Origin: a virus
Taxonomy: Duplodnaviria > Caudoviricetes
Strand: one strand, 5' to 3'
Length of the DNA stretch: 64,000 nucleotides
IMG/VR virus record: IMGVR_UViG_3300010965_000001
Location: 32,001-96,000 of that record
Shown here piece after piece: positions 1 to 64,000 of this stretch. The notes under the pieces are model-generated. The model worked only from the letters and a program-made list of their open reading frames with translations. It was not told the DNA's origin and made no database searches. The translations under genes and the position numbers were made by a program. The first letter of the stretch is position 1, and every line of letters starts with the position of its first letter.

Positions 1-20
1 CGATGTCACGTTCATCTGAT

Positions 21-293
21 TTAGTTAATGCCATTCTGTTCCTTTTTTGAATTCCATTTTACTGATATAATACCGTTGTTTATTAATTTGGTAAGTTCAT
101 CGGCAGTAACTATCTTACTAATCGTTCCTTGATAGGGCATATTGAGATTAGTAATCCAATATTTTTTATCATCTGTTATACCTATGCTGGCTTCTCTATC
201 TATAGAATCTGGTCGTTTTTTCAAAAACGTAACGACTCCAGCACGAGAGATTGATTCAGTTAACTTCCGTGATACCAAATTTGATAATTTCAT
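21..293 (-). CDS. hypothetical protein (possible virion internal protein)
   Basis: ORF; likely start MKLSNLVSRKLTES at 293 after AGGA, avoiding overlap with 310..546. Confidence 0.6.
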   Translation of the reverse strand: MKLSNLVSRKLTESISRAGVVTFLKKRPDSIDREASIGITDDKKYWITNLNMPYQGTISKIVTADELTKLINNGIISVKWNSKKEQNGIN

Positions 294-309
294 AATTTCA
301 TATTTTTCC

Positions 310-546
310 TTATAAATGATAATCCTTGAGGTCTTCTGCTTTGATTTCTTCACCGCCGTCTGCAAACAACATTCCCAAATCATCTGTGAACATTTCATGT
401 GGTATTGACTTTACTAAAACTTTCTTGTGATACTTCTCATACAATTCACTTGCGAATACACTACCCACAACTGCCACTGCGATTATCACTACCACCCCTA
501 ACGCCATATTCGTGATGGTAAGCCATTGTCCGTCTGTTATAAACAT
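310..546 (-). CDS. small membrane protein
   Basis: 78 aa with one hydrophobic stretch (LGVVVIIAVAVVGSVFA); GGAG upstream. Confidence 0.65.
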   Translation of the reverse strand: MFITDGQWLTITNMALGVVVIIAVAVVGSVFASELYEKYHKKVLVKSIPHEMFTDDLGMLFADGGEEIKAEDLKDYHL

Positions 547-548
547 AG

Positions 549-815
549 TTATCTCCTTTGTTCATCCATGTATTTTACTATTTCGGAATAGACATGTTGT
601 AATTCCATTCCCGACAAGTGCATTCCATGTGACGATGCAAATTTCATTGCTTCTCTCTTAACATAATTTGCAATATCGTGAGGGTCTGCATTTATATGCT
701 CCACGATTCCAACGGGGTCACGCATCTCGTAGAAGTAATCTAATATAGGTTCAGTGTTGTATTCCAACTCCGACTCCTCATTAAGTTTTTTAGGTAAAAG
801 AGTTGTTAGTTTCAT
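549..815 (-). CDS. hypothetical protein
   Basis: 88 aa ORF, ATGA overlap with upstream gene; N-terminus MKLTTLLPKKLNEE. Confidence 0.65.
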   Translation of the reverse strand: MKLTTLLPKKLNEESELEYNTEPILDYFYEMRDPVGIVEHINADPHDIANYVKREAMKFASSHGMHLSGMELQHVYSEIVKYMDEQRR

Positions 816-1429
816 TTTGAGTTCTTTCCCATCTTCTTAATACCCTTTGCAGTTTTTGCAACGGCTGACATCAACTTAACACCTTTCGGCTTCCCCTTTG
901 CCGCTTCGGTGTTTCCCATTGTCGCCTTTACATTTGACTTTGCAACTTCTTTATCCGTCTTACCTTCCAACTGTTCTTTCTCTTTTACTTCCTTAGCCTT
1001 CTCAGGGTCACCGCTTTTCTCTTGTGATGGAGTTTCATATTCCATCTGCTCGTCACCTTGATTTGGGTTATCTTGAAACAATTGAACGACTTCAAATGCG
1101 TAAATCTTTGGTCGTTGTCCATAGACTTGTAAATTGTCTTGAACCGTCTTACGTTTTGCACCGACAAGTTTTCCAACTTCCATAAGTTTGTCAACCATTT
1201 CATCACCCTTGTCCATACAATTTGTGTTGTATTCATGGACGAATGCCGTGATTGCCTCAAGGAATTGTTTCTTTTTATCACACACCACTTCTTCGGTGGC
1301 TTTACGTTCTTTAGCCAACGTTGGTGGTGTCTCTTTCTTTATTTCTTTAAACTGCTTCTTATCATAATTTGCTAATTCTTCCTTAATCATTGCTCTTATG
1401 GCAGTTGTTAAAACTTGTCGGTCATTCAT
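812..1429 (-). CDS. hypothetical charged protein with Lys-rich C-terminus
   Basis: ATG at 1429 after GGAG; IRAMIKEEL near N-terminus; K/E-rich tail. Confidence 0.7.
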   Translation of the reverse strand: MNDRQVLTTAIRAMIKEELANYDKKQFKEIKKETPPTLAKERKATEEVVCDKKKQFLEAITAFVHEYNTNCMDKGDEMVDKLMEVGKLVGAKRKTVQDNLQVYGQRPKIYAFEVVQLFQDNPNQGDEQMEYETPSQEKSGDPEKAKEVKEKEQLEGKTDKEVAKSNVKATMGNTEAAKGKPKGVKLMSAVAKTAKGIKKMGKNSK

Positions 1430-1499
1430 GTTAGTCTCCAAAGTTAAAGGGTATTTAGTAATAAATATCTAAATGAAATTAAAAAACACCCTTTTTAGA

Positions 1500-1961
1500 T
1501 TACTTCTTTGACTTTTTATGACGTTTTCCACCCGCTTCATCGATGTAATCTGCACCTGTATGCTTAGGTTTTTTGGGAGTCTTTGTAGGCATTTCCACTA
1601 CTACAATATCTTCCGTATTGAATGTTCCACCCTCATTTCGCCAATCGTGTGAGTCCATATACTTCTCATATGCGGCTCGCCTACTATCGTCACTTGACGA
1701 GCTCTTGATTTCCTCTTCTGTGAATAAATCTTCATTTGGATTTGATTTTCCATCCCTGTCATTCACCAATCGACTCAACTCATATTCAAGTCGTGCTATT
1801 TTTTTAACATGAGAGTCCAGTGCCTTATCTACTGCCTCAAACACAGATTCATCTGCCTTGACAAATCTACGGAGACTCATAACAGAATTGACAACATTTG
1901 CTAAGATAAGTGCCGTAGCAAACAAGAGTAAATATGCGGATAATACAAAGAGTTCATTCAT
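1500..1961 (-). CDS. membrane-anchored coiled-coil hypothetical protein
   Basis: likely start MNELFVLS at 1961; N-terminal hydrophobic helix then charged helix. Confidence 0.6.
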   Translation of the reverse strand: MNELFVLSAYLLLFATALILANVVNSVMSLRRFVKADESVFEAVDKALDSHVKKIARLEYELSRLVNDRDGKSNPNEDLFTEEEIKSSSSDDSRRAAYEKYMDSHDWRNEGGTFNTEDIVVVEMPTKTPKKPKHTGADYIDEAGGKRHKKSKK

Positions 1962-2010
1962 GGCAGTTCCTTCCAGTTGGTTATTTGTTTTGTGTGTGAG
2001 TTGTTTATAT

Positions 2011-2271
2011 TCATTTATTGATTCCGTTATGTAATTTAACATATACAGTTAAGAATGTACCAAGTGCTCCACCGATTGCGTAACACATTACATTCCATAT
2101 AAAGTCTGGACTTAACACTAAACTGTAAACTACTATACAATTTATAACCGTATTTACAAATGCCAATACACTACTAGATAACGGTTTCTTTTCAGATACT
2201 TGTAAATAAAACCACGCGATGATAATGTCTTGGAGGAATCCCACGAGCAAGTAAACTAATAATTCTATCAT
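2011..2271 (-). CDS. small multi-pass membrane protein (DUF5698/UPF0316-like)
   Basis: three hydrophobic segments ending YAIGGALGTFLTV; ATGA overlap with upstream gene. Confidence 0.55.
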   Translation of the reverse strand: MIELLVYLLVGFLQDIIIAWFYLQVSEKKPLSSSVLAFVNTVINCIVVYSLVLSPDFIWNVMCYAIGGALGTFLTVYVKLHNGINK

Positions 2272-2480
2272 CGTCCACACCAAGCATCACAAACTGTTCC
2301 ATCTTCTGACGTAGTTTTTCCGGCACGTGCCACCCATTCAGGCGGACGGATACTGTTCTGTATAAAGAACATACATACTGATTCGATTACTGCTTCATCT
2401 GATTGTTGTCGCATCAAATTGTATTGGTGCATATCTACACCGACTAGGTTAAAATATTTACATGTTAGGCAAGTTTTCAT
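2268..2480 (-). CDS. small Cys-containing hypothetical protein
   Basis: MKTCLTCKYF ... VCDAW; ATGA overlap with ligase stop. Confidence 0.55.
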   Translation of the reverse strand: MKTCLTCKYFNLVGVDMHQYNLMRQQSDEAVIESVCMFFIQNSIRPPEWVARAGKTTSEDGTVCDAWCGR

Positions 2481-3589
2481 TCGTAATCCCTTATTGCTAT
2501 GACAAATGGAAAACGGGGAATCCCGTCGGGAGTTAAGTTGAAATACTTGATGGTCGCTTCCTTCCCAATCAAATTCTTTCTGTCGTTCCACAACTCTGCC
2601 AAGTATTCAAAGTCTCCTTTGATGTTAGAGTTAAACTCTTTACCATCCTCATTTTTGAATACCATACTACCTGCGGTTCCAGTCCGTCCGCCGATACCTT
2701 CGATAACTTTAAGAATTGTAAATTCACAATCCATAAAATCCTTCCGCTTCAACAGGAACTTACTACGTTTGTTTTCATAGACACTTTCCATTACTCTAAT
2801 AATGGAACCTTCATATCCTGCTTCACAGAATGCCGCGTGAAGTTTATCAACATCTTTTTCATTGTGCGCTACCATAGTAGGAACACGTTGAAGATAGTTC
2901 TTATCTGCGAACAGAACACTGTTGATAAACAATGAACGTTGGTCAAATGTCATGTTAGGTCGTTCACGGTCGAACATATCATAACAATGATACTGTGCGT
3001 ATTTCTCCGCCTTTGCCAACGATTCTGGTGTAGTCTTCTGTTTCTTTACGATACTGATAATTTCATTGAAGTCTTTTTTGAACTTGTGATTATACAACTC
3101 ACCATCGAGAACGACACCCGGATGCTGTAAGAAGAAGTTACTCAGTGAGTTAAAAATATGTGGTGCAGATACAATAGGTTTGCCGTTTCTACTGAACATT
3201 CCATCTTGTGTAATAATGCAACGCATACCATCCAACTTAGGTTGCACGAACACTGGGTATTCAAGTTTATCCTTAAGGTCTTTCCATTCTTTAGCAAGCA
3301 TTGGTTCGAAGAACTTCGCAGTGTTCTTCTTCGTTGAGGAGGTTCCATACCCACTATCCATCTTCTTCGTTGCCTTTGCTTCTGCTTCGGCAAGTGCTTG
3401 TTCTTCTGGAGTGGTTTCGTTTGCTCTACCGATGTTCTTACCTTCACAAATTGTCCAAGAACCAACGGTAAGTTGGCCGTTTAATTGGCCAGCAATAGTA
3501 CGGAACTTGTTGCCCTCAACTTGGATTTCCCAACTCTGAGTCGCATCTTTTTTAGATTGTTTGTAGAGGGTCGCAACCGTTTTTATCAT
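2477..3589 (-). CDS. lig: ATP-dependent DNA ligase with N-terminal WGR-like extension
   Basis: motif I KLDGMRC; motifs LDGELY, YHCYDMF, YEGSIIR, LLKRK; OB-fold end PRFP. Confidence 0.95.
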   Translation of the reverse strand: MIKTVATLYKQSKKDATQSWEIQVEGNKFRTIAGQLNGQLTVGSWTICEGKNIGRANETTPEEQALAEAEAKATKKMDSGYGTSSTKKNTAKFFEPMLAKEWKDLKDKLEYPVFVQPKLDGMRCIITQDGMFSRNGKPIVSAPHIFNSLSNFFLQHPGVVLDGELYNHKFKKDFNEIISIVKKQKTTPESLAKAEKYAQYHCYDMFDRERPNMTFDQRSLFINSVLFADKNYLQRVPTMVAHNEKDVDKLHAAFCEAGYEGSIIRVMESVYENKRSKFLLKRKDFMDCEFTILKVIEGIGGRTGTAGSMVFKNEDGKEFNSNIKGDFEYLAELWNDRKNLIGKEATIKYFNLTPDGIPRFPFVIAIRDYE

Positions 3590-3777
3590 TTTTTTCTCCG
3601 TGGAATTAGTTTTTCAATGTCGGGTGGAAATACTTCAATTTCAAGTCCACATTCTACAATTATTACACATCTTACATTAAAACTAACTCTAACAATTGAA
3701 TGTAATCGTCGGGTTCCATATACCTTGACCTTCATTCCTTTGGTGAATGTGGCATTGTTAAATTCCGTACATGTCAT
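3586..3777 (-). CDS. hypothetical protein
   Basis: ATG at 3777 after GGAG, downstream of the sigma70-like promoter at 3806-3834. Confidence 0.6.
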   Translation of the reverse strand: MTCTEFNNATFTKGMKVKVYGTRRLHSIVRVSFNVRCVIIVECGLEIEVFPPDIEKLIPRRKK

Positions 3778-3805
3778 AACCAATCTCCATTTTTTAGTGT
3801 ATAAT

Positions 3806-3834
3806 AATATACATAAAAAATACATTAAAGTCAA
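3806..3834 (-). promoter_or_regulatory. sigma70-like promoter
   Basis: TTGACT-17 nt-TATATT with TG extension; one of five matching copies. Confidence 0.8.
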
Positions 3835-3883
3835 GGCATAAAAAAACCCAATAAATGGTTAGTTTATTGGGCTTTTGTGCTAT

Positions 3884-4021
3884 TTACGAACCAACTTCAA
3901 CAGGACCAACTTCTGCTGGAGGTTCCACTGCTGGTTGTGGAGGCGGTGGAGGTGGTTGTGGTCGTGGAGGGAATTGTGGTCCCAAAAATCCATCTGGTGG
4001 TTGTTCTGCTTCTAATGCCAT
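3884..4021 (-). CDS. small proline-rich protein (45 aa; not in ORF track)
   Basis: MALEAEQPPDGFLGPQFPPRPQPPPPPPQPAVEPPAEVGPVEVGS*; AAGGG upstream; fills the gap on the coding strand. Confidence 0.6.
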   Translation of the reverse strand: MALEAEQPPDGFLGPQFPPRPQPPPPPPQPAVEPPAEVGPVEVGS

Positions 4022-4055
4022 TCGTTATGTTTCCCTTCTATAAAGTTAAAAGTTA

Positions 4056-4322
4056 TTATGCTAATATGTAAACCGTTCCTGCTGAACAACTAACATACAA
4101 TGGGTAACATGGCATTGGATTTCCAACTGCAATGTGTGCAAGATTGAGAGCGCCACCACCACTCATACTAACATATCCAACTGAGCCAGTGGTTACCATG
4201 ATACCCCATACGTTTTTATAATCGTAAGCACGTGTACCAACTGTAGGATTTTCTCCAGAGTTTACACTTCCAGACCAAGACGTTGGCAACTGTATTACTT
4301 TTGATATTCTATAATTAGACAT
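4056..4322 (-). CDS. hypothetical beta-rich, Gly/Ser-rich protein
   Basis: 88 aa ORF with AGGAG RBS. Confidence 0.7.
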   Translation of the reverse strand: MSNYRISKVIQLPTSWSGSVNSGENPTVGTRAYDYKNVWGIMVTTGSVGYVSMSGGGALNLAHIAVGNPMPCYPLYVSCSAGTVYILA

Positions 4323-4704
4323 TTGTTTCTCCTTGTGAAAATTCTTGTTGTAATTTGTTTAATACCCAATCGTATGGGTCCGCCGTATGTGCTTTCTGTA
4401 TAGAGTACGGCATCTGTGTTCTGTAGAGATTAAATAACTTATCCCACAATACTTGGTCATCACCTATCTCTTCCGTACCATCAACGATTCTTAAAACAGA
4501 ATCAAGTTCAGGTGGAGTTAACTTAGTAATGATACCACCAAACCGTAAAGGTTTTTTAGGTTTTGGAGGAGGTGCCTGTACTTGTGGTTGAGCTGGTTTT
4601 GGTGCTTGCACATTGGGAGATGGTAATGGATTCTCTCCCATTCCAGGTACATACTCTGCCTCTAAGAATTTACCAAAACTTTCTTTTAATATTCTAATAT
4701 TCAT
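4315..4704 (-). CDS. hypothetical protein (putative internal head protein)
   Basis: start MNIRILKESF after AAGGA; Pro-rich linker; C-terminal MPYSIQKAHTADPYDW domain. Confidence 0.7.
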   Translation of the reverse strand: MNIRILKESFGKFLEAEYVPGMGENPLPSPNVQAPKPAQPQVQAPPPKPKKPLRFGGIITKLTPPELDSVLRIVDGTEEIGDDQVLWDKLFNLYRTQMPYSIQKAHTADPYDWVLNKLQQEFSQGETNV

Positions 4705-4712
4705 TGGTGTCC

Positions 4713-5210
4713 TTATTTCTTCTTCCAATTTTGGTTGTAGACGGGTTTACCTTTTGAATCTTTCTTACCAGTCTCATGGTCTGCCTTGTATGCATCAATT
4801 TCTTTTTTTGAGAATTTGCCATTGTCTTTCTTCGGTGCTTTAGTTACCTCACGCATGCTCAACCGTGGGTCACCTGTGTTGGCAATTGCCTGTACTTGGT
4901 CAGCGGAAAGTTCACCAGTTGCTGGTTGTGGTTTACCACGTTTGCTTAAAATCTGTCGAAGTTCATTTAACAATGATTCGTTATTCTCTTCATCCAACTC
5001 ACCGTGGTCGGAGACTCTATCTATCTGCCACCACTCTGCAACAGATTTTGCAACTGCCGTCACTTGTTCTGGTGAAAGTTTTGGAGTGTTTGATACTGTT
5101 TCCTCTTGTCCGAACGCCATGTTACCCATTTGTTCTTCAACTCTTGATGCTCTGTTGGCTAAAAAGTTATTGAAGTTCGTTTTAATTTCGTTATACTTGT
5201 CCTGGTTCAT
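4713..5210 (-). CDS. hypothetical protein
   Basis: 165 aa; AAGGAG RBS; internal repeat LSPEQVTAVA / LSADQVQAIA. Confidence 0.7.
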   Translation of the reverse strand: MNQDKYNEIKTNFNNFLANRASRVEEQMGNMAFGQEETVSNTPKLSPEQVTAVAKSVAEWWQIDRVSDHGELDEENNESLLNELRQILSKRGKPQPATGELSADQVQAIANTGDPRLSMREVTKAPKKDNGKFSKKEIDAYKADHETGKKDSKGKPVYNQNWKKK

Positions 5211-5219
5211 TGTTTCTCC

Positions 5220-5885
5220 TTATAGTGATTTCAACATGGCTATCATGTCGGGTTGGGGATGTATGTCATTTTTGTCTGGTCTTACTGAGCAGTGTGTATA
5301 TACACCAGCGGCCCCCTTCAATGCTCCGACACTAACATCAAATATCGAATCACCGTTATACTTAATAGGAATGCCATGCTCAACATTCCACTTAACTAAT
5401 AAATCGTGTACAGATTGAATCTGTGCGGGCGTGTACTTTTGATAATGGGTGTATCCTCTGTGTGGAACTTGATATTCCACCACTTCACTGTCAGGGATGA
5501 TTGTATTTACATACGATACCCACCCTTTATCGGAATGTGTTAGCTGCCCCCAATTACAAATTTCCAAACCAATTGAAATCTTGTCAAGTGATTGGTATGG
5601 AACTCCATGTGCTGCGAACACAGCCTGCTTAATTCCTAAGTGATACGCCCAATACTTTGAATCGAATACTTCAAAGATTTCACCGTCAGTATATTTTGAG
5701 TTTTTGTCAAGTGGTTTACCTGCAATTACAGCCGATGTTGCAATTTTACCAGCATCTTGTCTCCACCAATCAATCGTGGAGTATGGATTACTCGCTCCTG
5801 CGGTGTGGTGTAGATAGATTTGTTTCTTCGGATGCGTCTCTACATAGTATTGGTCTTGATTCAACTTATACTGTGTTACGTTCAT
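5220..5885 (-). CDS. N-acetylmuramoyl-L-alanine amidase (Amidase_2 family)
   Basis: IYLHHTAG, WAYHLG, SIGLEICN, YTHCSVRPDKNDIHP zinc-amidase motifs. Confidence 0.88.
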   Translation of the reverse strand: MNVTQYKLNQDQYYVETHPKKQIYLHHTAGASNPYSTIDWWRQDAGKIATSAVIAGKPLDKNSKYTDGEIFEVFDSKYWAYHLGIKQAVFAAHGVPYQSLDKISIGLEICNWGQLTHSDKGWVSYVNTIIPDSEVVEYQVPHRGYTHYQKYTPAQIQSVHDLLVKWNVEHGIPIKYNGDSIFDVSVGALKGAAGVYTHCSVRPDKNDIHPQPDMIAMLKSL

Positions 5886-6088
5886 TATCGCACACCCTGT
5901 TTAAGAAGTCGGTCCATCATCAATGATACCGCTCCCTTAACACTTTCTGGTGCGTCACCATTCTGTAAAGAAAACTGTATCCACTTACTAAGTGCGTTGC
6001 TCAATTCAGCCTTCTCCGCGTCCAATTGTGTTTTACTCTGTTGTCCGACGAATGAGTCGAAAGCCTCTTTTAATATTTGTAATTTCAT
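5885..6088 (-). CDS. hypothetical protein (putative internal head protein)
   Basis: 67 aa, N-terminus MKLQILKEAF. Confidence 0.65.
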   Translation of the reverse strand: MKLQILKEAFDSFVGQQSKTQLDAEKAELSNALSKWIQFSLQNGDAPESVKGAVSLMMDRLLKQGVR

Positions 6089-6103
6089 TGTTTTCCTTAT
6101 TGT

Positions 6104-7357
6104 TTAGTGTTCTAAGTTATAAACCGCTCTGACATTTACTTCAGACGCGGGTAGGTCACTCTTACCAGTATAAAGTATAACGTGATATTTTGGTGTAGTC
6201 TTATCTAATGATGTGTAGTTATCCATGTATTCGTCATGTAATAGAACATCATTGATATTGAGTTTGTATTTCTGTGCAACACGTTCTTTAAGTTTCTGTG
6301 CATTCTCTGCGGCGGGTTCTTTAGATGCCCATGCGTTTGTTGAGTCCTTTGCAAAATGCGCTCCCTTACGTGCGAACAAGTCTTTGAATAAGTCATATGG
6401 GACGGTGAATGCATGATAGTGTTTACTCATATCACCCATCTTACCAATCTCCGTTGGGTTAGCACCCATTGAGAATCGTGTTAAGAAATTAGATGGGAAC
6501 TTTGATAGTACTGCATTAGATACTTTGGTATATGCATAGAACCAAATGTTTGGGAACTTCTCTGCAATACGTTTTGCCATACCCAAATAATCCTCTGAGA
6601 AGAAGTCACCCGCATCATGCCATCTAACTTGCATTTTGATTACGATTCCCAATTTCTTCTCATCCTTATCAAGTTTAAGACGCATCTTTGCAATATCATC
6701 ACCCAATCGTTTCTCAAATCCAGCAGGGTCATTCAAATAGAAATTCAATCGTTGTGCACGACTCAGGTATGTGTTAGGAACTCTGATGAAGTTGCCATGT
6801 GTACCGTAGCATGCCATAAGACATCCCTCTGTACCACCACCAGCACCTGGACATGTTGTAACGATTGCCCACTTCTGAGCGGACTCATCGAATACCAATG
6901 CTCTGATTGCTGGCATGCCTACATTGTAAAACTTAACGAACTCACCACTACCATGTTTCATCTTCTCATTTTGGAGAAGCATGTCATTGGGTCTACGTGT
7001 GATGATTGCTTTGAGTTTATCCAAATCCCATGTTTGGTCATTCTCATTTCTAATCTTGTTCATCTGCACAGTGAAGAGTCCTGCCTGTGCGGCTTGCTTC
7101 GAAGGTTCTAAGTCTTGTGCTTTTGTAATCTTATCACCAAGTTCATCAGGTTCTAAGTGTTTATATTTAAGACCTTGTGCACCTGCTAAATCCTCACTGA
7201 CTTCAGTTGGTTCATTCTCACCAGAAAGTTCTTCTGCATGTCCACCGTCTTGACCAGCAATATTCAAATATTGTGTTTTAACTTTGCCAAATAAATTTTC
7301 GAGCATTAATGATTTTACGTGGTTATCAAAGTTCTCTTTAAGTAAGTGAAAATTCAT
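6104..7357 (-). CDS. GP88-like protein (putative Fe-S / radical-SAM-like) with N-terminal extension
   Basis: TCPGAG...CLMACY cysteine triad, VRWHDAGDF and FYAYTK motifs recognised as phage GP88 family. Confidence 0.7.
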   Translation of the reverse strand: MNFHLLKENFDNHVKSLMLENLFGKVKTQYLNIAGQDGGHAEELSGENEPTEVSEDLAGAQGLKYKHLEPDELGDKITKAQDLEPSKQAAQAGLFTVQMNKIRNENDQTWDLDKLKAIITRRPNDMLLQNEKMKHGSGEFVKFYNVGMPAIRALVFDESAQKWAIVTTCPGAGGGTEGCLMACYGTHGNFIRVPNTYLSRAQRLNFYLNDPAGFEKRLGDDIAKMRLKLDKDEKKLGIVIKMQVRWHDAGDFFSEDYLGMAKRIAEKFPNIWFYAYTKVSNAVLSKFPSNFLTRFSMGANPTEIGKMGDMSKHYHAFTVPYDLFKDLFARKGAHFAKDSTNAWASKEPAAENAQKLKERVAQKYKLNINDVLLHDEYMDNYTSLDKTTPKYHVILYTGKSDLPASEVNVRAVYNLEH

Positions 7358-7359
7358 CC

Positions 7360-7563
7360 TTATTCTCCTGTTTGTATAGATGCTTTAAATCGTTTCCATT
7401 GTGAGTCTATGTACTTGTAGAACTGTTTCTTCTTCGCAGGGTCAAGTTGTTCAGGATTGGATACTCCATAATACGCAAGTACTGCCTGCATGAACTTCTT
7501 ATACTTCGAATGTCGCTTGCGGCGTTCGTTGACTATTTTCCTACTTACATTATACAATGACAT
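7360..7563 (-). CDS. small basic protein resembling T4-like head-associated proteins
   Basis: YKKFMQAVLAYYGVSNPEQLDPAKKKQFYKYIDSQWK pattern. Confidence 0.55.
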   Translation of the reverse strand: MSLYNVSRKIVNERRKRHSKYKKFMQAVLAYYGVSNPEQLDPAKKKQFYKYIDSQWKRFKASIQTGE

Positions 7564-7590
7564 AGTAATTCCTGTTAATTTATAATACTT

Positions 7591-7602
7591 TAGTATAAAT
7601 AT
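7591..7602 (-). promoter_or_regulatory. ATATTTATACTA motif (candidate phage late promoter)
   Basis: identical 12-mer at 55422-55433 and 63222-63233, all in intergenic gaps upstream of minus-strand genes. Confidence 0.55.
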
Positions 7603-7619
7603 TAAAATTTATTTAAAAA

Positions 7620-7862
7620 TCATCTTTTTCGTATCTTTAACGGCGAAATAATGTCAAAAAATTCGGTCAAAGTGTATTTTTTACTGTCTTCTCCAATAAT
7701 AGTAATCTTGGAGAGGAGTTCTGGGAACTTATCCACTATTCTCATTAGTGCATTCATCCCCTCATCTGGATAAAACATTCCAAAACTCTCCTCTCCAAGT
7801 ATATTTGAAGAATATTGTGTATCTTGTTGCTTATCACCGTCCATCATTATGTAATACGTCAT
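7620..7862 (-). CDS. conserved phage hypothetical protein
   Basis: 80 aa ORF coupled to the PhoH stop. Confidence 0.65.
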   Translation of the reverse strand: MTYYIMMDGDKQQDTQYSSNILGEESFGMFYPDEGMNALMRIVDKFPELLSKITIIGEDSKKYTLTEFFDIISPLKIRKR

Positions 7863-8617
7863 TACTTAAAGTCTCCGTTCAATCGTTTCAATATAACTGA
7901 TATTAGGGGATTTCTCACGATGTCAGCGTCATTAAACTCAAAGATACCGATTTGTGGAATGCCTTGTAACTTATGCATCGCCGTGTACAATCCTGTCTCT
8001 TCGAACTTAATGTTCGTGTCAATCTGTGAGGTATCACCATTGATAATATATTTACAATTCTCACCAATACGTGTAAGAATCGTTCTTATTTCTTTTCTGT
8101 CACAGTTCTGTGCTTCCTCTAAGATGAAGATACAATCATCTAAGTTGATACCGCGTAGGAAACCCATAGCAAGAATTTCGATTTGACCACGTGCAAGCAT
8201 GCGGTCAGTCTTTTCTTGTCCAAGTATCTTGTTAAAAATGTATTTTGAACTGTATAGGTATGGGTCGAGTTTTGCATTGACATCTCCTGGAATGAATCCA
8301 ATTGACTTACTGCTTTCGATATTTGGTTTAGAGATGACAATACGTTTGTATTTACTTGGAAACTGTTTCATTAGTTCCAATGCTTTTAATATTGAGACAT
8401 GCGACTTTCCAGTGCCTGCCGCACCTGAGATAAGTGTAATATCTTTTGAATCTATAAGATTCCACAACTCCTCTTGGGCTTTGGTCTTGAACGTTACGTC
8501 AAGATTCTTGATGTGAATTTTTGTCTCTTTTGGTTCCCGCGCCATTTCTTTTAAAAGGGTGCGGTCTTCTTGAGTTGGTTCAATGGGGTTAGTTGAGTTA
8601 GCACGTTTTTTTGACAA
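7862..8617 (-). CDS. phoH: PhoH-family ATPase
   Basis: Walker A GAAGTGKS, LRGINLDDCIFILEEAQN, GDTSQID, DIVRNPL; likely TTG start at 8617 after GGAG. Confidence 0.93.
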   Translation of the reverse strand: MSKKRANSTNPIEPTQEDRTLLKEMAREPKETKIHIKNLDVTFKTKAQEELWNLIDSKDITLISGAAGTGKSHVSILKALELMKQFPSKYKRIVISKPNIESSKSIGFIPGDVNAKLDPYLYSSKYIFNKILGQEKTDRMLARGQIEILAMGFLRGINLDDCIFILEEAQNCDRKEIRTILTRIGENCKYIINGDTSQIDTNIKFEETGLYTAMHKLQGIPQIGIFEFNDADIVRNPLISVILKRLNGDFK

Positions 8618-8692
8618 GCAGATTCTCCGTTTAGTTAATAAAGAAATCATTAGTTACGCTGCCTATAAGTATCAACTAACCCCACAAAAACA

Positions 8693-9223
8693 TTAGACAG
8701 GCGTAGTAAAAACGCCGAGCCCGTGAGAATGTGTGAAGTTAAATTTCGCTCCCTGTATCTCATTGAAGAATCGTCCCACGTCATTGGGGAAGGACATTGT
8801 ATCATGGAAGAGGATGATGCCGCCGGGTCGTACGAATTTAGACCACACTTCAAACACGGACTTAGTAAAGTCATACGAATGGAATCCATCGATGTGTAAT
8901 ATATCAATTGACTTATCCCATGTCTTCGCCACATCAAAGAAGTCACCTTCAATCAATACAACGTTGGTTACTTCATTATCTGCGATGTGTTGCTCCGCTA
9001 CTTGTTTTGCATTTCTAATTCCTGCGTGGTCATCACCCTTAAACCAGTCGATTCCATACACTGTGCCGATGTTAGGAAGTGCCCACGCGATAGTTGAGAA
9101 TCCAAAATCAACTCCCAAATCAACGGTGACTTCAGGCTTGATGAATTCTACTAAGGTATATGCATAGTCTTCGTGACCTCTCCATGCGGTTTCGATGTTA
9201 CCTTTAATTCGTTTTCGTTCCAT
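8693..9223 (-). CDS. class I SAM-dependent methyltransferase (Methyltransf_24-like)
   Basis: VDLGVDFGFS, GIDWF, IDILHIDGFHSY, VRPGGIILFHD. Confidence 0.85.
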   Translation of the reverse strand: MERKRIKGNIETAWRGHEDYAYTLVEFIKPEVTVDLGVDFGFSTIAWALPNIGTVYGIDWFKGDDHAGIRNAKQVAEQHIADNEVTNVVLIEGDFFDVAKTWDKSIDILHIDGFHSYDFTKSVFEVWSKFVRPGGIILFHDTMSFPNDVGRFFNEIQGAKFNFTHSHGLGVFTTPV

Positions 9224-9225
9224 TG

Positions 9226-10506
9226 TTATTCCTCTATGATTAATCCACTTGATAGTTCTGTGTGTTGTGTTATTAAATGTTTATCTGAAATTTTTACCTT
9301 ACGTTCTATTTCTATTTTGATGTTGTCGTATTCGTATTCACCTATCTCATACGTTTCTACTACACCTGCCAAACTTCCAACCAATTCAAACAACGATTTC
9401 CAATTACAGTTGGTGGCGTCGATGGTCACTAATGCGTTGTATTCAAAATATGGACCGCTGAAGAAGATATTGAAATAGTTTGTTGTATTGTAAAATCTAC
9501 GTGATGCGTTCCACCCCTCCATTGATATGTCAAGTAACTGATTTGGTATTGTATCTTCCATTAACTGCGTTGAGTTGATAGCACCATCGTGGAATTGTGA
9601 ATCCAACCACACTTTAGTAAAGTATGGTTCAAGGTTCTGAATCAATGACCAATCCATCTTATCACAATTCAATATTCTAAGTGATACATCATACTTAGTC
9701 AATGGTGTATTGTGACTAAATGTTCCCCATTTACGAATGAACTTACGCATTTCGAATCCGTCAGCCTGTTCCTGTAACTTAACTCTCTCCTGTGCCTGTG
9801 TATTATTAGTATCGAACCAATCAGTTCCTCTTGAACTAACACATGTGAAGTGGTACACGTTGGCTTTGAATGTCTGTTTAATCTTAATGCCACTATGCAT
9901 GAACTTCTGTAAGATGTCACTATCTTCTCTTGACCTGCGGAAGATGGAGTCATGCCCTCCAACTGACTGCCATGTCTTCTTATGATAGGTGAAGGGTGCG
10001 AAGAAGTATTCTTCGGTTCTATCACTCTTTACAGTAGTTGCAAATTCCATATACCCATCCCAATCAAACTTGTCTGGTGTGATACCGAAGTCCCGTGTAA
10101 AGGTTATGGGTGAGGGTGGATGTAATGGTGGTTCCGTTCTCGTGGCACTCAATATACAATTCTCTTCAAGGTCTTCTAACACATTCAAGTCATAGTCCTT
10201 GCTTACAATCATGTCAGACTGTAAGAAACTAACGATGTCATATTTTGCAAGGTCTGTAAGTATATTCACATTCAACTGATAACCTACACATTGATTCGGA
10301 AACTTATGCGTGACAATCTTTAAATCAAAGAACTCATGCTTGACACTCTTTAAGTATTGATATGTGCCGTCATTGTCTCTGTCAATGAACACGATTATCT
10401 CATGGTGCTTATAATGGAGATTCTCTTGTAATGACTTCAACAACAACTTCGTATAAGGTAATGTGTTAGCACCTGTATTAGTTATAAAACTGATATGATT
10501 ATCCAT
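9226..10506 (-). CDS. glycosyltransferase family 2 with C-terminal extension
   Basis: GT-A fold: IIVFIDRDNDGT, FLQSDM, VGGHD ... EDSD. Confidence 0.85.
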   Translation of the reverse strand: MDNHISFITNTGANTLPYTKLLLKSLQENLHYKHHEIIVFIDRDNDGTYQYLKSVKHEFFDLKIVTHKFPNQCVGYQLNVNILTDLAKYDIVSFLQSDMIVSKDYDLNVLEDLEENCILSATRTEPPLHPPSPITFTRDFGITPDKFDWDGYMEFATTVKSDRTEEYFFAPFTYHKKTWQSVGGHDSIFRRSREDSDILQKFMHSGIKIKQTFKANVYHFTCVSSRGTDWFDTNNTQAQERVKLQEQADGFEMRKFIRKWGTFSHNTPLTKYDVSLRILNCDKMDWSLIQNLEPYFTKVWLDSQFHDGAINSTQLMEDTIPNQLLDISMEGWNASRRFYNTTNYFNIFFSGPYFEYNALVTIDATNCNWKSLFELVGSLAGVVETYEIGEYEYDNIKIEIERKVKISDKHLITQHTELSSGLIIEE

Positions 10507-11479
10507 TCAACGCCTCATTAATTTTCTTTAAGAATTCTTCTTCTGCGAACTTAGTGTAATTGTATTTTGCTTCTTCACAACACATCTTGAAGAACTCGGG
10601 ATTACGTTGTAACGTCCACGCCAAATCCTTTGCCTTCTGAACATCATCGACATCCACAGAGAGATTTGGGTGACAGATACGTTGTGTGTCTACCTTCTCA
10701 TTACCTATACAGGGGATACCGAAGTATGCACAGTTGAGACTGAACGTACCTGCCGCAACCGTGGGCATCATGTGGACTGCATACTTGAAGGATGATAGGG
10801 TCTTCATCCAATCCAACCATTCAAGTCGTGGTAAATGTGTAAGTCCTTCTATGTCAAATTCCTCTTGTCTCGCCGCATGAGACGAAGGAACATAGATACG
10901 ATTCACAAACTCCTGTGCTACGATGTAACTCTGAAAGCCACCATACCACCTACAGAAGTTACCACCAATGATTGTTTTGTCTTCTGTGACAGGAACTATG
11001 TCCTTCACTAAGTCTTCAATCATAAGGGTCGGCATGACGTAAGTCTTCTTATCAAACAGACCTGAATAGAAATTCCTATCAGTCTCATTGTGAACGAAGA
11101 TTCCATCGGAACTTACGATTGCGTTATTGTAATGGAACTGATTGATTATCTCATACTCATTGAAGAACCACGATGGACCTTCTTGTACGAAGAAGACCTT
11201 CTTGTTATGTTGTTTTAACTCTCCAACAAAGTCTTCTTGAAATAATGGAAGATACTTGTTAGGAACGTCCACCATCTTAGAACCAACTGCATTCAATGAC
11301 ACATCACCTTTGGGGAAGATGATGAATACAACATCAAAATCCTTGACACCATTGAAGTGTGTAATTGGATAGTGAACTGCATTGAGTGCCGCCATCCATG
11401 CAAACTCTGTTCTCATGTTAGTGTGATTCCTATAGACAGGACCACTAAATCCCATCTCTGTTAAGAATGCTATTTTCAT
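10499..11479 (-). CDS. putative GT-B glycosyltransferase
   Basis: AAGTFSLNCAYFGIPCIG resembles the GT-B nucleotide-sugar-binding segment; cluster context. Confidence 0.6.
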   Translation of the reverse strand: MKIAFLTEMGFSGPVYRNHTNMRTEFAWMAALNAVHYPITHFNGVKDFDVVFIIFPKGDVSLNAVGSKMVDVPNKYLPLFQEDFVGELKQHNKKVFFVQEGPSWFFNEYEIINQFHYNNAIVSSDGIFVHNETDRNFYSGLFDKKTYVMPTLMIEDLVKDIVPVTEDKTIIGGNFCRWYGGFQSYIVAQEFVNRIYVPSSHAARQEEFDIEGLTHLPRLEWLDWMKTLSSFKYAVHMMPTVAAGTFSLNCAYFGIPCIGNEKVDTQRICHPNLSVDVDDVQKAKDLAWTLQRNPEFFKMCCEEAKYNYTKFAEEEFLKKINEALNG

Positions 11480-12306
11480 TTATCCCTCAACTGATTGTAC
11501 ATTATTTTTAGTCCTTCACCTAATCCTATTAATGGAAGTGTTGGTAGTATGCTCGGGTGTGCCTCTCCGTAATATGACAACTCCACTCCGCCTCTGTCAA
11601 TCTTAATAGGACATCGATAATCACTCAACTGATTAATCACACCACAAATATCAGTCAATGTTATTTTATCCTTATAGACTGCATTCATTTCCTTTGATAG
11701 AAAGAATGGGTCGGAATGCATATAGTAACTTACGACAGTCATTAAATCATCAATGTAGAAGAAGTCCATGATTCTGTCCATATCAACAGTTAATGTGTCG
11801 TGGTTGATGTATCGTTGAATGTTTGTTTTGATGAACCGTGCAGTATCTTCATCGTGGGCAAACACATTGAACAATCTAATATTATAGAAATCATCAGTGT
11901 CTTCTATGATTCGTGCTATGAGATTTTTACTCATACCATATGGGTCAATTGGAAACGATGTAACAACTTTGTTACTAACATCTATGTTACGCCGCCGGTC
12001 CAACTCCGCCCCTGTTCCAAAATTGATAAACCGTTTGTAATATCGTCTATTGGTATAGAGATTGTTAAACATAGTAAGGTTATCTGCCAATACTTGATTA
12101 GTGTCTACCTTCGTACGTTTACCACCTGTTATAGCAGTGTGAAGAACCACATCAAATTTACCACTAATCTCAAAGAATTTATCGACATCAAATCCATTAG
12201 TCCAATCCAATTGGGAATGTGTCGGTGCGACCATTTCATGCTCACCGAAATATTCTTTAAGATGCCGTGCTATAAATCCATTACCGCCTGTTATGAGTAT
12301 TTTCAT
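11476..12306 (-). CDS. NAD-dependent epimerase/dehydratase
   Basis: MKILITGGNGFIA, VLHTA, YGMSK (YxxxK), IRLFNVF. Confidence 0.9.
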   Translation of the reverse strand: MKILITGGNGFIARHLKEYFGEHEMVAPTHSQLDWTNGFDVDKFFEISGKFDVVLHTAITGGKRTKVDTNQVLADNLTMFNNLYTNRRYYKRFINFGTGAELDRRRNIDVSNKVVTSFPIDPYGMSKNLIARIIEDTDDFYNIRLFNVFAHDEDTARFIKTNIQRYINHDTLTVDMDRIMDFFYIDDLMTVVSYYMHSDPFFLSKEMNAVYKDKITLTDICGVINQLSDYRCPIKIDRGGVELSYYGEAHPSILPTLPLIGLGEGLKIMYNQLRDK

Positions 12307-12307
12307 A

Positions 12308-13060
12308 TTATCTCTTTCTAAAGACTGCCAAGTAATTGATTTCATTGGGGTCTAATATCAAATCAACTAATTCAAATGCTTCACTGACTTTCTTATTCAT
12401 ATCGTCATTTAAGAAACTTGAATTAAACTTTCCAGTAAAATGTGTCTGTATTAATTCCTCTCCAACCAATGAGTTGTCATATCTGTACTTACCACGGGAT
12501 TTGAATGGATTTTGAATATCTTCCATGAAATAATATCCACCACTCTTCACTAAATCGATGGACTGATATAACGTAACCATCATGTGATTCGGCCAGTGGC
12601 TTCCATCTTCTACTATGAAATCTAAGTCATGTGGTACACATTCTTTTATGCCCACCCAATCTGAGAATGAACCTTGGTCTGCGTAAATGAAATTCACACC
12701 CATTTGATTTAAGAACTCTACATCACCCATCTTATCATCAAGTGTGTTATTCCAAAAGTTGTCTACGGAATATAAATCTAAATCTGAGAAGAATCCTGTC
12801 CACATCTTGCAACTTGCATAGGGAAATCTGTTATCACATATACCAATCTCCATCATCTTAACAGGTGCATCCTTGTATTGATTCATATAACGTGCATACG
12901 TAGTGGTGTATTCCAAACAGGTATGTGTAGGATATTTCACTCCCCAAGAAGTGAGTGCCGCGGGAAATGTCCCCTTGTCGGATTCGTGTGCATTAGCCAA
13001 GTATGTCAAATCTCTCACACCAGCAAGAACGTTGGATTTAGTCTTTTGAAAAAATTTCAT
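12308..13060 (-). CDS. SAM-dependent O-methyltransferase-like protein
   Basis: MMEIGI, DQG, FIVEDGSH, LVKSGGYYFMEDI. Confidence 0.75.
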   Translation of the reverse strand: MKFFQKTKSNVLAGVRDLTYLANAHESDKGTFPAALTSWGVKYPTHTCLEYTTTYARYMNQYKDAPVKMMEIGICDNRFPYASCKMWTGFFSDLDLYSVDNFWNNTLDDKMGDVEFLNQMGVNFIYADQGSFSDWVGIKECVPHDLDFIVEDGSHWPNHMMVTLYQSIDLVKSGGYYFMEDIQNPFKSRGKYRYDNSLVGEELIQTHFTGKFNSSFLNDDMNKKVSEAFELVDLILDPNEINYLAVFRKR

Positions 13061-13061
13061 G

Positions 13062-14012
13062 TTATTTCCCTTTTAAATATTTGTTAATTAGTTTTTTCAT
13101 TCCAAGATGTGTACTCTCATACTCATCGTTTAATGTAATTGTTTCTATACCAGTTACGTGTGTAATGTATTCTTTTATAACAGGTAGTTTCTTACTGATT
13201 CCACCAGTCAAAAATATGTGTTCGAATATATCTGTATCAATTCTTCGAATGTATTGTGTAACGTATCCTTTTACAACTGATGCAATCATATTATCTACAG
13301 TAAAGTTGTCTTCGTGTATATTCTTAATGAACCCGCCACCGTTATACTCAACAGCCTGTTCAAATACATTCAAGTCAATTTCCAATGTAGAAGTTATAAG
13401 GTCGTTCACTGTCAACTTACTACACCTTTCAAAGAAATCTACACCCATCGATTGAAAGAATGAACTGAACATATTCAATGCTCTTCCGCTTGGAATGTAA
13501 CTTGTGATATTGTCAGTTGATATTACTTGTGAACCCGTTCCCATGTTAATTAACAAGTCCGTCTCCTCTAAGTCAACTGATTCTATAACACAATTGGTAT
13601 CACCCAATACACTATAGAACTTCACACCGTTGATATAACCAAGAACTTCCAACCCATCTACAATTGAATCTTTTGAATGATGTTTATGTATGTGATATGT
13701 CTCCTGCCCCCTAAAGAGTTCAGAGATTAAGCAACCTTTATAATTTGGATTTTGATACAGTGCCTTCCATGAATAATAAATATCATTCTCTGAGTAGGAA
13801 CCGCCTAAGATTGAACATATCACAACATTTTTTATGCGTGTATATTGTGCCAATACATGTAATAATGACCCAATCACATATCGTTTGGCAACAGAGTATT
13901 CCATGTGCAATGGAGATTGAAAACTCTTATAATTTGTTAAACTATCTGTATCGGAATCATACACTATACACTTAATGTATGATGCACCGTAATCAATTAG
14001 CAAGTATTGCAT
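13062..14012 (-). CDS. FGGY-family carbohydrate kinase (sedoheptulokinase/xylulokinase-like)
   Basis: IDYGASYIK phosphate-1 motif, LGDTNC, INMGTGSQ, FLTGGI. Confidence 0.7.
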   Translation of the reverse strand: MQYLLIDYGASYIKCIVYDSDTDSLTNYKSFQSPLHMEYSVAKRYVIGSLLHVLAQYTRIKNVVICSILGGSYSENDIYYSWKALYQNPNYKGCLISELFRGQETYHIHKHHSKDSIVDGLEVLGYINGVKFYSVLGDTNCVIESVDLEETDLLINMGTGSQVISTDNITSYIPSGRALNMFSSFFQSMGVDFFERCSKLTVNDLITSTLEIDLNVFEQAVEYNGGGFIKNIHEDNFTVDNMIASVVKGYVTQYIRRIDTDIFEHIFLTGGISKKLPVIKEYITHVTGIETITLNDEYESTHLGMKKLINKYLKGK

Positions 14013-15015
14013 TGAGTCTCTCCACTAAGATGTCATCGAGTTTGGTTGGGAAAAAGTTCGTTACTCCTTCGTAACAGTTTACTAATTGTATTACATCACC
14101 AGCAACCTTCTTGTCACTTTTCAAATTGGACACAATCCCTACTGTGCTTAACTGTTTTATTTTACACAATGATGTAAACTTTAAACATGCTTCATTGATT
14201 ACTTCGTTGTTATCAAATAACTTATTGACAAGGAGGATTCCAAGTAATACAGCCTCACCATGTGGTATCTTATACTTTGTCATTGATTCAATCACGTGCC
14301 CAAACGAATGACCGTAATTCAGGGACTTTCTCAAATCTTCTTCGAATTCATCCTTCTCAATTACCAATCGTTTGATTTCAAGTGAATGTCTAATCACATC
14401 TTCAATTCCCCAATTACTGATGTTATTCAAGTAATAATTACCACCGATGGTAAACAACTTAACAATCTCACCATAACCTGACACCATATCTTCTGCTGTC
14501 AAAGTTTTAAGAAACTCTATATCGACTGTAACTTTACTTGGTGCGGAGAACAATGCCAATTGATTCTTATGATTGTCGAAGTTCAATCCAGACTTACCAC
14601 CAATACAACTGTCACACATCGACAATAGAGTGGTAGGATAGAACTCCCAATTAATTCCACGCTTGAACATTTTGGCTACGAATGCACCAATGTCTTGTGT
14701 TATGCCACCACCAATTACTATAAGTCTATTACTCTTAGTGAAACCCCACTCGGACAATTGTCCACACACCATTAGACATGTGTCCATTGACTTATTCTTC
14801 TCTAATGCTTTAATCTCAACAATCTTATCACATGATACATTGTAAAGATTCCCAACAGTTTGGTCTACTAATACAACACAATCGTCACCAAATGTTAAGT
14901 CCGCTCTACCAATCACAACATCGTAATTCTTTGGAAATGACTTAACAGTGAACTGTTTTTCAAGTTTTTGATTTATACGAAATATCGTGTCTTCAATCTT
15001 AAATAAATTGTGCAT
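13993..15015 (-). CDS. 3-dehydroquinate-synthase-like sugar-phosphate cyclase
   Basis: GGGITQDIG, PTTLLSMCDSCIGGK, GEIVK, LNYGHSFGH, HGEAV. Confidence 0.88.
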   Translation of the reverse strand: MHNLFKIEDTIFRINQKLEKQFTVKSFPKNYDVVIGRADLTFGDDCVVLVDQTVGNLYNVSCDKIVEIKALEKNKSMDTCLMVCGQLSEWGFTKSNRLIVIGGGITQDIGAFVAKMFKRGINWEFYPTTLLSMCDSCIGGKSGLNFDNHKNQLALFSAPSKVTVDIEFLKTLTAEDMVSGYGEIVKLFTIGGNYYLNNISNWGIEDVIRHSLEIKRLVIEKDEFEEDLRKSLNYGHSFGHVIESMTKYKIPHGEAVLLGILLVNKLFDNNEVINEACLKFTSLCKIKQLSTVGIVSNLKSDKKVAGDVIQLVNCYEGVTNFFPTKLDDILVERLNAILAN

Positions 15016-15018
15016 GTC

Positions 15019-16752
15019 TTACTCCTTTGAAATGGTCATATCAGTTAATGTTCCAGGAATGATTTTACCATTTGCATCAATTCCTCTGTGAGTTACTTTT
15101 GGTTCGTGCTTTTCTGATGGGTTCACGAACACTTCGATTATACATGGTTTGTAGGATGTCATACTCTGCGACAATACACCGTCTACGTCGGCATTACTTT
15201 TAATACTGTAATAATCAATCCCAAACGCCTTTGCAATTTTTTCAAAACTTGGGAGTGAGACACCATTATCCTTGCCGCTTGCAAATTCAGCCCCACCGAA
15301 GAACGCACCCTGTGTAAGTTTAATGGACACATATCCATCGTTATTGACAATGATGATTTTGATTGGAAGGTTGTTATGTTTGATAGTTTGCAATTCCTGT
15401 AAGTTCATCATTATACTTCCATCACCTTCGATACATACTACTCTCATGTTGGATGCTTTACACGCGCCGATTGCTGCGGAGATACCGTATCCCATACTCG
15501 CACACCCCACATTGGTGTACAGTCGTTGACCTTTGTTTATGTTATATGTTTGTTGTGTCACTACATGTGCTGACCCATTACTTGTTACAATGGGAAGTTT
15601 ACCAAAATACTTTGGTGCTCTACTTATGAAATAATAGAAACTTGCAAATTGTTTTGGATGAATGTGTTGTGGATAACAATAAACCTGTTCCTTACGTTTA
15701 TCCTTGACATATTGTTGCCACTCACCAATTTGCAATGTTTCATTATCCATAGTAATATATGATAAGAACTCTTTCAAATCTGATGGGATTTTCAAATCTA
15801 TATGAAATTTATGTTTCATAATTTCAAATTCATCAATATCAACAATTATCTTCTTAGCGTTTGGTGCGAAGTCCTTTATATTATATCCAGTCATTTTGAA
15901 GTTTAACCGTGACCCTAAGATGATTAACAAATCACACTGTTGAACTATTTCGTTTGAAGTTAGTTGTCCATGAATTCCAATACGTCCTGCATAATATTCA
16001 TACGTATTGTCAATACAATCCACCGCAGAGTGTGGTCCAGTTACTGCGGGGATGCCTGTCTTCACTAACAAGTCGTTAAGTAAAGTGTAACTGTTTGACA
16101 GTCTCACTCCACTACCACACACTATTAACGGTTTCTTTGCATTGAGAAGTAATTTCTTAAATTTAACAATTTCACTTGGAAATGGTTTCATCACTCTAAT
16201 TACTTCCGTGAATCTATCTAACATCTCTTCATCTACATCTGCTCCTTGAATATCCAATGGAACGTCTATCCATACTGGACCCATTCTATCATGTAGTGCG
16301 ATTTGATACGCCTTCTCAAGTTCGTACAATATTCTACTCTTGTCTTTTATTGTCACACAATACTTTGTCATTGGAGCCGCCACCTTCACAATATTGAACT
16401 CTTGGTCACCGATTTGACGGCAACCAGTTCCTTCTGACAGTTGATTAGTGGACACCTGTCCAGAAATGACCATCGATGGGATACTATCTAACCACATCCC
16501 CAATAGACCTGTTAATGCGTTAGTGCCTCCAGGACCAGTTGTGATTACGTTGAGTGCCATCTTACCACTCTGACGGTAATACCCTTCAGATGCCATCAAT
16601 GCAGTTTGTTCGTGGTGAACACATGTCGTGTCCATCCCCTTTGCAAGTCGTAACGCGTCTATGAGATGAATACATCCACCACCTGAAACTGTGAATGCAT
16701 GGTCGATTTTCTTCTCTAAGAAAAACTTCATTATTAAGTCTGCTACTCTCAT
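15019..16752 (-). CDS. thiamine-diphosphate-dependent enzyme (acetolactate-synthase-like, YerE-like)
   Basis: HHEQTA, TTGPGGTNA, GDGS...NN TPP-binding motif. Confidence 0.92.
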   Translation of the reverse strand: MRVADLIMKFFLEKKIDHAFTVSGGGCIHLIDALRLAKGMDTTCVHHEQTALMASEGYYRQSGKMALNVITTGPGGTNALTGLLGMWLDSIPSMVISGQVSTNQLSEGTGCRQIGDQEFNIVKVAAPMTKYCVTIKDKSRILYELEKAYQIALHDRMGPVWIDVPLDIQGADVDEEMLDRFTEVIRVMKPFPSEIVKFKKLLLNAKKPLIVCGSGVRLSNSYTLLNDLLVKTGIPAVTGPHSAVDCIDNTYEYYAGRIGIHGQLTSNEIVQQCDLLIILGSRLNFKMTGYNIKDFAPNAKKIIVDIDEFEIMKHKFHIDLKIPSDLKEFLSYITMDNETLQIGEWQQYVKDKRKEQVYCYPQHIHPKQFASFYYFISRAPKYFGKLPIVTSNGSAHVVTQQTYNINKGQRLYTNVGCASMGYGISAAIGACKASNMRVVCIEGDGSIMMNLQELQTIKHNNLPIKIIIVNNDGYVSIKLTQGAFFGGAEFASGKDNGVSLPSFEKIAKAFGIDYYSIKSNADVDGVLSQSMTSYKPCIIEVFVNPSEKHEPKVTHRGIDANGKIIPGTLTDMTISKE

Positions 16753-17792
16753 TCTATATCCTGTTTGGTTAGTGGTGAATCTGCCGATTTATCTTTATTA
16801 AGTACAAATCCTTCTAAAAAATCTCTTGATGTTAACTGACCGATTTCCGCTTGATATGGTATTGCACTATACAAGTCTATCAACTTCACCGACTCTCCTT
16901 TTACCATATCAGCGCGTAAATAGAATCCTCTATATAGATTCTCCAAATATTCAGATTCCTTAACATCAATAATTCTACGTGCCTGTGAAGAATTACCACA
17001 CATTGTTTGTGCGTATTTGAATGCTTTGAACCATTCATCAATTTGTTCAGGTTGTGAGCAGTAACTACTTACCATCTTCTGCTCACACTCACCCGCTTTG
17101 TATCGTATATCTACATGACGTTCCCATGTTCTCGCACCCTTTGCATATGAGATATTCATGGACGTTTGCCAATCATTCTTCTCATGTGTTGAAAATCCTA
17201 TTACGTGATTGGGATACCGATTCTTTAAGTAATCTATTTGATTCAGTTCTAACTCACTATCCTCACTCGGATACTTGGACACACAATGGTTGATTGCCAA
17301 AGGTATGTTTCGGTTTTCAAAGAATGCTACCGCGTCATCAATCTGTTTCTCACTTGCTCCACCTGTAGAGAATATGACAGGTTTCTCTGTTGCCGCGATT
17401 GCTTTTAACAATATCCAATCATTTATGTCTGAACTTGCAATTTTGATAATTGGAAGGTCTAAGTCTACACACAATTGAACTGACCGTTCATCAAAGGGTG
17501 TAGCCATAGGGATACAACCACACTGCCTAATATAGTCAACCAATTCTTCAATATCCCTGTCAAACAATTTAGTCTTAACAGTCTTTTGAATGTATCTGTC
17601 TGAATCTTTAGTAAAGTCAGAATGAACGAATGTTTCCACATCTCTAAATTGTAATTTGATTGCCGCCTTTACATTGTTATATCGAACTACTTGTGCAAAT
17701 TCTTTGATTATCCGTTTACCACGCTCCAAAGAACCCCAATGATTGTTTGCCATTTCAAGTATAAACAGATTTTCGAATATTTCATGTTCCAT
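16749..17792 (-). CDS. N-acetylneuraminate-synthase (NeuB/SpsE) family PEP-dependent synthase
   Basis: ILEMANNH, IKLQ, ATPFD, IKIASSD, STGG, HCVSKYP, GFSTH, ERH; C-terminal SAF/AFP-like domain. Confidence 0.9.
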   Translation of the reverse strand: MEHEIFENLFILEMANNHWGSLERGKRIIKEFAQVVRYNNVKAAIKLQFRDVETFVHSDFTKDSDRYIQKTVKTKLFDRDIEELVDYIRQCGCIPMATPFDERSVQLCVDLDLPIIKIASSDINDWILLKAIAATEKPVIFSTGGASEKQIDDAVAFFENRNIPLAINHCVSKYPSEDSELELNQIDYLKNRYPNHVIGFSTHEKNDWQTSMNISYAKGARTWERHVDIRYKAGECEQKMVSSYCSQPEQIDEWFKAFKYAQTMCGNSSQARRIIDVKESEYLENLYRGFYLRADMVKGESVKLIDLYSAIPYQAEIGQLTSRDFLEGFVLNKDKSADSPLTKQDIE

Positions 17793-17793
17793 A

Positions 17794-18102
17794 TTATTTC
17801 CAATCCCGCGTATTCATATTTTTATCATCGATGAATAAATCAAAATATGGTTTGTCAAATTTGAGTTCGTGATACTTGACTCCCCAATTACTTAATTGTT
17901 TCTTTGTTAGGTCAGACCAGTCAATTCCAGTCTTCTGTCCTCTTGCCGTCCAATATACAATGTGATGTCCTTTGTCATACAACTTATTAGCCTTTACTAT
18001 ATTCTCATTTATTGGACTACTAATTGTATAATCAGGTGCGTTTGGACTGTGACAAATTGTTTCATCAATATCAATGTATATTGTTTTTAATGTGCTGAGC
18101 AT
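17794..18102 (-). CDS. small HAD-superfamily phosphatase (capsule-cluster type)
   Basis: DIDETIC (DxD), YWTARG, KPYFDLFIDDK. Confidence 0.85.
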   Translation of the reverse strand: MLSTLKTIYIDIDETICHSPNAPDYTISSPINENIVKANKLYDKGHHIVYWTARGQKTGIDWSDLTKKQLSNWGVKYHELKFDKPYFDLFIDDKNMNTRDWK

Positions 18103-18731
18103 GAATAACCTCCATCGATGATGAAGTTTTGTCCATTGATGAAGTCGTTATTATCACATAAGAAGAATACCATATCCGCCACTTCACTTGGTTGCCCCAA
18201 TCTACCAACGGGAATTTTGCCGATGAGTTCTTCAAGTTGTTCGTCAGTGTTATTCTTATACGTCATATCCGTGTTTATAAATCCAGGTGATACCGTGTTG
18301 CATAGAATATTGTGTTTACCATACTCTACAGCGATAGATTTTGTAAGTGCATGAAGTGCATTCTTACTCGCACTATATGCAAATCGATTTTGTTTTGCAA
18401 AGTCAATCCATACACTACCCATATTCACTATTCTACCATATTGGTTTAGCATCATATGATTTAAACATTGTTTAATTATTTGTGTGGGTGCATAGAAATT
18501 GACATCCATAGTTCTCTGTAAATCAAATCCTGTTGTCGCCATATCATTAAGTATGTTTACACCTGCGTTATTAACAATCACATCGAAATTCGTGTTTGTT
18601 AACTGTGGGATAACTGACAAGTTAAGTTCGTCACGGTTAGGAGCGTACACCTCATAACCGTTGGACGAAAACTTCTCTACAATCGCTTCACCGATACCTC
18701 TTGAACCACCTGTAACTAATACTTTTTTCAT
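18087..18731 (-). CDS. short-chain dehydrogenase/reductase
   Basis: TGGSRGIG, NNAG, YSASK, SPGFINT, IDGG. Confidence 0.92.
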   Translation of the reverse strand: MKKVLVTGGSRGIGEAIVEKFSSNGYEVYAPNRDELNLSVIPQLTNTNFDVIVNNAGVNILNDMATTGFDLQRTMDVNFYAPTQIIKQCLNHMMLNQYGRIVNMGSVWIDFAKQNRFAYSASKNALHALTKSIAVEYGKHNILCNTVSPGFINTDMTYKNNTDEQLEELIGKIPVGRLGQPSEVADMVFFLCDNNDFINGQNFIIDGGYSCSAH

Positions 18732-19531
18732 TAATCCACCTTAATAGATTGGTTGATTCGTTCCTGTATCATGTGAATTCGTTTCAAATCTGCATCTGCA
18801 AATCCCATATAATGTTCACGTTTAACCATGAGCCATTCATACTCAAACATCTGTCCTTTTGCCAGTGCGGCTGGTAGATTCTTGAGTGCTACAGCTGGGT
18901 CATACATGACATAACGTGTTTCGAACTTGTCGAGTAATCGTTTTGAATGGAGACGGGACAAGAACGAATATGATTCCGTTGATACAGCGCCTCCAACACA
19001 CGCCTTTAATCCCTTTTCTTTTGCAAGAGTAAATACCTTCTCAGCCATATCAAATACAAATGGACTCTCAACAAAATTTCTATCTTCACCCAACGAAGAA
19101 ACAAGGTCAACTCTTCCCAACGTGATTCCATACAGTGAAAATATGTCATCAATTTCCATTATGTCTGCGATATTTTTAACAGCAGTCATAGTTTCAATAT
19201 TCACCAATAATTGAAGTGATGATACTGAATCTGGTGAAATATATTTCTTAACGGCACCAATGAACTTCTGAACCCCAAATGGAGATTCAACCATCGGTGC
19301 TACCAACCCCTTCACACCGATAATTGCGGAGTCTTGAATATCTCTGATTGCTTCAGGACCACCAATCTTCAACGTTATCTTCGTCTTTGCTTCGTTACAA
19401 ATCTGTTTAAGACGAACCACTTCGTTGAAGGTTGCACCTTCATCTTCGAAACTTGTCTTGATACCAACCATTCCATGATTTTCAACCAAGTCAGTCAGTA
19501 ACTCTACACATCTAAATTCTCTTTTGTTCAT
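18731..19531 (-). CDS. HpcH/HpaI aldolase / citrate-lyase family protein
   Basis: KIGG.EA, APMVES, NIET, GRVDL.SLG. Confidence 0.82.
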   Translation of the reverse strand: MNKREFRCVELLTDLVENHGMVGIKTSFEDEGATFNEVVRLKQICNEAKTKITLKIGGPEAIRDIQDSAIIGVKGLVAPMVESPFGVQKFIGAVKKYISPDSVSSLQLLVNIETMTAVKNIADIMEIDDIFSLYGITLGRVDLVSSLGEDRNFVESPFVFDMAEKVFTLAKEKGLKACVGGAVSTESYSFLSRLHSKRLLDKFETRYVMYDPAVALKNLPAALAKGQMFEYEWLMVKREHYMGFADADLKRIHMIQERINQSIKVD

Positions 19532-20088
19532 AACTTTCTACTCCTTTTTAATTTAAAAATTTCAGGGTGTTTGTGGACGATTAATGCTACATCACCAGGA
19601 TGTACTGAATGTGGTGAATATGGTTCACATGTTTTTGCAAGTTCAGGAAATTGTGAACTAATTCCCAATATTAGATAAAAGTCCAACACTGAACAGACCA
19701 CCTCTTTTTTATTGAGTGGATTAACTTTTGCTCTCATATCATATCCAAGAAGTTCTCCAGCTCTACGATAAATATACCACGGAAGTTGAAGGAACCCATA
19801 CTGATGCTCCGCGTACAAATCATACAAATATGACACCAACGGAAGTAGTTGGTCTTGTGACATTCCAATCACTTCATACTCCTCATATTCCGATGTTAAG
19901 TCTTCTGTGATATGAGTTTCGGGTCCGATTGAAATTAAAATTTGCGCTTCATAAATTGACGGAATCCCAACGACATCACCTGCACCGATTGCACAATGGG
20001 TATAAGGGCATCCAGTAATCCACCGAATCGCCCATGATAAAAATCCACCCTTAGTGGAGTTGACAACTACTATATTTCCTACTTTCAT
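19528..20088 (-). CDS. permuted papain-like (YiiX/YebB, C92-like) amidase/peptidase
   Basis: GNIVVV ... YTHCAI (His) and C-terminal VVCS (Cys), permuted NlpC/P60 order; start after AGGAG. Confidence 0.7.
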   Translation of the reverse strand: MKVGNIVVVNSTKGGFLSWAIRWITGCPYTHCAIGAGDVVGIPSIYEAQILISIGPETHITEDLTSEYEEYEVIGMSQDQLLPLVSYLYDLYAEHQYGFLQLPWYIYRRAGELLGYDMRAKVNPLNKKEVVCSVLDFYLILGISSQFPELAKTCEPYSPHSVHPGDVALIVHKHPEIFKLKRSRKL

Positions 20089-20098
20089 AATTTCTCCT

Positions 20099-21052
20099 TT
20101 ACCACACAAATGTGTCTTTGTTATATTCTGTGATGTTCCACAACTCTTCGTCAAACTTAACTTTCGGACTCCATCCAAGTGCTCTCAACTTAGAATCATC
20201 GAGTGCATATCGAACGTCTTGCCCTGCCCTAACAACACCAAAGTTAACGTACGGTTCCCATTGGTCAGTTCCCTTCACAAGTTTTATAATCTTCGTAACT
20301 GTCTCCAGATTCGATTGTTCAAATCCTCCACAAATGTTATATATTTCATTCACAACACCCTTTTCTACAATCAACAAAACTGCATCTGCAGTATCTTGTG
20401 CATGTAACCAATTACGAACAGGTTTACCCATATTGTGAAGTGGAATCGGTTTATCCAACATCAAGTATTTACAAGCCTTTGGAATCAACTTTTCCACATA
20501 CTGCCCACACCCATAATTGTTTGTGGGACGAACTATCACGTACGGAATGCCATACGTTCTCGCATACGCGGTAATTAACATATCACCAGCGGCTTTGGTT
20601 GCAGAGTATGGATTGGATGGGTGGAGAATATCCAATTCCGTGTGTGCTCCAACTGCAATATCACCATACACTTCATCGGTACTGAAATGTAACAGAGTGG
20701 GAACCTTACCACTTTCTTGACGATAATTACGAATCAATTCTAACAGATGATGAACTCCACCAATATTTGAGTGGACAAAATCATCACTGTTGGTGATTGA
20801 ATTTCCTACATGTGTTTCAGCGGCACAGTTAATAACATAGTCACATTCATATAAGAATTTAAGGTCATTAATGTCCTCTTTCATAAATGAGAAATTTGGA
20901 TATTTACTCATAAACGATTTAATTAATTTTATATCGGCTGCGTAGGTACACTTGTCAACACCCATCACATACCAACCTTCATTGAGTAATGTCTCTGTTA
21001 CATATGAACCTATGAATCCAAGACATCCTGTTACGTATACTATTTTTTTCAT
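20099..21052 (-). CDS. rfbB: dTDP-glucose 4,6-dehydratase
   Basis: TGCLGFIGS, AAETHV, STDEVYG, PSNPYSATKA, RAGQDVRY. Confidence 0.9.
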   Translation of the reverse strand: MKKIVYVTGCLGFIGSYVTETLLNEGWYVMGVDKCTYAADIKLIKSFMSKYPNFSFMKEDINDLKFLYECDYVINCAAETHVGNSITNSDDFVHSNIGGVHHLLELIRNYRQESGKVPTLLHFSTDEVYGDIAVGAHTELDILHPSNPYSATKAAGDMLITAYARTYGIPYVIVRPTNNYGCGQYVEKLIPKACKYLMLDKPIPLHNMGKPVRNWLHAQDTADAVLLIVEKGVVNEIYNICGGFEQSNLETVTKIIKLVKGTDQWEPYVNFGVVRAGQDVRYALDDSKLRALGWSPKVKFDEELWNITEYNKDTFVW

Positions 21053-21660
21053 TATTCTCCTTTGTAATTAAAGAACTTCGTTGTCAACATATCTTCTCTT
21101 GCTGTATGTGCTGGATTGTAAATGTATGTCCATGCTCTCTCTAAGAAGTATGCCGTGAATGGATGTGTATACCACGGTAACTTGTCTCTTAGATTTTCCC
21201 AAAACCACTTAGGTTTGTTGTGAATGTATTCTTTTGGGACTGAGTACTGCGCCCCACAAGGAAATGCCACGCCGATGAAATTGCAATTGACCAATCCTTC
21301 CACAAATATCTGCGTGTCTTCACCTGCGGCTATGTAGATTCGTTTATCTGCCAGTGGTTGAAAACCCTTCTCATATCGTTTCTCATTAAGAAACTCAAGT
21401 GCCTTCTCATAGTGGTCGAACGGAAAGTCCTGCATGAAAATTGTATACTCTCTCAGTTCATCATAATATGTTGACGTATAATAGATGAAGGAATTATCCG
21501 TGACTCCAATATTAGGAATCGTAATACACTTGTATTTGGGATGCTCAGTCCATCTTCCCTTGTTAATGAGAACTATCTCAAGTTCATCATTGTCTATCTT
21601 ATCTAACCAATCCAAGTCTTTTTGGTATGCGGCTATTACTAATGTTGCTTTTGGTTCCAT
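21052..21660 (-). CDS. DUF3431-like protein (putative glycosyltransferase)
   Basis: LVIAAYQKDLDWL, PNIG, FMQDFPFDH, GAQYSV, LERAW. Confidence 0.7.
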   Translation of the reverse strand: MEPKATLVIAAYQKDLDWLDKIDNDELEIVLINKGRWTEHPKYKCITIPNIGVTDNSFIYYTSTYYDELREYTIFMQDFPFDHYEKALEFLNEKRYEKGFQPLADKRIYIAAGEDTQIFVEGLVNCNFIGVAFPCGAQYSVPKEYIHNKPKWFWENLRDKLPWYTHPFTAYFLERAWTYIYNPAHTAREDMLTTKFFNYKGE

Positions 21661-21668
21661 GCTACTCC

Positions 21669-22610
21669 TTATAAGAAATTTTTACTCTTTAAGTATTCGT
21701 CTACTTTATTCATAAATTGAATTGGTTTACCCTTGCCCTGTGTATGCCCGATGAAGTGTGTGATACGTGACTTCAGTGCGATGTCCCATCCATTAAGTTC
21801 ACTTGAATGGTTTATCTCCCCAAATGTTGGATGAACACCCCAATTAGGAACTACGTAATAATTTACAGTATCTAAGATGTGAATGGGTTTCTTGGATAAT
21901 GCGATATTCATTACTCCCATGAATGACTGTTGTTGTGTGTCGATTTTGAATCTATCCACTCCCCATATCTCCTTGCCGTTTTCGTCAAAGATTGTGGAGT
22001 AATCAAAGAGACTCAATAACAATTCCATTCCATCCTTTGATAAAAAATCATCATAAAGGCTTAAATCTATTCCTTGAAATCCTGCATTGAATCCGAGCAT
22101 CTCTGGATTTTGTTGTTTATATACATCAATCAATGGTTGACCGTAAATGTCAGCCAATTTATTAAATAGAACCTTATCACAACTTGAATTCATTGGTTCT
22201 GCTATTAAACAGGGTGTACGTGAAAGTAGAACATTGTATACTTCGCTAAAATCGTCATTGATTAAAATGTCATCATCGTATATTAAATAATAATGTTTGA
22301 GTAACACCCTACGAAGGTAGTGACCCATGAGAATGAAATAGATTGCTTTCCACTTCTTGAATCGTGTTATGTCAGTTCCTTCATAAAATTCAGAAACATA
22401 GTTATCAAAGAAACCAAAATTATATGATGTCAAATTTTGTATTTGTGAATCTATCAATTCAGACCAGTTACCTTCTTCTTGAAGATTACAGTCATTGGTA
22501 TCGTCCCACAGAATGTGAAATTCTATTCGTTGGTCAGGATTTATTGCATGAATCTTGGATTGAATCTGATGTAGTGCGAAGAAGGATTGTTTATTCTTCG
22601 CTCTCATTAT
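21669..22610 (-). CDS. putative GT-A glycosyltransferase (GT8-like)
   Basis: YDDDIL (DxD), FNAG, QQ, THFIG; likely start MRAKNK at 22610. Confidence 0.55.
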   Translation of the reverse strand: MMRAKNKQSFFALHQIQSKIHAINPDQRIEFHILWDDTNDCNLQEEGNWSELIDSQIQNLTSYNFGFFDNYVSEFYEGTDITRFKKWKAIYFILMGHYLRRVLLKHYYLIYDDDILINDDFSEVYNVLLSRTPCLIAEPMNSSCDKVLFNKLADIYGQPLIDVYKQQNPEMLGFNAGFQGIDLSLYDDFLSKDGMELLLSLFDYSTIFDENGKEIWGVDRFKIDTQQQSFMGVMNIALSKKPIHILDTVNYYVVPNWGVHPTFGEINHSSELNGWDIALKSRITHFIGHTQGKGKPIQFMNKVDEYLKSKNFL

Positions 22611-22611
22611 G

Positions 22612-24318
22612 TTAGATATTACGATTGTTTCCATAATTTTCAATGATTTGTTTGTAATAGTTTTCGTATGCCATGTCGTTATTTATATTGTACGTCAATG
22701 CTGTCTGTAAATTCTCCTTGATTGCATCCATCATTGAAAAATACTTCTTCTCCGTAAGTTCTGATAATATGGTATCCAATTCTTCTTGTGTCGTAAATGT
22801 GATGATTCCGTCTTTGTTAAAGAAATCTCCTACATTTGGACAACCGTAATAAATTGGAACTGTACCTGTTAAGAAACAATCTGTCAATTTTTCAGTAAAT
22901 GCATTTGTGTCCACCACATTCTCAATCGCCACATTGAACATATAGGGATGGAGTGCATCCAACTTGCTCGGAATCTCCCGTATCCCTCTACCGAATACTT
23001 CTACTCTATCATTGATTGAATTAACAAACTTCATCCGTTGAATGTGACCAGGAAGTGTAGTCTTATTTGAAGTTACACATGACACCTTCTTCGTCTTTGG
23101 ATATAACCGAAATGCCTGCATTGGAAAATCATATGTCTCCATAATATCTGACTTATACGGACGTAAGTTATGCCGTGGTGGGAAGGGTAATGGATTATCA
23201 ATGATGTTGAACTGCGACACCTCTGTGATATTGCATCTCATTGCATTTGGCAGTTTCAACAGTTCTTCATCATACGTCAAGATTGCGGCAAACTTGTCGT
23301 AATTCCGTAAGAGTGCGGCGTGCACTTCCTTACCGTAGTAGTCACGATGTTCTCCGACTCTTGCCACAATAGGAACATTCCGATTGATAACGATGGAACC
23401 GTTTAAATATTCCAAAATTCCATTATCTATCAACAGTGTCATATCATACTCACCATCTGACTGGTCGTAACAGAATGTAAACTTGGTAGGTATGTTATGA
23501 AACTCCACATATTCATGGAATACATTTATCTGTGGTAACTTCTCACCAGACAATCCTTCTTTGTATGTTTTACGTGTTCTGATTTCCACTTCGTATTTTG
23601 CATTATCAGTTGTTTCACGTGCCGCGGTGCGAACTGCACTGGATTTGGATTGGTTGTAGACATACGTGTAAAAGTCACAAACACCAATTTTCTCTTTAGG
23701 ACACATTTCCATGAGTGGGAACATCTCTATCAAATCCCCAGCATGCCATGCCAACTTATTGTCGATGTGTGAATAATAATCATTATCGTCATATGCATAC
23801 CACAGAAATCCTCTAAAGGTTCTTAAATGGCTTGCTCTCCACGTATCACGTTTGTAAAATTTGTATTTGTGTACGAAGTCTGGATAAGGAGTATTTTGTG
23901 GGAATGGTATGCCAGCACCTTCCAAATCACCCTCACCATCCCAACATACAAATGCACCATACGTCATCCAATAGTTACCTTTATCATAAAAGTCACTAAG
24001 TTTCTGCAATACGTTTTCATCATACAACCAATCATCACCATCGATTCGAACCACAATATCATCAAGAAGTATATCAAAATCTTTCATGTGTTGTGTGGAG
24101 TTGAACGTGCCGCCCATACGTTCTGTGTTGATAATAATCTTAAATCGTGGGTCATCTCCGACTGCTTGTTTAACTAACTCAGCCGTGTTATCATCGCACA
24201 AATCAACCACATACAAGACTTCGTAGTTTGTATATGACTGATTTAAGATACTTGCAATGTTGTATTCTACCCACGATTCGTTATTGTATGAGGTGACTAT
24301 CAATTTGAATCTATTCAT
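22612..24318 (-). CDS. fused GT2 + GT10 (fucosyltransferase-like) glycosyltransferase
   Basis: N-terminal IDGDDWL GT2 domain; C-terminal YMFNVAIEN, FTEKLTDCFLTGTVPIYYG GT10 signature. Confidence 0.85.
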   Translation of the reverse strand: MNRFKLIVTSYNNESWVEYNIASILNQSYTNYEVLYVVDLCDDNTAELVKQAVGDDPRFKIIINTERMGGTFNSTQHMKDFDILLDDIVVRIDGDDWLYDENVLQKLSDFYDKGNYWMTYGAFVCWDGEGDLEGAGIPFPQNTPYPDFVHKYKFYKRDTWRASHLRTFRGFLWYAYDDNDYYSHIDNKLAWHAGDLIEMFPLMEMCPKEKIGVCDFYTYVYNQSKSSAVRTAARETTDNAKYEVEIRTRKTYKEGLSGEKLPQINVFHEYVEFHNIPTKFTFCYDQSDGEYDMTLLIDNGILEYLNGSIVINRNVPIVARVGEHRDYYGKEVHAALLRNYDKFAAILTYDEELLKLPNAMRCNITEVSQFNIIDNPLPFPPRHNLRPYKSDIMETYDFPMQAFRLYPKTKKVSCVTSNKTTLPGHIQRMKFVNSINDRVEVFGRGIREIPSKLDALHPYMFNVAIENVVDTNAFTEKLTDCFLTGTVPIYYGCPNVGDFFNKDGIITFTTQEELDTILSELTEKKYFSMMDAIKENLQTALTYNINNDMAYENYYKQIIENYGNNRNI

Positions 24319-24328
24319 GTATAACCTT

Positions 24329-25201
24329 TTAGTTTTCGTTGTCGATGTTAATCCATGACGGCGGATACCAATTGCCGTTTATCCATGCTAAGTCGTGATT
24401 CTTTTTAAGATAATTTGTAGGACATATAACCTTTTTATTTGGATTTTTGTTTAAGTATGCTCCCCACCAACTGAATGAACTATTTGCAATTACATTGTGG
24501 TCACACATACTCATTAATGCCAAATCTGAAAGTTCCGTATCTGTGCTTTGTTGATGTTCATTTCGTGCTTCGATGAAGACTACATTGTCACCTTCAAACA
24601 AATCTTTGACATATCCAATATCATTAGAAAACACCACAAATCCAACACCTTTGAATTTGTTGATTGCGTCAACGTAGTAGTCTGTTGATAACTCACAAAA
24701 TGAATGCCACGGTAATAAATAGTCTCCACGCCTCACATGAATGCTGACTAATTCCTTATCACCAAAATAATTTTTAATATCTTTCAACTTCATTTCCGCT
24801 GTTCTACGACTATAAGTTTCGAACTCCATATTAGCCATTTCACAACCAACTACGTCATGCCAATACGTGTAAAGGTCAAATCTGCCAATGTAGTCGTAAT
24901 TGAGATTTGGGTCAAGGTCTAACACTGTCTTGTCAAATGGAATGGAACCATCAATTGTCTTCTTCGTGAAGTCATTGAAAAATTCATGTGGGAGAATCTC
25001 ATAATCCAACTTCAACAATTCTCCAACTTTAATGTCACCGTATGAACCTTTAACAAATGGTTGAAGTCCGTCCATCATCCTCTGAGAGAATGCGATACGT
25101 CTTCCTGTCTGTCTTGCGATTGATAATAGTGCGGCATAGTTCCCAAGTTGGGAACCCACACCACCTAACGCACCTAAACTGCTTAACGTTATGTATTTCA
25201 T
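24329..25201 (-). CDS. alpha-1,2-fucosyltransferase-like (GT11)
   Basis: SIHVRRGDY, VFSND, CDHNVIANSSFSWWGAYL. Confidence 0.92.
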   Translation of the reverse strand: MKYITLSSLGALGGVGSQLGNYAALLSIARQTGRRIAFSQRMMDGLQPFVKGSYGDIKVGELLKLDYEILPHEFFNDFTKKTIDGSIPFDKTVLDLDPNLNYDYIGRFDLYTYWHDVVGCEMANMEFETYSRRTAEMKLKDIKNYFGDKELVSIHVRRGDYLLPWHSFCELSTDYYVDAINKFKGVGFVVFSNDIGYVKDLFEGDNVVFIEARNEHQQSTDTELSDLALMSMCDHNVIANSSFSWWGAYLNKNPNKKVICPTNYLKKNHDLAWINGNWYPPSWINIDNEN

Positions 25202-25202
25202 A

Positions 25203-26573
25203 TTAGTATGCCTTTACAAAATAATCTCGCATGAATCGTTCCACAACAACTTCAATGTAATCCAACTGTTCATCCGTAATTCCAGGATATACCCCGAGGA
25301 AGAATGAATCCAACGTTGACTTAGTTGCCACTGGAAATTCTCTTCTTGGATTTACATACTTGCTAGCTTGGTCAACGTACGCTGGATGAAGTAGTGCATT
25401 CCCCGTAAAGTACGAACGTGTCTGAACTTTCTTATGTTCGAACCACGACATCAGTTGGTCTTTTGTAAATGGTGATTCATCCTTAATCGTAAGAAGGAAT
25501 CCAAACCACGACACATCCGCCCCAAACTCCGCCAGTGGCATGTGGAGATACTTCCGATATGGATAGAATATTTCACACAACCTCGCGTGGTTCTTCTTTC
25601 TCTTCGCGTGCATTTCATCCAACTTGTCAATTTGTTCCAATCCAATTGCAGTCTGCATTTCAATTGGTTTTAAGTTATATCCGATTTCATCAAACACATA
25701 ACGATGGTCAAATGTTATATCGTCATGTCCCTTGAACCAACACTTAAACCGATTGCCACATGCAGTCCCATCGATGACATCACCAGGTTTGTTTGTATTA
25801 CAATGACATGCCCTACCCCAATCACGGAGACTTGACACGACTATCCGTTCCTTCATCGTGTTCACTCCAACGAACCCACCTTCACCCATTGTCATGTGAT
25901 GTGCTGGGAAGAATGAACAACTTGAAAGATGTCCAAATGACCCCAACACCTGCCCCTTGTACGTAGAACCAAGTGCATCACATGCATCTTCTAAGAATAT
26001 CAAATTGTATTCTTTGACAATTCTCATAACTCTATCCATGTCAGGAGGATTTCCTAAAACGTGTGCGAATATGATTCCTTTGATTTCTTTGGCAGTATCT
26101 AACTTCAAAACTGCTTCCACTTGGTCTAAGTCTAAATTCAAACTTGGAAGTGTGACATCTACGAAGACAGGTTCGAACCCATTCTGAATGATTGGATTGA
26201 GTGTTGTAGGGAAGCATAATACAGGTGTGATGAACTTCGAACCAACTGGAAGGTTATACAACCGTTTCGACTTCATTGCGGCGAGCATTAACAAATTTGC
26301 AGATGAACCTGAATTGACTACTACACCATCCTTCTTTCCAAGTTTCGGTGCGAACTTCGTTTCAAACTTACGTGCGGTCTCTCCCAAAATCAACCACTCC
26401 GATAGGAGAGATGTGATTGCGGCAGTGTATTCCTTCTCATTGAAGAACGGACCAGAATAATGAATCCAATCTTTACCAGCAACCCACTTCTTTGCCTTCT
26501 TTGTTTTGATATACGAACTTACAACTTTTAAAATGATTTTATGTTTCAACTTCTGAATTGTGTCATTAAACAT
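25203..26573 (-). CDS. rfbH: NDP-4-keto-6-deoxyhexose 3-dehydratase (RfbH/DdhC, E1 type)
   Basis: NSGSSANL, EDACDALG, SFFPAHH (His in place of the PLP lysine), RDWGRACHC...C Fe-S cysteines; start 26573 overlaps fcl stop. Confidence 0.88.
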   Translation of the reverse strand: MFNDTIQKLKHKIILKVVSSYIKTKKAKKWVAGKDWIHYSGPFFNEKEYTAAITSLLSEWLILGETARKFETKFAPKLGKKDGVVVNSGSSANLLMLAAMKSKRLYNLPVGSKFITPVLCFPTTLNPIIQNGFEPVFVDVTLPSLNLDLDQVEAVLKLDTAKEIKGIIFAHVLGNPPDMDRVMRIVKEYNLIFLEDACDALGSTYKGQVLGSFGHLSSCSFFPAHHMTMGEGGFVGVNTMKERIVVSSLRDWGRACHCNTNKPGDVIDGTACGNRFKCWFKGHDDITFDHRYVFDEIGYNLKPIEMQTAIGLEQIDKLDEMHAKRKKNHARLCEIFYPYRKYLHMPLAEFGADVSWFGFLLTIKDESPFTKDQLMSWFEHKKVQTRSYFTGNALLHPAYVDQASKYVNPRREFPVATKSTLDSFFLGVYPGITDEQLDYIEVVVERFMRDYFVKAY

Positions 26574-27513
26574 TTTTATCTCCACGATATAGGATATTAT
26601 AAACTTTTTGGATTCCGTTAACAAAGTGCGTGAATTCAAAATTTGGAATAAGATTTACCATTTTATTAATACTTACATCTTTACGGTATTGACCGTCGGG
26701 ATATGTACTGTCATACCAAATATCCCAATCTTCATGCCCCAATGCCAATAGTGTCATTCGTGCTAATTCATCTATACTGAAATTTTGACCGACAGGGGCG
26801 ACATTGAAACTTTCAGTAATATCGTACTCAACCATATCTCCCAACACTCTCGCCAAGTCTCCAGCATACATAAATTGACGTAACGGCTTTCCAGTCCCCA
26901 TTAATTTAATAGTCTTATCTCCATACTCCTCAGCGCGCTGAATCTTTGATAGAAGTGCCGTCACAAAATGTGGTTTGTTAGCATTACGTCCGTAAATTAC
27001 GTCATACTCACTATAGAGATTGGAAGGTATTACGTAATTGTAGTTAGTTTTGTACTGTTGATTGTATGCGTCTATTTGAACTGCCATACATCGTTTCGCA
27101 TATCCATAACTGAAATTGGTTTCTGCTGGTGGTCCGAGATGTAAATCCGTTTCCACCATTGGATACTTGTCCATTACATCAGGATAGATGCATGTACTCA
27201 GTATACCAGTGAATCGTTCAACATTATATTTATGTGCGTACTTTACCATCAAAGTATTCATTAAAATATTTTGGTCGAAGAAGTCGGCTGGGTGCATCAT
27301 ATTATCCATGATACCACCAACTTTCCCCGCGGCGTGTATAATTCGTTGTGGACGATTTGCAGAAATCATATATTCGACATGGACAGGGTTTGTCAAGTCA
27401 AATTCTTCACCGAAATTGTCTTTGGTGACAAAAACGGCAGATGGGAACTGCTCGCGGAGATGTTTTCCCACCATGCCGTTCCCACCTGTTATTAGTAATT
27501 CGTTATCAAACAT
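26566..27513 (-). CDS. fcl: GDP-L-fucose-synthase-like epimerase/reductase
   Basis: TGGNGMVG, AGKVGGI, STCIYP, YGYAKR, PSNLY, GTGKPLRQF, PDGQYRK. Confidence 0.88.
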   Translation of the reverse strand: MFDNELLITGGNGMVGKHLREQFPSAVFVTKDNFGEEFDLTNPVHVEYMISANRPQRIIHAAGKVGGIMDNMMHPADFFDQNILMNTLMVKYAHKYNVERFTGILSTCIYPDVMDKYPMVETDLHLGPPAETNFSYGYAKRCMAVQIDAYNQQYKTNYNYVIPSNLYSEYDVIYGRNANKPHFVTALLSKIQRAEEYGDKTIKLMGTGKPLRQFMYAGDLARVLGDMVEYDITESFNVAPVGQNFSIDELARMTLLALGHEDWDIWYDSTYPDGQYRKDVSINKMVNLIPNFEFTHFVNGIQKVYNILYRGDKNV

Positions 27514-27545
27514 ATCAGAACCTATTAGTCTACTTGTATAATAAT

Positions 27546-27574
27546 AATATACGAAATTATTTAGTCAAAGTCAA
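27546..27574 (-). promoter_or_regulatory. sigma70-like promoter
   Basis: TTGACT-17 nt-TATATT upstream of fcl. Confidence 0.8.
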
Positions 27575-27575
27575 C

Positions 27576-28319
27576 TCACAACCATTCTTTTAATTCAATA
27601 AATTCACATCCCAATTTATCAATGATTTCAAGTTTTCTTCGTTCATCTTTTTCAGATTTACTACGATGTGCTTTTTCATAATATTCAATCACAACATTCT
27701 TTTCTTTGTCATATCCATCGACAAAGTATCCAAGTTCTTCAATATAATATTCACCACCATTAAGTGCATGTTGAAAATTATAATTATGTTGTTTCCCATA
27801 TTCCTCAATCACATCACATGCTTTTTTATTATATCGGGGAGCGATTCCAAGTTTCTTAAATCGTTCTACAGCTGCTCGACGTAAAATACATCTATTTTCT
27901 GGATTAATATATCGTAATGACTGTGATTCCGACATTTTTTTCCGAGTTTCTTCTGTGTGCCGACTTCCAAGTAAACGTTCCGATGTTTTCTTACACTGTT
28001 CAATTGGTTGTGTTTTCCCAGTATTGGCAATAGATAAATTTTTTCGATGCTCTTCTGAAAATTCCTTTTCTTTTGCTGCACAAGATTTACATCTGCGATT
28101 TAATTTTACATATCGATTGAACTGATATAAATTATTACATTTGATTGATTCACCACAACTCGGACAATTACGAAAATACTCTCCAACCCTGTTCAAATTA
28201 CATATGTTTTGTGCTAATTTATTCTTAACTTTTGATTCTTCTGTAACTTTAGAAGCACGTTGTAATTTATGAGCAATCTTACGTTCATCTTCTGTATGAT
28301 ATAACTTTGGTCTTCCCAT
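27576..28319 (-). mobile_element. free-standing homing-endonuclease-like gene (NUMOD3 repeats + Vsr/EDxHD-like nuclease)
   Basis: CPSC/CKSC zinc motif, SEEHRKNLS and HTEETRKKMSES repeats, C-terminal VDG..VIEYYEKAH..D..R. Confidence 0.75.
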
Positions 28320-28378
28320 AGGTATCTCCATTAATTGAGTATACATATAAGTATCAAGCATTTTGATTTTCCTGCTGA

Positions 28379-37531: not shown

Positions 37532-37982
37532 AAATTTCGTTTTCTATGATTTTATATTCCTTTTCCTGAAGTCCATACTTCCGCACGATTTCTAACAACG
37601 CTTCTTTGGATTCAGATGATTTCATATAAATATCATAATACTCTTTGATTTGCGCCTCTCCCAACTCAAAATGGCGTTTTAATATATCTAATACTTGCTG
37701 ATTATATTTTTTTTCAGTCGAAGGTTTGACATATTTCAAGAATATTTTCCGTTTTGGTATAATTTCATCATACACCTTATGCGTCCCACCCTGTTTCAAC
37801 TGTTGAGAATACTTCTGCATCTCATTGACAGTCTCAATCCACAGTGGATTCATAGACAGAAAACGATGTATCATAAACACACTATATGTCTTCTTATCAT
37901 CATCTGATAATGACTCATAATAGTTTGGGTCTGATACAGTCGTTATCTGTCCTATGTGGTCGAATAATGTTTTACGTTTCAC
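37494..37982 (-). CDS. clamp-loader small subunit (T4 gp62-like)
   Basis: LFDHI, FMIHRFLSM, IPKRKIFLKYVK; likely GTG start coupled to upstream TGA. Confidence 0.7.
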   Translation of the reverse strand: MKRKTLFDHIGQITTVSDPNYYESLSDDDKKTYSVFMIHRFLSMNPLWIETVNEMQKYSQQLKQGGTHKVYDEIIPKRKIFLKYVKPSTEKKYNQQVLDILKRHFELGEAQIKEYYDIYMKSSESKEALLEIVRKYGLQEKEYKIIENEIYGIKASKTRRST

Positions 37983-38083
37983 TTCGGTCCCCAAGTTGAA
38001 ATTACCATCAATATAACAAGTATCACACAAGTAATTGCCGCTATCCTATCTTGATTGCGATTCACGAACTGTTTGACTATCAT
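37979..38083 (-). CDS. 34-aa single-TM peptide (not in ORF track)
   Basis: MIVKQFVNRNQDRIAAITCVILVILMVISTWGPK*; ATGA overlap at start, GTGA overlap at end. Confidence 0.6.
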   Translation of the reverse strand: MIVKQFVNRNQDRIAAITCVILVILMVISTWGPK

Positions 38084-38313
38084 TTTTCCCCCATGTTGTT
38101 AGTTATCCATTCACGAACTTCTGCGATTCGTGTTTCGACATCTTGCATTTCATCTTCCAATCTCACTGCGTTGTTAAATTCGGCAGGGAAGTCTGGATGA
38201 TAGTTTGTGATACCAAATCGTTTAATCTTCATCAACACTTGAATAACTTCTGCACATTCTTCTGCAAGACAGTCAAACGGGTCACCTATGTGTTTATATA
38301 GTTTGTTACTCAT
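38080..38313 (-). CDS. MazG-like nucleotide pyrophosphohydrolase
   Basis: LAEECAEVIQ ... K..RFG ... LEDEMQD. Confidence 0.65.
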   Translation of the reverse strand: MSNKLYKHIGDPFDCLAEECAEVIQVLMKIKRFGITNYHPDFPAEFNNAVRLEDEMQDVETRIAEVREWITNNMGEK

Positions 38314-38507
38314 TTCGTCTCCGTTGAAGGTTTAGAGTATCCGTCGGGAGCCCACCCTTGACCTTTAAGATAAAAGTTAGAATGTGGAAACTTCCGCGTC
38401 ATTAATTTTCTACATGAAGGACACAACACCTGCTCATCCTTGTCTTTGACTAAGCAGGTGTCTTCTTCGTGTCCACACGTATCGCATTTGTAGTCGAATA
38501 GTGGCAT
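38310..38507 (-). CDS. FmdB-family zinc-ribbon protein
   Basis: MPLFDYKCDTCG ... CPSC ... F.LKGQGW. Confidence 0.85.
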   Translation of the reverse strand: MPLFDYKCDTCGHEEDTCLVKDKDEQVLCPSCRKLMTRKFPHSNFYLKGQGWAPDGYSKPSTETK

Positions 38508-38508
38508 A

Positions 38509-38940
38509 TTAGAGTATGATTAAGTTGCTTTTCAGTGGGGGAACATCTTCATCGGTCAGGTCTGGTGCATCTTCACCTACCAATTCTTCCACCTGTGCGG
38601 GATGTTCTTCGTCTTCAAATGGAAATTCAGGTTCTACTTCGGGGTCAGGTGCTACAAATTCATCCGTTGCCAAGTCTTCATCACGAACGTCTGCGATGAA
38701 ATCAAGATTGTCACCAGGGGAAGGAAGAAGTGTTCCACACGCTACACAGGTAAAAATCTGAATAGGTGCCATTGTCTCTTTACCCGATGGTGATATAAGT
38801 GCCGACACACGTTTAATAACGAACGATGAATTGAAGGTGAAGTTGTTACATGCGATACAACGCATTGTAGGTAACTGTGCGGCGTTCATCTTTGGTGCCG
38901 CCTGTGGTGCGTGATTGTGGTTCATTTTTCCGTTGCTCAT
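38509..38940 (-). CDS. conserved phage zinc-binding protein with acidic tail
   Basis: CIAC ... SALISPSG ... CVACG. Confidence 0.7.
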   Translation of the reverse strand: MSNGKMNHNHAPQAAPKMNAAQLPTMRCIACNNFTFNSSFVIKRVSALISPSGKETMAPIQIFTCVACGTLLPSPGDNLDFIADVRDEDLATDEFVAPDPEVEPEFPFEDEEHPAQVEELVGEDAPDLTDEDVPPLKSNLIIL

Positions 38941-38942
38941 TG

Positions 38943-39872
38943 TTATCCTCTTTTTATTTCGTTAAGTATTTTAATTATCATTGCCATTACGTGAATTTCT
39001 TTGTCGATTGCAAATGTGTCTGTCGCCTGATGCTCAGCGATGAGTAACATCGTCTGTGCGATATGTCCCTTTGCAAAATTGTCTACTTCATCATATAAAA
39101 ATCTATACAAATCAGTGTAATCTCTTACTTCATAATCTGTCAGTAGTTGACGGATTGCTTTGAATGCGTCTGCCTTCGAACCATCCTTCAAATGTTCTAA
39201 CAACTGTAACTTGTAATCTTGATTGATTATAGCCTGTTTATCAAGTTTTAATTGACCGCCGATTACCTGTTGCTGTGCGTAATTGATACACTTACGAATG
39301 TCGGGATATGTTGAAGTAACGATTGTTGCTACATCCTCTTTTGTATATGTGACATCCTCCGCCACAAGAATATTTGCAAGTCTTACTGCAATATCTCTCT
39401 TAGAGGGTGGCTTCACATTGAACACTTGACATCGACTCTGTATGGGTTCGATGATTCGTTCTACGAAGTTACACGTTAAGATAAACCGTGTAGTCTTGGA
39501 ATATGTTTCCATGATATTTCTGAGTGCCGACTGTCCAGCAGGAGTTAATCCATCCGATTCATCCAAGATAACCAGTTTGAATGTCTTGAAGGATACAGAA
39601 CTTGCAAACTCCTTAACAGTATCTCTAATGAAGTCAATCCCATTGGTGTCAGACGCGTTGATATACAGATAGTCACAATCGGTATTGTTGCCGATGATTT
39701 TGGCAAGACTTGTCTTACCTGTTCCAGCAGACCCAAATAGAAGGATATGTGGAATATCATTTGCATCGATACACCGTTGCATCTTCTCTTTTATATCATC
39801 GTTTCCTATGAAGTCTTTCAACGTCTTAGGACGATACTTCTCTACCCATATTTGATGTTCGTTATTGTCCAT
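38943..39872 (-). CDS. clamp-loader large subunit (T4 gp44 / RFC-like AAA+)
   Basis: WVEKYRP, GSAGTGKT, ILDESD, SRC motif. Confidence 0.95.
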   Translation of the reverse strand: MDNNEHQIWVEKYRPKTLKDFIGNDDIKEKMQRCIDANDIPHILLFGSAGTGKTSLAKIIGNNTDCDYLYINASDTNGIDFIRDTVKEFASSVSFKTFKLVILDESDGLTPAGQSALRNIMETYSKTTRFILTCNFVERIIEPIQSRCQVFNVKPPSKRDIAVRLANILVAEDVTYTKEDVATIVTSTYPDIRKCINYAQQQVIGGQLKLDKQAIINQDYKLQLLEHLKDGSKADAFKAIRQLLTDYEVRDYTDLYRFLYDEVDNFAKGHIAQTMLLIAEHQATDTFAIDKEIHVMAMIIKILNEIKRG

Positions 39873-40137
39873 CTTCTATTAATCCTAATTTAGTTGCGGT
39901 GTTTTTAATTTTAAGTATACAGGTTTTGTATGCTTCCATGTCAGGAACACATTGCGTTGCCCAATAAATTTCAATTGGTGTCGGTAACCCGATGCTATTA
40001 TTCATATTAGCATCAAATTGCAGTCGAGTATCATATCCCGATTGCCAAGAATCTGCACATTGTTTATGCCAAGAAGAATTAAATCCTGTCTTATGATACC
40101 AACGTATCGGTCGTTTACATCCTTCACATGTTATCAT
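39862..40137 (-). CDS. hypothetical protein
   Basis: CEGC ... HKQC; coupled to neighbours. Confidence 0.55.
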   Translation of the reverse strand: MITCEGCKRPIRWYHKTGFNSSWHKQCADSWQSGYDTRLQFDANMNNSIGLPTPIEIYWATQCVPDMEAYKTCILKIKNTATKLGLIEDGQ

Positions 40138-40859
40138 TATGCGTTCACGTCCTGTTTAGATACCAAGAAATAGGTTGCTTTAAAATCGTCAACGTTGAAT
40201 GTAATTCTCATTAGACCCTTCGAACTGACTTCAATCTTACCAATCTTCGCATCTTTACTTGCGACAAGAACTTCCTTAAGATGTGCGGCTGAAAAATACG
40301 TAACAGCCATCTCATTGAATGTCTTAACGTCAATGTTGATTGCAACTTTGGTGGTATTGATATTGGAATGACCAATGACGAAATTGACTTTATCTTTTTT
40401 GGCGACAACTGCAAATTCCTTAACATCACTCAAAGCATTGGTTGCTTTGACGAAGTTATCAATGAACTTTTCGTCTACCGATAAAACCAAGTCCCATACA
40501 GGAAGGGTTTTGAGGTTTGGAACTTTTGCTATGATTGACATGTCCGACAATACATAGTTTACATCTACGTTTGAATCGGAAATCTGCAACATCACTGCCG
40601 CATCATCTTTCAGCCTAACATCGATGTCGATTGTTTCTCCAACAACGTTCAACAGTGAACGGAGTTTTGATGTTTGATTCACACCAAATTCACTCTCGGG
40701 GAAATTAGACTTCTCACAAGACACATCACCAATGATACTTTTTGTATCATCAACGAACTTGACAGAGAGGACATCATCCTTACAATGCCACACAACTGAT
40801 TCGGCACTTCCGTTCAAAAAGTATTTAGAAATGAATCTGTTTAATTTAGTTTTTTCCAT
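40137..40859 (-). CDS. sliding clamp (T4 gp45-like)
   Basis: 240 aa beta-rich protein between PolB and clamp loader; FSAAHLKEVL, KATYFLV. Confidence 0.8.
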   Translation of the reverse strand: MEKTKLNRFISKYFLNGSAESVVWHCKDDVLSVKFVDDTKSIIGDVSCEKSNFPESEFGVNQTSKLRSLLNVVGETIDIDVRLKDDAAVMLQISDSNVDVNYVLSDMSIIAKVPNLKTLPVWDLVLSVDEKFIDNFVKATNALSDVKEFAVVAKKDKVNFVIGHSNINTTKVAINIDVKTFNEMAVTYFSAAHLKEVLVASKDAKIGKIEVSSKGLMRITFNVDDFKATYFLVSKQDVNA

Positions 40860-41235
40860 CTTGTATCTCCTTTGTTGTAACTGATTGTTGTTGTCTTAAT
40901 AATGTAAAATGTGCGATTGCTTTGTCTATCACTTGTTCCAATGATGGAGCGCTGACGCGTTGTGGTTTCCATTCTCCAGTGCACGGTAACAACCCGTCCT
41001 TCATATGGTAGTATCGTGCCTGTTCCGTATGAAATGTCATTCTCCATACCATATCCCAATTTTCACTTGCTCTTCCCCACGGTTCAAATTCACACATACA
41101 ATCTATAGTATATAATACCGAATCGTGATGTGAGGGTCCGATTAATGAGGAGTAACCACCTAACAAGTTGAGAAGTTCCTCTAACTTTTTTGTTACATCT
41201 GAAGTATATCTTATGATTTGCATATTAGTCTCCAA
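40846..41235 (-). CDS. hypothetical protein
   Basis: 129 aa ORF overlapping polymerase stop. Confidence 0.55.
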   Translation of the reverse strand: METNMQIIRYTSDVTKKLEELLNLLGGYSSLIGPSHHDSVLYTIDCMCEFEPWGRASENWDMVWRMTFHTEQARYYHMKDGLLPCTGEWKPQRVSAPSLEQVIDKAIAHFTLLRQQQSVTTKEIQDGKN

Positions 41236-43759
41236 AGAATTGATTCATAACCTCTTCATTCGGTGAAGGAAGTGTCCACTGCATTGCATCATACAATGCG
41301 TCTAACTTCTTCTCAAATACCGCGTCAAACATTTTCTCATAATTGATATGCGTGCCAATGAAGTCCATAATTTCGTTGGGGTCTTCATAACCTTTGAATG
41401 CGATTGCTTCGATTCCAAACGGATTTTCCGTCAAGTATACCCATCGAACCTTCTCAGCGTTTTCAATCGGTTTGTGTGTTCGTGTCAAGTTATAATACGT
41501 GATTAAGTTGTTATACATGATTGCCGATTTAACTGCGGCAGGTGCTCCCTTTGTATAATTCTTGAATCCATCACTGTTTGACGAAAAGTGTTTCTGATTT
41601 TTTGACTTCAACGTATACTTCTTTACGTTGTTTACAGACGTAGGCTTTGCTACTTGTGACAGAGATAATATACGAATATTTCTCTTAAAAGTCAAGATTT
41701 TATTGTCTATTTCTTTTTTATCTAAGCCCGCCAAGATGTCTGTCAACAATTCCTTCAAAAACGTGCGGAATGCGGGGGGGAAGTCAGAACGAACCGTGTC
41801 GATTCCTGTCACTTCCATCTTATCTACCGTCAAACCGTTGTCGTTAATGGTCTGCATTGCATATCGTTTCTTCGTAAGCCACAATGCCGATTTCCCAACC
41901 TTCTCTTGTTTAGTGTAGAAGTGATGCACCGTTACATTTAAGAATTTCTCACTAAACTTGTTAAGAGAATCATTAATGAACTTCTGAACGTCTGTTGCCA
42001 CTTCAATAACATACTGTGCCATCTTCTCTTCGTCTTTGACGTTGAACGATGGATACCGTGACTTAATGATTGGAAGTGCGGACAGAAACTCAGAGTCAGT
42101 ATCACAATAAATGACATAATCTTCGTCTGTTCCAAGTTCCTTATTATAATAGTAATTTGCAACCTTCTCAGCGTATTTGATAACAGCCTGACCAGTCAAC
42201 GTAGTTGCCATTGCATTGTCAAGGTCGTAAAATCTAAATACAGGCAAACCCAACACTCCATACAGTGAGTTAAGAAGAATCTTCTGAACATGCTGTCGTG
42301 ACTTGAAATAGTTATACAATTTCTTGTCACCTGCGTCACCATACTTTTTCATCATCTTACGATACTCAACACGTTCGTCAAACCACGTTTCAAGGATTGC
42401 GGGAATGATTCCTTTAACCTTCGTGTTATATAAGATACCATTTGAACTAATTGAGAATTTACCTTCGTCTAACAAGGTTTTCAGTTGTGCATTGTCAATC
42501 TTTGACGTTTTGTTTCCAACGTGAAGTGTGTGCGTCTTCTCAACATTCTTTACGTAATCTTCACCACTCCACCCATCGATTTTACCGACTTTCGTCTCAG
42601 GAGAAACATTCAACGTACGGATGATGGACGGATAAAGACTCTGAAAGTCCAAATCGTATACCCACTCATACCGTCCAGGAATTGGTTCCTTAACGTATGC
42701 ACCTTCAAACTTTTCTTCCTTTTCATCGTGTTCACCAGCGATTTTAGTTGGTGCAACCATATTCAACTTCTTCATGTAAACCAACATCGCACCTTCTAAG
42801 AATCGTGACGAATAGAAAATATCTTCGTATGGAACATGACCCTTGTGACATGTACCCATTGCGATTTCAATAATCTTCATCTTATCATCAATCTCTTTGA
42901 CAAGTTCAACGTCATTGATGTTATACTTTAAGAATTTGTGAATGTCTGTCTTATACAAGGTATCCAATGTTCCATCATATTCAATTTTGCCGTGACCCAA
43001 TTCTTTGGTAGAGATTGCATCTAAGTTATAAGTAGGTTCACGTGAAAATGTAAACTTCTTATAAAGTGCCAAATAATCAAGACACGACACACCAGCCAAC
43101 CTATACCGTTCTCTGTAAGGCATCCACTTCACTACACCAATAGGACTAAGAAGGCATGCCGCATCGTTGCCAAGAACTCGTCTGAGTCGATGGAACAGAT
43201 ATGGAATATCGAAATAGTCAATATTCCAACCAGTAAGAACCGTTGGGGATATTTTACTATACATGGTAATGAATTTTGACAAGAGTGCTTCTTCCGTTTT
43301 AATAGGAATGATTTCAATCTTCCCATCATTACTCGGAGATAATGCACCCATTCTGTCAAGGATTAATGCGGTGTATTTGTCTTCTGCGGAGTTGTGAAAC
43401 GAAATAGCGGTGATTTCGTTCAATGCTTCTTTAACGTCAGGCAGACCTTCAACCATCGACACCTCAATGTCGATTATCATAACTTTATGATTGGTTGATA
43501 CTTCATCACTGTCAAGGTAGTTGTCTACCAACACTCTTGTTTCAGGATTTATGTCTGCTTCGTGTACTTTTCCATCTTCTTCATCTTCTTTTGACCAACG
43601 CCCAGTTTTCTTGCACTTCTTGCCCTTTAAGGACATGAATGTGCCACTATCATCATTGATGTAGGCATATCGTTTGAACGGAAACAAGGAATACCCTGCT
43701 TCATCATCCCAAAGATGAACTTCATGCTTTTCACTATCGTAATAAATATTTTGATACAA
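41225..43759 (-). CDS. family B DNA polymerase (T4 gp43-like)
   Basis: Exo I DIE, Exo II GWNIDYFD, Exo III YNINDV, DFQSLYPS, KILLNSLYG, YCDTDS. Confidence 0.97.
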   Translation of the reverse strand: MYQNIYYDSEKHEVHLWDDEAGYSLFPFKRYAYINDDSGTFMSLKGKKCKKTGRWSKEDEEDGKVHEADINPETRVLVDNYLDSDEVSTNHKVMIIDIEVSMVEGLPDVKEALNEITAISFHNSAEDKYTALILDRMGALSPSNDGKIEIIPIKTEEALLSKFITMYSKISPTVLTGWNIDYFDIPYLFHRLRRVLGNDAACLLSPIGVVKWMPYRERYRLAGVSCLDYLALYKKFTFSREPTYNLDAISTKELGHGKIEYDGTLDTLYKTDIHKFLKYNINDVELVKEIDDKMKIIEIAMGTCHKGHVPYEDIFYSSRFLEGAMLVYMKKLNMVAPTKIAGEHDEKEEKFEGAYVKEPIPGRYEWVYDLDFQSLYPSIIRTLNVSPETKVGKIDGWSGEDYVKNVEKTHTLHVGNKTSKIDNAQLKTLLDEGKFSISSNGILYNTKVKGIIPAILETWFDERVEYRKMMKKYGDAGDKKLYNYFKSRQHVQKILLNSLYGVLGLPVFRFYDLDNAMATTLTGQAVIKYAEKVANYYYNKELGTDEDYVIYCDTDSEFLSALPIIKSRYPSFNVKDEEKMAQYVIEVATDVQKFINDSLNKFSEKFLNVTVHHFYTKQEKVGKSALWLTKKRYAMQTINDNGLTVDKMEVTGIDTVRSDFPPAFRTFLKELLTDILAGLDKKEIDNKILTFKRNIRILSLSQVAKPTSVNNVKKYTLKSKNQKHFSSNSDGFKNYTKGAPAAVKSAIMYNNLITYYNLTRTHKPIENAEKVRWVYLTENPFGIEAIAFKGYEDPNEIMDFIGTHINYEKMFDAVFEKKLDALYDAMQWTLPSPNEEVMNQFFGD

Positions 43760-43760
43760 A

Positions 43761-44936
43761 TTATCTACCCACCTGTTCTATGTATTTTGCTTTAGCGTCT
43801 TTCCATGACATACCAATTAAATCGTCATAGAATAATGTTTCGTTTGTGAGTTTACCTTCTGCATGTAGTTTTTCGTATCGTTTGATTGCCTTAACTCTCC
43901 ACCAATCTAACATACCATCAACGTCTTTGGTGTAGCGTTCAGTCAGTTTGAGGTCTTCATAACCGATTTTGTTTTGGAGATATTCTTTTGTGTTTTCGTA
44001 GATTGAACAGAAATATACACCACGCTGATACCCATGTTCGAAGTGTGATTTAATTAGTCCCACCTCCTTAAAAATCATACCAAGTATCCGTTGTTTTACG
44101 CCACTCGCGACTCCGACAGCGTTGTCAGCGTGGTATATGTTTTTATATTCGTCTGCGTACTTTATCTTTACATAATCTAACCAATATCTGTAAACCTTAT
44201 CGTCGGGTTTCACACTGATTTTACCAGCGCTGTTACCACAGTCCTTCCAATATGGAATACTGTTATACATACTATATCCGCCATAAAGACTTGTCGTTGT
44301 AAATCCTACGATTTTATCTTCATATCGGTTTTCCCACTCGTCTCTTACCGCCTTACTCGTAACCAAACATGCCATTAACTTACCACCTAAGAAGTTGTAA
44401 CCGAATGGTTGTGTTGCTACGATACAACTACCAATTGCGGTGTTGTTAATCTTCTTTGCACCGATTTTCTGTTCCTTATTCCATCCAATGTATGCGTCTC
44501 GCACTTTGATACTCATAACATCACTTGCGACATTAAGAATACCGAGATATGCACCTGTTGGTTCATCAACTACCAAAAATTTTAGATTACGTCCGATGTT
44601 TTGGTCGAACACACCTGTTGAGATGAATTGACGTAATGCATTCCAATCTTCAAGGAGCGGTCCATCATCGACAAATACAACTTTTGGTTTCAATGCTTGA
44701 ATCTGTGCGACAGTGCGTTCCTTGTCCATCAAATCAAATGGTTTCCAAATTTTATTCTTTACAAGACGGAGATTTGCAAGTTCTTTGGTGTAATTGAAAT
44801 TTACATCTTCCCACTTCTTATATAACGTGTGTTCCTCCACGGACATAGATTTAAGCAAGTTCATATTATCTACGAACTCCTTAACTCTAATGTCATGGTC
44901 ATCTTCTACATCGAAAAATGTTTCTAAATTTGTCAT
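43761..44936 (-). CDS. DruA / DUF4338-like protein
   Basis: IGRNLKFLV, QPFGYNFLGGKLMA, TTTSLYG, GVKQR. Confidence 0.7.
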   Translation of the reverse strand: MTNLETFFDVEDDHDIRVKEFVDNMNLLKSMSVEEHTLYKKWEDVNFNYTKELANLRLVKNKIWKPFDLMDKERTVAQIQALKPKVVFVDDGPLLEDWNALRQFISTGVFDQNIGRNLKFLVVDEPTGAYLGILNVASDVMSIKVRDAYIGWNKEQKIGAKKINNTAIGSCIVATQPFGYNFLGGKLMACLVTSKAVRDEWENRYEDKIVGFTTTSLYGGYSMYNSIPYWKDCGNSAGKISVKPDDKVYRYWLDYVKIKYADEYKNIYHADNAVGVASGVKQRILGMIFKEVGLIKSHFEHGYQRGVYFCSIYENTKEYLQNKIGYEDLKLTERYTKDVDGMLDWWRVKAIKRYEKLHAEGKLTNETLFYDDLIGMSWKDAKAKYIEQVGR

Positions 44937-44961
44937 AACCTTTTGTCTTTTAGTGTATAAT

Positions 44962-44990
44962 AATATACGAAATTATTTGATTAAAGTCAA
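44962..44990 (-). promoter_or_regulatory. sigma70-like promoter
   Basis: TTGACT-17 nt-TATATT upstream of the DruA-like/PolB unit. Confidence 0.8.
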
Positions 44991-44991
44991 G

Positions 44992-45696
44992 TTATTTCCA
45001 ATAAGAATGGTCGTTTAAGAAAAACTTATAATTCCAAGTGTTTATAATAGTTTTTACAAATAATTTTATCATTCCAAATGTTCCCATTTTCTGTAATCTC
45101 CTATCTGATGTATATATTGCACTATCGTGCATATAAAATTTTCTCCGTGGAATTTTCTTCGAAAGGAAGTAATCTTCTGCATATATCACATTCTCATCAA
45201 ATCCATCAAACGTATCTTTTCTTACCATCATGTACATTCCAGTTGCGTACGGATACCACAAATATTTTGACAATGATTGTAGTTTACTTGATACCCAATA
45301 TATCAATTGTGACATCTTGGATGTAGAATCACAGTATGTATTTGTTGTAGCCATCCAATATTTCCCGCATATGATATGTGTTAAAGTATCGAATATTAAT
45401 CTATGGTCCCTCAACCTAATATCAGAATCCATAAACAATATATATGGAGTTTTTGCTTCTCTCGCCCCATTATTTCTCCCAACAGACGGCAATCCACCCT
45501 CGATTACTCTTATATTGAGATTATACATGCGTTTCATTTGCTCGATGACGGACAGTGTAGTATCCGTGGAGGATGCATCCGCAATTAATATTTCAACATC
45601 TTGTATATCAGATTGTCTATGAATGTCATGTAATATCAATGCTATATTAACTTCTTCATTTTTACACGGTATAACGATAGTCAAAAATTCATTCAT
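44992..45696 (-). CDS. glycosyltransferase family 2
   Basis: IVIPCKNEE, DASSTD, RNNGA, FMDSD, FDE...AED, TSDRR. Confidence 0.88.
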   Translation of the reverse strand: MNEFLTIVIPCKNEEVNIALILHDIHRQSDIQDVEILIADASSTDTTLSVIEQMKRMYNLNIRVIEGGLPSVGRNNGAREAKTPYILFMDSDIRLRDHRLIFDTLTHIICGKYWMATTNTYCDSTSKMSQLIYWVSSKLQSLSKYLWYPYATGMYMMVRKDTFDGFDENVIYAEDYFLSKKIPRRKFYMHDSAIYTSDRRLQKMGTFGMIKLFVKTIINTWNYKFFLNDHSYWK

Positions 45697-46337
45697 TTAA
45701 GTTCCTGTAATGTTAGGTTTCCATTAGAATCTATTTCAATATACGTTTTTAATCCATTTATCCACGCCCCGCTATTTGCATATGGAATATTTGCTTCAGG
45801 TAAATGTGAGTGACCACAGATAATCCAATCGTATTTAGTAAATTTAACCATTGCCAATGCATACGTTTTTGTATTATCTTTAAAAAATTTATCAAGTAAA
45901 CTTGGGATTATGCCATTTTTATCTATTTGTTCTATTCCCTTATAAACCCATTTAAAAAATGTTTCTATCGCAACATTCATCTTATAAAATGGATTCAATG
46001 TATGCCCATGTGTTACTAAAAATGATACACCGTTTTCAGTAACAATATACTTGTCCATAACTGGGATACCAGTTAAATGCGACAACACGTTTAATGTTTC
46101 TGTGTCGTGATTTCCACAAATCCACACGATTTCAAGGTCATTGGATTTCCCTCTAAGGAATGAGACAAGTTCCCACTGTTCCTTTGGAAGACGGTTAAAG
46201 TTCAAATCATCGAACACATCACCGTTTAAGATGATGCGTCCGTAATTTTTCCAATTCAAATTAAGAAAGTCTGCAAGTTGTTTGGCATGCGACCTCACGG
46301 ACCCCAAATGTATATCACTAACAATTAATGTTTTCAT
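45693..46337 (-). CDS. calcineurin-like metallophosphoesterase (LpxH-like)
   Basis: SDIHLG, NGDVFD, GNHD, THGH, CGHSH, NSGAW. Confidence 0.9.
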   Translation of the reverse strand: MKTLIVSDIHLGSVRSHAKQLADFLNLNWKNYGRIILNGDVFDDLNFNRLPKEQWELVSFLRGKSNDLEIVWICGNHDTETLNVLSHLTGIPVMDKYIVTENGVSFLVTHGHTLNPFYKMNVAIETFFKWVYKGIEQIDKNGIIPSLLDKFFKDNTKTYALAMVKFTKYDWIICGHSHLPEANIPYANSGAWINGLKTYIEIDSNGNLTLQELK

Positions 46338-46349
46338 AATATTCTCCGA

Positions 46350-49145
46350 TTATATTACTGCACAGGCGTCACCAGCACATGCGGCTTCACCTTGCAAGTC
46401 AGTGTTGTCCTCTTCTTCTACAATTTTTGTCAAATCTACATCTTTGAGGACTTTCATCATTTCATCGTACTTCTCCTTCGTAATCTCTTCAAAAGGTGCT
46501 TGTACGTAACTTCCACCATCATAATCTAAGACAGAAATACCATTGTAAAAGTCTTTATTCTCCCACATCCACTCACCGACTTTATCCCATTCATCCTTCT
46601 TAATTGACACGGTTACGGAAACATTGTTTGTATTTGCCCCCTTAACGTGCCCACAACGCACCCAATCGATGTTAAATCTCTTAGCCCTCTCTAACAGTGT
46701 CAAAGGACTTTCATCCCTGTATTTTGCGCCTTTCGGCGATTCTTGGGGAACGCTGATGATTGCTTGGATATGTGGCTTAAAGTAGTCATCTTCGACTAAT
46801 TCGGGGTGTTTCTTAGCCAAAAACTTGTAGATTGCTTCATTCTTACCGACTCTAACTCGTCTGATATAATAGGGTGCGTGGTATGCGTGGACACCACTTG
46901 CAGTGCCCAATACGATACTTGAAGTTCCCGACGGTTTGATGGTCGTTGACCGTGCGGCGGTATTAATTCCAATTATCTTTGCGACACGTTTGTTTTCATC
47001 TGTTACGATTTTTGCGGCGTTCTTTAGATTCACATCGTCAAGTTTACCACTTCCAATGCCAGTGATTCCGACACCGATAAGTGCTTCCTTCTCCGTAGTC
47101 TCTTTCCATATCTCTCGGAGGTAATGGAAGTCCGTGAATCCCGCTTGAAGTGTTGCGAGGAATGTTGCGGCTTTAACTCTTGAACTGAAATCTGCTTCAT
47201 CTTCAATATCACCTGCATTGACTTCTACTAAATTGCAAAATTGATTTGCACGTAAGGAAATCTCACAACATGGATTGACACCATACTCTTTGTCATTACT
47301 AAAGAGGATTCCTGGTTCACCACTGTTTGAGTTTTCAATCTTCTTCCACAACTCAAAGAAGTCTTCCTTCTTAACTTTGTGACGTAGCATAACAACACTG
47401 TTGTTCGCACGTGCTCTTTGTGGATTGAGTTCCCACCAATGATTGAATTTTGATGCGAGCATGTCATCATCGTCATAACTGAACAGACTAATGAGTGCGG
47501 CACGTCTAATTCCACCTGACAGAACTGCGTCTGCGATGAAACATTGCATGTCGTGAACTTGAATAGGTTTCAACTTCTCACCGACTGGCACGGAGTCCAA
47601 AATCTTCTTTAAGTCGTGAAGGCAGTCCATAAGAGGTTGAGGTCCTGGTGCCTTACCACCACTTGTAATTAACAATGAACCTTTTGGACGAATATCACTG
47701 AAATCAAATCGTGGAAGAAATTCTCCAAACATATATGCTTTGACTAATACTTTAACAGCGTCCGCCCATCCTTCGATACTATCACCCACTAAATATCGTT
47801 TTGCCTTTCCAGGTTTCTTAATTTCTGGAAGTTTCTTAACGTGATGCTTTTGTACACTGAATCCGACGCCACATCCAGTTAACAAAAGAAACATCGTCTC
47901 AGGAAATGCTTCCCAACTATCCGCTGGCATGAATGCACAATTACCAGTTACCAGTCCACCACTTAATATAAATGATTTATCATCTTCCACTTCCAAGCAC
48001 CATACATCCGATTTTTCTACATCATATTTTATATCAGTTACTACCCATGAGGTGTTTATATAATTTCCTATATTAGAACTCAATGAATACGATTTTGAAT
48101 TTGGATTACGTTTTACATTTGAACCCAAATTTGAAGATAAGTTGGTTATTGGTTTCTTGTTAATCACATACTGCCCAACCATTTCAAATAATTTTTCTGC
48201 AACTTCTTGATGATATAAATCGGAAATGTAGATAGATTTATATTTTGAAGAATTTGTAGATGAATCATATTCTGAATTTTTATATGCATCTGCACAACAA
48301 TATCCATCTACAAATGCATGAATCAATTCTATAGAATCAACTGATGGGTCTGGATATTTTTTGGTATATTTCCCAGTATATGCCATGACATCACCACTTA
48401 ATGATAGTGAGGTAGATGTCTTAAATCCCATTTCTTCAAATCTATACAAAAATTTATTTTTATCATTTCCACACAATCTTACCATTGAATATGCAGTTTC
48501 CCCATTAGAATTTTTAACATTAGTCCCATCTCCAAAAACATAACCATAGCACCAATACAACCGTTCAAATGGAGATGCAGAATCGTAATCAAAGTGTTTT
48601 AAACTTGGTGCTTTGCATAATTTATCCCCAATCTTCAATGAGGTAGTTTCAGACCAATCATGTAATATCCATCTATGATTTGATGTCGCTTTAATTTTTT
48701 TAACACTTCTTCCTCTGCGAAACGTTATTTCATTTAAGGAATCTTTACCATAATTTTTAACCACAGCAGGTTTCCAATTTCCAAGATGTGTCAATACTGA
48801 AATTTCATCACCATCCGAAAACTCTTGAAATGATTTAACTCCATCACTTGTTACGAACGCAGTATCACTACTAAAGCAGTTGTATATACGTGCTGGATTT
48901 ATTAAAACTGGTTTACCTGCAAATTGCATGCTTCTCATTGATGGTAATATCTTACGGTCATAAACAAACTGATAGGTATCTTCTATTTCTTGTGCTAACA
49001 TGGGGTATTTTACTTTGTGCATCTCTTTATTTCTTGTTACAATTTCGAACCAACTTTCTCTGCGTTTCTTATGTGGAACAAACTTTGCATATTTCATATA
49101 AGTCACGATATTGCTTAAAATTTTATTAGATATAGTCATCGCCAT
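46350..49145 (-). CDS. nrdJ: class II (B12-dependent, monomeric) ribonucleotide reductase with intein
   Basis: LPSMR, IYN|C, GCGVGFSV, GGIRRAA, NPCCEI, TTIKPSGT, C-terminal CAGDAC. Confidence 0.93.
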   Translation of the reverse strand: MAMTISNKILSNIVTYMKYAKFVPHKKRRESWFEIVTRNKEMHKVKYPMLAQEIEDTYQFVYDRKILPSMRSMQFAGKPVLINPARIYNCFSSDTAFVTSDGVKSFQEFSDGDEISVLTHLGNWKPAVVKNYGKDSLNEITFRRGRSVKKIKATSNHRWILHDWSETTSLKIGDKLCKAPSLKHFDYDSASPFERLYWCYGYVFGDGTNVKNSNGETAYSMVRLCGNDKNKFLYRFEEMGFKTSTSLSLSGDVMAYTGKYTKKYPDPSVDSIELIHAFVDGYCCADAYKNSEYDSSTNSSKYKSIYISDLYHQEVAEKLFEMVGQYVINKKPITNLSSNLGSNVKRNPNSKSYSLSSNIGNYINTSWVVTDIKYDVEKSDVWCLEVEDDKSFILSGGLVTGNCAFMPADSWEAFPETMFLLLTGCGVGFSVQKHHVKKLPEIKKPGKAKRYLVGDSIEGWADAVKVLVKAYMFGEFLPRFDFSDIRPKGSLLITSGGKAPGPQPLMDCLHDLKKILDSVPVGEKLKPIQVHDMQCFIADAVLSGGIRRAALISLFSYDDDDMLASKFNHWWELNPQRARANNSVVMLRHKVKKEDFFELWKKIENSNSGEPGILFSNDKEYGVNPCCEISLRANQFCNLVEVNAGDIEDEADFSSRVKAATFLATLQAGFTDFHYLREIWKETTEKEALIGVGITGIGSGKLDDVNLKNAAKIVTDENKRVAKIIGINTAARSTTIKPSGTSSIVLGTASGVHAYHAPYYIRRVRVGKNEAIYKFLAKKHPELVEDDYFKPHIQAIISVPQESPKGAKYRDESPLTLLERAKRFNIDWVRCGHVKGANTNNVSVTVSIKKDEWDKVGEWMWENKDFYNGISVLDYDGGSYVQAPFEEITKEKYDEMMKVLKDVDLTKIVEEEDNTDLQGEAACAGDACAVI
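47940..48878 (-). mobile_element. intein (313 aa) with LAGLIDADG-type core
   Basis: begins CFSSDT after IYN, ends VWCLEVEDDKSFILSGGLVTGN before +1 Cys; GYVFGDG and AFVDGYCCADA blocks. Confidence 0.92.
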
Positions 49146-49217
49146 AGATTTCTCCGATATGTTGCGTTTTGAATGTGTATTGACTTGTAAGTGTGGGGGA
49201 TGTAACCCTTTAGTGTG

Positions 49218-49226
49218 TATAAATAT
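49218..49226 (-). promoter_or_regulatory. ATATTTATA motif
   Basis: intergenic, upstream of nrdJ. Confidence 0.45.
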
Positions 49227-49243
49227 CATTTACAAATCAATTA

Positions 49244-50611
49244 TCATTCAAAACCTTCTGTTGTTCCTTCAAGTTCATCAAATTTTCTTTTTAATAATTG
49301 TCTTACCACTTCGTTGCCATCTTTCATCTTATGTGTAGTTTCTTTACCAGCCATACTCTCTTCTTCGTAGATTTCGATTTGTCCTGTTGCGGCATTGAAC
49401 TTCGAAGGGAACGTCACACCGTCTTTTCCCATTCTATTCTTGATAATGTGCCATCTTGCGGTTCCACTCACTTTATCGTTGATTTTACGTGATAAAGAGA
49501 CAATGAAGTCTCCAATCATAATCTTCGAATATGCTTCGGAAACCTGCGCGCCGTCAATAACGTCCATTTCTGTTGCGGCTCTGTGTGCTTGTGATGCAGT
49601 CCATAACGGAATCTGAAATTCTCCCGCTACACCACGTAAATCTTCATAAATATTTTCCAAAACGAATCTTTTTTCTGTTCCGATACCTGTTAACAAGTCG
49701 GCATAGTCAACGAATACGATGTCGGGACCGAAACCCTTTATCATCTTCATCTTTTCGATGTAACTTCTCAACGTCTGAACACTTGCTGACTTTGTTGGAT
49801 AATACTTGATATGTAACGTTCCCGTAATCTCTGAAAGTCTACGTTCAACGTCTTCTTTATGGAATTTTAAGTTTTGTGATGGAATACATGTCAAATGACT
49901 ATCGAACCGAAGTCCTACATAATCTTGACTTAACTCCATTGTGAAATACAATACGTTTAATCCATTCTTCATTGCGGATGCCGCCATTGACACCAATCCC
50001 CAACTCTTACCTATACCTGCTGGGGCAACAACGATACCCATTTCACCAGGTCCAAGCCCACCATCGACAATATTGTCGATAATCTGCCAACCAGTTGAAA
50101 CGGTCTTCCGTGCGGTTTCACTAATACGATGTTCAAACATCTCTAAGTAGTCGTGACCCAAATCGGAGTCGATTCCTACCTTAAGTGCTTCATCGATAAT
50201 TTTACGAACCTCTAAGTGCTTGCCAGCGGTGAACAAATCCACAGAACTGTAAATTGCCTGTTTCAGTGCTTCATTCTTGCAGAAGTCAACAGTCTTGTCC
50301 TTAATGAACTCAAGACCTGTCATATCCTTAAAGGTATCTTTGATTGCACTCTTTACTGTTTCACGGAGTGCAGCGTTTTCAATTTCTTTTACAGCAATAG
50401 CCAACGCCTCCATTGATGGAGGTGTTTTGTATTTTATATAATGTGCTTTAATTGTGTCTACACACCAAGCGAATGATTCATTTGCGAAATACTTTGTATT
50501 GAGAGGTTCTATGACCTGTTCTAAAAATTTCACATCCGATAAGAGTGAGTAAATCAACTTGACTTGGAATGTATGTCCGAAGTCTGAAATGTTATCAATA
50601 TTACTTTGCAT
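49244..50611 (-). CDS. replicative helicase (T4 gp41 / DnaB-like)
   Basis: APAGIGKS, FTMEL, VDYADL, TASQ, KNR. Confidence 0.93.
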   Translation of the reverse strand: MQSNIDNISDFGHTFQVKLIYSLLSDVKFLEQVIEPLNTKYFANESFAWCVDTIKAHYIKYKTPPSMEALAIAVKEIENAALRETVKSAIKDTFKDMTGLEFIKDKTVDFCKNEALKQAIYSSVDLFTAGKHLEVRKIIDEALKVGIDSDLGHDYLEMFEHRISETARKTVSTGWQIIDNIVDGGLGPGEMGIVVAPAGIGKSWGLVSMAASAMKNGLNVLYFTMELSQDYVGLRFDSHLTCIPSQNLKFHKEDVERRLSEITGTLHIKYYPTKSASVQTLRSYIEKMKMIKGFGPDIVFVDYADLLTGIGTEKRFVLENIYEDLRGVAGEFQIPLWTASQAHRAATEMDVIDGAQVSEAYSKIMIGDFIVSLSRKINDKVSGTARWHIIKNRMGKDGVTFPSKFNAATGQIEIYEEESMAGKETTHKMKDGNEVVRQLLKRKFDELEGTTEGFE

Positions 50612-51653
50612 AATTGGTCGCGTATGAATTTAATTGTTCGAAGCAGGTCTTTAACCAATACTCCAATTGTGGGAATGCCCCATTTATAAAATCTTCCAGC
50701 ACCATCTTTTTGAAATCCCATTGACTCAACTTTGGAATCTCCCCTCTAATTTTTTCTGTGATTCGGAGTTTTGATGCTCCCGAAATATCAACATCCTCCA
50801 ATTGCATGAGTTTGTAATTTCGTTCTAAGATGTCTTTTGCATTACACAGATTTACATATACTTTTTCTTCTTTACCATTGGAATAATCTAACAAGTCCTT
50901 AACAGTGACCGTTGTTGATTCTGCCAGCATTGGTAATCTCTTTATAATAGTTTTTAATCCCATTCCCTTAACACCATCGATGTTATCAGATACGTCACCA
51001 TCCATAATTCGATACATAACGAAGTTATTTGATGTTATTCCGTATTCTTCAAGGATTGCCACTGAGTCATATAATTTCTTTTTAGTTGGTGACCAGACAT
51101 TGACCTTCTCATTAACCAACTGATAAAAGTCTTTATCCGATGACATAATATAGTAAAAATTATCCTCATTGTCAATAGGATTGCGTGTAATGTATGCGAT
51201 GGTATCGTCTGCTTCGATATTATCAATAGAAATGATGGTTACTGGCAAGCAAGACAGATATTGTAGTAATCTTCCGATTTGCATCTGCATGCTCGCAGAT
51301 TCATCTTCTTGACTTGAGATATTTATGTTTCTATTGTATCGAACATTGACGTGTCGTTTCGCTTTGTATTCGGGATAGAGTTTACGTCTCTTTTGACTTC
51401 CACCCTTGCCGTCAAACACGACTATGATTCGTGTAGGATTGAGTGTCTTGATGGCAAACCCAATGGATTTCAAAAATCCAGTGATTCCTCCAACGTGAAC
51501 ACCATTTTCGTTTGTAGATGGGTCGGCACAGAAGGAACGGACAAATGTGTTATGTCCGTCCACAATCAACGTGCGACTATTAGTAGAAAGAGCACGAGTC
51601 GCCTCGTGCTCCCTTTTCACTTCTTCCAATAAACTAAGATAGTTAGTCTGCAT
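50601..51653 (-). CDS. 5'-3' exonuclease / flap nuclease (T4 RNase H-like)
   Basis: LIVDGHN, VFDG, YPEYKAKR, EADD, SSDKDF, GDVSDNIDGV.G.G.KT. Confidence 0.92.
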   Translation of the reverse strand: MQTNYLSLLEEVKREHEATRALSTNSRTLIVDGHNTFVRSFCADPSTNENGVHVGGITGFLKSIGFAIKTLNPTRIIVVFDGKGGSQKRRKLYPEYKAKRHVNVRYNRNINISSQEDESASMQMQIGRLLQYLSCLPVTIISIDNIEADDTIAYITRNPIDNEDNFYYIMSSDKDFYQLVNEKVNVWSPTKKKLYDSVAILEEYGITSNNFVMYRIMDGDVSDNIDGVKGMGLKTIIKRLPMLAESTTVTVKDLLDYSNGKEEKVYVNLCNAKDILERNYKLMQLEDVDISGASKLRITEKIRGEIPKLSQWDFKKMVLEDFINGAFPQLEYWLKTCFEQLNSYATNYAK

Positions 51654-52773
51654 CCAATTCGCCTTCTTGTAGTTCAAATTCATCGACATTGATTTCTCCT
51701 GCCGACTTGTATTTCATTACACATGCTTCTGCGATTAAATCATAGACATGCGCCTTAAATTCCGCGTCAGCCATCAACATATTGTACCAATCTTTCGCTT
51801 GGAACTTAATGTCATTGCCTGCCTGGTCTTTCATCGTATACCATGCTCCCGCTTGGTCAACAATCCCGTGGAGTTTCATAACACCCAACCATCCACCGTA
51901 ATTATCAATACCTGACGAAAAGTGCATGTCATACTCTGCTTGACGCATGCTCGGACCCATCCTGTTTTTTACCACAAGTGCTTTACACTTCATACCAGAC
52001 ACTTCATCACCCTTCTTCAACTGTCCAACACCTTTAAGGCGTAATCGAACAGATGCGTGGAATGCCAATGCCTTACCACCACTTGTTGTCCATTGGTCAC
52101 CAAAGGATACGCCAAGTTTCTGACGTAATTGATTTGTGAATACGACTGCGATGCGCTGGCGACCAATCATGTCTGTAATCTTACGAAGTCCTTTACCCAT
52201 GATGATTGCTTTTGCTGTTGCCCAGCCGTCCTTGTCATAGTCTGCTTCAAGTTCAACCTTAGTGGTTGCTGCCGCAACACTGTCTGCGACAATACACACC
52301 AATTTGTTCTTGTTTGCGGCTCTTACCTTTGTAATGATATTTTCAATTGCAGTAAAAACGTCTTCAATCAATTGTAGTTGAACATACACAAGTGTATTGA
52401 TGTCTACACCGATTGCCGTTAAAAATTCTTTACTTACTGCATTTTCTGTATCAATAAGAACTGCGACTCCACCTTTTCGTTGTGTTTCTGCCAAAAGATG
52501 TGCCGCTAATAGACTCTTACCACTTGCTTCAAGACCTGTTATTTCGGAAATTCTTCCAACAGGTATTCCACCGTCTTTACGGTTACTGATTGCAAGGTCA
52601 AGGATTCCAGCCCCTGTCGAAATCCATTCATTTACATTGGTTGGTGCGTCAGGGTCAGTTAAGAAGTATGCGACTTTATAATCTGTAAATTCTTTGTTAA
52701 GACTTGAATGAATCATTGCCGATAAATCGTCATTGATATTTCCACTGTCTTCTGTTACCTTCTTTTTAGCCAT
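51643..52773 (-). CDS. recA: RecA/UvsX recombinase
   Basis: GRISEITGLEASGKS, DTE, DSVAA, TNQLR, GGKALAFHASVRL, KNR. Confidence 0.93.
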   Translation of the reverse strand: MAKKKVTEDSGNINDDLSAMIHSSLNKEFTDYKVAYFLTDPDAPTNVNEWISTGAGILDLAISNRKDGGIPVGRISEITGLEASGKSLLAAHLLAETQRKGGVAVLIDTENAVSKEFLTAIGVDINTLVYVQLQLIEDVFTAIENIITKVRAANKNKLVCIVADSVAAATTKVELEADYDKDGWATAKAIIMGKGLRKITDMIGRQRIAVVFTNQLRQKLGVSFGDQWTTSGGKALAFHASVRLRLKGVGQLKKGDEVSGMKCKALVVKNRMGPSMRQAEYDMHFSSGIDNYGGWLGVMKLHGIVDQAGAWYTMKDQAGNDIKFQAKDWYNMLMADAEFKAHVYDLIAEACVMKYKSAGEINVDEFELQEGELDAD

Positions 52774-52788
52774 ACTATTCTCCGTTAT

Positions 52789-52813
52789 AAAAAGGGAGGG
52801 ATTGCTCCCTCCC
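52789..52813 (-). terminator. intrinsic terminator after SSB gene
   Basis: GGGAGGGA-GCAA-TCCCTCCC 8-bp stem with GNRA loop, then TTTTT. Confidence 0.85.
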
Positions 52814-52820
52814 GTTTTGA

Positions 52821-53627
52821 TTATTTTTTGTTAAAAATGTCATCGAATGCTGTATCACCACTAGCGATAGCGGCTTTACCATTTTCTACGACAACTGACG
52901 CTGAAGGTGACTTCAGTGCTTCCGCAGACGGTGTGTTGCTTGACTGGTCTGTGGTTCCGTCACTTGGATTGAGGTATTCCTGAAGAATCCCCTTAAGTTC
53001 ATCGTATGTGTATCGTTGATACAATGCGTTGATGTCAGGTTGAGTTTCAAGATACTTCTGAACAAGTGCGGTGTCTTTTGATAACGGAGTTACACTTGGT
53101 TTAACACGGATATTCGTCTTACCGAATCCGTTGCCTGCTTCTTCCTTCGTGATGCTTTCAACAACAATATCACGCCCTGTAAGCGGGTCAGCGATGTTCC
53201 CATAATCGGGGTCAATCATAAACGACATAATCTCGTTTGCGACTGTCTTTCCAAATCCCCAAATCTTCACACCGTCTGCTTCAGGTTCGCCATCCTTTGC
53301 ACGAACGATGATTGGTGCGAAGACACGAAGTTTCGGTCGGAGTTTCTTTGCCAACAGAATACTTTCGTTATCTCCCGACTTAGCGAGTTTGTTAGCGAAC
53401 TCAACGATTGGGTCGGGTTCACCATAACTGATAGGTGAGAGAATCGGTTTCTTCTTATCGATGTTGAAGTGGAAGTACAATTCAACAAAAGGAATATCCT
53501 TGTTGAGTTTATATTCCACCATTCGAATCTGTGTCTTACCCGTCGGTGGTTTCCAGATGAATGAAGATTTCTGCATCGATGACTGTTGGAACTGTTCCAA
53601 CTTCGCTTTAATTTTTGCCATGTCCAT
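52821..53627 (-). CDS. single-stranded DNA-binding protein (T4 gp32-like)
   Basis: WKPPTG, PFVELYFH, G..DPI, WGFGK, GRDI, acidic C-terminus. Confidence 0.85.
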   Translation of the reverse strand: MDMAKIKAKLEQFQQSSMQKSSFIWKPPTGKTQIRMVEYKLNKDIPFVELYFHFNIDKKKPILSPISYGEPDPIVEFANKLAKSGDNESILLAKKLRPKLRVFAPIIVRAKDGEPEADGVKIWGFGKTVANEIMSFMIDPDYGNIADPLTGRDIVVESITKEEAGNGFGKTNIRVKPSVTPLSKDTALVQKYLETQPDINALYQRYTYDELKGILQEYLNPSDGTTDQSSNTPSAEALKSPSASVVVENGKAAIASGDTAFDDIFNKK

Positions 53628-53693
53628 TATTTGTTTCTCCTTTGTATGAAATTAATTAACTTAACTTATATCCCTTGTGAATACAAGTGGTAC

Positions 53694-53722
53694 AATATAC
53701 AAATAATTTTTACCAAAGTCAA
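53694..53722 (-). promoter_or_regulatory. sigma70-like promoter
   Basis: TTGACT-17 nt-TATATT upstream of SSB. Confidence 0.8.
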
Positions 53723-53723
53723 G

Positions 53724-54119
53724 TTAAATCGTAACTATATTTAATAATTTTGTGTTTATTTTTTTGATACCGTCTTCATTCGTGACAAGAATAGTATTCC
53801 TGTACAAATTCCAATCGATTTTGTATGAGTTGTCCTTATTTCCATCATTCATTAAAAGAACGATAGAATTAACGGCATTTATGGTGTAGAGTGTGTTGGT
53901 AGCCTTATTTCTATGAACAGAAATAGTGTTTTTGAGGAACGAAACCTTATTAACTTCAATGGTATCCACGTTGTAGGTACAATAGACATCTGCACCAATG
54001 TCGGTGTTTTGTAATACAAATACAGTCTTAACGGATGCGTATGCTTCCGTTATGAGTGATAATGTATCATCGACATATTTTTTCTTCGTAAAAGTACAAA
54101 GTAACTGTGAATTTTCCAT
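53724..54119 (-). CDS. conserved phage hypothetical protein
   Basis: QLLCTF ... HRNKATNTLYTINAVN ... W..Y.N. Confidence 0.7.
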   Translation of the reverse strand: MENSQLLCTFTKKKYVDDTLSLITEAYASVKTVFVLQNTDIGADVYCTYNVDTIEVNKVSFLKNTISVHRNKATNTLYTINAVNSIVLLMNDGNKDNSYKIDWNLYRNTILVTNEDGIKKINTKLLNIVTI

Positions 54120-54153
54120 ATTGAATATAAATATGAAACTAAAACTGGAAAAC

Positions 54154-55422
54154 TCATATTTCTGTCATTTCATTGTAATTTTTGCCATATTTTGTTTTAA
54201 CAGGAAACTGTCCGTTAATCTCCATTATCTTCTTCACCGTATGCAAATAACTTTCCGTTTCTCCTTCTTCTACATCAAATAATATGGAATCGTACGTATA
54301 TAAGACAGGAACAGACTTAAATGCTTGCGTATCTATCAATATCTTGCGCATTACCATCAAATTCTGCTCTGTTTCATAATTCTGTATAATGTAATTGAAT
54401 AACTTCGTATCACTGTCTGCAATAATCGGTTTTTGTGATATTACCGATGGAATATACCCATTTGTGCGATAGTCAGCCCACAACTCTGCGATGAGCGCAG
54501 GTATCTGTCTGAAATAGGTAATATGTGCATATTCATCCAACAGTCCGCCATACAACATACGAAATGTAATCTTTTTTGATTCATCATACATTTCTTCCGT
54601 AACATGGTCAACATTGAAATACTGTTTGGCGAAATGTGCATGCACCGATTCAGGCGGCAGGTCATAACCCATCAATTTTGCGATTAAGCGCACATGGTAT
54701 CCATCATAATCAAGTAAGAATAACGTTCCATTCTCAAATCTTGATATGAATGGAGTTCTACTTCCATTTTCTTTGTTAAGTGCGTTGTAATTCACGTTTC
54801 CGTATCTGTTAGACGGTCTGCCTGTTGTCGTTAAGTGATTGTATTGACTATAGACGTAACCGTTCTGAATTAATTCCTTTTTATCGAAATTATCATCGAC
54901 ACGTAATCCATATCGCTCGATTTGTGCTAACGTAGGAAGGGTAATTTGGTTTATGAATTTGCAGGGTTTATCGTCTTCACCGCTGAAGGCAAGGCAATCC
55001 TTTGAAAATTGCTCTAAGTCTTCGGTGATTGCATCGATTATTTTATAAATGGGGGTAATCTCCCAATCGCGCCTACGTTTGAAGATTTCGACTTCACATT
55101 CCATATTCTGTACATAATAGATTGATTCAATGTCTACTGAACCTTCGATATTAAAGTATTTTTTGTTATATACGAATGGTTTGTCAAAAAGTCCGCTCAT
55201 AAGTGATGGGAGATTACCGCCGATGCTCATACATTCAGAATGACTGATGCTAAATACGAACAGTTCATCTAACTTGAGTGGTTTGGCGAATATGACGATG
55301 GGAAGAGAATTCACGGGATGTGAGTTCTCATTAAATAGAGGGAATACCAAAAATCTTTCAGTCTTTGCTAATTCCTGTAGTCGGAGTGTGTCCGTTGCAT
55401 ATTCTATGATTGTAATTTTCAT
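54154..55422 (-). CDS. divergent family A DNA polymerase-like protein
   Basis: TTTGRPS, motif A LDYDGYHVR, motif B SKKITFRMLYG, motif C YTYDSILFD; no recognisable exonuclease motifs. Confidence 0.8.
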   Translation of the reverse strand: MKITIIEYATDTLRLQELAKTERFLVFPLFNENSHPVNSLPIVIFAKPLKLDELFVFSISHSECMSIGGNLPSLMSGLFDKPFVYNKKYFNIEGSVDIESIYYVQNMECEVEIFKRRRDWEITPIYKIIDAITEDLEQFSKDCLAFSGEDDKPCKFINQITLPTLAQIERYGLRVDDNFDKKELIQNGYVYSQYNHLTTTGRPSNRYGNVNYNALNKENGSRTPFISRFENGTLFLLDYDGYHVRLIAKLMGYDLPPESVHAHFAKQYFNVDHVTEEMYDESKKITFRMLYGGLLDEYAHITYFRQIPALIAELWADYRTNGYIPSVISQKPIIADSDTKLFNYIIQNYETEQNLMVMRKILIDTQAFKSVPVLYTYDSILFDVEEGETESYLHTVKKIMEINGQFPVKTKYGKNYNEMTEI

Positions 55423-55428
55423 AGTATA

Positions 55429-55457
55429 AATATACAAATAAAAATGGTCAAAGTCAA
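55429..55457 (-). promoter_or_regulatory. sigma70-like promoter, likely leaderless transcript
   Basis: TTGACT-17 nt-TATATT, then 6 nt to ATG at 55422. Confidence 0.75.
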
Positions 55458-55465
55458 CTTATTTA

Positions 55466-55903
55466 TTAACTTGTTACCAAATCTGGTGTTTTAGTGGTAA
55501 TTTTCGGTGTTTCTGATATGTGTGCGAATTGTGTTAGGTCTGATAATTTCTGTTCGATTCCCTTCATCACTGAACGTGCTTTTTTCACGACTCGTAAATT
55601 CGTATCGAACACTCCATAAATAAGTGCGTTCCCATTTTGCATGTCGTGCATGGGTCCATTTAGTTTCCACGTAAGTTTTAATATGTCATACAATTCAGAT
55701 GGATATGAACTACCATTGGCAAGACCATCGTACGTTCCTTTGTCTATCTCAAGAATATAATTGGATATTTTGCTTTTGGCAAAATATCGTTCTTTAAAAC
55801 CGACACTATAATCTGCGTCTAAAATTACAGGGTAACGTTCTTTAACAGGTATTCTATTTAACATAGAAGTATATTTGTTATTTATCTCAGATGAAATTAT
55901 CAT
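55466..55903 (-). CDS. hypothetical protein of the tail/baseplate block
   Basis: 145 aa, ATGA overlap with hub gene. Confidence 0.65.
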   Translation of the reverse strand: MIISSEINNKYTSMLNRIPVKERYPVILDADYSVGFKERYFAKSKISNYILEIDKGTYDGLANGSSYPSELYDILKLTWKLNGPMHDMQNGNALIYGVFDTNLRVVKKARSVMKGIEQKLSDLTQFAHISETPKITTKTPDLVTS

Positions 55904-58725
55904 AATTCCCTAATCGTAATGGATATTTTCTTGCCAGATGAAAATGCGTTATTTAATGCCGCGAATAAATCTTCAAATACTGCATTAGTATCATTCACTC
56001 TGCCAATTGTTATATTTCTATCCTTGCCCACAATTAAACATCCCTTTGTACTTCGTGCTGTTGCTCCCCAATGAATTCGTATTCCCGTAAAATTAGGAAC
56101 GTTCTGAATTTCTGGTAAATATCTACCAAATACACCAGAGTAATTAATATCTACATTGTATGCTCCGTGGGGGATGGCGGTTTCACCATAAACTTTTGCT
56201 TGATTGTACCTTACTGTATCTTCTACCGTATCACAATAATATACATCGTTAATATACAGTTTTCCCATTGTGAATGTTGATGTATGAATATCTCTATCTA
56301 CTCTCAAGGATACTTTATCACCACCAATTGCAATAGTAGATGTCGTTGCTCGATTTGCTATAGATGCCGCGCTTCCTGCGGTCACATTGTCAAGTGCTTT
56401 TTTAATTCTTGCACCGTTGAATGGTATTAGGCATCCAGAGACTTTAGTGGTCCACCCATCAATAGCAACACTGTGAATGATGTTTATTATTCTAAAACAT
56501 ACATTTTTTTGTAAAAACAATGGAACGTAATCCACGTTGAATAGATTGCCGTAATAAAATCCACCAAGTCCATCTAACTCCATAGAAAGAGTTATTCCAA
56601 CTGGGAATCCAATGTAACTGACATCTGACCCTCTCGTGTATACTTTCAAAATGCTGTTAAATTGATTTTGATAATTTATTGCACTTGTATCGGAGAGGGA
56701 TTTTCCTAACACCACATCCCAACCCTTTTCCTTATCACTTAGAAATGAAGTGGTTCCAAGTAGTGTACCTCTTGGTGCAGGGTCTTTTGCAATTGAATGT
56801 CTATCATCGTATTGAATGCCATCAGCGTATTGTGGATAATATCCTGCGTCAGGATTTTTCTCTTCAGTTATATTTGCATTGCCATCATAAAATCCATTAC
56901 TTGCGGCTTTGAATGCCACTTGTGTTTTGGCATCACGTTGATTTGGATTCACATTTGTGTTTCCAACGTATGCGGCAGTTTGGAACTGTGATGGAAGGTT
57001 TCCATCCAATTGAATATTGCGTATGACCGTACTTATATTGTATGAAGTAAACGTTGTTACTAAAGCATCGGCAGATGTAAGATTTTCATCGGTGATTTTA
57101 ATCGACAGTAAATCATCATCGACATCCTTTATCAAATTAAATATTCCACCAGTGGATGAATTTATTATTGATAATATTTCATCTATAAATTCATTGAATT
57201 GCTTTTTCGCATTCATTGCACGGATGACTGCATTTATATTAATAAATATACGCTTGATGTGCCCAAGACGAAAATCACTACTATCTTCAGGAACTTTATA
57301 TGGTACATCACCAATATTGTTAGGTAAAGCAGTGAACTCCAATAAATCTTTTCTATATTTCACCGCACCATTTTGCATACGATACATTAATCCCTTATCC
57401 GCTGGTGTTACGTATTTTTCTGCGGTGGAATTAAATATTAAGACATCTTTGGGATTGAATGACCGCAAATATATATGATTCTTGCAGTATGCGCTGTTGT
57501 TAGCCAAATCCATAAAACTGACTAATTTGTTTGCTATATAAAACTCACTACGAGGACGATTTTTTGTTAAATCTTCCATGAATGTCGATGGGTCACCATA
57601 TAAGAATGCGTTATTTATTAATGTAAATAAATGACCAAGAGAAATATAGTACTTATCTTCAGGTAAGATATTTCCTTCACTAATGACTTCATCTGGTAAT
57701 GCAATATATTGATAATATTCCGTTCCTTCGTTAAGAAAGAATTTTTCAATCTGTGGTTGTTTTGTATATTTTTCCGCATTCAATCTCAACGTTGCCAGTG
57801 GGTCATTACTCAAAGTTTGAGATGCTCTACTCGCCGCAAGTTCATTGGCACGAGCATCAGTTTGACCAGGAATTGGACCAGTAGAACCTGCAATTACTAT
57901 ACGTGGACGTTTCTCAACCTGTTGTGTTGGTTGTGATTGTCTATCTTTTGTAGTGGCGGGTGTAGCATCCGTTACACCAGTCATCCATCGGAAGAAATTA
58001 TTACTTCTAATGTCAGGAGAATCCGTCATAAAACTATATACGAATGATGCAGGTGAGATAATTGTCGTTGTGCAGTCAAACCCACCATTTGCATTAACTT
58101 TCCATGTAAATGTAGAACATATACCAATGAGTGCATCGTAATTACCATTATTTCGTATAATAGTCTCTCTGATACTTCCCGTAGTATTTCCACGTAACAA
58201 CAATTGTACTTTGTCTTTACTATTTCCGTTTGTATTGTTGAATAAACTATCTGTATAAACTGGTGATGCTGCACTTGTAAATCCCCACTGTAAATATAAA
58301 TAAATTCCAGGGTTCATATACAATACTTGTAAATTGCCTAAATCCTCCAGCGTCCAACATTGGAAATTTACTGTTGCTCTTCTAATTGACCCAAGTGGTG
58401 TTTCATTATTAACTGCAATAGATGTGATTCCTGGTGGTGGTCGATGTCCAATATCATAATCTTTATACGTGTCCAATGTAACTCTACTCAATTTTGTAAC
58501 ACCATTGGAATTTTGCTTTATGAATTCATCTGAACCACCGTAGAGAACTGTCGAACGTGCCAATGAACTATCACCACCTTCACTGACGGCATTAGATTCT
58601 AAGATGATGTATGGTATGCGTGCAGAATGAACAAATCCCATTGCAGATGGATTTGCTATTTCAGTCTGTCGCCTGTTTATTTCATCAACAACAAATTGCT
58701 CTATTTTCGAACCAAAAATTGCCAT
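55900..58725 (-). CDS. baseplate hub-like protein with C-terminal DUF5675-like domain
   Basis: N-terminal PPPGITSI, RRATVNFQCW, YLYLQWG, GNYDALIG hub pattern; C-terminal TMGKLYIN, TVED, TAIP.G.Y, IRIHWG, GCLIVG. Confidence 0.7.
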   Translation of the reverse strand: MAIFGSKIEQFVVDEINRRQTEIANPSAMGFVHSARIPYIILESNAVSEGGDSSLARSTVLYGGSDEFIKQNSNGVTKLSRVTLDTYKDYDIGHRPPPGITSIAVNNETPLGSIRRATVNFQCWTLEDLGNLQVLYMNPGIYLYLQWGFTSAASPVYTDSLFNNTNGNSKDKVQLLLRGNTTGSIRETIIRNNGNYDALIGICSTFTWKVNANGGFDCTTTIISPASFVYSFMTDSPDIRSNNFFRWMTGVTDATPATTKDRQSQPTQQVEKRPRIVIAGSTGPIPGQTDARANELAASRASQTLSNDPLATLRLNAEKYTKQPQIEKFFLNEGTEYYQYIALPDEVISEGNILPEDKYYISLGHLFTLINNAFLYGDPSTFMEDLTKNRPRSEFYIANKLVSFMDLANNSAYCKNHIYLRSFNPKDVLIFNSTAEKYVTPADKGLMYRMQNGAVKYRKDLLEFTALPNNIGDVPYKVPEDSSDFRLGHIKRIFININAVIRAMNAKKQFNEFIDEILSIINSSTGGIFNLIKDVDDDLLSIKITDENLTSADALVTTFTSYNISTVIRNIQLDGNLPSQFQTAAYVGNTNVNPNQRDAKTQVAFKAASNGFYDGNANITEEKNPDAGYYPQYADGIQYDDRHSIAKDPAPRGTLLGTTSFLSDKEKGWDVVLGKSLSDTSAINYQNQFNSILKVYTRGSDVSYIGFPVGITLSMELDGLGGFYYGNLFNVDYVPLFLQKNVCFRIINIIHSVAIDGWTTKVSGCLIPFNGARIKKALDNVTAGSAASIANRATTSTIAIGGDKVSLRVDRDIHTSTFTMGKLYINDVYYCDTVEDTVRYNQAKVYGETAIPHGAYNVDINYSGVFGRYLPEIQNVPNFTGIRIHWGATARSTKGCLIVGKDRNITIGRVNDTNAVFEDLFAALNNAFSSGKKISITIREL

Positions 58726-58727
58726 AA

Positions 58728-59009
58728 TTATAAGTTTAAATTAATATAGTTTCTTACTATTTCAAGATGATTTGATGGAATACGAATCGTAGTTCCAGGT
58801 TTAATCTCAACTGACCCCTTACCAAGACCGTTTGATATTGCGATAATCCAATACAGTGTTTGGTCACCATAATATTGTTGTGCGATTAGGTCTAACCTAT
58901 CGGAGTCTCTTGATATTATTATAGTGTCATTGTCGTTTGGTTGTATAACTGGAAATCGTACAGTTTTTAGTTTTCCATTTATTCTCGGTATGCCATTATA
59001 TCGTTCCAT
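58728..59009 (-). CDS. LysM-like / tail-X baseplate protein
   Basis: DRLDLIAQQYYGDQTLYWIIAISN ... IRIP. Confidence 0.8.
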   Translation of the reverse strand: MERYNGIPRINGKLKTVRFPVIQPNDNDTIIISRDSDRLDLIAQQYYGDQTLYWIIAISNGLGKGSVEIKPGTTIRIPSNHLEIVRNYINLNL

Positions 59010-60910
59010 TATTTATTCCTTTTAACAATATCATCAATAGTAGTTTGTACTGTCGGTTTCTTGATTGAAGAACCACCATGACCAGTATTTGCACCAGTAC
59101 CACCTACAGCAGTAGATGTTTTATCTGTCGATACTGTAGAGGGTGTGATGCCTGTCGTTGCTGTCCCATTCCATATTTTTTCTTTTGGTACTTCGATTGG
59201 TGGACGTGATATAACTTTATTTTCGACTCTGTACGTCACATTGTTTAAATAATATGCAACAGGAATACCTTCTGGTACTACGTCAATATTCAATGCCACA
59301 CTTACTACTAATGGAAATTCTGCGGCGTTTCCAGTAGCACTTACCCAAGGGGTTGTTGAATCAACTGTATATGTTAACGTAGAAATTACACCGACAACTC
59401 TATTGATAAATGTACCAAATTTAAATATCATATATGGTGTTGCAATCCTGTGCGTATTTTTAACTTGCGCAGGATATGTATAACTTGAAATTTGATTTAA
59501 CTTTGACTTTACTACACCCAATTCAGATTGAAAGTATATAGGAACCTTAAATGATACACTTATTGTTCTTCGTGTATTTTGATAAATTGGATATGTAATT
59601 GGATTACCGACATAATTTACGGTTGCATACGATGGACTCCACGCATCTGAATAGGTATCCATAATCGCCCTAAATGATATTGTTGGGTCTGCCGAATCGT
59701 ATGGAGAAAAATTCAATGTTACTATATCCCACCCACTCGTTGCTTCTCCGTTGTCAGATTTAACTGGGTCTAACTTTGGTATAATAACTGATTGGTCTGT
59801 TCTCTGTAATAAACTTTCAATTGCAGAATTTGTTTCAAGTGTGGTTATATATTTTTTACTATTATTGTTTGCTTCCAAAATATCAGTATAATCTTGATGC
59901 GTCTTAAATTTATATGGAGTTTTATTCACACCAGTAGTAATATCGGTAGTAATGTTAGGTCCAGGTACACGATACGTTCGTATGTTCTTGGGAATATCAA
60001 AACCCTCTTTAAAAATATACGGATTTGTTAATTGAATTCCTAACATGCTATATTGTGCAATTTGTACGCCAGGTCGCATAGGTGTACTAAAGAACAACAG
60101 ATTCTTTTCGGCATCTATATTTGCACGAAGAGTTCTATCTCTAAGAACTATCAATCTGTTAGTGTCACCTTCCCACTTGGTAGCCTCTGTAGTTGTTTCG
60201 TAATGGTCATTGCTAAATAATCCAAATAAACTATGTCGTTGTGGATGATACCCAACCATCGCTCCACCAACCGCTCCAAATATACTCAATGGATTATAGA
60301 TTCGTGTCTCAGAACGTGGATTCATTAACTGCATGCCAACTTGCTTTGCTACAAACGAAATTCCTTTTAGTGTAGACATGAATTTAGTAAGACGAGTGGC
60401 ATCTGTACTAACTATATCTAACATGGTTGATATTCCCGCTCGATATGGAGATAATGCTCCATCTATTATATTTATGACACTTTGTTGATTGTTAAATCCA
60501 AATCGAGTTCCAATATCCCTCATAATGAATGGTTGTGAACTACCATCACGTATTGATAAGGGGTCATTTATAAACGATGACCGTTTGTAGTACATATCCA
60601 ATGTAGTTTCATTTGGAAATGTTCTGAATTGTAATGTATCAGCGGTTCCATCATATTTCAGTTGTGTTGATAATGAAAAATTGGAAACATCCCACGATGA
60701 AGGTGCCAATGCAAAATTAGCAAGAGATGCATAATTAATATCTCTGTATTTTACAAGAAATTTACTGTCATCCTTACTATTGAAATTCTGAGTGAATCCT
60801 TCAGGTGGAGCACTTTTTGTAATGCCAGCCATTCCAGTGAAATAATCCACTACTCCCAACTTAGAAAATATAGATTTCTTTTTTATTAATTTTGAGAAGT
60901 CTTCTGCCAT
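59009..60910 (-). CDS. putative baseplate / tail-tube-initiator protein
   Basis: between TMP and LysM-like gene; C-terminal FRA..YSDAW, YVG, RTISVSF, G.I..L.Y. Confidence 0.55.
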   Translation of the reverse strand: MAEDFSKLIKKKSIFSKLGVVDYFTGMAGITKSAPPEGFTQNFNSKDDSKFLVKYRDINYASLANFALAPSSWDVSNFSLSTQLKYDGTADTLQFRTFPNETTLDMYYKRSSFINDPLSIRDGSSQPFIMRDIGTRFGFNNQQSVINIIDGALSPYRAGISTMLDIVSTDATRLTKFMSTLKGISFVAKQVGMQLMNPRSETRIYNPLSIFGAVGGAMVGYHPQRHSLFGLFSNDHYETTTEATKWEGDTNRLIVLRDRTLRANIDAEKNLLFFSTPMRPGVQIAQYSMLGIQLTNPYIFKEGFDIPKNIRTYRVPGPNITTDITTGVNKTPYKFKTHQDYTDILEANNNSKKYITTLETNSAIESLLQRTDQSVIIPKLDPVKSDNGEATSGWDIVTLNFSPYDSADPTISFRAIMDTYSDAWSPSYATVNYVGNPITYPIYQNTRRTISVSFKVPIYFQSELGVVKSKLNQISSYTYPAQVKNTHRIATPYMIFKFGTFINRVVGVISTLTYTVDSTTPWVSATGNAAEFPLVVSVALNIDVVPEGIPVAYYLNNVTYRVENKVISRPPIEVPKEKIWNGTATTGITPSTVSTDKTSTAVGGTGANTGHGGSSIKKPTVQTTIDDIVKRNK

Positions 60911-60917
60911 AATATCC

Positions 60918-63191
60918 TTATGCTCTTGCTACTTTTTGTGATGTGATTTCTTTTACTAATCTACCAAATTCTCTACCATCAATTATTAATGCAGTTTTCA
61001 TGTTACGAACATCAACTTGCAAATCTTGGATTGCCTTTATAACACCAGACATGTCTACATTGTTTGAACTGCCACCGTTTACTTTACCACCCAACGATGT
61101 TCCAGCAATTACGGAATCGTTCTTATCTAATTGGTATGTTCCCTTTGCGCCAGATACAACCAAACCACCGTCAGGAGCAATTTGAGCATCCTGCACTTTA
61201 TTATTAGCACTTAACATATAGTACGCGGCTCCACCAGCAGCAAGTGCGATACCTGCTGCGATACCAAGGGTCATTGCGGATGCACCAGTTACTGCTGCAA
61301 CGGCTGCGGAAATCTGTGCGGCTGCGGCAGCCCAAAGTAATCCGACTTGTGTAACCAAATGTCCAGAAGTAATAGCATTCCACAATGCAATTCCTTTTGA
61401 TGCGACAAATATTGCACCAAATCCAACCGCAATTGATGATACTATTTTTTCCCATACTGTAAATTGTTGTGTTCCACCTGTTAATACATCTACAAGTTTT
61501 ACAATGGGTCCAAGTATACCATTTACAACTACACCAGCAACTTGAATAATTTTACCAAGTATAGGACTAAGAATTTCTGCGATATTTGCAAACATATCAA
61601 CCAATGGTTCCAATGGAGTTAATAGATTGGTAACCATACTTACGAATTTTTCCTGTAATACATTTAACTTTTCTTGTGCTGCAACCTTTTTTGCTGCAGT
61701 GTATGCCGCCTTATCGTCCGTGACTCCCAACATGAATTTCTTCTGTTGCTCAGTATCCATGCCCTTTAATTTTTCTTCCATCTGAGCACGCGCTACACTA
61801 CCAAGTTTATTTAAATTTTCTTGAATCATCAAACTTCCAGCAAGTTCATCTCTATTCATTCCAACAGATTTTGCAATTGCTTCCTGTTGTATACGATTCA
61901 TCCGTGTAAAATCTCCAGCACTTCCAACCTGTGAGAGAATTTGTTTTGTTGCACCTGCTATATCATTTTGTAACGCCAATTCTCTTGCAAGTTCGAAGTT
62001 TAAATTCTTGCCCGTGAGAACGCTTGCTTCAAATTGTGCTACAAGTGATGATTCGATATTCAAAAGACCGTCTGCTATACCATTCATCTTGTCAAGTGAC
62101 ACACCAAGTTGTTTTGCGTATACAACCGCGTCTGCCAATGCTTTTGGATTCTTAGATAATGAAAGAAATGTTGCGGCACTCATTTTTGAAATGTCTGCCA
62201 TTATACCTTTGAGTGAGAACGTCACTCCAAGACGCATTTTGGATTCAATGTTCGATTTTGCCGCCATCTCTCCCATTGTCTTTTCACTCATACCGATGAA
62301 TTGCATCTGCGTTCCAAGTCGCGCCGCCTCTGCATTTGCCATTCCCAATTCTTTGGTTAAGGCAATTTGGTCTTTGACTAATTCAAGGGATTTGCCTTGG
62401 CTAAAATCAACTGATGCCCCAAATGCTTCTGAGAGTTGATTTGATGCTTCTATCATATTTTTAACTGTTTGGAATGTCGAGCCTATACCATTAGAAGTTC
62501 TTTCTATATCAACAAACGTGTTTCGTATTTCACGTGCTTCATTTCCAGATAACATTAAAGTTTTTTGCATCTCTGAAACTTGTTCGTTTTGCTCAAACAA
62601 TATTCCAGAGATTTTATCAAATGCACCCGTTAACAAAGATATAGTTTGTATCAATCCTCCAGCACCAATGGAATCCCTGACAAGTTTAACAGCACCAGTC
62701 ATTCCATTAATTTGTGTTATATTTTTTCCAAATAAAATACTCATTGAAGTAAGCGCATCCTGATGCTTATTGTACATAGCCAACTGTGCTTCTAATGTCA
62801 AGGTTAATTGTTTTTCTAAATCAACCATCTCACCAGTTACACCAAGACCAGACTCCATATTTTTAGTATTATCAAGTTGGACTTTGTATAATTTTTCCGC
62901 AGTTTTAAGTATGTTATTCTCAGATATATAATTTTCTTTTAATTCTTTTGTTTTATCTGAATATATCTTTTTTAATAGTCCTTGATTTTTTTGCATTTTT
63001 TCTTCCAATATCCGTGTCTTATCTTGGAATTGGTTAATCAGCATTACTTCATCTTTTATCGCATCATATAATTCTAATAGGCGCTGTAAGTCCTCTACCA
63101 TTTCTTTTGGCACATCCTTCATTTTTCCCATTGCGGTATTTAAGTCATCTATTTGTTTTTTGACTTCTTCAGGTGTTTGTGGTGCTGCCAT
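60918..63191 (-). CDS. tail tape measure protein
   Basis: 757 aa helical, Ala-rich, hydrophobic C-terminal segments; FEASVLTGK.LN. Confidence 0.85.
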   Translation of the reverse strand: MAAPQTPEEVKKQIDDLNTAMGKMKDVPKEMVEDLQRLLELYDAIKDEVMLINQFQDKTRILEEKMQKNQGLLKKIYSDKTKELKENYISENNILKTAEKLYKVQLDNTKNMESGLGVTGEMVDLEKQLTLTLEAQLAMYNKHQDALTSMSILFGKNITQINGMTGAVKLVRDSIGAGGLIQTISLLTGAFDKISGILFEQNEQVSEMQKTLMLSGNEAREIRNTFVDIERTSNGIGSTFQTVKNMIEASNQLSEAFGASVDFSQGKSLELVKDQIALTKELGMANAEAARLGTQMQFIGMSEKTMGEMAAKSNIESKMRLGVTFSLKGIMADISKMSAATFLSLSKNPKALADAVVYAKQLGVSLDKMNGIADGLLNIESSLVAQFEASVLTGKNLNFELARELALQNDIAGATKQILSQVGSAGDFTRMNRIQQEAIAKSVGMNRDELAGSLMIQENLNKLGSVARAQMEEKLKGMDTEQQKKFMLGVTDDKAAYTAAKKVAAQEKLNVLQEKFVSMVTNLLTPLEPLVDMFANIAEILSPILGKIIQVAGVVVNGILGPIVKLVDVLTGGTQQFTVWEKIVSSIAVGFGAIFVASKGIALWNAITSGHLVTQVGLLWAAAAAQISAAVAAVTGASAMTLGIAAGIALAAGGAAYYMLSANNKVQDAQIAPDGGLVVSGAKGTYQLDKNDSVIAGTSLGGKVNGGSSNNVDMSGVIKAIQDLQVDVRNMKTALIIDGREFGRLVKEITSQKVARA

Positions 63192-63221
63192 ATTTATTCT
63201 CTATAATGAGTTGATGTTATA

Positions 63222-63233
63222 TAGTATAAATAT
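63222..63233 (-). promoter_or_regulatory. ATATTTATACTA motif upstream of TMP
   Basis: identical to copies at 7591 and 55422. Confidence 0.55.
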
Positions 63234-63248
63234 CAAAAAAACATAAAT

Positions 63249-63482
63249 TTATGTCTTTTTTTGAGAAAGGGGATGGACTAATTGCTTTTGCTGTGGTGGA
63301 GGGGCGTCACTATTCTTCTCTTTTTGAATGATTTCTTCCAATTGACGTAAATAAAAATTGCGAAGGTAAATGGGCATGGAATAGACTTCACTATGTGTGA
63401 ATCCTCCACGCCCATATAAACAGAGAGCAAATACGTCTTGATGTATTTGGGGTTTATTCTCTGCCCGAAGGCCAAAAAAAGT
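63249..63482 (-). CDS. +1-frame extension of tail-assembly chaperone (candidate programmed frameshift product)
   Basis: 77 sense codons, no start codon near its 5' end, entered at a U7 run: TFFGLRAENKPQIHQDVFALCLYGRGGFTHSEVYSMPIYLRNFYLRQLEE... Confidence 0.6.
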   Translation of the reverse strand, partial: TFFGLRAENKPQIHQDVFALCLYGRGGFTHSEVYSMPIYLRNFYLRQLEEIIQKEKNSDAPPPQQKQLVHPLSQKKT

Positions 63483-63999
63483 CGGTGGTTAAAGGTACTT
63501 GGATTGTACTTGATTTATTACATTCAGGACATTCAAGGTCATATGACATATCAACGTCAGGTGTTGAATGAAATAATGCTTTTCTAAGTGCTAATGAATC
63601 TTGTGCTAACATCTCTTCATTAACAAACTTATTTATTATATCTTGTTTGGTTTCGCCGTCGATTGATGTAATGATATTTCTAAAACGAATTGTCATCTCA
63701 CTATCTCTACCAGTCTGTGCAGAGATTTTCTTCATTGCTTTTGCTTCTGCATCGATGTTTCGTTCATCTGCGTGTGTTGCAAGTTTAAGAATAAGATTCT
63801 TCTTAGAAATAGGAAGTTGGAATGCAAACTGTTTGGAACCTTTTGTAAATATGGATAGGTCTACTTCTTTATTTTCAAACGAAGAAATATCCACCGTGTG
63901 TTGGCTGGATTCTCCGCATTTTGGACATACAATATTTACTTCATAATCTTTACCATATGCCAAAATTCTTGATGCTACTAAAATGGCGTTTTTATCACC
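63454..63999 (-). CDS. tail/baseplate assembly chaperone (5' end outside window)
   Basis: GDKNAILVASRILAYG, CPKC, F..QLP.S, CPEC, FFWP; frame is open to the window edge; directly upstream of TMP. Confidence 0.75.
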   Translation of the reverse strand, partial: GDKNAILVASRILAYGKDYEVNIVCPKCGESSQHTVDISSFENKEVDLSIFTKGSKQFAFQLPISKKNLILKLATHADERNIDAEAKAMKKISAQTGRDSEMTIRFRNIITSIDGETKQDIINKFVNEEMLAQDSLALRKALFHSTPDVDMSYDLECPECNKSSTIQVPLTTDFFWPSGRE

Positions 64000-64000
64000 G

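What the first reader, a model, noticed from the sequence alone, without database searches (positions are those of the whole stretch)
12308..19531. Phage-encoded kinase-cyclase-TPP-NeuB-HAD-SDR-aldolase module: candidate pathway for a carbocyclic or higher-carbon sugar
Seen: seven tightly coupled genes (HpcH aldolase, SDR, HAD phosphatase, NeuB-type synthase, TPP enzyme, DHQ-synthase-like cyclase, FGGY kinase), followed by a methyltransferase, inside a glycosyltransferase island. Established: NeuB enzymes condense PEP with aldoses to give ulosonates; DHQS-family enzymes cyclise ketose or ulosonate phosphates into carbocycles; TPP enzymes and HpcH aldolases form C-C bonds. Inference: the module makes an unusual carbocyclic or 8-12-carbon sugar, loosely analogous to caryose, bradyrhizose or caryophyllose, for transfer by neighbouring GTs onto virion proteins or DNA. 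I do not know of such a pathway being characterised in a phage. This is my best candidate for an undescribed system.
Basis: partly seen in the sequence, partly recalled or inferred. Interest (0 to 1): 0.87.

Follow-up and report, generated by a model that had tools for sequence, protein, structure and literature searches.

The report
Phage pathway for a long-branched deoxysugar
A large T4-like phage carries a tightly packed gene set that most likely builds a rare surface sugar with a long carbon side chain, of the caryophyllose kind; this pathway type is known from bacteria, not described in phages as far as I could find, and two of its enzymes have never been studied.

Summary
All eight genes are real, at the stated coordinates, and packed with gaps of -38 to +3 bases.

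The best reading is not a cyclitol, sialic-acid or shikimate pathway. It is a YerE-type acyl-branched deoxysugar pathway (Steitz et al. 2022).
- The thiamine enzyme's best solved relatives are 8rph and 5ahk, ahead of true acetolactate synthases. I identify both as YerE-like enzymes from memory.
- The same island holds an NDP-glucose 4,6-dehydratase and a genuine RfbH 3-dehydrase, which make the usual 4-keto-3,6-dideoxyhexose acceptor.
- An HpcH-like aldolase and a NeuB-like synthase can make the keto-acid donor. A co-conserved reductase sits downstream.

The cassette recurs in about 30 viral contigs and in many bacterial glycan loci, but not in 50,697 deposited phage records.

The dehydroquinate-synthase-like enzyme keeps every AroB catalytic residue yet forms its own clade. 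It always sits with enzymes that need an intact 2-keto acid. I therefore favour phosphate elimination that deoxygenates the side chain over ring formation, though a carbocycle is not excluded.

This scan has reached the same general reading for the cassette in several bacterial genomes. The phage setting is the new element.

The parts
25203..26639 (-). RfbH-type NDP-6-deoxy-4-hexulose 3-dehydrase (E1). With the dehydratase it makes the 4-keto-3,6-dideoxyhexose acceptor.
   Evidence: NCBIfam NF011936 RfbH scores 436.6 bits against a cut-off of 423; Pfam DegT_DnrJ_EryC1. Its blastp family (RfbH-size members plus about 15 ordinary DegT aminotransferases) co-occurs with the ThDP enzyme in 56 of 79 loci against 6 of 39 without it.
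20099..21052 (-). NDP-glucose 4,6-dehydratase (RmlB-like)
   Evidence: TIGR01181 scores 291.8 bits, below the 365 cut-off; Pfam GDP_Man_Dehyd and Epimerase. It is 58-72% identical and upstream of the cassette in most viral loci.
19528..20178 (-). 216-aa ORF with a TTG start and no family. It overlaps the dehydratase gene by 80 bases; role unknown.
18731..19531 (-). HpcH/HpaI-like class II pyruvate aldolase; candidate maker of a 4-hydroxy-2-oxo acid
   Evidence: Pfam PF03328, E 5e-12. Homologues lie next to the DHQS-like and ThDP genes in 8 other loci. The caryophyllose locus uses an aldolase of the same family, MMAR_2331 (PMC9306805).
18087..18731 (-). Short classical SDR (FabG-like), the near-constant partner of the DHQS-like enzyme; probable ketoreductase
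   Evidence: Pfam adh_short_C2, E 4.5e-43. An SDR of this family is in 104 of 118 loci, as a rule directly upstream of the DHQS-like gene.
17794..18102 (-). Minimal HAD-type phosphatase (102 aa)
   Evidence: Weak hits to HAD_PNKP, EcbF-BcbF and BT0820. Motifs DIDET, WTAR, K and DDK are present. It is 67-77% identical in 9 viral loci, upstream of NeuB (directly so in most).
16749..17792 (-). NeuB-family PEP-dependent aldose condensing enzyme. It is not NeuB, PseI or LegI; probable maker of a 3-deoxy-2-ulosonic acid.
   Evidence: Pfam NeuB, E 9e-40. PseI scores 120 bits (cut-off 340) and NeuB 110 bits (cut-off 400). The closest solved structure is 3g8r, E 1e-54, against 1e-19 for true NeuB. It is 54-68% identical across cassette loci.
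15019..16752 (-). YerE-like ThDP-dependent carboligase
   Evidence: Three TPP_enzyme domains; below all ALS cut-offs. Best PDB hits are 8rph (4e-103) and 5ahk (2e-77), ahead of E. coli ALS I 6lpi (1e-69). The GDG motif and catalytic Glu are present.
13993..15015 (-). AroB-derived DHQS-like enzyme; probable phosphate-eliminating oxidoreductase acting on a DAHP-like acid
   Evidence: Pfam DHQ_synthase and DHQS_C. aroB scores 211 bits (cut-off 305) and TIGR04425 269 bits (cut-off 400). Eleven ligand and catalytic positions are invariant across 118 homologues and 2 annotated AroB; the last three have minor exceptions (K197 position K87/H28/R5; a few alignment gaps). The family forms a separate clade.
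13062..14012 (-). Compact FGGY-fold sugar kinase whose gene overlaps the DHQS-like gene by 20 bases
   Evidence: It is present with NeuB-type or HMGL-type aldolases and in none of 21 loci whose only aldolase is HpcH-type.
12308..13060 (-). Probable class I SAM methyltransferase (Methyltransf_24-like)
   Evidence: Atlas features 0.95 with methyltransferase clusters. There is one homologue, 58% identical, in L085.
11476..12345 (-). Extended-SDR NDP-sugar reductase or epimerase; candidate YerF-type reductase of the acyl branch
   Evidence: Pfam Epimerase, E 3e-20. It is co-conserved downstream of the kinase in 40 loci.
9226..10506 (-). GT2 glycosyltransferase; candidate transferase for the branched sugar
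   Evidence: Pfam Glycos_transf_2. Homologues follow the reductase in 7 other viral loci.

Best explanation
The module is the phage version of a YerE-type acyl-branched deoxysugar pathway.

Acceptor (inferred from family membership). Host NDP-glucose is converted by the phage 4,6-dehydratase (20099-21052) and the RfbH 3-dehydrase (25203-26639) into an NDP-4-keto-3,6-dideoxyhexose.

Donor (inferred). A functionalised 2-keto-3-deoxy acid is made by the NeuB-like synthase (PEP + aldose) and/or the HpcH-like aldolase (pyruvate + aldehyde). It is then tailored by the FGGY-like kinase, the DHQS-like enzyme and the SDR.

Coupling (inferred by homology to enzymes characterised in vitro). The YerE-like ThDP enzyme decarboxylates the keto acid and adds the acyl anion to C-4 of the keto sugar. 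The downstream extended-SDR (11476-12345) reduces the acyl carbonyl, a methyltransferase may decorate the product, and a co-conserved GT2 transfers it.

My specific hypothesis for the uncharacterised trio is as follows.
1. The kinase puts a phosphate on the terminal carbon of the ulosonic acid, or of its precursor.
2. The DHQS-like enzyme carries out the first DHQS steps: NAD+ oxidation, beta-elimination of phosphate, and re-reduction.
3. The SDR reduces the resulting ketone.
This would give a terminal-methyl polyhydroxy keto acid such as 3,7-dideoxyheptulosonate. That acid is exactly the donor required for the 1,3,4,5-tetrahydroxyhexyl side chain of caryophyllose.

The predicted product is a roughly 12-carbon, caryophyllose-like 4-C-branched 3,6-dideoxyhexose. 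All island proteins are soluble, so the acceptor is probably cytoplasmic, for example virion proteins. That last point is speculative.
For: ThDP enzyme:
- Its two best solved relatives are 8rph (E 4e-103) and 5ahk (E 2e-77), ahead of E. coli ALS I (E 1e-69).
- It fails every NCBIfam ALS cut-off.
- The 5ahk = PpYerE and 8rph = JanthE assignments are from my memory of Hampel 2018 and Lanza 2024; PMC12247030 confirms that structures of both exist.

Acceptor genes:
- RfbH passes its curated cut-off (436.6 bits against 423).
- A 4,6-dehydratase sits 570 bases upstream of the module.
- The blastp family that holds RfbH (about 45 RfbH-size members, about 15 ordinary DegT aminotransferases) co-occurs with the ThDP enzyme in 56 of 79 loci, against 6 of 39 loci without it (Fisher p 1e-8, loci not independent).

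Published scheme:
- An aldolase makes a functionalised alpha-keto acid, a YerE-like enzyme adds it to CDP-4-keto-3,6-dideoxyglucose, and a YerF-like reductase follows. The caryophyllose locus uses an HpcH/citrate-lyase-family aldolase, MMAR_2331 (PMC9306805).
- Three non-homologous aldol-type enzymes (NeuB, HpcH, HMGL-like) alternate beside the same DHQS-like, SDR and ThDP genes, as expected if each supplies a 2-keto acid.

DHQS-like enzyme:
- Of fourteen positions I take to be AroB ligand or catalytic residues, eleven are invariant in all 118 homologues and in two annotated AroB. These include the residues I recall as the carboxylate binders (A. nidulans K250 and R264) and the phosphate binders. 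The K197 position is K in 87, H in 28 and R in 5, and the last three positions have one or two alignment gaps.
- The 1dqs alignment offset of +11 confirms the numbering for R130 to K197.
- The family forms its own clade, whose subclades follow the cluster type.
- It always accompanies either a ThDP enzyme or a CMP-transferase plus HpcH. Both need an uncyclised 2-keto-3-deoxy acid.

Kinase:
- It occurs only where the aldolase is of NeuB or HMGL type, and in none of 21 loci whose only aldolase is HpcH-type.
- The Atlas lists HpcH proteins of which a minority carry an FGGY_N domain.

Side chain:
- Caryophyllose carries a 1,3,4,5-tetrahydroxyhexyl branch (PMC5706390), which corresponds to DAHP without its phosphate and 7-oxygen.

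What the phage lacks:
- There is no CMP-transferase, so the route cannot produce a CMP-activated ulosonate.
- No island ORF is an integral membrane protein; a crude hydropathy scan found only one N-terminal hydrophobic stretch.
Against: - No enzyme here, and no close homologue of the NeuB-like, DHQS-like, kinase or SDR components, has been assayed.
- A fully conserved DHQS active site argues that the enzyme could run the whole DHQS reaction, including ring closure. From my knowledge of DHQS chemistry, that last step is largely spontaneous, so a linear product needs an explanation.
- Having both a kinase and a HAD phosphatase, and both NeuB and HpcH, in one module is not explained economically.
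- L005, the closest bacterial relative of the DHQS-like gene, has two NeuB genes and no ThDP enzyme within 10 kb.
- The phage has no sugar-1-phosphate nucleotidyltransferase and no E3-type reductase, so the acceptor branch depends on the host.
- The dehydratase looks like the dTDP type, whereas characterised YerE acceptors are CDP-linked.
- The YerF role of 11476-12345 rests on its family and position only.
- The loci were gathered through the DHQS-like protein and include near-duplicates, so the counts are biased.
Confidence: 0.68

Rival explanations
1. Carbocycle reading. NeuB or HpcH makes a DAHP-like ulosonate phosphate. The DHQS-like enzyme cyclises it to a dehydroquinate-like cyclohexanone, which the SDR reduces. 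The ring is then built into the glycan, either as the ketone acceptor of the ketone-accepting YerE-like enzyme or as a caryose- or bradyrhizose-like unit.
For: - Every residue I take to be an AroB ligand or catalytic residue is kept.
- DHQS structures are by far the closest solved relatives, at 3e-57 against 1e-29 for DOIS and EEVS.
- YerE-like enzymes accept cyclic ketones (PMC12247030).
- The SDR is a near-constant neighbour, as expected if a ketone is produced.
Against: - A cyclised product has no 2-keto acid left. Yet the family always sits with enzymes that need one: a ThDP decarboxylating ligase, or a CMP-transferase of the Kdo/NeuA kind.
- No activation enzyme for a cyclitol is present in the phage.
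- The association of the RfbH-containing family with the ThDP enzyme would be left unexplained.
Confidence: 0.15
2. The DHQS-like enzyme, SDR and kinase act before the aldol step on a neutral sugar phosphate. They make a terminal-deoxy aldose by a nucleotide-independent route, which NeuB then extends. The side chain would then be 7-8 carbons long and the sugar 13-14 carbons.
For: - In bacterial type-A loci the order is SDR, DHQS-like, kinase, NeuB, (HAD), ThDP enzyme.
- L005 has two NeuB genes around the trio.
- NeuB enzymes normally take hexose-size aldoses (established knowledge).
Against: - The residues I recall as carboxylate binders, equivalent to K250 and R264, are invariant. From memory, they are replaced in sugar-phosphate cyclases that act on neutral sugars.
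- HpcH-only loci have no kinase.
Confidence: 0.12
3. This is an ordinary nonulosonic-acid (sialic, pseudaminic or legionaminic) pathway, or a shikimate-type auxiliary metabolic module.
For: NeuB-family and AroB-family domains are present.
Against: - PseI, NeuB and aroB equivalog cut-offs are all missed by wide margins.
- The genome has no CMP-transferase.
- The window's ORFs show no dehydroquinase, EPSP synthase or chorismate synthase.
- Bacterial homologues sit in glycan loci.
Confidence: 0.03

Closest known systems
Caryophyllose section of the Mycobacterium marinum LOS locus (MMAR_2331 aldolase, MMAR_2332 ThDP enzyme), and the general YerE-type scheme for acyl-branched sugars (Steitz et al. 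2022, PMC9306805)
   Same: - An HpcH/citrate-lyase-family aldolase, a YerE-like ThDP carboligase, an NAD(P)H reductase, genes for a 4-keto-3,6-dideoxyhexose and a glycosyltransferase lie in one locus.
- The predicted product is a long polyhydroxyalkyl branch at C-4.
   Different: - This locus is phage-borne.
- It adds a NeuB-like PEP-dependent synthase, a DHQS-like enzyme, an FGGY-like kinase, a short SDR and a HAD phosphatase. The published scheme mentions none of these.
- The dehydratase looks like the dTDP type rather than the CDP type.
- The phage has no nucleotidyltransferase and no E3 reductase.
Yersiniose A pathway (YerE/YerF) of Yersinia pseudotuberculosis
   Same: A ThDP-dependent addition of an acyl anion to an NDP-4-keto-3,6-dideoxyhexose, followed by ketoreduction.
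   Different: YerE uses pyruvate and gives a two-carbon branch. Here dedicated enzymes build a longer donor.
3-dehydroquinate synthase AroB
   Same: The fold, the NAD+/metal site and every residue I take to bind substrate are conserved.
   Different: - It scores below the aroB cut-off (211 bits against 305).
- It forms a separate clade.
- It is found only in glycan loci beside an SDR, with no shikimate-pathway genes.
Kinase / 9-phosphate synthase / HAD phosphatase route to sialic acid and KDN (animal NANS/NANP; Bacteroides BT1713/BT1714). This comparison is from my own knowledge.
   Same: A sugar kinase, a NeuB-family synthase and a small HAD phosphatase occur together.
   Different: There is no CMP-transferase. 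The product is proposed to feed a ThDP enzyme rather than to be activated as a CMP sugar.
JanthE (PDB 8rph, as I identify it) and PpYerE (5ahk), the structurally solved YerE-like enzymes
   Same: They are the closest solved relatives of the window's ThDP enzyme over its full length.
   Different: Their physiological donors are short keto acids. The donor here is unknown.

Membership tests
YerE-type acyl-branched sugar pathway | A YerE-like ThDP carboligase rather than an acetolactate synthase | tested here: met
   The best PDB hits, 8rph and 5ahk, which I identify as YerE-like enzymes, rank ahead of ALS. All ALS equivalog cut-offs are missed. This is sequence-level evidence only; no phylogeny with YerE references could be built.
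YerE-type acyl-branched sugar pathway | Genes for the NDP-4-keto-3,6-dideoxyhexose acceptor: nucleotidyltransferase, 4,6-dehydratase, E1 3-dehydrase and E3 reductase | tested here: inconclusive
   The dehydratase and RfbH (E1, above its cut-off) are present. NTP_transferase and NAD_binding_1 family genes are absent from the whole phage record, so the host would have to supply those steps.
YerE-type acyl-branched sugar pathway | An adjacent aldolase that makes a functionalised alpha-keto acid donor | tested here: met
   An HpcH-like aldolase and a NeuB-like synthase are in the same operon. Aldolase types alternate across loci. Activity was not tested.
YerE-type acyl-branched sugar pathway | A YerF-type NAD(P)H reductase of the acyl carbonyl | tested here: inconclusive
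   An extended-SDR ORF (11476-12345) is co-conserved in 40 loci. No YerF reference sequence was available for comparison.
3-dehydroquinate synthase (AroB, TIGR01357) | Score above the equivalog cut-off and a shikimate-pathway context | tested here: not met
   It scores 211 bits against 305, forms a clade separate from two annotated AroB, and lies in a glycan context.
3-dehydroquinate synthase (AroB, TIGR01357) | Catalytic metal, phosphate and carboxylate ligands | tested here: met
   Eleven of fourteen positions are invariant in 118 homologues and 2 AroB; the K197 position is K87/H28/R5 and the last three positions have one or two alignment gaps. The numbering is anchored on 1dqs by the offset. 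Residue roles are from memory of Carpenter et al. 1998.
Non-DHQS sugar phosphate cyclases (EEVS, DDGS, DOIS) | Closer similarity to those enzymes than to DHQS | tested here: not met
   2d2x, 4p53 and 5tpr score 1e-25 to 1e-29, against 3e-57 for DHQS.
Nonulosonic acid synthases NeuB, PseI and LegI | Equivalog score, and a CMP-transferase partner | tested here: not met
   PseI scores 120 bits against 340 and NeuB 110 bits against 400. PF02348 is absent from the phage genome.
FGGY carbohydrate kinases | The FGGY fold with ASKHA phosphate and adenosine motifs | tested here: met
   The AF2 model has pLDDT 94.7, and Foldseek gives probability 1.0 with TM 0.70-0.75 by the query to FGGY kinases. DxG, GTG and GG motifs are present. 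No Pfam FGGY hit was found, and at 316 aa it is about 170 aa shorter than the canonical enzymes.

The most novel reading that the evidence does not exclude
The AroB-derived enzyme, its SDR partner and the compact FGGY kinase form an undescribed, nucleotide-independent machine. It would remodel ulosonic acids by phosphate elimination, giving either terminal deoxygenation or a ring. Large phages of several lineages would use it to decorate their virions, or the infected cell, with a 12-carbon or larger branched sugar that no phage is known to make.
Probability: 0.3. Interest if true: 0.8.

Novelty: new variant of a known kind. Interest (0 to 1): 0.6.

Why it matters
Long-branched sugars such as caryophyllose, erwiniose and gastriose are rare. 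They are immunologically important components of bacterial envelopes and are hard to detect chemically.

The cassette is present in a complete T4-like phage and in about 30 other viral contigs. Two of three large cassette-bearing records that I checked showed no T4-type capsid gene; all are incomplete. This suggests that phages move and use the chemistry, presumably to glycosylate virions or to alter host surfaces.

It also offers a compact, soluble and membrane-free enzyme set for working out what the widespread, unstudied DHQS-like/SDR/kinase add-on does. That add-on is an AroB offshoot recruited from primary metabolism into glycan tailoring. Its reaction, deoxygenation or carbocyclisation, would be new enzymology in either case.

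Tried and rejected
- **Near-identical DNA in deposited phages:** megablast of the module found no match.
- **Proteins in deposited phages:** tblastn of the DHQS-like, ThDP and NeuB proteins found only housekeeping aroB, ilvB or unrelated sialic-acid synthases, mostly in host-contaminated records.
- **Single-protein scan of viral contigs:** it found nothing. The alignment-based scan worked.
- **Literature:** searches joining DHQS, NeuB and thiamine, or sugar phosphate cyclase, sialic acid synthase and ALS, gave nothing relevant.
- **Bradyrhizose:** its genes are still undefined in the one paper held, which mentions only an 11-gene cluster with a dTDP-glucose dehydratase. That lead could not be tested.
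- **Aurantose:** the structure papers and Krug et al. 2024 are not held.
- **Steitz supplement:** it is not held.
- **'YerE' + 'phage' search:** it matched only noise such as 'Yerevan'.
- **Locating Spirochaeta aurantia:** I sampled 401 Spirochaetota genomes for the NeuB-like protein.
- **Kinase by sequence against PDB:** no match.
- **Family f19, upstream of NeuB in other viral loci:** I considered it a second HAD, but its sequence looks like an FkbM-type methyltransferase.
- **DNA glycosylation:** no ThyA/dCMP-hydroxymethylase family gene was found.

Full report
**What is there**

The window is bases 32001-96000 of a 210,562-bp IMG/VR virus record that CheckV rates 100% complete. The record encodes:
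- a T4-type Gp23 capsid protein;
- a family B DNA polymerase, 45% identical to that of Microcystis phage Mel-JY01;
- ribonucleotide reductase, a DnaB-like helicase, a DNA ligase and PhoH.

All genes in the region lie on the minus strand. Between 12308 and 19531 there are eight ORFs with junctions of -38 to +3 bases. In transcription order they are:
1. an HpcH/HpaI-like aldolase;
2. a short classical SDR;
3. a 102-aa HAD phosphatase with all four HAD motifs;
4. a NeuB-family synthase;
5. a three-domain ThDP enzyme;
6. a DHQS-like protein (genes 1-6);
7. a 316-aa protein with no Pfam hit;
8. a 250-aa protein with no Pfam hit.

The 316-aa protein is a compact FGGY-fold kinase. The Atlas points to that family. 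An AlphaFold model built on 37 homologues has pLDDT 94.7, and its Foldseek matches are all FGGY kinases at probability 1.0. The 250-aa protein looks like a Methyltransf_24-type methyltransferase by Atlas features.

**Surroundings**

The module sits in a glycan island of about 25 kb (8.7-33.8 kb). The island holds:
- GT2, GT11, a GT2-GT10 fusion and GT1/GT4-like transferases;
- methyltransferases;
- a GDP-fucose-synthase-like gene;
- an RmlB-like 4,6-dehydratase at 20099-21052;
- at 25203-26639, a protein that passes NCBI's curated cut-off for RfbH, the PMP-dependent 3-dehydrase of 3,6-dideoxyhexose synthesis (436.6 bits against 423).

No island ORF has the hydropathy of an integral membrane protein; a crude scan found only one N-terminal hydrophobic stretch. 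The phage record has no sugar-1-phosphate nucleotidyltransferase, no CMP-transferase, no E3-type reductase domain and no ThyA/dCMP-hydroxymethylase family gene.

**Relatives**

The DHQS-like protein has thousands of homologues. These include a family of about 340 aa that is 52-60% identical to it. Profile-guided scans recovered 80 bacterial loci (the limit kept, out of 579 confirmed matches) and 34 viral loci.

I called ORFs in all loci, clustered them by blastp and annotated the recurrent clusters. Of 118 loci:
- 104 have an SDR, usually directly upstream of the DHQS-like gene;
- 79 have the ThDP enzyme;
- 63 have the kinase;
- 62 have a member of the DegT family that includes RfbH (about 45 of RfbH size, about 15 ordinary aminotransferases);
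- 49 have the NeuB;
- 40 have the downstream epimerase-family reductase.

Most viral loci share one order: dehydratase, (HAD or FkbM-like methyltransferase), NeuB, ThDP enzyme, SDR, DHQS-like, kinase, reductase.

Bacterial loci fall into four types.
- **Type A** (Brachyspira, Elusimicrobia, Gastranaerophilales and others): nucleotidyltransferase, dehydratase, RfbH, reductase, SDR, DHQS-like, kinase, NeuB, ThDP enzyme.
- **Type C** (Lachnospiraceae, Selenomonadaceae): an HMGL-like aldolase takes the place of NeuB.
- **Type D**: an HpcH aldolase takes that place, and there is no kinase.
- **Type B** (Bacteroides, Draconibacterium, Pelagicoccus and others): there is no ThDP enzyme. Instead there are a CTP_transf_3 cytidylyltransferase, HpcH, SIS, GFO and 2-hydroxyacid-dehydrogenase genes, and an MptE-like protein.

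The window is the only locus with both NeuB and HpcH.

No deposited phage genome among 50,697 records has the cassette. I checked three large cassette-bearing viral records and one provirus fragment. Only one, rated 32% complete, has Gp23. The records rated 87% and 84% complete show neither Gp23 nor a match to the window's polymerase. The cassette therefore probably occurs in more than one phage lineage.

**What it most likely is**

The ThDP enzyme fails every acetolactate-synthase cut-off. Its two best solved relatives are 8rph (4e-103) and 5ahk (2e-77), ahead of E. coli ALS I (1e-69). I identify these from memory as the YerE-like enzymes JanthE and PpYerE; PMC12247030 confirms that structures of both exist.

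Steitz et al. (PMC9306805) showed how long-branched sugars such as erwiniose, caryophyllose and gastriose are made:
1. an aldolase builds a functionalised alpha-keto acid;
2. a YerE-like ThDP enzyme adds it, with decarboxylation, to CDP-4-keto-3,6-dideoxyglucose;
3. a YerF-like reductase reduces the acyl carbonyl.

The caryophyllose locus uses an HpcH/citrate-lyase-family aldolase, MMAR_2331. Every element of that scheme is present here: the RfbH and dehydratase for the acceptor, the aldolases, the ThDP enzyme, a co-conserved reductase and a co-conserved GT2. The RfbH-containing family also tracks the ThDP enzyme across loci, at 56 of 79 against 6 of 39 (loci not independent). The alternation of three unrelated aldol-type enzymes at the same place in the cassette is what one expects if the shared requirement is simply a 2-keto-3-deoxy acid.

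**The unstudied part**

The DHQS-like protein scores below the aroB cut-off (211 bits against 305) and below TIGR04425 (269 bits against 400). Its family branches apart from two annotated AroB, and its subclades follow the cluster type.

I checked fourteen alignment positions that I take, from memory, to be the ligand and catalytic residues of A. nidulans DHQS. Eleven are invariant in all 118 members and in both annotated AroB: R130, D146, K152, N162, E194, K250, R264, N268, H271, H275 and, apart from one gap, H287. The K197 position is K in 87, H in 28 and R in 5. The two lysines of the DKK motif (the K356 region) are present except for two gaps. The numbering is anchored by the +11 offset of the 1dqs alignment.

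Keeping the residues I recall as carboxylate binders points to a DAHP-like ulosonate phosphate as substrate.

Caryophyllose carries a 1,3,4,5-tetrahydroxyhexyl branch (PMC5706390). Worked backwards through the ThDP step, its donor is 3,7-dideoxyheptulosonate. That is DAHP without its phosphate and its 7-oxygen.

I therefore propose the following.
1. The kinase supplies the terminal phosphate where the aldolase takes unphosphorylated aldehydes. It accompanies NeuB-type or HMGL-type aldolases and is absent from all 21 loci whose only aldolase is HpcH-type.
2. The DHQS-like enzyme eliminates that phosphate by the DHQS redox mechanism.
3. The SDR reduces the resulting ketone, giving a terminal-methyl side chain.

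The main argument against ring closure comes from context. In every cluster type the family sits with an enzyme that needs an open 2-keto acid, either a ThDP ligase or a Kdo/NeuA-type CMP-transferase.

The main argument for ring closure is the untouched DHQS active site, together with the known tendency of the DHQS enol intermediate to cyclise on its own (my knowledge). This question is open, and I give the carbocycle 0.15.

**What remains unexplained**

- Why the window has both HpcH and NeuB.
- What the HAD phosphatase does beside a kinase.
- Why L005 has two NeuB genes and no ThDP enzyme.
- Which nucleotide carries the sugar.
- What the glycan is attached to.

**Relation to earlier notes of this scan**

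Several follow-up reports on bacterial genomes reached the same YerE-type reading. One of them gave me the Steitz reference. I re-tested the claim here with independent searches.

- the phage setting and its spread among viral contigs;
- the co-variation of the kinase with the aldolase type;
- the invariance of the full AroB ligand set;
- the CMP-transferase variant (type B);
- the retro-biosynthetic link between DAHP and the caryophyllose side chain.

**Verdict**

This is a real, conserved pathway module. It is a new variant of a known kind of pathway.

Noticed in passing
L069, L068, L051, L081, L084, L050, L061 (about 6-15 kb of each locus): A second conserved cluster is built around the same SDR/DHQS-like pair, but without a ThDP enzyme. 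Its order is D-2-hydroxyacid dehydrogenase, GFO/IDH/MocA oxidoreductase, SIS isomerase, SDR, DHQS-like, YhcH/DUF386, CTP_transf_3 cytidylyltransferase, PF04199 cyclase, HpcH aldolase, MptE-like protein. It occurs in Bacteroides, Draconibacterium, Pelagicoccus, Desulfobacterales and others, and looks like a route to an unknown CMP-activated ulosonic acid.
   Followed up: partly
L034, L036, L041-L047, L056, L077 (Lachnospiraceae, Selenomonadaceae, Anaerovibrio): A third variant has a 537-aa HMGL-like aldolase in place of NeuB, together with a glyoxalase-fold protein and an FkbM methyltransferase next to the ThDP enzyme, the DHQS-like enzyme and the kinase.
   Followed up: partly
window 29866-30720 (-): A 284-aa ORF with NUMOD1 and HTH motifs, homing-endonuclease-like, sits inside the glycan island. 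It overlaps its neighbour by 161 bases, so one of the two starts is probably miscalled.
   Followed up: no
window 22612-27513 (-): A GT2-GT10(fucosyltransferase C-terminal) fusion, a GT11 fucosyltransferase-like gene and a GDP-fucose-synthase-like gene (173.9 bits, below the 500 cut-off) lie together. The glycan probably also contains a fucose-type 6-deoxyhexose.
   Followed up: no
L006 versus L085: A 5.6-kb contig binned into a Bacteroidetes MAG carries a DHQS-like protein nearly identical to that of the viral contig L085 (tree branches 0.004-0.006), and the two loci show matching identities to the window proteins. It is either a phage contig mis-binned or a hint that the host is a Bacteroidota.
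   Followed up: no
Atlas clusters, structure row 9: A cluster of 570-aa Bacillota proteins all carry an HpcH_HpaI domain, and 11% also carry FGGY_N. This is a possible aldolase-kinase fusion, which would support consecutive steps.
   Followed up: no
window 32061-32804 (-): A 247-aa Pol-beta-type nucleotidyltransferase (NTP_transf_2) lies between two GT1/GT4-like genes. Its role is unknown.
   Followed up: no
window 12308-13060 (-): The Atlas holds this protein only from residue 59 on. The annotated 250-aa ORF may really start there, which would remove the 38-base overlap with the next gene.
   Followed up: no

What the first reader, a model, noticed from the sequence alone, without database searches (positions are those of the whole stretch)
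13062..15015. Orphan DHQ-synthase-like cyclase coupled to a sedoheptulokinase-like kinase
Seen: the cyclase keeps the NAD-binding GGG motif and the metal ligands (GEIVK, GHSFGH, HGEAV), and its stop overlaps the FGGY kinase start. No other shikimate gene is in the window. It has the DHQS/EVS-like LNYGH motif rather than the MLEEL/DFGH motifs of EEVS/DDGS. Inference: the kinase makes the ketose-phosphate substrate, or phosphorylates the cyclitol product, giving a valiolone-like branch independent of aromatic amino-acid synthesis.
Basis: partly seen in the sequence, partly recalled or inferred. Interest (0 to 1): 0.66.

Follow-up and report, generated by a model that had tools for sequence, protein, structure and literature searches.

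The report
Phage branched-sugar side-chain enzyme pair
The dehydroquinate-synthase look-alike and its overlapping small sugar kinase are two steps of a gene cassette, shared by bacteria, phages and giant viruses, that most likely builds the long side chain of a branched surface sugar, and they have nothing to do with aromatic amino acids or valiolone-type cyclitols.

Summary
Both genes are real and lie on the minus strand of a complete 210-kb T4-like phage genome. The genome has no other shikimate gene.

- **Cyclase** (13993-15015): it keeps every AroB catalytic residue but scores below the aroB cut-off.
- **Kinase** (13062-14012): it is a shortened FGGY-fold kinase.
- **Not an orphan pair:** in 114 related loci the cyclase sits beside a YerE-like ThDP enzyme (91), a FabG-like reductase directly upstream (81 of 110) and this kinase directly downstream (67 of 107). 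A keto-acid-forming enzyme (NeuB-like, HpcH or HMGL-like) and an NDP-hexose 4,6-dehydratase are usually nearby.
- **Pathway:** this matches the published YerE-type acyl-branched sugar scheme (erwiniose, caryophyllose).

My best reading, which is inferred, runs as follows. NeuB-like makes a 3-deoxy-2-ulosonate. The kinase phosphorylates its end. The DHQS-like enzyme removes that phosphate by oxidation, elimination and reduction. A reductase then finishes a terminal-methyl keto acid, which the ThDP enzyme joins to the NDP-keto-sugar. True ring formation is not excluded.

Earlier notes of this scan describe the same cassette in bacterial genomes. This is a phage copy, so I class it as a new variant of a known kind.

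The parts
13993..15015 (-). DHQS-like enzyme (340 aa, P0001); proposed phosphate-eliminating step on a 3-deoxy-2-ulosonate phosphate
   Evidence: Pfam DHQ_synthase + DHQS_C. TIGR04425 scores 268.9 (cut-off 400) and aroB TIGR01357 scores 211.4 (cut-off 305). All AroB catalytic residues are conserved. It sits in a 24-member, mostly viral clade.
13062..14012 (-). Shortened FGGY-fold sugar kinase (316 aa, P0002); start overlaps the cyclase stop by 20 nt
   Evidence: AF2 pLDDT 94. Foldseek top hits are FGGY kinases. Orthologues hit FGGY_N. D7, G9, K14, D138, G158-T159-G160 and G270-G271 are invariant.
15019..16752 (-). YerE-like ThDP carboligase (577 aa)
   Evidence: TPP_enzyme N/M/C domains. Nearest solved structure is JanthE 8rph at 349 bits, against AHAS at 264 bits. 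JanthE is described as a YerE-like enzyme (PMC12188165).
16749..17792 (-). NeuB-like PEP-dependent 3-deoxy-2-ulosonate synthase (347 aa)
   Evidence: Pfam NeuB 8.9e-40. PseI and NeuB equivalogs score far below cut-off. Nearest structure is 3g8r at 189 bits. Present in 52 of 114 related loci.
17794..18102 (-). Small HAD-phosphatase-like ORF (102 aa); role unclear
   Evidence: Weak TIGR01689 match, E 1.9e-4. 67-77% identical copies lie upstream of NeuB-like in 9 viral loci.
18087..18731 (-). FabG-like SDR (214 aa); candidate reductase of the ketone left by the DHQS-like step
   Evidence: adh_short_C2 4.5e-43. A homologue lies directly upstream of the DHQS-like gene in 81 of 110 loci. In this window it is displaced and sits beside the HpcH gene.
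18731..19531 (-). HpcH/HpaI-type pyruvate aldolase (266 aa); a second possible keto-acid maker
   Evidence: Pfam HpcH_HpaI 5.2e-12. In 9 loci this gene directly follows the DHQS-like gene in place of the kinase.
11476..12345 (-). RmlD/Fcl-like extended SDR (289 aa); candidate YerF-like reductase of the branch carbonyl
   Evidence: Pfam Epimerase 3.3e-20. Weak matches to dTDP-4-dehydrorhamnose reductases. Follows the kinase in the viral loci.
12308..13060 (-). TylF/MycE-like sugar O-methyltransferase candidate (250 aa, P0003)
   Evidence: No Pfam hit. PDB 8ia9 demethylmacrocin O-methyltransferase 1.6e-9 and 3ssm 2.2e-6.
20099..21052 (-). NDP-hexose 4,6-dehydratase (317 aa); makes the 4-keto-6-deoxy sugar
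   Evidence: GDP_Man_Dehyd 7.1e-55. dTDP-glucose 4,6-dehydratase model scores 291.8 against a cut-off of 365. 58-71% identical copies in the viral loci.
25203..26639 (-). RfbH-type NDP-4-keto-6-deoxyhexose 3-dehydrase
   Evidence: DegT family 1.2e-72. NCBIfam RfbH scores 436.6, above its cut-off of 423.
26566..27513 (-). Fcl-like epimerase/reductase (315 aa)
   Evidence: Epimerase 3.5e-41. GDP-L-fucose synthase model scores 173.9, below its cut-off.

Best explanation
The two genes are consecutive, translationally coupled steps in the side-chain branch of a YerE-type acyl-branched deoxysugar pathway, carried in a roughly 22-kb glycan island of a T4-like phage. Proposed order: (1) the NeuB-like enzyme (or the HpcH aldolase) condenses PEP or pyruvate with a short aldose to give a 3-deoxy-2-ulosonic acid, which is a 4-hydroxy-2-oxo acid. 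(2) The shortened FGGY kinase phosphorylates its terminal hydroxyl, giving a DAHP-like compound. (3) The DHQS-like enzyme uses bound NAD+ and a metal to oxidise, beta-eliminate the phosphate and re-reduce, as AroB does, but the useful product is the open-chain omega-deoxy methyl ketone and not a carbocycle. (4) The FabG-like SDR reduces that ketone, leaving a terminal-methyl polyhydroxy 2-keto acid (for a C7 acid, a 3,7-dideoxyheptulosonate, the donor that a caryophyllose-type hexyl branch needs). (5) The YerE-like ThDP enzyme decarboxylates it and adds it to C4 of the NDP-4-keto-3,6-dideoxyhexose made by the 4,6-dehydratase and RfbH. (6) The RmlD-like reductase reduces the branch carbonyl, and the neighbouring glycosyltransferases and methyltransferases use the product. 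Shown: gene identities, fold, residue conservation, and gene order conserved across phyla and viruses. Inferred: every substrate, the order of steps, and above all that step 3 ends without ring closure.
For: Pathway assignment:
- The ThDP enzyme is nearest to the YerE-like JanthE (349 bits against 264 for AHAS).
- RfbH scores above its curated cut-off, and an NDP-hexose 4,6-dehydratase is present.
- Of 114 related loci, 91 hold the ThDP enzyme. 81 of 110 have the FabG-like SDR directly upstream of the DHQS-like gene, and 67 of 107 have the kinase directly downstream.
- Three unrelated 4-hydroxy-2-oxoacid-forming enzymes take turns beside it: NeuB-like, HpcH, and HMGL/BphI-like. The shared intermediate is therefore a 2-keto acid, as in the published scheme in which aldolase-made keto acids feed ErwE, MMAR_2332 and MyGE (PMC9306805).
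- The acceptor-sugar genes differ by lineage but are always nearby: CDP-type in Elusimicrobium and Coxiellaceae, dTDP-like in the phage, and GMD in a giant-virus contig.

Substrate of the DHQS-like enzyme:
- All AroB phosphate-, carboxylate- and metal-binding residues are 100% conserved in 112 cassette homologues. It should therefore act on the free phospho-keto-acid, before decarboxylation.

No ring:
- The ThDP enzyme needs a 2-keto acid, and ring closure would destroy that group.
- The cassette has two reductases for the two ketones that this route creates.
- The caryophyllose branch is D-altro-1,3,4,5-tetrahydroxyhexyl with a terminal methyl (PMC5706390), which is what DAHP minus its phosphate would give.
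- HpcH-type loci have no kinase, consistent with an aldehyde that is already phosphorylated.

Not AroB:
- It scores below the aroB cut-off.
- 4 of 5 host genomes have a separate canonical aroB.
- The phage genome has no other aro genes.
Against: - Nothing in the sequence separates this enzyme mechanistically from a cyclising DHQS. Every catalytic residue is kept. From my own knowledge of the AroB literature, the enol intermediate released by AroB cyclises on its own, so an open-chain product needs a feature that I could not identify.
- The window also holds a HAD-like ORF and an HpcH aldolase that the scheme does not need.
- The FabG-like SDR is not adjacent to the DHQS-like gene in this window, unlike in the other phage loci.
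- 31 of 107 loci have neither the kinase nor HpcH directly downstream.
- One close relative (L036) has the NeuB, SDR, DHQS-like and kinase genes but no ThDP gene within 10 kb.
- No nucleotidyltransferase and no E3-type reductase is found in the phage genome.
- No product structure is known for any organism that carries the kinase-type cassette.
- The 2024 survey of YerE-like clusters (Angew. Chem. e202403535) could not be read, so I do not know whether it already covers these genes.
Confidence: 0.55

Rival explanations
1. The DHQS-like enzyme really closes a ring. Either it acts after the ThDP coupling on a phosphorylated side chain, giving a cyclohexyl-branched sugar, or it makes a dehydroquinate-like cyclohexanone that serves as the ketone acceptor of the YerE-like enzyme or as a separate carbocyclic acid substituent.
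For: All residues for the complete AroB reaction are conserved, and AroB is the nearest family with solved structures. YerE-like enzymes accept cyclic ketones (PMC12247030). From my own knowledge, the AroB enol intermediate cyclises spontaneously. Carbocyclic sugars (caryose, bradyrhizose) exist in bacterial glycans and I found no published enzymology for them.
Against: Ring closure before coupling removes the 2-keto acid that the ThDP enzyme needs, and no activating enzyme for a free carbocyclic acid was identified among the cassette genes whose family could be assigned. Ring closure after coupling gives a substrate with no carboxylate, yet the carboxylate-binding Arg and Lys are invariant. 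It would also leave only one ketone for two conserved reductases. The known products of this pathway type have open chains (PMC9306805, PMC5706390).
Confidence: 0.2
2. The DHQS-like enzyme acts earlier, on a small phosphorylated aldose or ketose (for example a tetrose 4-phosphate made by the kinase). It produces a terminal-deoxy aldehyde, which the NeuB-like enzyme or aldolase then extends.
For: The published caryophyllose scheme needs a deoxy aldehyde of unknown origin as the aldolase substrate (PMC9306805). From my own knowledge, FGGY kinases typically act on small ketoses and polyols; the fold match to such kinases is.
Against: The DAHP-type carboxylate- and C2-binding residues are invariant, which argues for a 2-ulosonate substrate. 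HpcH-type loci have no kinase.
Confidence: 0.1
3. One reading: a sedoheptulose-7-phosphate-type cyclase plus kinase giving a valiolone-like C7 cyclitol. From my own knowledge, AcbC/AcbM and ValA/ValC are such cyclase-kinase pairs.
For: Cyclase-kinase pairing, and the absence of shikimate genes.
Against: The sequence is closer to DHQS than to EEVS, DDGS or DOIS. The DAHP carboxylate-binding residues are kept. The conserved partners are ThDP, SDR, a keto-acid synthase and NDP-keto-sugar genes, and none of the conserved partners whose family could be assigned is an aminocyclitol or pseudo-oligosaccharide enzyme.
Confidence: 0.03
4. An ordinary aroB carried by the phage as an auxiliary metabolic gene to boost host aromatic amino-acid synthesis.
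For: The full AroB active site is present.
Against: It scores below the aroB equivalog cut-off (211 against 305). It forms a group apart from four canonical AroB sequences. Host genomes keep a separate aroB. It is operonic with glycan genes in 114 loci.
Confidence: 0.03

Closest known systems
YerE-type acyl-branched sugar pathways: yersiniose A (YerE/YerF), erwiniose (ErwE/F/I/J), caryophyllose (MMAR_2331/2332), gastriose (Steitz et al. 2022, PMC9306805; review PMC12247030)
   Same: A ThDP carboligase related to YerE/JanthE, an aldolase-type maker of a 4-hydroxy-2-oxo acid, reductases, genes for an NDP-4-keto-3,6-dideoxyhexose, glycosyltransferases and a sugar methyltransferase, all in one cluster.
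   Different: The published descriptions that I could read name only an aldolase, a ThDP enzyme, a reductase and the deoxysugar genes. Here a NeuB-like synthase, an FGGY kinase, a DHQS-like enzyme and a second small SDR are added. The carrier is a phage, and the 4,6-dehydratase is dTDP-like, not CDP-type.
AroB, 3-dehydroquinate synthase (e.g. PDB 3clh, 1dqs)
   Same: Same fold and domains, the NAD-binding GGG motif, the metal ligands, and all phosphate- and carboxylate-binding residues. The first three chemical steps (oxidation, phosphate elimination, reduction) are probably the same.
   Different: About 30-35% identity and a score below the equivalog cut-off. There is a separate paralogous clade, no shikimate context, and family-specific substitutions (C137, Q152, F168, L212, F224, Y234, P251, N264). 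The fate of the enol intermediate probably differs.
Sugar-phosphate cyclase plus kinase pairs of aminocyclitol pathways (AcbC/AcbM, ValA/ValC; recalled from my own knowledge, not tested here)
   Same: A DHQS-superfamily enzyme encoded next to an ASKHA-fold kinase.
   Different: Those cyclases are of the EEVS type and act on sedoheptulose 7-phosphate, and their kinases phosphorylate the cyclitol product. This enzyme is DHQS-type, and the kinase more likely acts before it.
NCBIfam TIGR04425, 'AroB-related putative sugar phosphate phospholyase (cyclizing)'
   Same: It is the best-scoring NCBIfam model for both the phage protein and the bacterial cassette proteins.
   Different: Scores of 269 and 307 lie below the cut-off of 400. 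The model is a hypothetical equivalog with no tested function, and I found no paper that mentions it.
JanthE of Janthinobacterium sp. HH01 (PDB 8rph/8rpi/8rpj)
   Same: It is the closest solved relative of the neighbouring ThDP enzyme (349 bits). It accepts long and hydroxylated 2-keto acids and ketone acceptors (PMC12188165).
   Different: The physiological substrates of JanthE are unknown, and I could not inspect its gene neighbourhood.

Membership tests
3-dehydroquinate synthase (AroB) as a functional equivalog | Score above the curated equivalog cut-off (TIGR01357, 305 bits) | tested here: not met
   211.4 bits. Bacterial cassette copies score 248-268 bits, while the canonical aroB of the same genomes scores 364-400.
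3-dehydroquinate synthase (AroB) as a functional equivalog | NAD-binding GGG motif, metal ligands E/H/H, and the phosphate- and carboxylate-binding Lys/Asn/Arg residues | tested here: met
   G102-G104, D135, K141, N151, E183, K186, K215, R229, N233, H236, H240, H252 and K303 are invariant and identical in four canonical AroB sequences.
3-dehydroquinate synthase (AroB) as a functional equivalog | Other shikimate-pathway genes present in the genome | tested here: not met
   No DAHP synthase, dehydroquinase I or II, or EPSP synthase in the 210-kb genome.
3-dehydroquinate synthase (AroB) as a functional equivalog | Conversion of DAHP to 3-dehydroquinate | not testable with these tools
   Needs an enzyme assay or aroB complementation.
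DHQS superfamily (fold level) | Pfam DHQ_synthase and DHQS_C domains | tested here: met
   104.5 and 80.5 bits, both above the gathering scores.
Sedoheptulose-7-phosphate cyclases (EEVS/EVS/DDGS) | Closer to EEVS/DDGS than to DHQS | tested here: not met
   DHQS structures score 1e-34 to 1e-27. ValA scores 5.5e-22 and DDGS 5.8e-16.
NCBIfam TIGR04425 (AroB-related putative phospholyase) | Score above the cut-off of 400 bits | tested here: not met
   268.9 bits.
FGGY carbohydrate kinases | Pfam FGGY_N / FGGY_C match | tested here: inconclusive
   The phage protein has no hit. 15 of 31 aligned orthologues hit FGGY_N, best 1.8e-18, and the Elusimicrobium orthologue scores 45.4 bits against a cut-off of 28.8.
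FGGY carbohydrate kinases | Two-domain ASKHA fold of the FGGY type | tested here: met
   Model pLDDT 94. The top Foldseek hits are glycerol, xylulose and fuculose kinases and LsrK, with TMq 0.62-0.74.
FGGY carbohydrate kinases | Phosphate-1 motif DxGxxxxK, catalytic Asp, phosphate-2 motif GTGS, adenosine motif GG | tested here: met
   D7, G9, K14, D138, G158-T159-G160 and G270-G271 are invariant in 31 sequences. Assigning these residues to the named motifs rests on my own knowledge of the fold.
FGGY carbohydrate kinases | Usual length of about 480-500 residues with a complete domain I | tested here: not met
   316 aa. About 100 residues between positions 83 and 125 are missing relative to the 426-aa orthologue.
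YerE-type acyl-branched sugar gene cluster | ThDP carboligase of the YerE-like subclass | tested here: met
   Nearest solved structure is JanthE 8rph at 349 bits; AHAS scores 264 bits; all ALS equivalogs score far below their cut-offs.
YerE-type acyl-branched sugar gene cluster | Genes for the NDP-4-keto-3,6-dideoxyhexose acceptor | tested here: inconclusive
   RfbH scores 436.6, above its cut-off of 423, and a 4,6-dehydratase is present. No nucleotidyltransferase or E3-type reductase is found in the phage genome, so host enzymes would be needed.
YerE-type acyl-branched sugar gene cluster | Enzyme that makes a 4-hydroxy-2-oxo acid donor | tested here: met
   An HpcH aldolase and a NeuB-like synthase are in the window. 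HpcH, NeuB-like or HMGL-like genes are present in the related loci.
YerE-type acyl-branched sugar gene cluster | YerF-like reductase of the branch carbonyl | tested here: inconclusive
   An RmlD/Fcl-like SDR follows the kinase. Its similarity to YerF itself was not tested because no YerF sequence was at hand.
YerE-type acyl-branched sugar gene cluster | Branched sugar found in the glycan | not testable with these tools
   The host and the glycan are unknown.

The most novel reading that the evidence does not exclude
The DHQS-like enzyme does close a ring. These phages, giant viruses and bacteria would then make a surface sugar that carries a carbocyclic (cyclohexyl or quinate-like) branch. This would be the first enzyme route to a carbocycle in glycan biosynthesis, and it would be virus-encoded.
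Probability: 0.2. Interest if true: 0.8.

Novelty: new variant of a known kind. Interest (0 to 1): 0.55.

Why it matters
- **A new job for a well-known enzyme family.** If the reading is right, a copy of a textbook shikimate enzyme has been recruited, together with a shortened kinase, to turn a terminal CH2OH into CH3 on a keto acid. That would explain where the terminal methyl of caryophyllose-type branches comes from, which the papers I could read leave open.
- **Spread across viruses.** The same module occurs in many bacterial phyla, in at least 34 viral contigs and in giant-virus contigs. Viruses therefore carry the means to put a very unusual sugar on a host or virion surface, with likely effects on receptor masking and phage host range.
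- **Biocatalysis.** The enzymes would give access to functionalised chiral 2-keto acids for ThDP carboligations.

Tried and rejected
- A single-sequence scan of viral contigs found nothing; the alignment-based scan did.
- GenBank phages have no relative of the cyclase or the ThDP gene closer than about 36% identity. All hits there look like bacterial aroB or ilvB in contaminated or prophage records.
- The plasmid collection gave no match.
- A literature search for TIGR04425 or 'sugar phosphate phospholyase' found nothing. Searches for DHQS together with YerE, caryose or bradyrhizose found nothing relevant.
- Krug et al. 2024 (Angew. Chem. e202403535), Alibaud 2014 and Sarkar 2011 are not held, and the supplement of Steitz 2022 is not held. 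I could therefore not verify the earlier AI notes' claim that the Mycobacterium marinum caryophyllose locus contains a DHQS-family gene, nor whether the 2024 survey already lists these genes.
- A search for fused cyclase-kinase proteins found only one longer relative, an inositol-monophosphatase-DHQS fusion.
- Genuine aroB and a valiolone-type cyclitol pathway were considered and rejected; the reasons are given under the rival explanations.
- No sequence feature was found that decides between ring closure and an open-chain product.
Full report
**What is there**

The window is bases 32001-96000 of a 210,562-bp virus record that CheckV rates as complete. It encodes a T4-type DNA polymerase, a UvsX-like recombinase, a DnaB-like helicase, ribonucleotide reductase, PhoH and an ATP-dependent ligase. 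Its polymerase is 45% identical to that of Microcystis phage Mel-JY01 and about 31-33% identical to those of cyanomyoviruses. Nearly all genes are on the minus strand.

The finding covers two minus-strand ORFs:
- 13993-15015, 340 aa, P0001
- 13062-14012, 316 aa, P0002

They overlap by 20 nt.

**The cyclase-like protein**

- Pfam finds both DHQS domains.
- NCBIfam gives TIGR04425 ('AroB-related putative sugar phosphate phospholyase') 269 bits against a cut-off of 400, and aroB 211 bits against a cut-off of 305.
- True DHQS structures are the nearest solved relatives (3clh, 1.2e-34). ValA, DOIS and DDGS are more distant.
- I aligned 112 cassette homologues with four canonical AroB sequences. Every residue that I recognise as catalytic or substrate-binding in AroB is invariant and identical in both groups: the GGG motif, D135, K141, N151, E183, K186, K215, R229, N233, H236, H240, H252 and K303.
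- A set of other positions is family-specific: C137, Q152, F168, L212, F224, Y234, P251 and N264.

The enzyme should therefore bind a DAHP-like 3-deoxy-2-ulosonate phosphate, carboxylate included. It is not an EEVS-type enzyme.

**The kinase**

- P0002 alone matches no Pfam or NCBIfam model.
- Its orthologues in bacteria are 397-457 aa and hit FGGY_N.
- P0002 aligns with their two ends and lacks about 100 residues of domain I.
- The nucleotide-binding motifs and the putative catalytic Asp are invariant.
- The AlphaFold model is confident (pLDDT 94). Its best structural matches are glycerol, xylulose and fuculose kinases and LsrK.

It is a shortened FGGY kinase. Nothing ties it specifically to sedoheptulokinase.

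**Not orphan**

The surrounding genes on the same strand are as follows.

Upstream of the pair:
- HpcH aldolase
- FabG-like SDR
- small HAD-like ORF
- NeuB-like synthase
- ALS-like ThDP enzyme

Downstream of the pair:
- TylF/MycE-like methyltransferase candidate
- RmlD-like SDR
- glycosyltransferases

Further upstream:
- NDP-hexose 4,6-dehydratase
- RfbH-type 3-dehydrase, above its equivalog cut-off
- Fcl-like enzyme
- GT2, GT10 and GT11 glycosyltransferases

Relatives of P0001 at 50-60% identity are numerous in metagenomes. I fetched 34 viral and 80 genomic loci and compared them with the window's proteins:

| Feature | Loci |
|---|---|
| ThDP enzyme present in the locus | 91 of 114 |
| FabG-like SDR directly upstream of the DHQS-like gene | 81 of 110 |
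| Kinase directly downstream, usually overlapping by 20, 4 or 1 nt | 67 of 107 |
| HpcH aldolase in the kinase's place | 9 of 107 |

The carriers include Elusimicrobium, Brachyspira, Lachnospiraceae, Selenomonadaceae, Coxiellaceae, Legionellaceae, Myxococcota and a methanogen-related archaeon.

- In Elusimicrobium and Coxiellaceae the cassette follows glucose-1-phosphate cytidylyltransferase, CDP-glucose 4,6-dehydratase and an RfbH-like 3-dehydrase. RfbH scores 693.5 in Elusimicrobium, above its cut-off of 423, and 317.7 in Coxiellaceae, below it.
- In Lachnospiraceae and Brachyspira, where no NeuB-like gene is found, an HMGL/BphI-like aldolase is present instead.
- In a giant-virus contig (Pox_A22-type resolvase, MutS) the DHQS-like, HpcH and ThDP genes lie next to GDP-mannose 4,6-dehydratase and an Fcl-like gene.

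**Which pathway**

The nearest solved relative of the ThDP enzyme is JanthE (349 bits, against 264 for AHAS). JanthE is a YerE-like carboligase (PMC12188165).

Steitz et al. (PMC9306805) showed that ErwE, MMAR_2332 and MyGE take hydroxylated 2-keto acids made by aldolases. These enzymes attach the acids to ketone acceptors, the physiological one being CDP-4-keto-3,6-dideoxyglucose. A reductase then finishes erwiniose, caryophyllose or gastriose.

The cassette found here has all of those parts. Three unrelated enzymes that all make 4-hydroxy-2-oxo acids alternate beside the same core, and that argues strongly that such an acid is the pathway intermediate.

**Role of the pair (inference)**

The DHQS-like enzyme keeps the carboxylate-binding residues, so it should act on the free acid before the ThDP step. 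The ThDP step needs an intact 2-keto acid, and ring closure would consume that group.

The cassette has two reductases. The route I propose creates exactly two ketones:
- one at the penultimate carbon, after phosphate elimination
- one at the branch carbonyl, after the ThDP coupling

The caryophyllose branch is a 1,3,4,5-tetrahydroxyhexyl chain with a terminal methyl (PMC5706390). This is what a DAHP-like acid would give once its phosphate is replaced by hydrogen.

I therefore favour this sequence: the kinase installs a leaving group, the DHQS-like enzyme removes it by the AroB oxidation-elimination-reduction steps, and the SDR reduces the resulting methyl ketone. HpcH-type loci have no kinase, which fits an aldehyde that is already phosphorylated.

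I give the pathway assignment about 0.8 and this particular mechanism about 0.5.

**What argues against it**

- No residue difference that I can interpret would stop ring closure. From my own knowledge, the AroB enol intermediate cyclises readily.
- The window's own cassette is rearranged. The SDR sits beside an extra HpcH gene and not next to the DHQS-like gene.
- The closest relative, L036, has no ThDP gene within 10 kb.
- The phage has no nucleotidyltransferase and no E3-type reductase.

A real carbocyclic product therefore stays open, at about 0.2.

**Not aroB**

- The phage genome has no DAHP synthase, dehydroquinase or EPSP synthase.
- In four of five cassette-bearing bacterial genomes a separate aroB scores 364-400 bits, while the cassette copy scores 248-258. 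The fifth genome, Elusimicrobium, has only the cassette copy, at 268 bits.
- In a maximum-likelihood tree the 112 cassette proteins separate from the four AroB sequences used as the outgroup.
- The window's protein falls in a 24-member clade with 99% SH-aLRT support. That clade is viral apart from two contigs binned into Bacteroidota MAGs, one of them nearly identical to a viral contig.
- Kinase-type and HpcH-type loci are interleaved in the tree, so the partner has changed several times.

**Earlier notes of this scan**

After I had reached the YerE-type reading and PMC9306805, I looked up earlier notes. Several follow-up notes describe the same cassette in bacterial genomes. They reach the same pathway assignment, and two also propose phosphate removal that leaves a methyl group.

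These are AI notes and I do not count them as evidence. Their claim about a DHQS-family gene in the M. marinum LOS locus could not be checked here.

**Verdict**

This is a phage-borne copy of a widespread, apparently undescribed extension of a known pathway type.

Noticed in passing
window 8693-30720 (minus strand): A roughly 22-kb glycan island in a T4-like phage. It holds at least four GT2-type glycosyltransferases, a GT2-GT10 fusion, a GT11 fucosyltransferase-like gene, a DUF3431 protein, two methyltransferase candidates, an Fcl-like gene and several ORFs with no family. Whether it targets host LPS or capsule or the virion is unknown.
   Followed up: partly
window 17794-18102: A 102-aa HAD-phosphatase-like ORF, too short for a normal HAD enzyme. 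It is conserved at 67-77% identity directly upstream of the NeuB-like gene in nine viral loci. Its role beside a kinase is unexplained.
   Followed up: partly
window 18087-19531: This phage lacks the SDR that sits between the ThDP and DHQS-like genes in the other viral loci. Instead it has an SDR paired with an HpcH aldolase, only 32-37% identical to the other phages' SDR. This looks like a hybrid of the kinase-type and aldolase-type cassettes.
   Followed up: partly
L036:8228-14000 (Cyclobacteriaceae MAG contig): The closest relative (60% identity) lies in an arrangement NeuB-like, SDR, DHQS-like, short kinase, SDR, NeuB-like, with no ThDP gene within 10 kb. This may be a route to a free terminal-deoxy ulosonic acid and not to a branched sugar.
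   Followed up: no
L029:9995-18473 and L030, L032, L034: Giant-virus contigs (Pox_A22-like resolvase, MutS, DUF5767; GVMAG names) carry DHQS-like, HpcH and ThDP genes next to GDP-mannose 4,6-dehydratase and an Fcl-like gene. This suggests a GDP-linked acceptor sugar.
   Followed up: partly
L037 versus L002: A contig binned into a Bacteroidetes MAG is nearly identical to an IMG/VR viral contig across the cassette. It is either a phage contig mis-binned into the MAG or a hint at a Bacteroidota host.
   Followed up: no
protein P0123 (617 aa): A fusion of an inositol-monophosphatase-family domain with a DHQS-like domain (36% identity to P0001). It was the only longer relative found.
   Followed up: no
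L043:15243-15977 (Brachyspira intermedia): A CMP-ulosonate-synthetase-type cytidylyltransferase (CTP_transf_3) lies directly after the cassette's glycosyltransferase. This raises the possibility that some keto acid of the pathway is also CMP-activated.
   Followed up: no
window 25203-26639: The listed RfbH-like ORF starts at a TTG and overlaps the upstream Fcl-like gene by 74 nt. The ATG at 26573 is the more likely start.
   Followed up: no

Follow-up and report, generated by a model that had tools for sequence, protein, structure and literature searches.

A probable +1 ribosomal frameshift in a T4-like phage's gene for the tail assembly chaperone

The tail assembly chaperone (TAC) gene of a T4-like phage is probably expressed as two proteins by means of a programmed ribosomal +1 frameshift, a reading that is drawn from the comparison of sequences. 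The site lies near one end of the window, i.e. the whole stretch of 64,000 nucleotides analysed here, which is part of a complete genome of 210,562 bp; the genes near the site are all on the minus strand (Table 1). The relation between the two reading frames, the fact that both the site and the peptide encoded beyond it are conserved, the missing independent starts and the homology links are direct observations and are presented below.

In the mechanism that we propose, the majority of ribosomes would read GAC UUU UUU UGG CCU through to UAA and produce a short form of 257 aa, of the gp26 type (TAC-N). In a minority of ribosomes, the peptidyl-tRNA-Phe on a UUU of the run would re-pair one base downstream, again on UUU; GGC would be decoded next, and 74 codons would lead to a long form (TAC-NC) of some 325 aa that ends in an additional small C-terminal domain of three helices. 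On the model of lambda G/GT and of T4 gp26/gp51, both forms would coat the tape-measure protein encoded by the next gene, and the rare long form would recruit another tail component through its extra domain. The efficiency of the shift and the partner of the extra domain are parts of this scheme that we infer.

Table 1 Features around the slip site (window coordinates) and slip-site alleles of GenBank relatives
Feature	Position or phage	Strand	Remarks
gp26-like tail assembly chaperone gene, 3' part (short form, TAC-N)	63454..64000	-	PF12322 match; stop TAA 63456-63454
TAA closing the +1 frame, three codons 5' of the run	63489..63491	-	read from the sequence
Slip site TTT TTT TGG CCT	63469..63480	-	U7 run 63480-63474; next +1 codon GGC 63473-63471
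+1-frame C-terminal extension, 74 codons (GGC to ACA) plus stop	63249..63473	-	homologues in 88 loci
ATATTTATA motif	63225..63233	-	between extension stop and tape-measure start
Tape-measure-type gene, 757 aa	60918..63191	-	ATG at 63191; directly downstream of the extension
Slip-site allele TTT TTT CAC	SP-15		
Slip-site allele TTT TTT AGT	LIS04		
Slip-site allele TTC TTT CGT	GXN1, HSE3		
Slip-site allele TTT CTT TGG	immuto		
Slip-site allele TTT CTA TTC	LR756508		

Results

The chaperone gene and its neighbourhood

The genes of the region are arranged in the order sheath, NUMOD3 endonuclease-like gene, gp19-type tube, 346-aa ORF, gp26-like chaperone, extension and tape measure. The full chaperone ORF comprises 257 codons; its ATG falls at window coordinate 64227, beyond the end of the window, with a Shine-Dalgarno sequence (AAGGAG) ahead of it, and a terminator closes the preceding gene. 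Two genes of this neighbourhood lie outside the window: the NUMOD3-motif (homing-endonuclease-like) gene between sheath and tube (L096:2915-3631, minus strand; genome 97914-98630), and the 346-aa ORF between the tube and chaperone genes (L096:1334-2374, minus strand; genome 96333-97373), which has no Pfam match and terminates in a strong terminator-like hairpin. In phages immuto, Mel-JY01, SP-15, LIS04 and HSE3, the tube gene abuts the chaperone gene directly.

The chaperone matches Pfam family PF12322 (T4_baseplate, T4 gp26 “baseplate hub”) with an E-value of 2.8e-16 and 60.3 bits (cut-off, 24.5 bits) over profile positions 8-219 of 219, the portion that lies inside the window matching on its own too, and also matches phrog_150 “baseplate hub” in PHROGs (E 4e-10). 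An AF2 model of the protein was obtained with a pLDDT of 91.8. In an exhaustive comparison with 48,161 PDB chains, the top three structural matches of the N-domain (model residues 1-101) were 3fgx (Z 6.2, rmsd 4.8, 86 aligned residues), 3klu/YqbN (Z 5.8, rmsd 4.6, 86 aligned) and 2ob9/HK97 (Z 4.9, rmsd 4.0, 78 aligned), which are the three solved tail assembly chaperones (PMC9603447). The best-scoring unrelated fold reached a Z of 3.8, and all three TAC matches, although coherent with one another, stay below a Z of 8. Because these values are modest, we regard the comparison of the model as suggestive of a TAC fold for the N-domain, not as proof. Foldseek searches against the PDB returned no significant match for either the chaperone model or the extension model. 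The whole genome contains a single PF12322 gene and a single copy of the extension; therefore, no second gene can supply the long form.

Downstream, the 757-aa tape-measure-type gene has no Pfam match of its own, and its counterpart in the syntenic loci of immuto, LIS04 and HSE3 is annotated as tape measure protein. The motif ATATTTATA begins 15 nt past the extension stop. This 9-mer is found in 7 copies in the window (at 7594, 32772, 37625, 49218, 54126, 55425 and 63225), all on the minus, i.e. coding, strand, where 2.0 are expected, and none of 100 shuffled sequences reaches 7. Given this distribution, ATATTTATA is a candidate promoter element that may serve the tape-measure gene.

The slip site and the +1 frame

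The 3' end of the chaperone ORF reads ACC ACC GAC TTT TTT TGG CCT TCG GGC AGA GAA TAA. Direct reading of the sequence confirmed the end of the chaperone gene, the U7 run and the codons as a preliminary description of this DNA had placed them. In the +1 frame, 77 sense codons (63482-63252) lead up to a TAA (63251-63249), 57 nt ahead of the tape-measure ATG. The same description held that this frame has a stop just upstream of the run and no start nearby, which is what we find. Indeed, because the upstream TAA closes the +1 frame, there is no space for independent initiation 5' of the conserved peptide, and the earliest ATG, GTG or TTG in the +1 frame after GGC is at codon 32, the M of ...VYSMPIY..., within the conserved core described below. 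The long form is predicted to consist of 251 + 74 = 325 aa. An AF2 model of the extension consists of three helices (pLDDT 83), and the extension belongs to no family in Pfam or PHROGs.

The 12-mer TTTTTTTGGCCT occurs once in the window, against an expectation of 0.05. Among the 142 long ORFs of the genome, the slip site is the sole in-frame TTT TTT T; this does not amount to a significant depletion of in-frame U7 in the rest of the genome (1 observed versus about 2 expected, from 13 TTT-TTT pairs). The -1 frame is likewise open in the window, as a 65-codon ORF from a TTG (63278-63475, minus strand). We read it as probably a chance ORF since, in nearly all of the 68 unique relatives, the -1 frame is broken by several stops, up to 8. 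A -1 slip, which had been described as not re-pairing both tRNAs perfectly, would bring the P-site tRNA to CUU; the -1 frame also lacks conservation.

A conserved site and a conserved +1 peptide

An IMG/VR search retrieved 80 loci with the +1 peptide as query and 8 further loci with the gp26-like protein as query. By tblastn, the peptide was detected in 88 sequences, namely the window, two GenBank phages and 85 of the IMG/VR loci. In every one of these 88 loci, frame +1 of a PF12322 ORF some 250 codons long encodes the homologous peptide, and the overlap between frame 0 and frame +1 amounts to only 23-98 nt. The +1 frame of relatives becomes open no more than 20-95 nt ahead of the frame-0 stop.

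The slip 12-mer TTT TTT TGG CCT is identical in 62 of the 68 unique junctions; the variants read TTT CTT TGG CCT (4/68) and TTC TTT TGG CCT (2/68). The Pro codon at the site is CCT in 68/68 junctions, while CCT makes up 27% of the Pro codons elsewhere in the same ORFs. This invariance fits a constraint that would come from +1 reading of the same bases as GGC CUN (Gly-Leu). Each of the 12 positions of the slip motif, the wobble positions among them, carries 1.7-2.0 bits of information. Upstream of the site, the least conserved position is codon position 3 of frame 0 (information content 0.99/1.21/0.52), and downstream of it, the least conserved position switches to position 3 of frame +1. From the slip site onwards, the conserved core of the peptide is FFGL.PE.K..H.QIF.L.Y.G.GGFT.S.VY.MPIYLRNFY. 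The +1 ORF lacks any ATG, GTG or TTG in three loci (L042, L064 and L081), and contains only late ones in two others (L083 and L090). Together, the frame relation common to all 88 loci, the conserved slip motif, the starts missing in several relatives and the switch in codon phase bear out the claim of the preliminary description that the recoding is +1 and not -1. It had also pointed to conservation of the U-run, and to starts of their own in homologues of the +1 peptide, as telling observations. The former is seen in all but six of the 68 unique junctions, and the latter are absent or late in the five loci just named.

A DNA-level search of a phage collection with the junction region gave no match. 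Relatives in GenBank, including cultured phages, were found by tblastn of the chaperone: Flavobacterium phage immuto, Microcystis phage Mel-JY01, Bacillus phages SP-15 and HSE3, Listeria phage LIS04, Streptococcus phage GXN1 and two uncultured megaphages. These share the order sheath, tube, gp26-like gene and tape measure, and the roughly 200 nt between their gp26-like and tape-measure genes are either unannotated or split into small hypothetical ORFs. In SP-15, LIS04, GXN1, HSE3, immuto, Mel-JY01 and LR756508, the +1 frame has no stop between the Phe-Phe codons and a point shortly ahead of the tape measure, and it encodes a related peptide; for SP-15, this peptide agrees with the profile of the extension at 89% (E 2.5e-6). 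A frame-0 UUU with a pyrimidine after it is kept in all 68 unique junctions as well as in SP-15, LIS04, GXN1, HSE3 and LR756508 (see alleles in Table 1).

A sister clade with a -1 site, and T4 genes 26 and 51

In Synechococcus phage S-WAM1 (L099:3100-3370), Aeromonas phage Aeh1 (L100:3150-3380) and megaphage LR756511 (L097:1950-2230), the conserved open frame after gp26 is the -1 frame. These loci carry the heptamer U_UUU_UUC on the same Phe-Phe codons, i.e. a canonical X_XXY_YYZ site; in the cyanophages and Aeh1, a stop comes one codon later. The -1 frame is used in 67/67 unique cyanophage-type IMG/VR loci (from L101-L180). The -1 extension of the cyanophages and Aeh1, of about 60-67 aa, is unannotated and reaches the tape-measure-like gene. 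In S-WAM1, Aeh1 and LR756511, the gap between gp26 and this large gene is about 170-190 nt. The +1 extension profile and that of the -1 extension of cyanophages and Aeh1 are homologous (hhalign 95.4%, E 1.7e-8). A tree of gp26 separates, with 100/100 support, T4, Aeh1 and the cyanophages (-1 or no extension) from a second clade, in which the window groups with its relatives and with the Firmicute phages (+1). LR756511 uses the -1 site yet sits on the +1 side of this tree, on a long branch with weak support (88/46). Thus placed, it raises the possibility that the direction of the frameshift may have switched more than once.

Both T4 gp26 (E 8.8e-64) and T4 gp51 (E 3.9e-52, residues 1-201; gene 51 at L092:4480-5229) match PF12322. 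T4 gp51 consists of the PF12322 domain and a tail of about 48 aa, and its residues 200-242 align to the -1 extension profile of the cyanophage side (hhalign 52%, E 1.5e-4). Direct profile comparison of the window extension with T4 gp51 was negative (0.2%), as was that with T4 gp28. The link between the extension and gp51 is transitive and passes only through the cyanophage -1 profile (95.4%, then 52%). No extension follows T4 gene 26 in either frame. On these alignments, T4 genes 26 and 51 resemble the two chaperone forms, short and long, each with a gene of its own.

A 2016 review still listed T4 as an exception to the G/GT rule (PMC5009743). Vladimirov, Gautam and Davidson (Virology 2022;566:9-15), as cited in PMC10885494 and PMC12846349, describe gp26 and gp51 as the TACs of T4-like phages; according to the same two citing papers, some T4-like phages have a short and a long gene in place of frameshifting, and the TAC-N genes of T4-like phages contain poly-T slippery sequences. 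Our comparison supports this published view, in which the general G/GT rule takes a derived, two-gene form in T4 as genes 26 and 51. The earlier premise that T4-like phages use no such shift is outdated, since gp26/gp51 are published as the T4-type TAC; the site of the sister clade is a canonical -1 one.

What accompanies the proposed slip

The codon in the A-site at the slip is UGG and not a stop; the frame-0 stop is 5 codons further. Upstream of the site, where the codons are ACC ACC GAC, the window contains no Shine-Dalgarno-like stimulator. A “hungry” A-site codon was considered as well and is unsupported: in the codon usage of the genome, the +1 codon GGC (5.4 per 1000) is rarer than UGG (12.3 per 1000). 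The 3-bp UUCG hairpin that had been noted beside the run does exist as GCC-UUCG-GGC (63472-63463), 1 nt past it. However, its proposed role as a stimulator has been dropped because RNAalifold, applied to 33 sequences, gives 0 pairs and thus no structure that is conserved downstream of the site; the fold of the window's own sequence at the site has a z of -1.85. UUU_Y is especially prone to +1 shifts in bacteria and is the likely site in YopN-TyeA (Atkins et al. 2016, PMC5009743). It is also commonplace, 375 of 1325 UUU codons in the long ORFs of the genome preceding a pyrimidine. Since UUU_Y is this common, it cannot alone account for a programmed level of shifting.

A bolder version of the proposal, which we advance tentatively and with some doubt, is that in the clade of the window the +1 slip at UUU_UUU_UGG_CCU takes place unaided by a stop, a rare A-site codon, a Shine-Dalgarno-like element or RNA structure, while the sister clade performs a -1 tandem slip at U_UUU_UUC, so that one chaperone family would have switched direction on the same Phe-Phe pair. 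If the +1 site alone does set a useful level of shifting, it would represent a minimal +1 signal in bacteria of a type that has so far not been characterised. The +1 and -1 clades would then form a natural matched pair for what sets the direction of a frameshift, and the phage's own tRNA-Phe, tRNA-Trp or tRNA-Gly(GCC) might perhaps assist the +1 shift. The phage encodes 34 tRNAs and a tmRNA (genome 170373-189916, outside the window); among them are those that would operate at the slip site, namely Phe(GAA), Trp(CCA), Gly(GCC) and Leu(AAG).

Other routes to the long form

Protein sequence and frame would be identical to those from a ribosomal +1 shift if RNA polymerase dropped one U on the T7 run, such that a fraction of the mRNAs had U6 and encoded the fusion in frame. 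Homopolymer runs are a known substrate for the polymerase (reviewed in PMC5009743), and a T7 run is present in 62 of the 68 unique junctions. In the other six, however, the run is interrupted (T3CT3 or T2CT4), and the +1 ORF is still kept in +1 relatives that have T3-T6 only (GXN1, HSE3 and LR756508, as well as SP-15 and LIS04 with T6). Runs of three to six T are too short to be expected to support polymerase slippage, and seven is at the low end for efficient slippage in bacterial transcription. We consider this route unlikely. A -2 ribosomal shift would reach the same frame, the peptidyl-tRNA-Phe on the second UUU moving back two bases to give ...DFFFGL..., with one extra Phe. Re-pairing would be perfect on the T7 allele, and the preliminary description cited a precedent in the tail chaperones of phage Mu. 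Nevertheless, in the alleles TTC TTT TGG, TTT CTT TGG and TTC TTT CGT, such a shift would entail a non-cognate landing on UCU or UUC, whereas the +1 slip from UUU to UUY is cognate in every allele, and we hold a -2 shift to be decidedly improbable. A ribosomal +1 slip in the P-site is favoured over both routes because the tRNA-Phe stays cognate after it in every allele (UUU_Y), because a -2 shift re-pairs well only on an uninterrupted T7, and because slippage needs a long homopolymer. We thus infer that the shift is ribosomal and not transcriptional.

The downstream peptide might also belong to a separate small gene with its own start, namely the 42-codon ORF at 63249-63377 that begins at the ATG of ...SMPIY.... 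This ATG is present, at extension codon 32, and the GenBank records of immuto, SP-15, HSE3 and Mel-JY01 annotate small ORFs of this sort as hypothetical proteins. The conserved peptide begins at the slip site, though, 31 codons ahead of the ATG; three relatives have no start codon and two have very late ones only; and a frame relation to the upstream gene that is fixed in 88/88 loci would be needless for an independent gene. The chance that the extension is a gene of its own is, in our estimation, very small. Slighter still is the chance of a homopolymer assembly error, with a true genome of T6 or T8 and hence a plain in-frame fusion or a pseudogene. Homopolymers are error-prone in some sequencing chemistries, but T7 with the same frame relation recurs in 62 independently assembled junction variants, and the non-homopolymer variants hold the two frames apart in the same way. 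In view of the fixed +1 relation, the conservation of site and peptide, the missing starts and the stops in the -1 frame, neither a separate small gene nor a -1 shift nor an assembly error explains the observations well, and the +1 ribosomal frameshift is the reading that we retain.

Discussion

The long form is missing from all seven of the public records inspected that have a +1 site (immuto, Mel-JY01, SP-15, LIS04, GXN1, HSE3 and LR756508). The region is left blank there or filled with small ORFs labelled “hypothetical”, so that a conserved tail-assembly protein escapes gene callers and annotation pipelines. The group over which this protein is missed is large and consists mostly of uncultured marine, freshwater and Firmicute-infecting myophages. 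For recoding biology, UUU UUU UGG CCU offers a simple and highly conserved +1 motif without the usual stimulators, and, with the homologous -1 site of the sister clade for comparison, what determines direction and efficiency can be tested in reporters. We found no description of a +1 UUU UUU UGG CCU site in the literature covered, in which Vladimirov et al. 2022 is represented by papers that cite it. For an archaeal myovirus, a TAC shift in the +1 direction has been put forward (PMC5009743).

Among characterised +1 sites, the closest in their slip include the UUU_Y sites of E. coli argI and Yersinia YopN-TyeA, where a P-site tRNA on UUU slips +1 onto UUY or UUU (PMC5009743). The influenza PA-X site UCC_UUU_CGU (PMC5009743) is nearly copied by the GXN1 and HSE3 alleles UUC UUU CGU, and four alleles read CUU UGG, which resembles the CUU_UGA of prfB (PMC5009743). 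The prfB site has an in-frame stop and a Shine-Dalgarno-like element 3 nt upstream; the site in the window has neither the A-site stop nor the Shine-Dalgarno-like stimulator. Unlike these UUU_Y, PA-X and prfB cases, the shift proposed here would add a C-terminal domain and would not serve autoregulation.

Among phage tail genes, the comparison is with lambda gpG/gpGT (Levin 1993; Xu, Hendrix and Duda 2004; reviewed in PMC5009743), where two overlapping frames likewise lie between the tube and tape-measure genes. The lambda shift is -1 at G_GGA_AAG and that of the window would be +1 on a U run; moreover, the window's chaperone is about twice the size of gpG and has an extra CxxC-containing domain. 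T4 gp26/gp51 belong to the same PF12322 family and follow the same logic of a short and a long form. In T4, however, the long form comes from a separate gene, while the phage studied here has one gene and a recoding site. Close as well are the gp26 genes of the cyanophages, Aeh1 and LR756511, in which the chaperone, the Phe-Phe slip pair, the C-terminal domain and the place upstream of a tape-measure-like gene are all homologous to those of the window's clade, the difference being the -1 direction there and +1 here. Since the gp26/gp51 TAC is published and the sister clade shifts -1 at a canonical site, nothing but the +1 direction is unusual; the system is very probably a forward-slipping variant of a known phage device and embodies no new principle.
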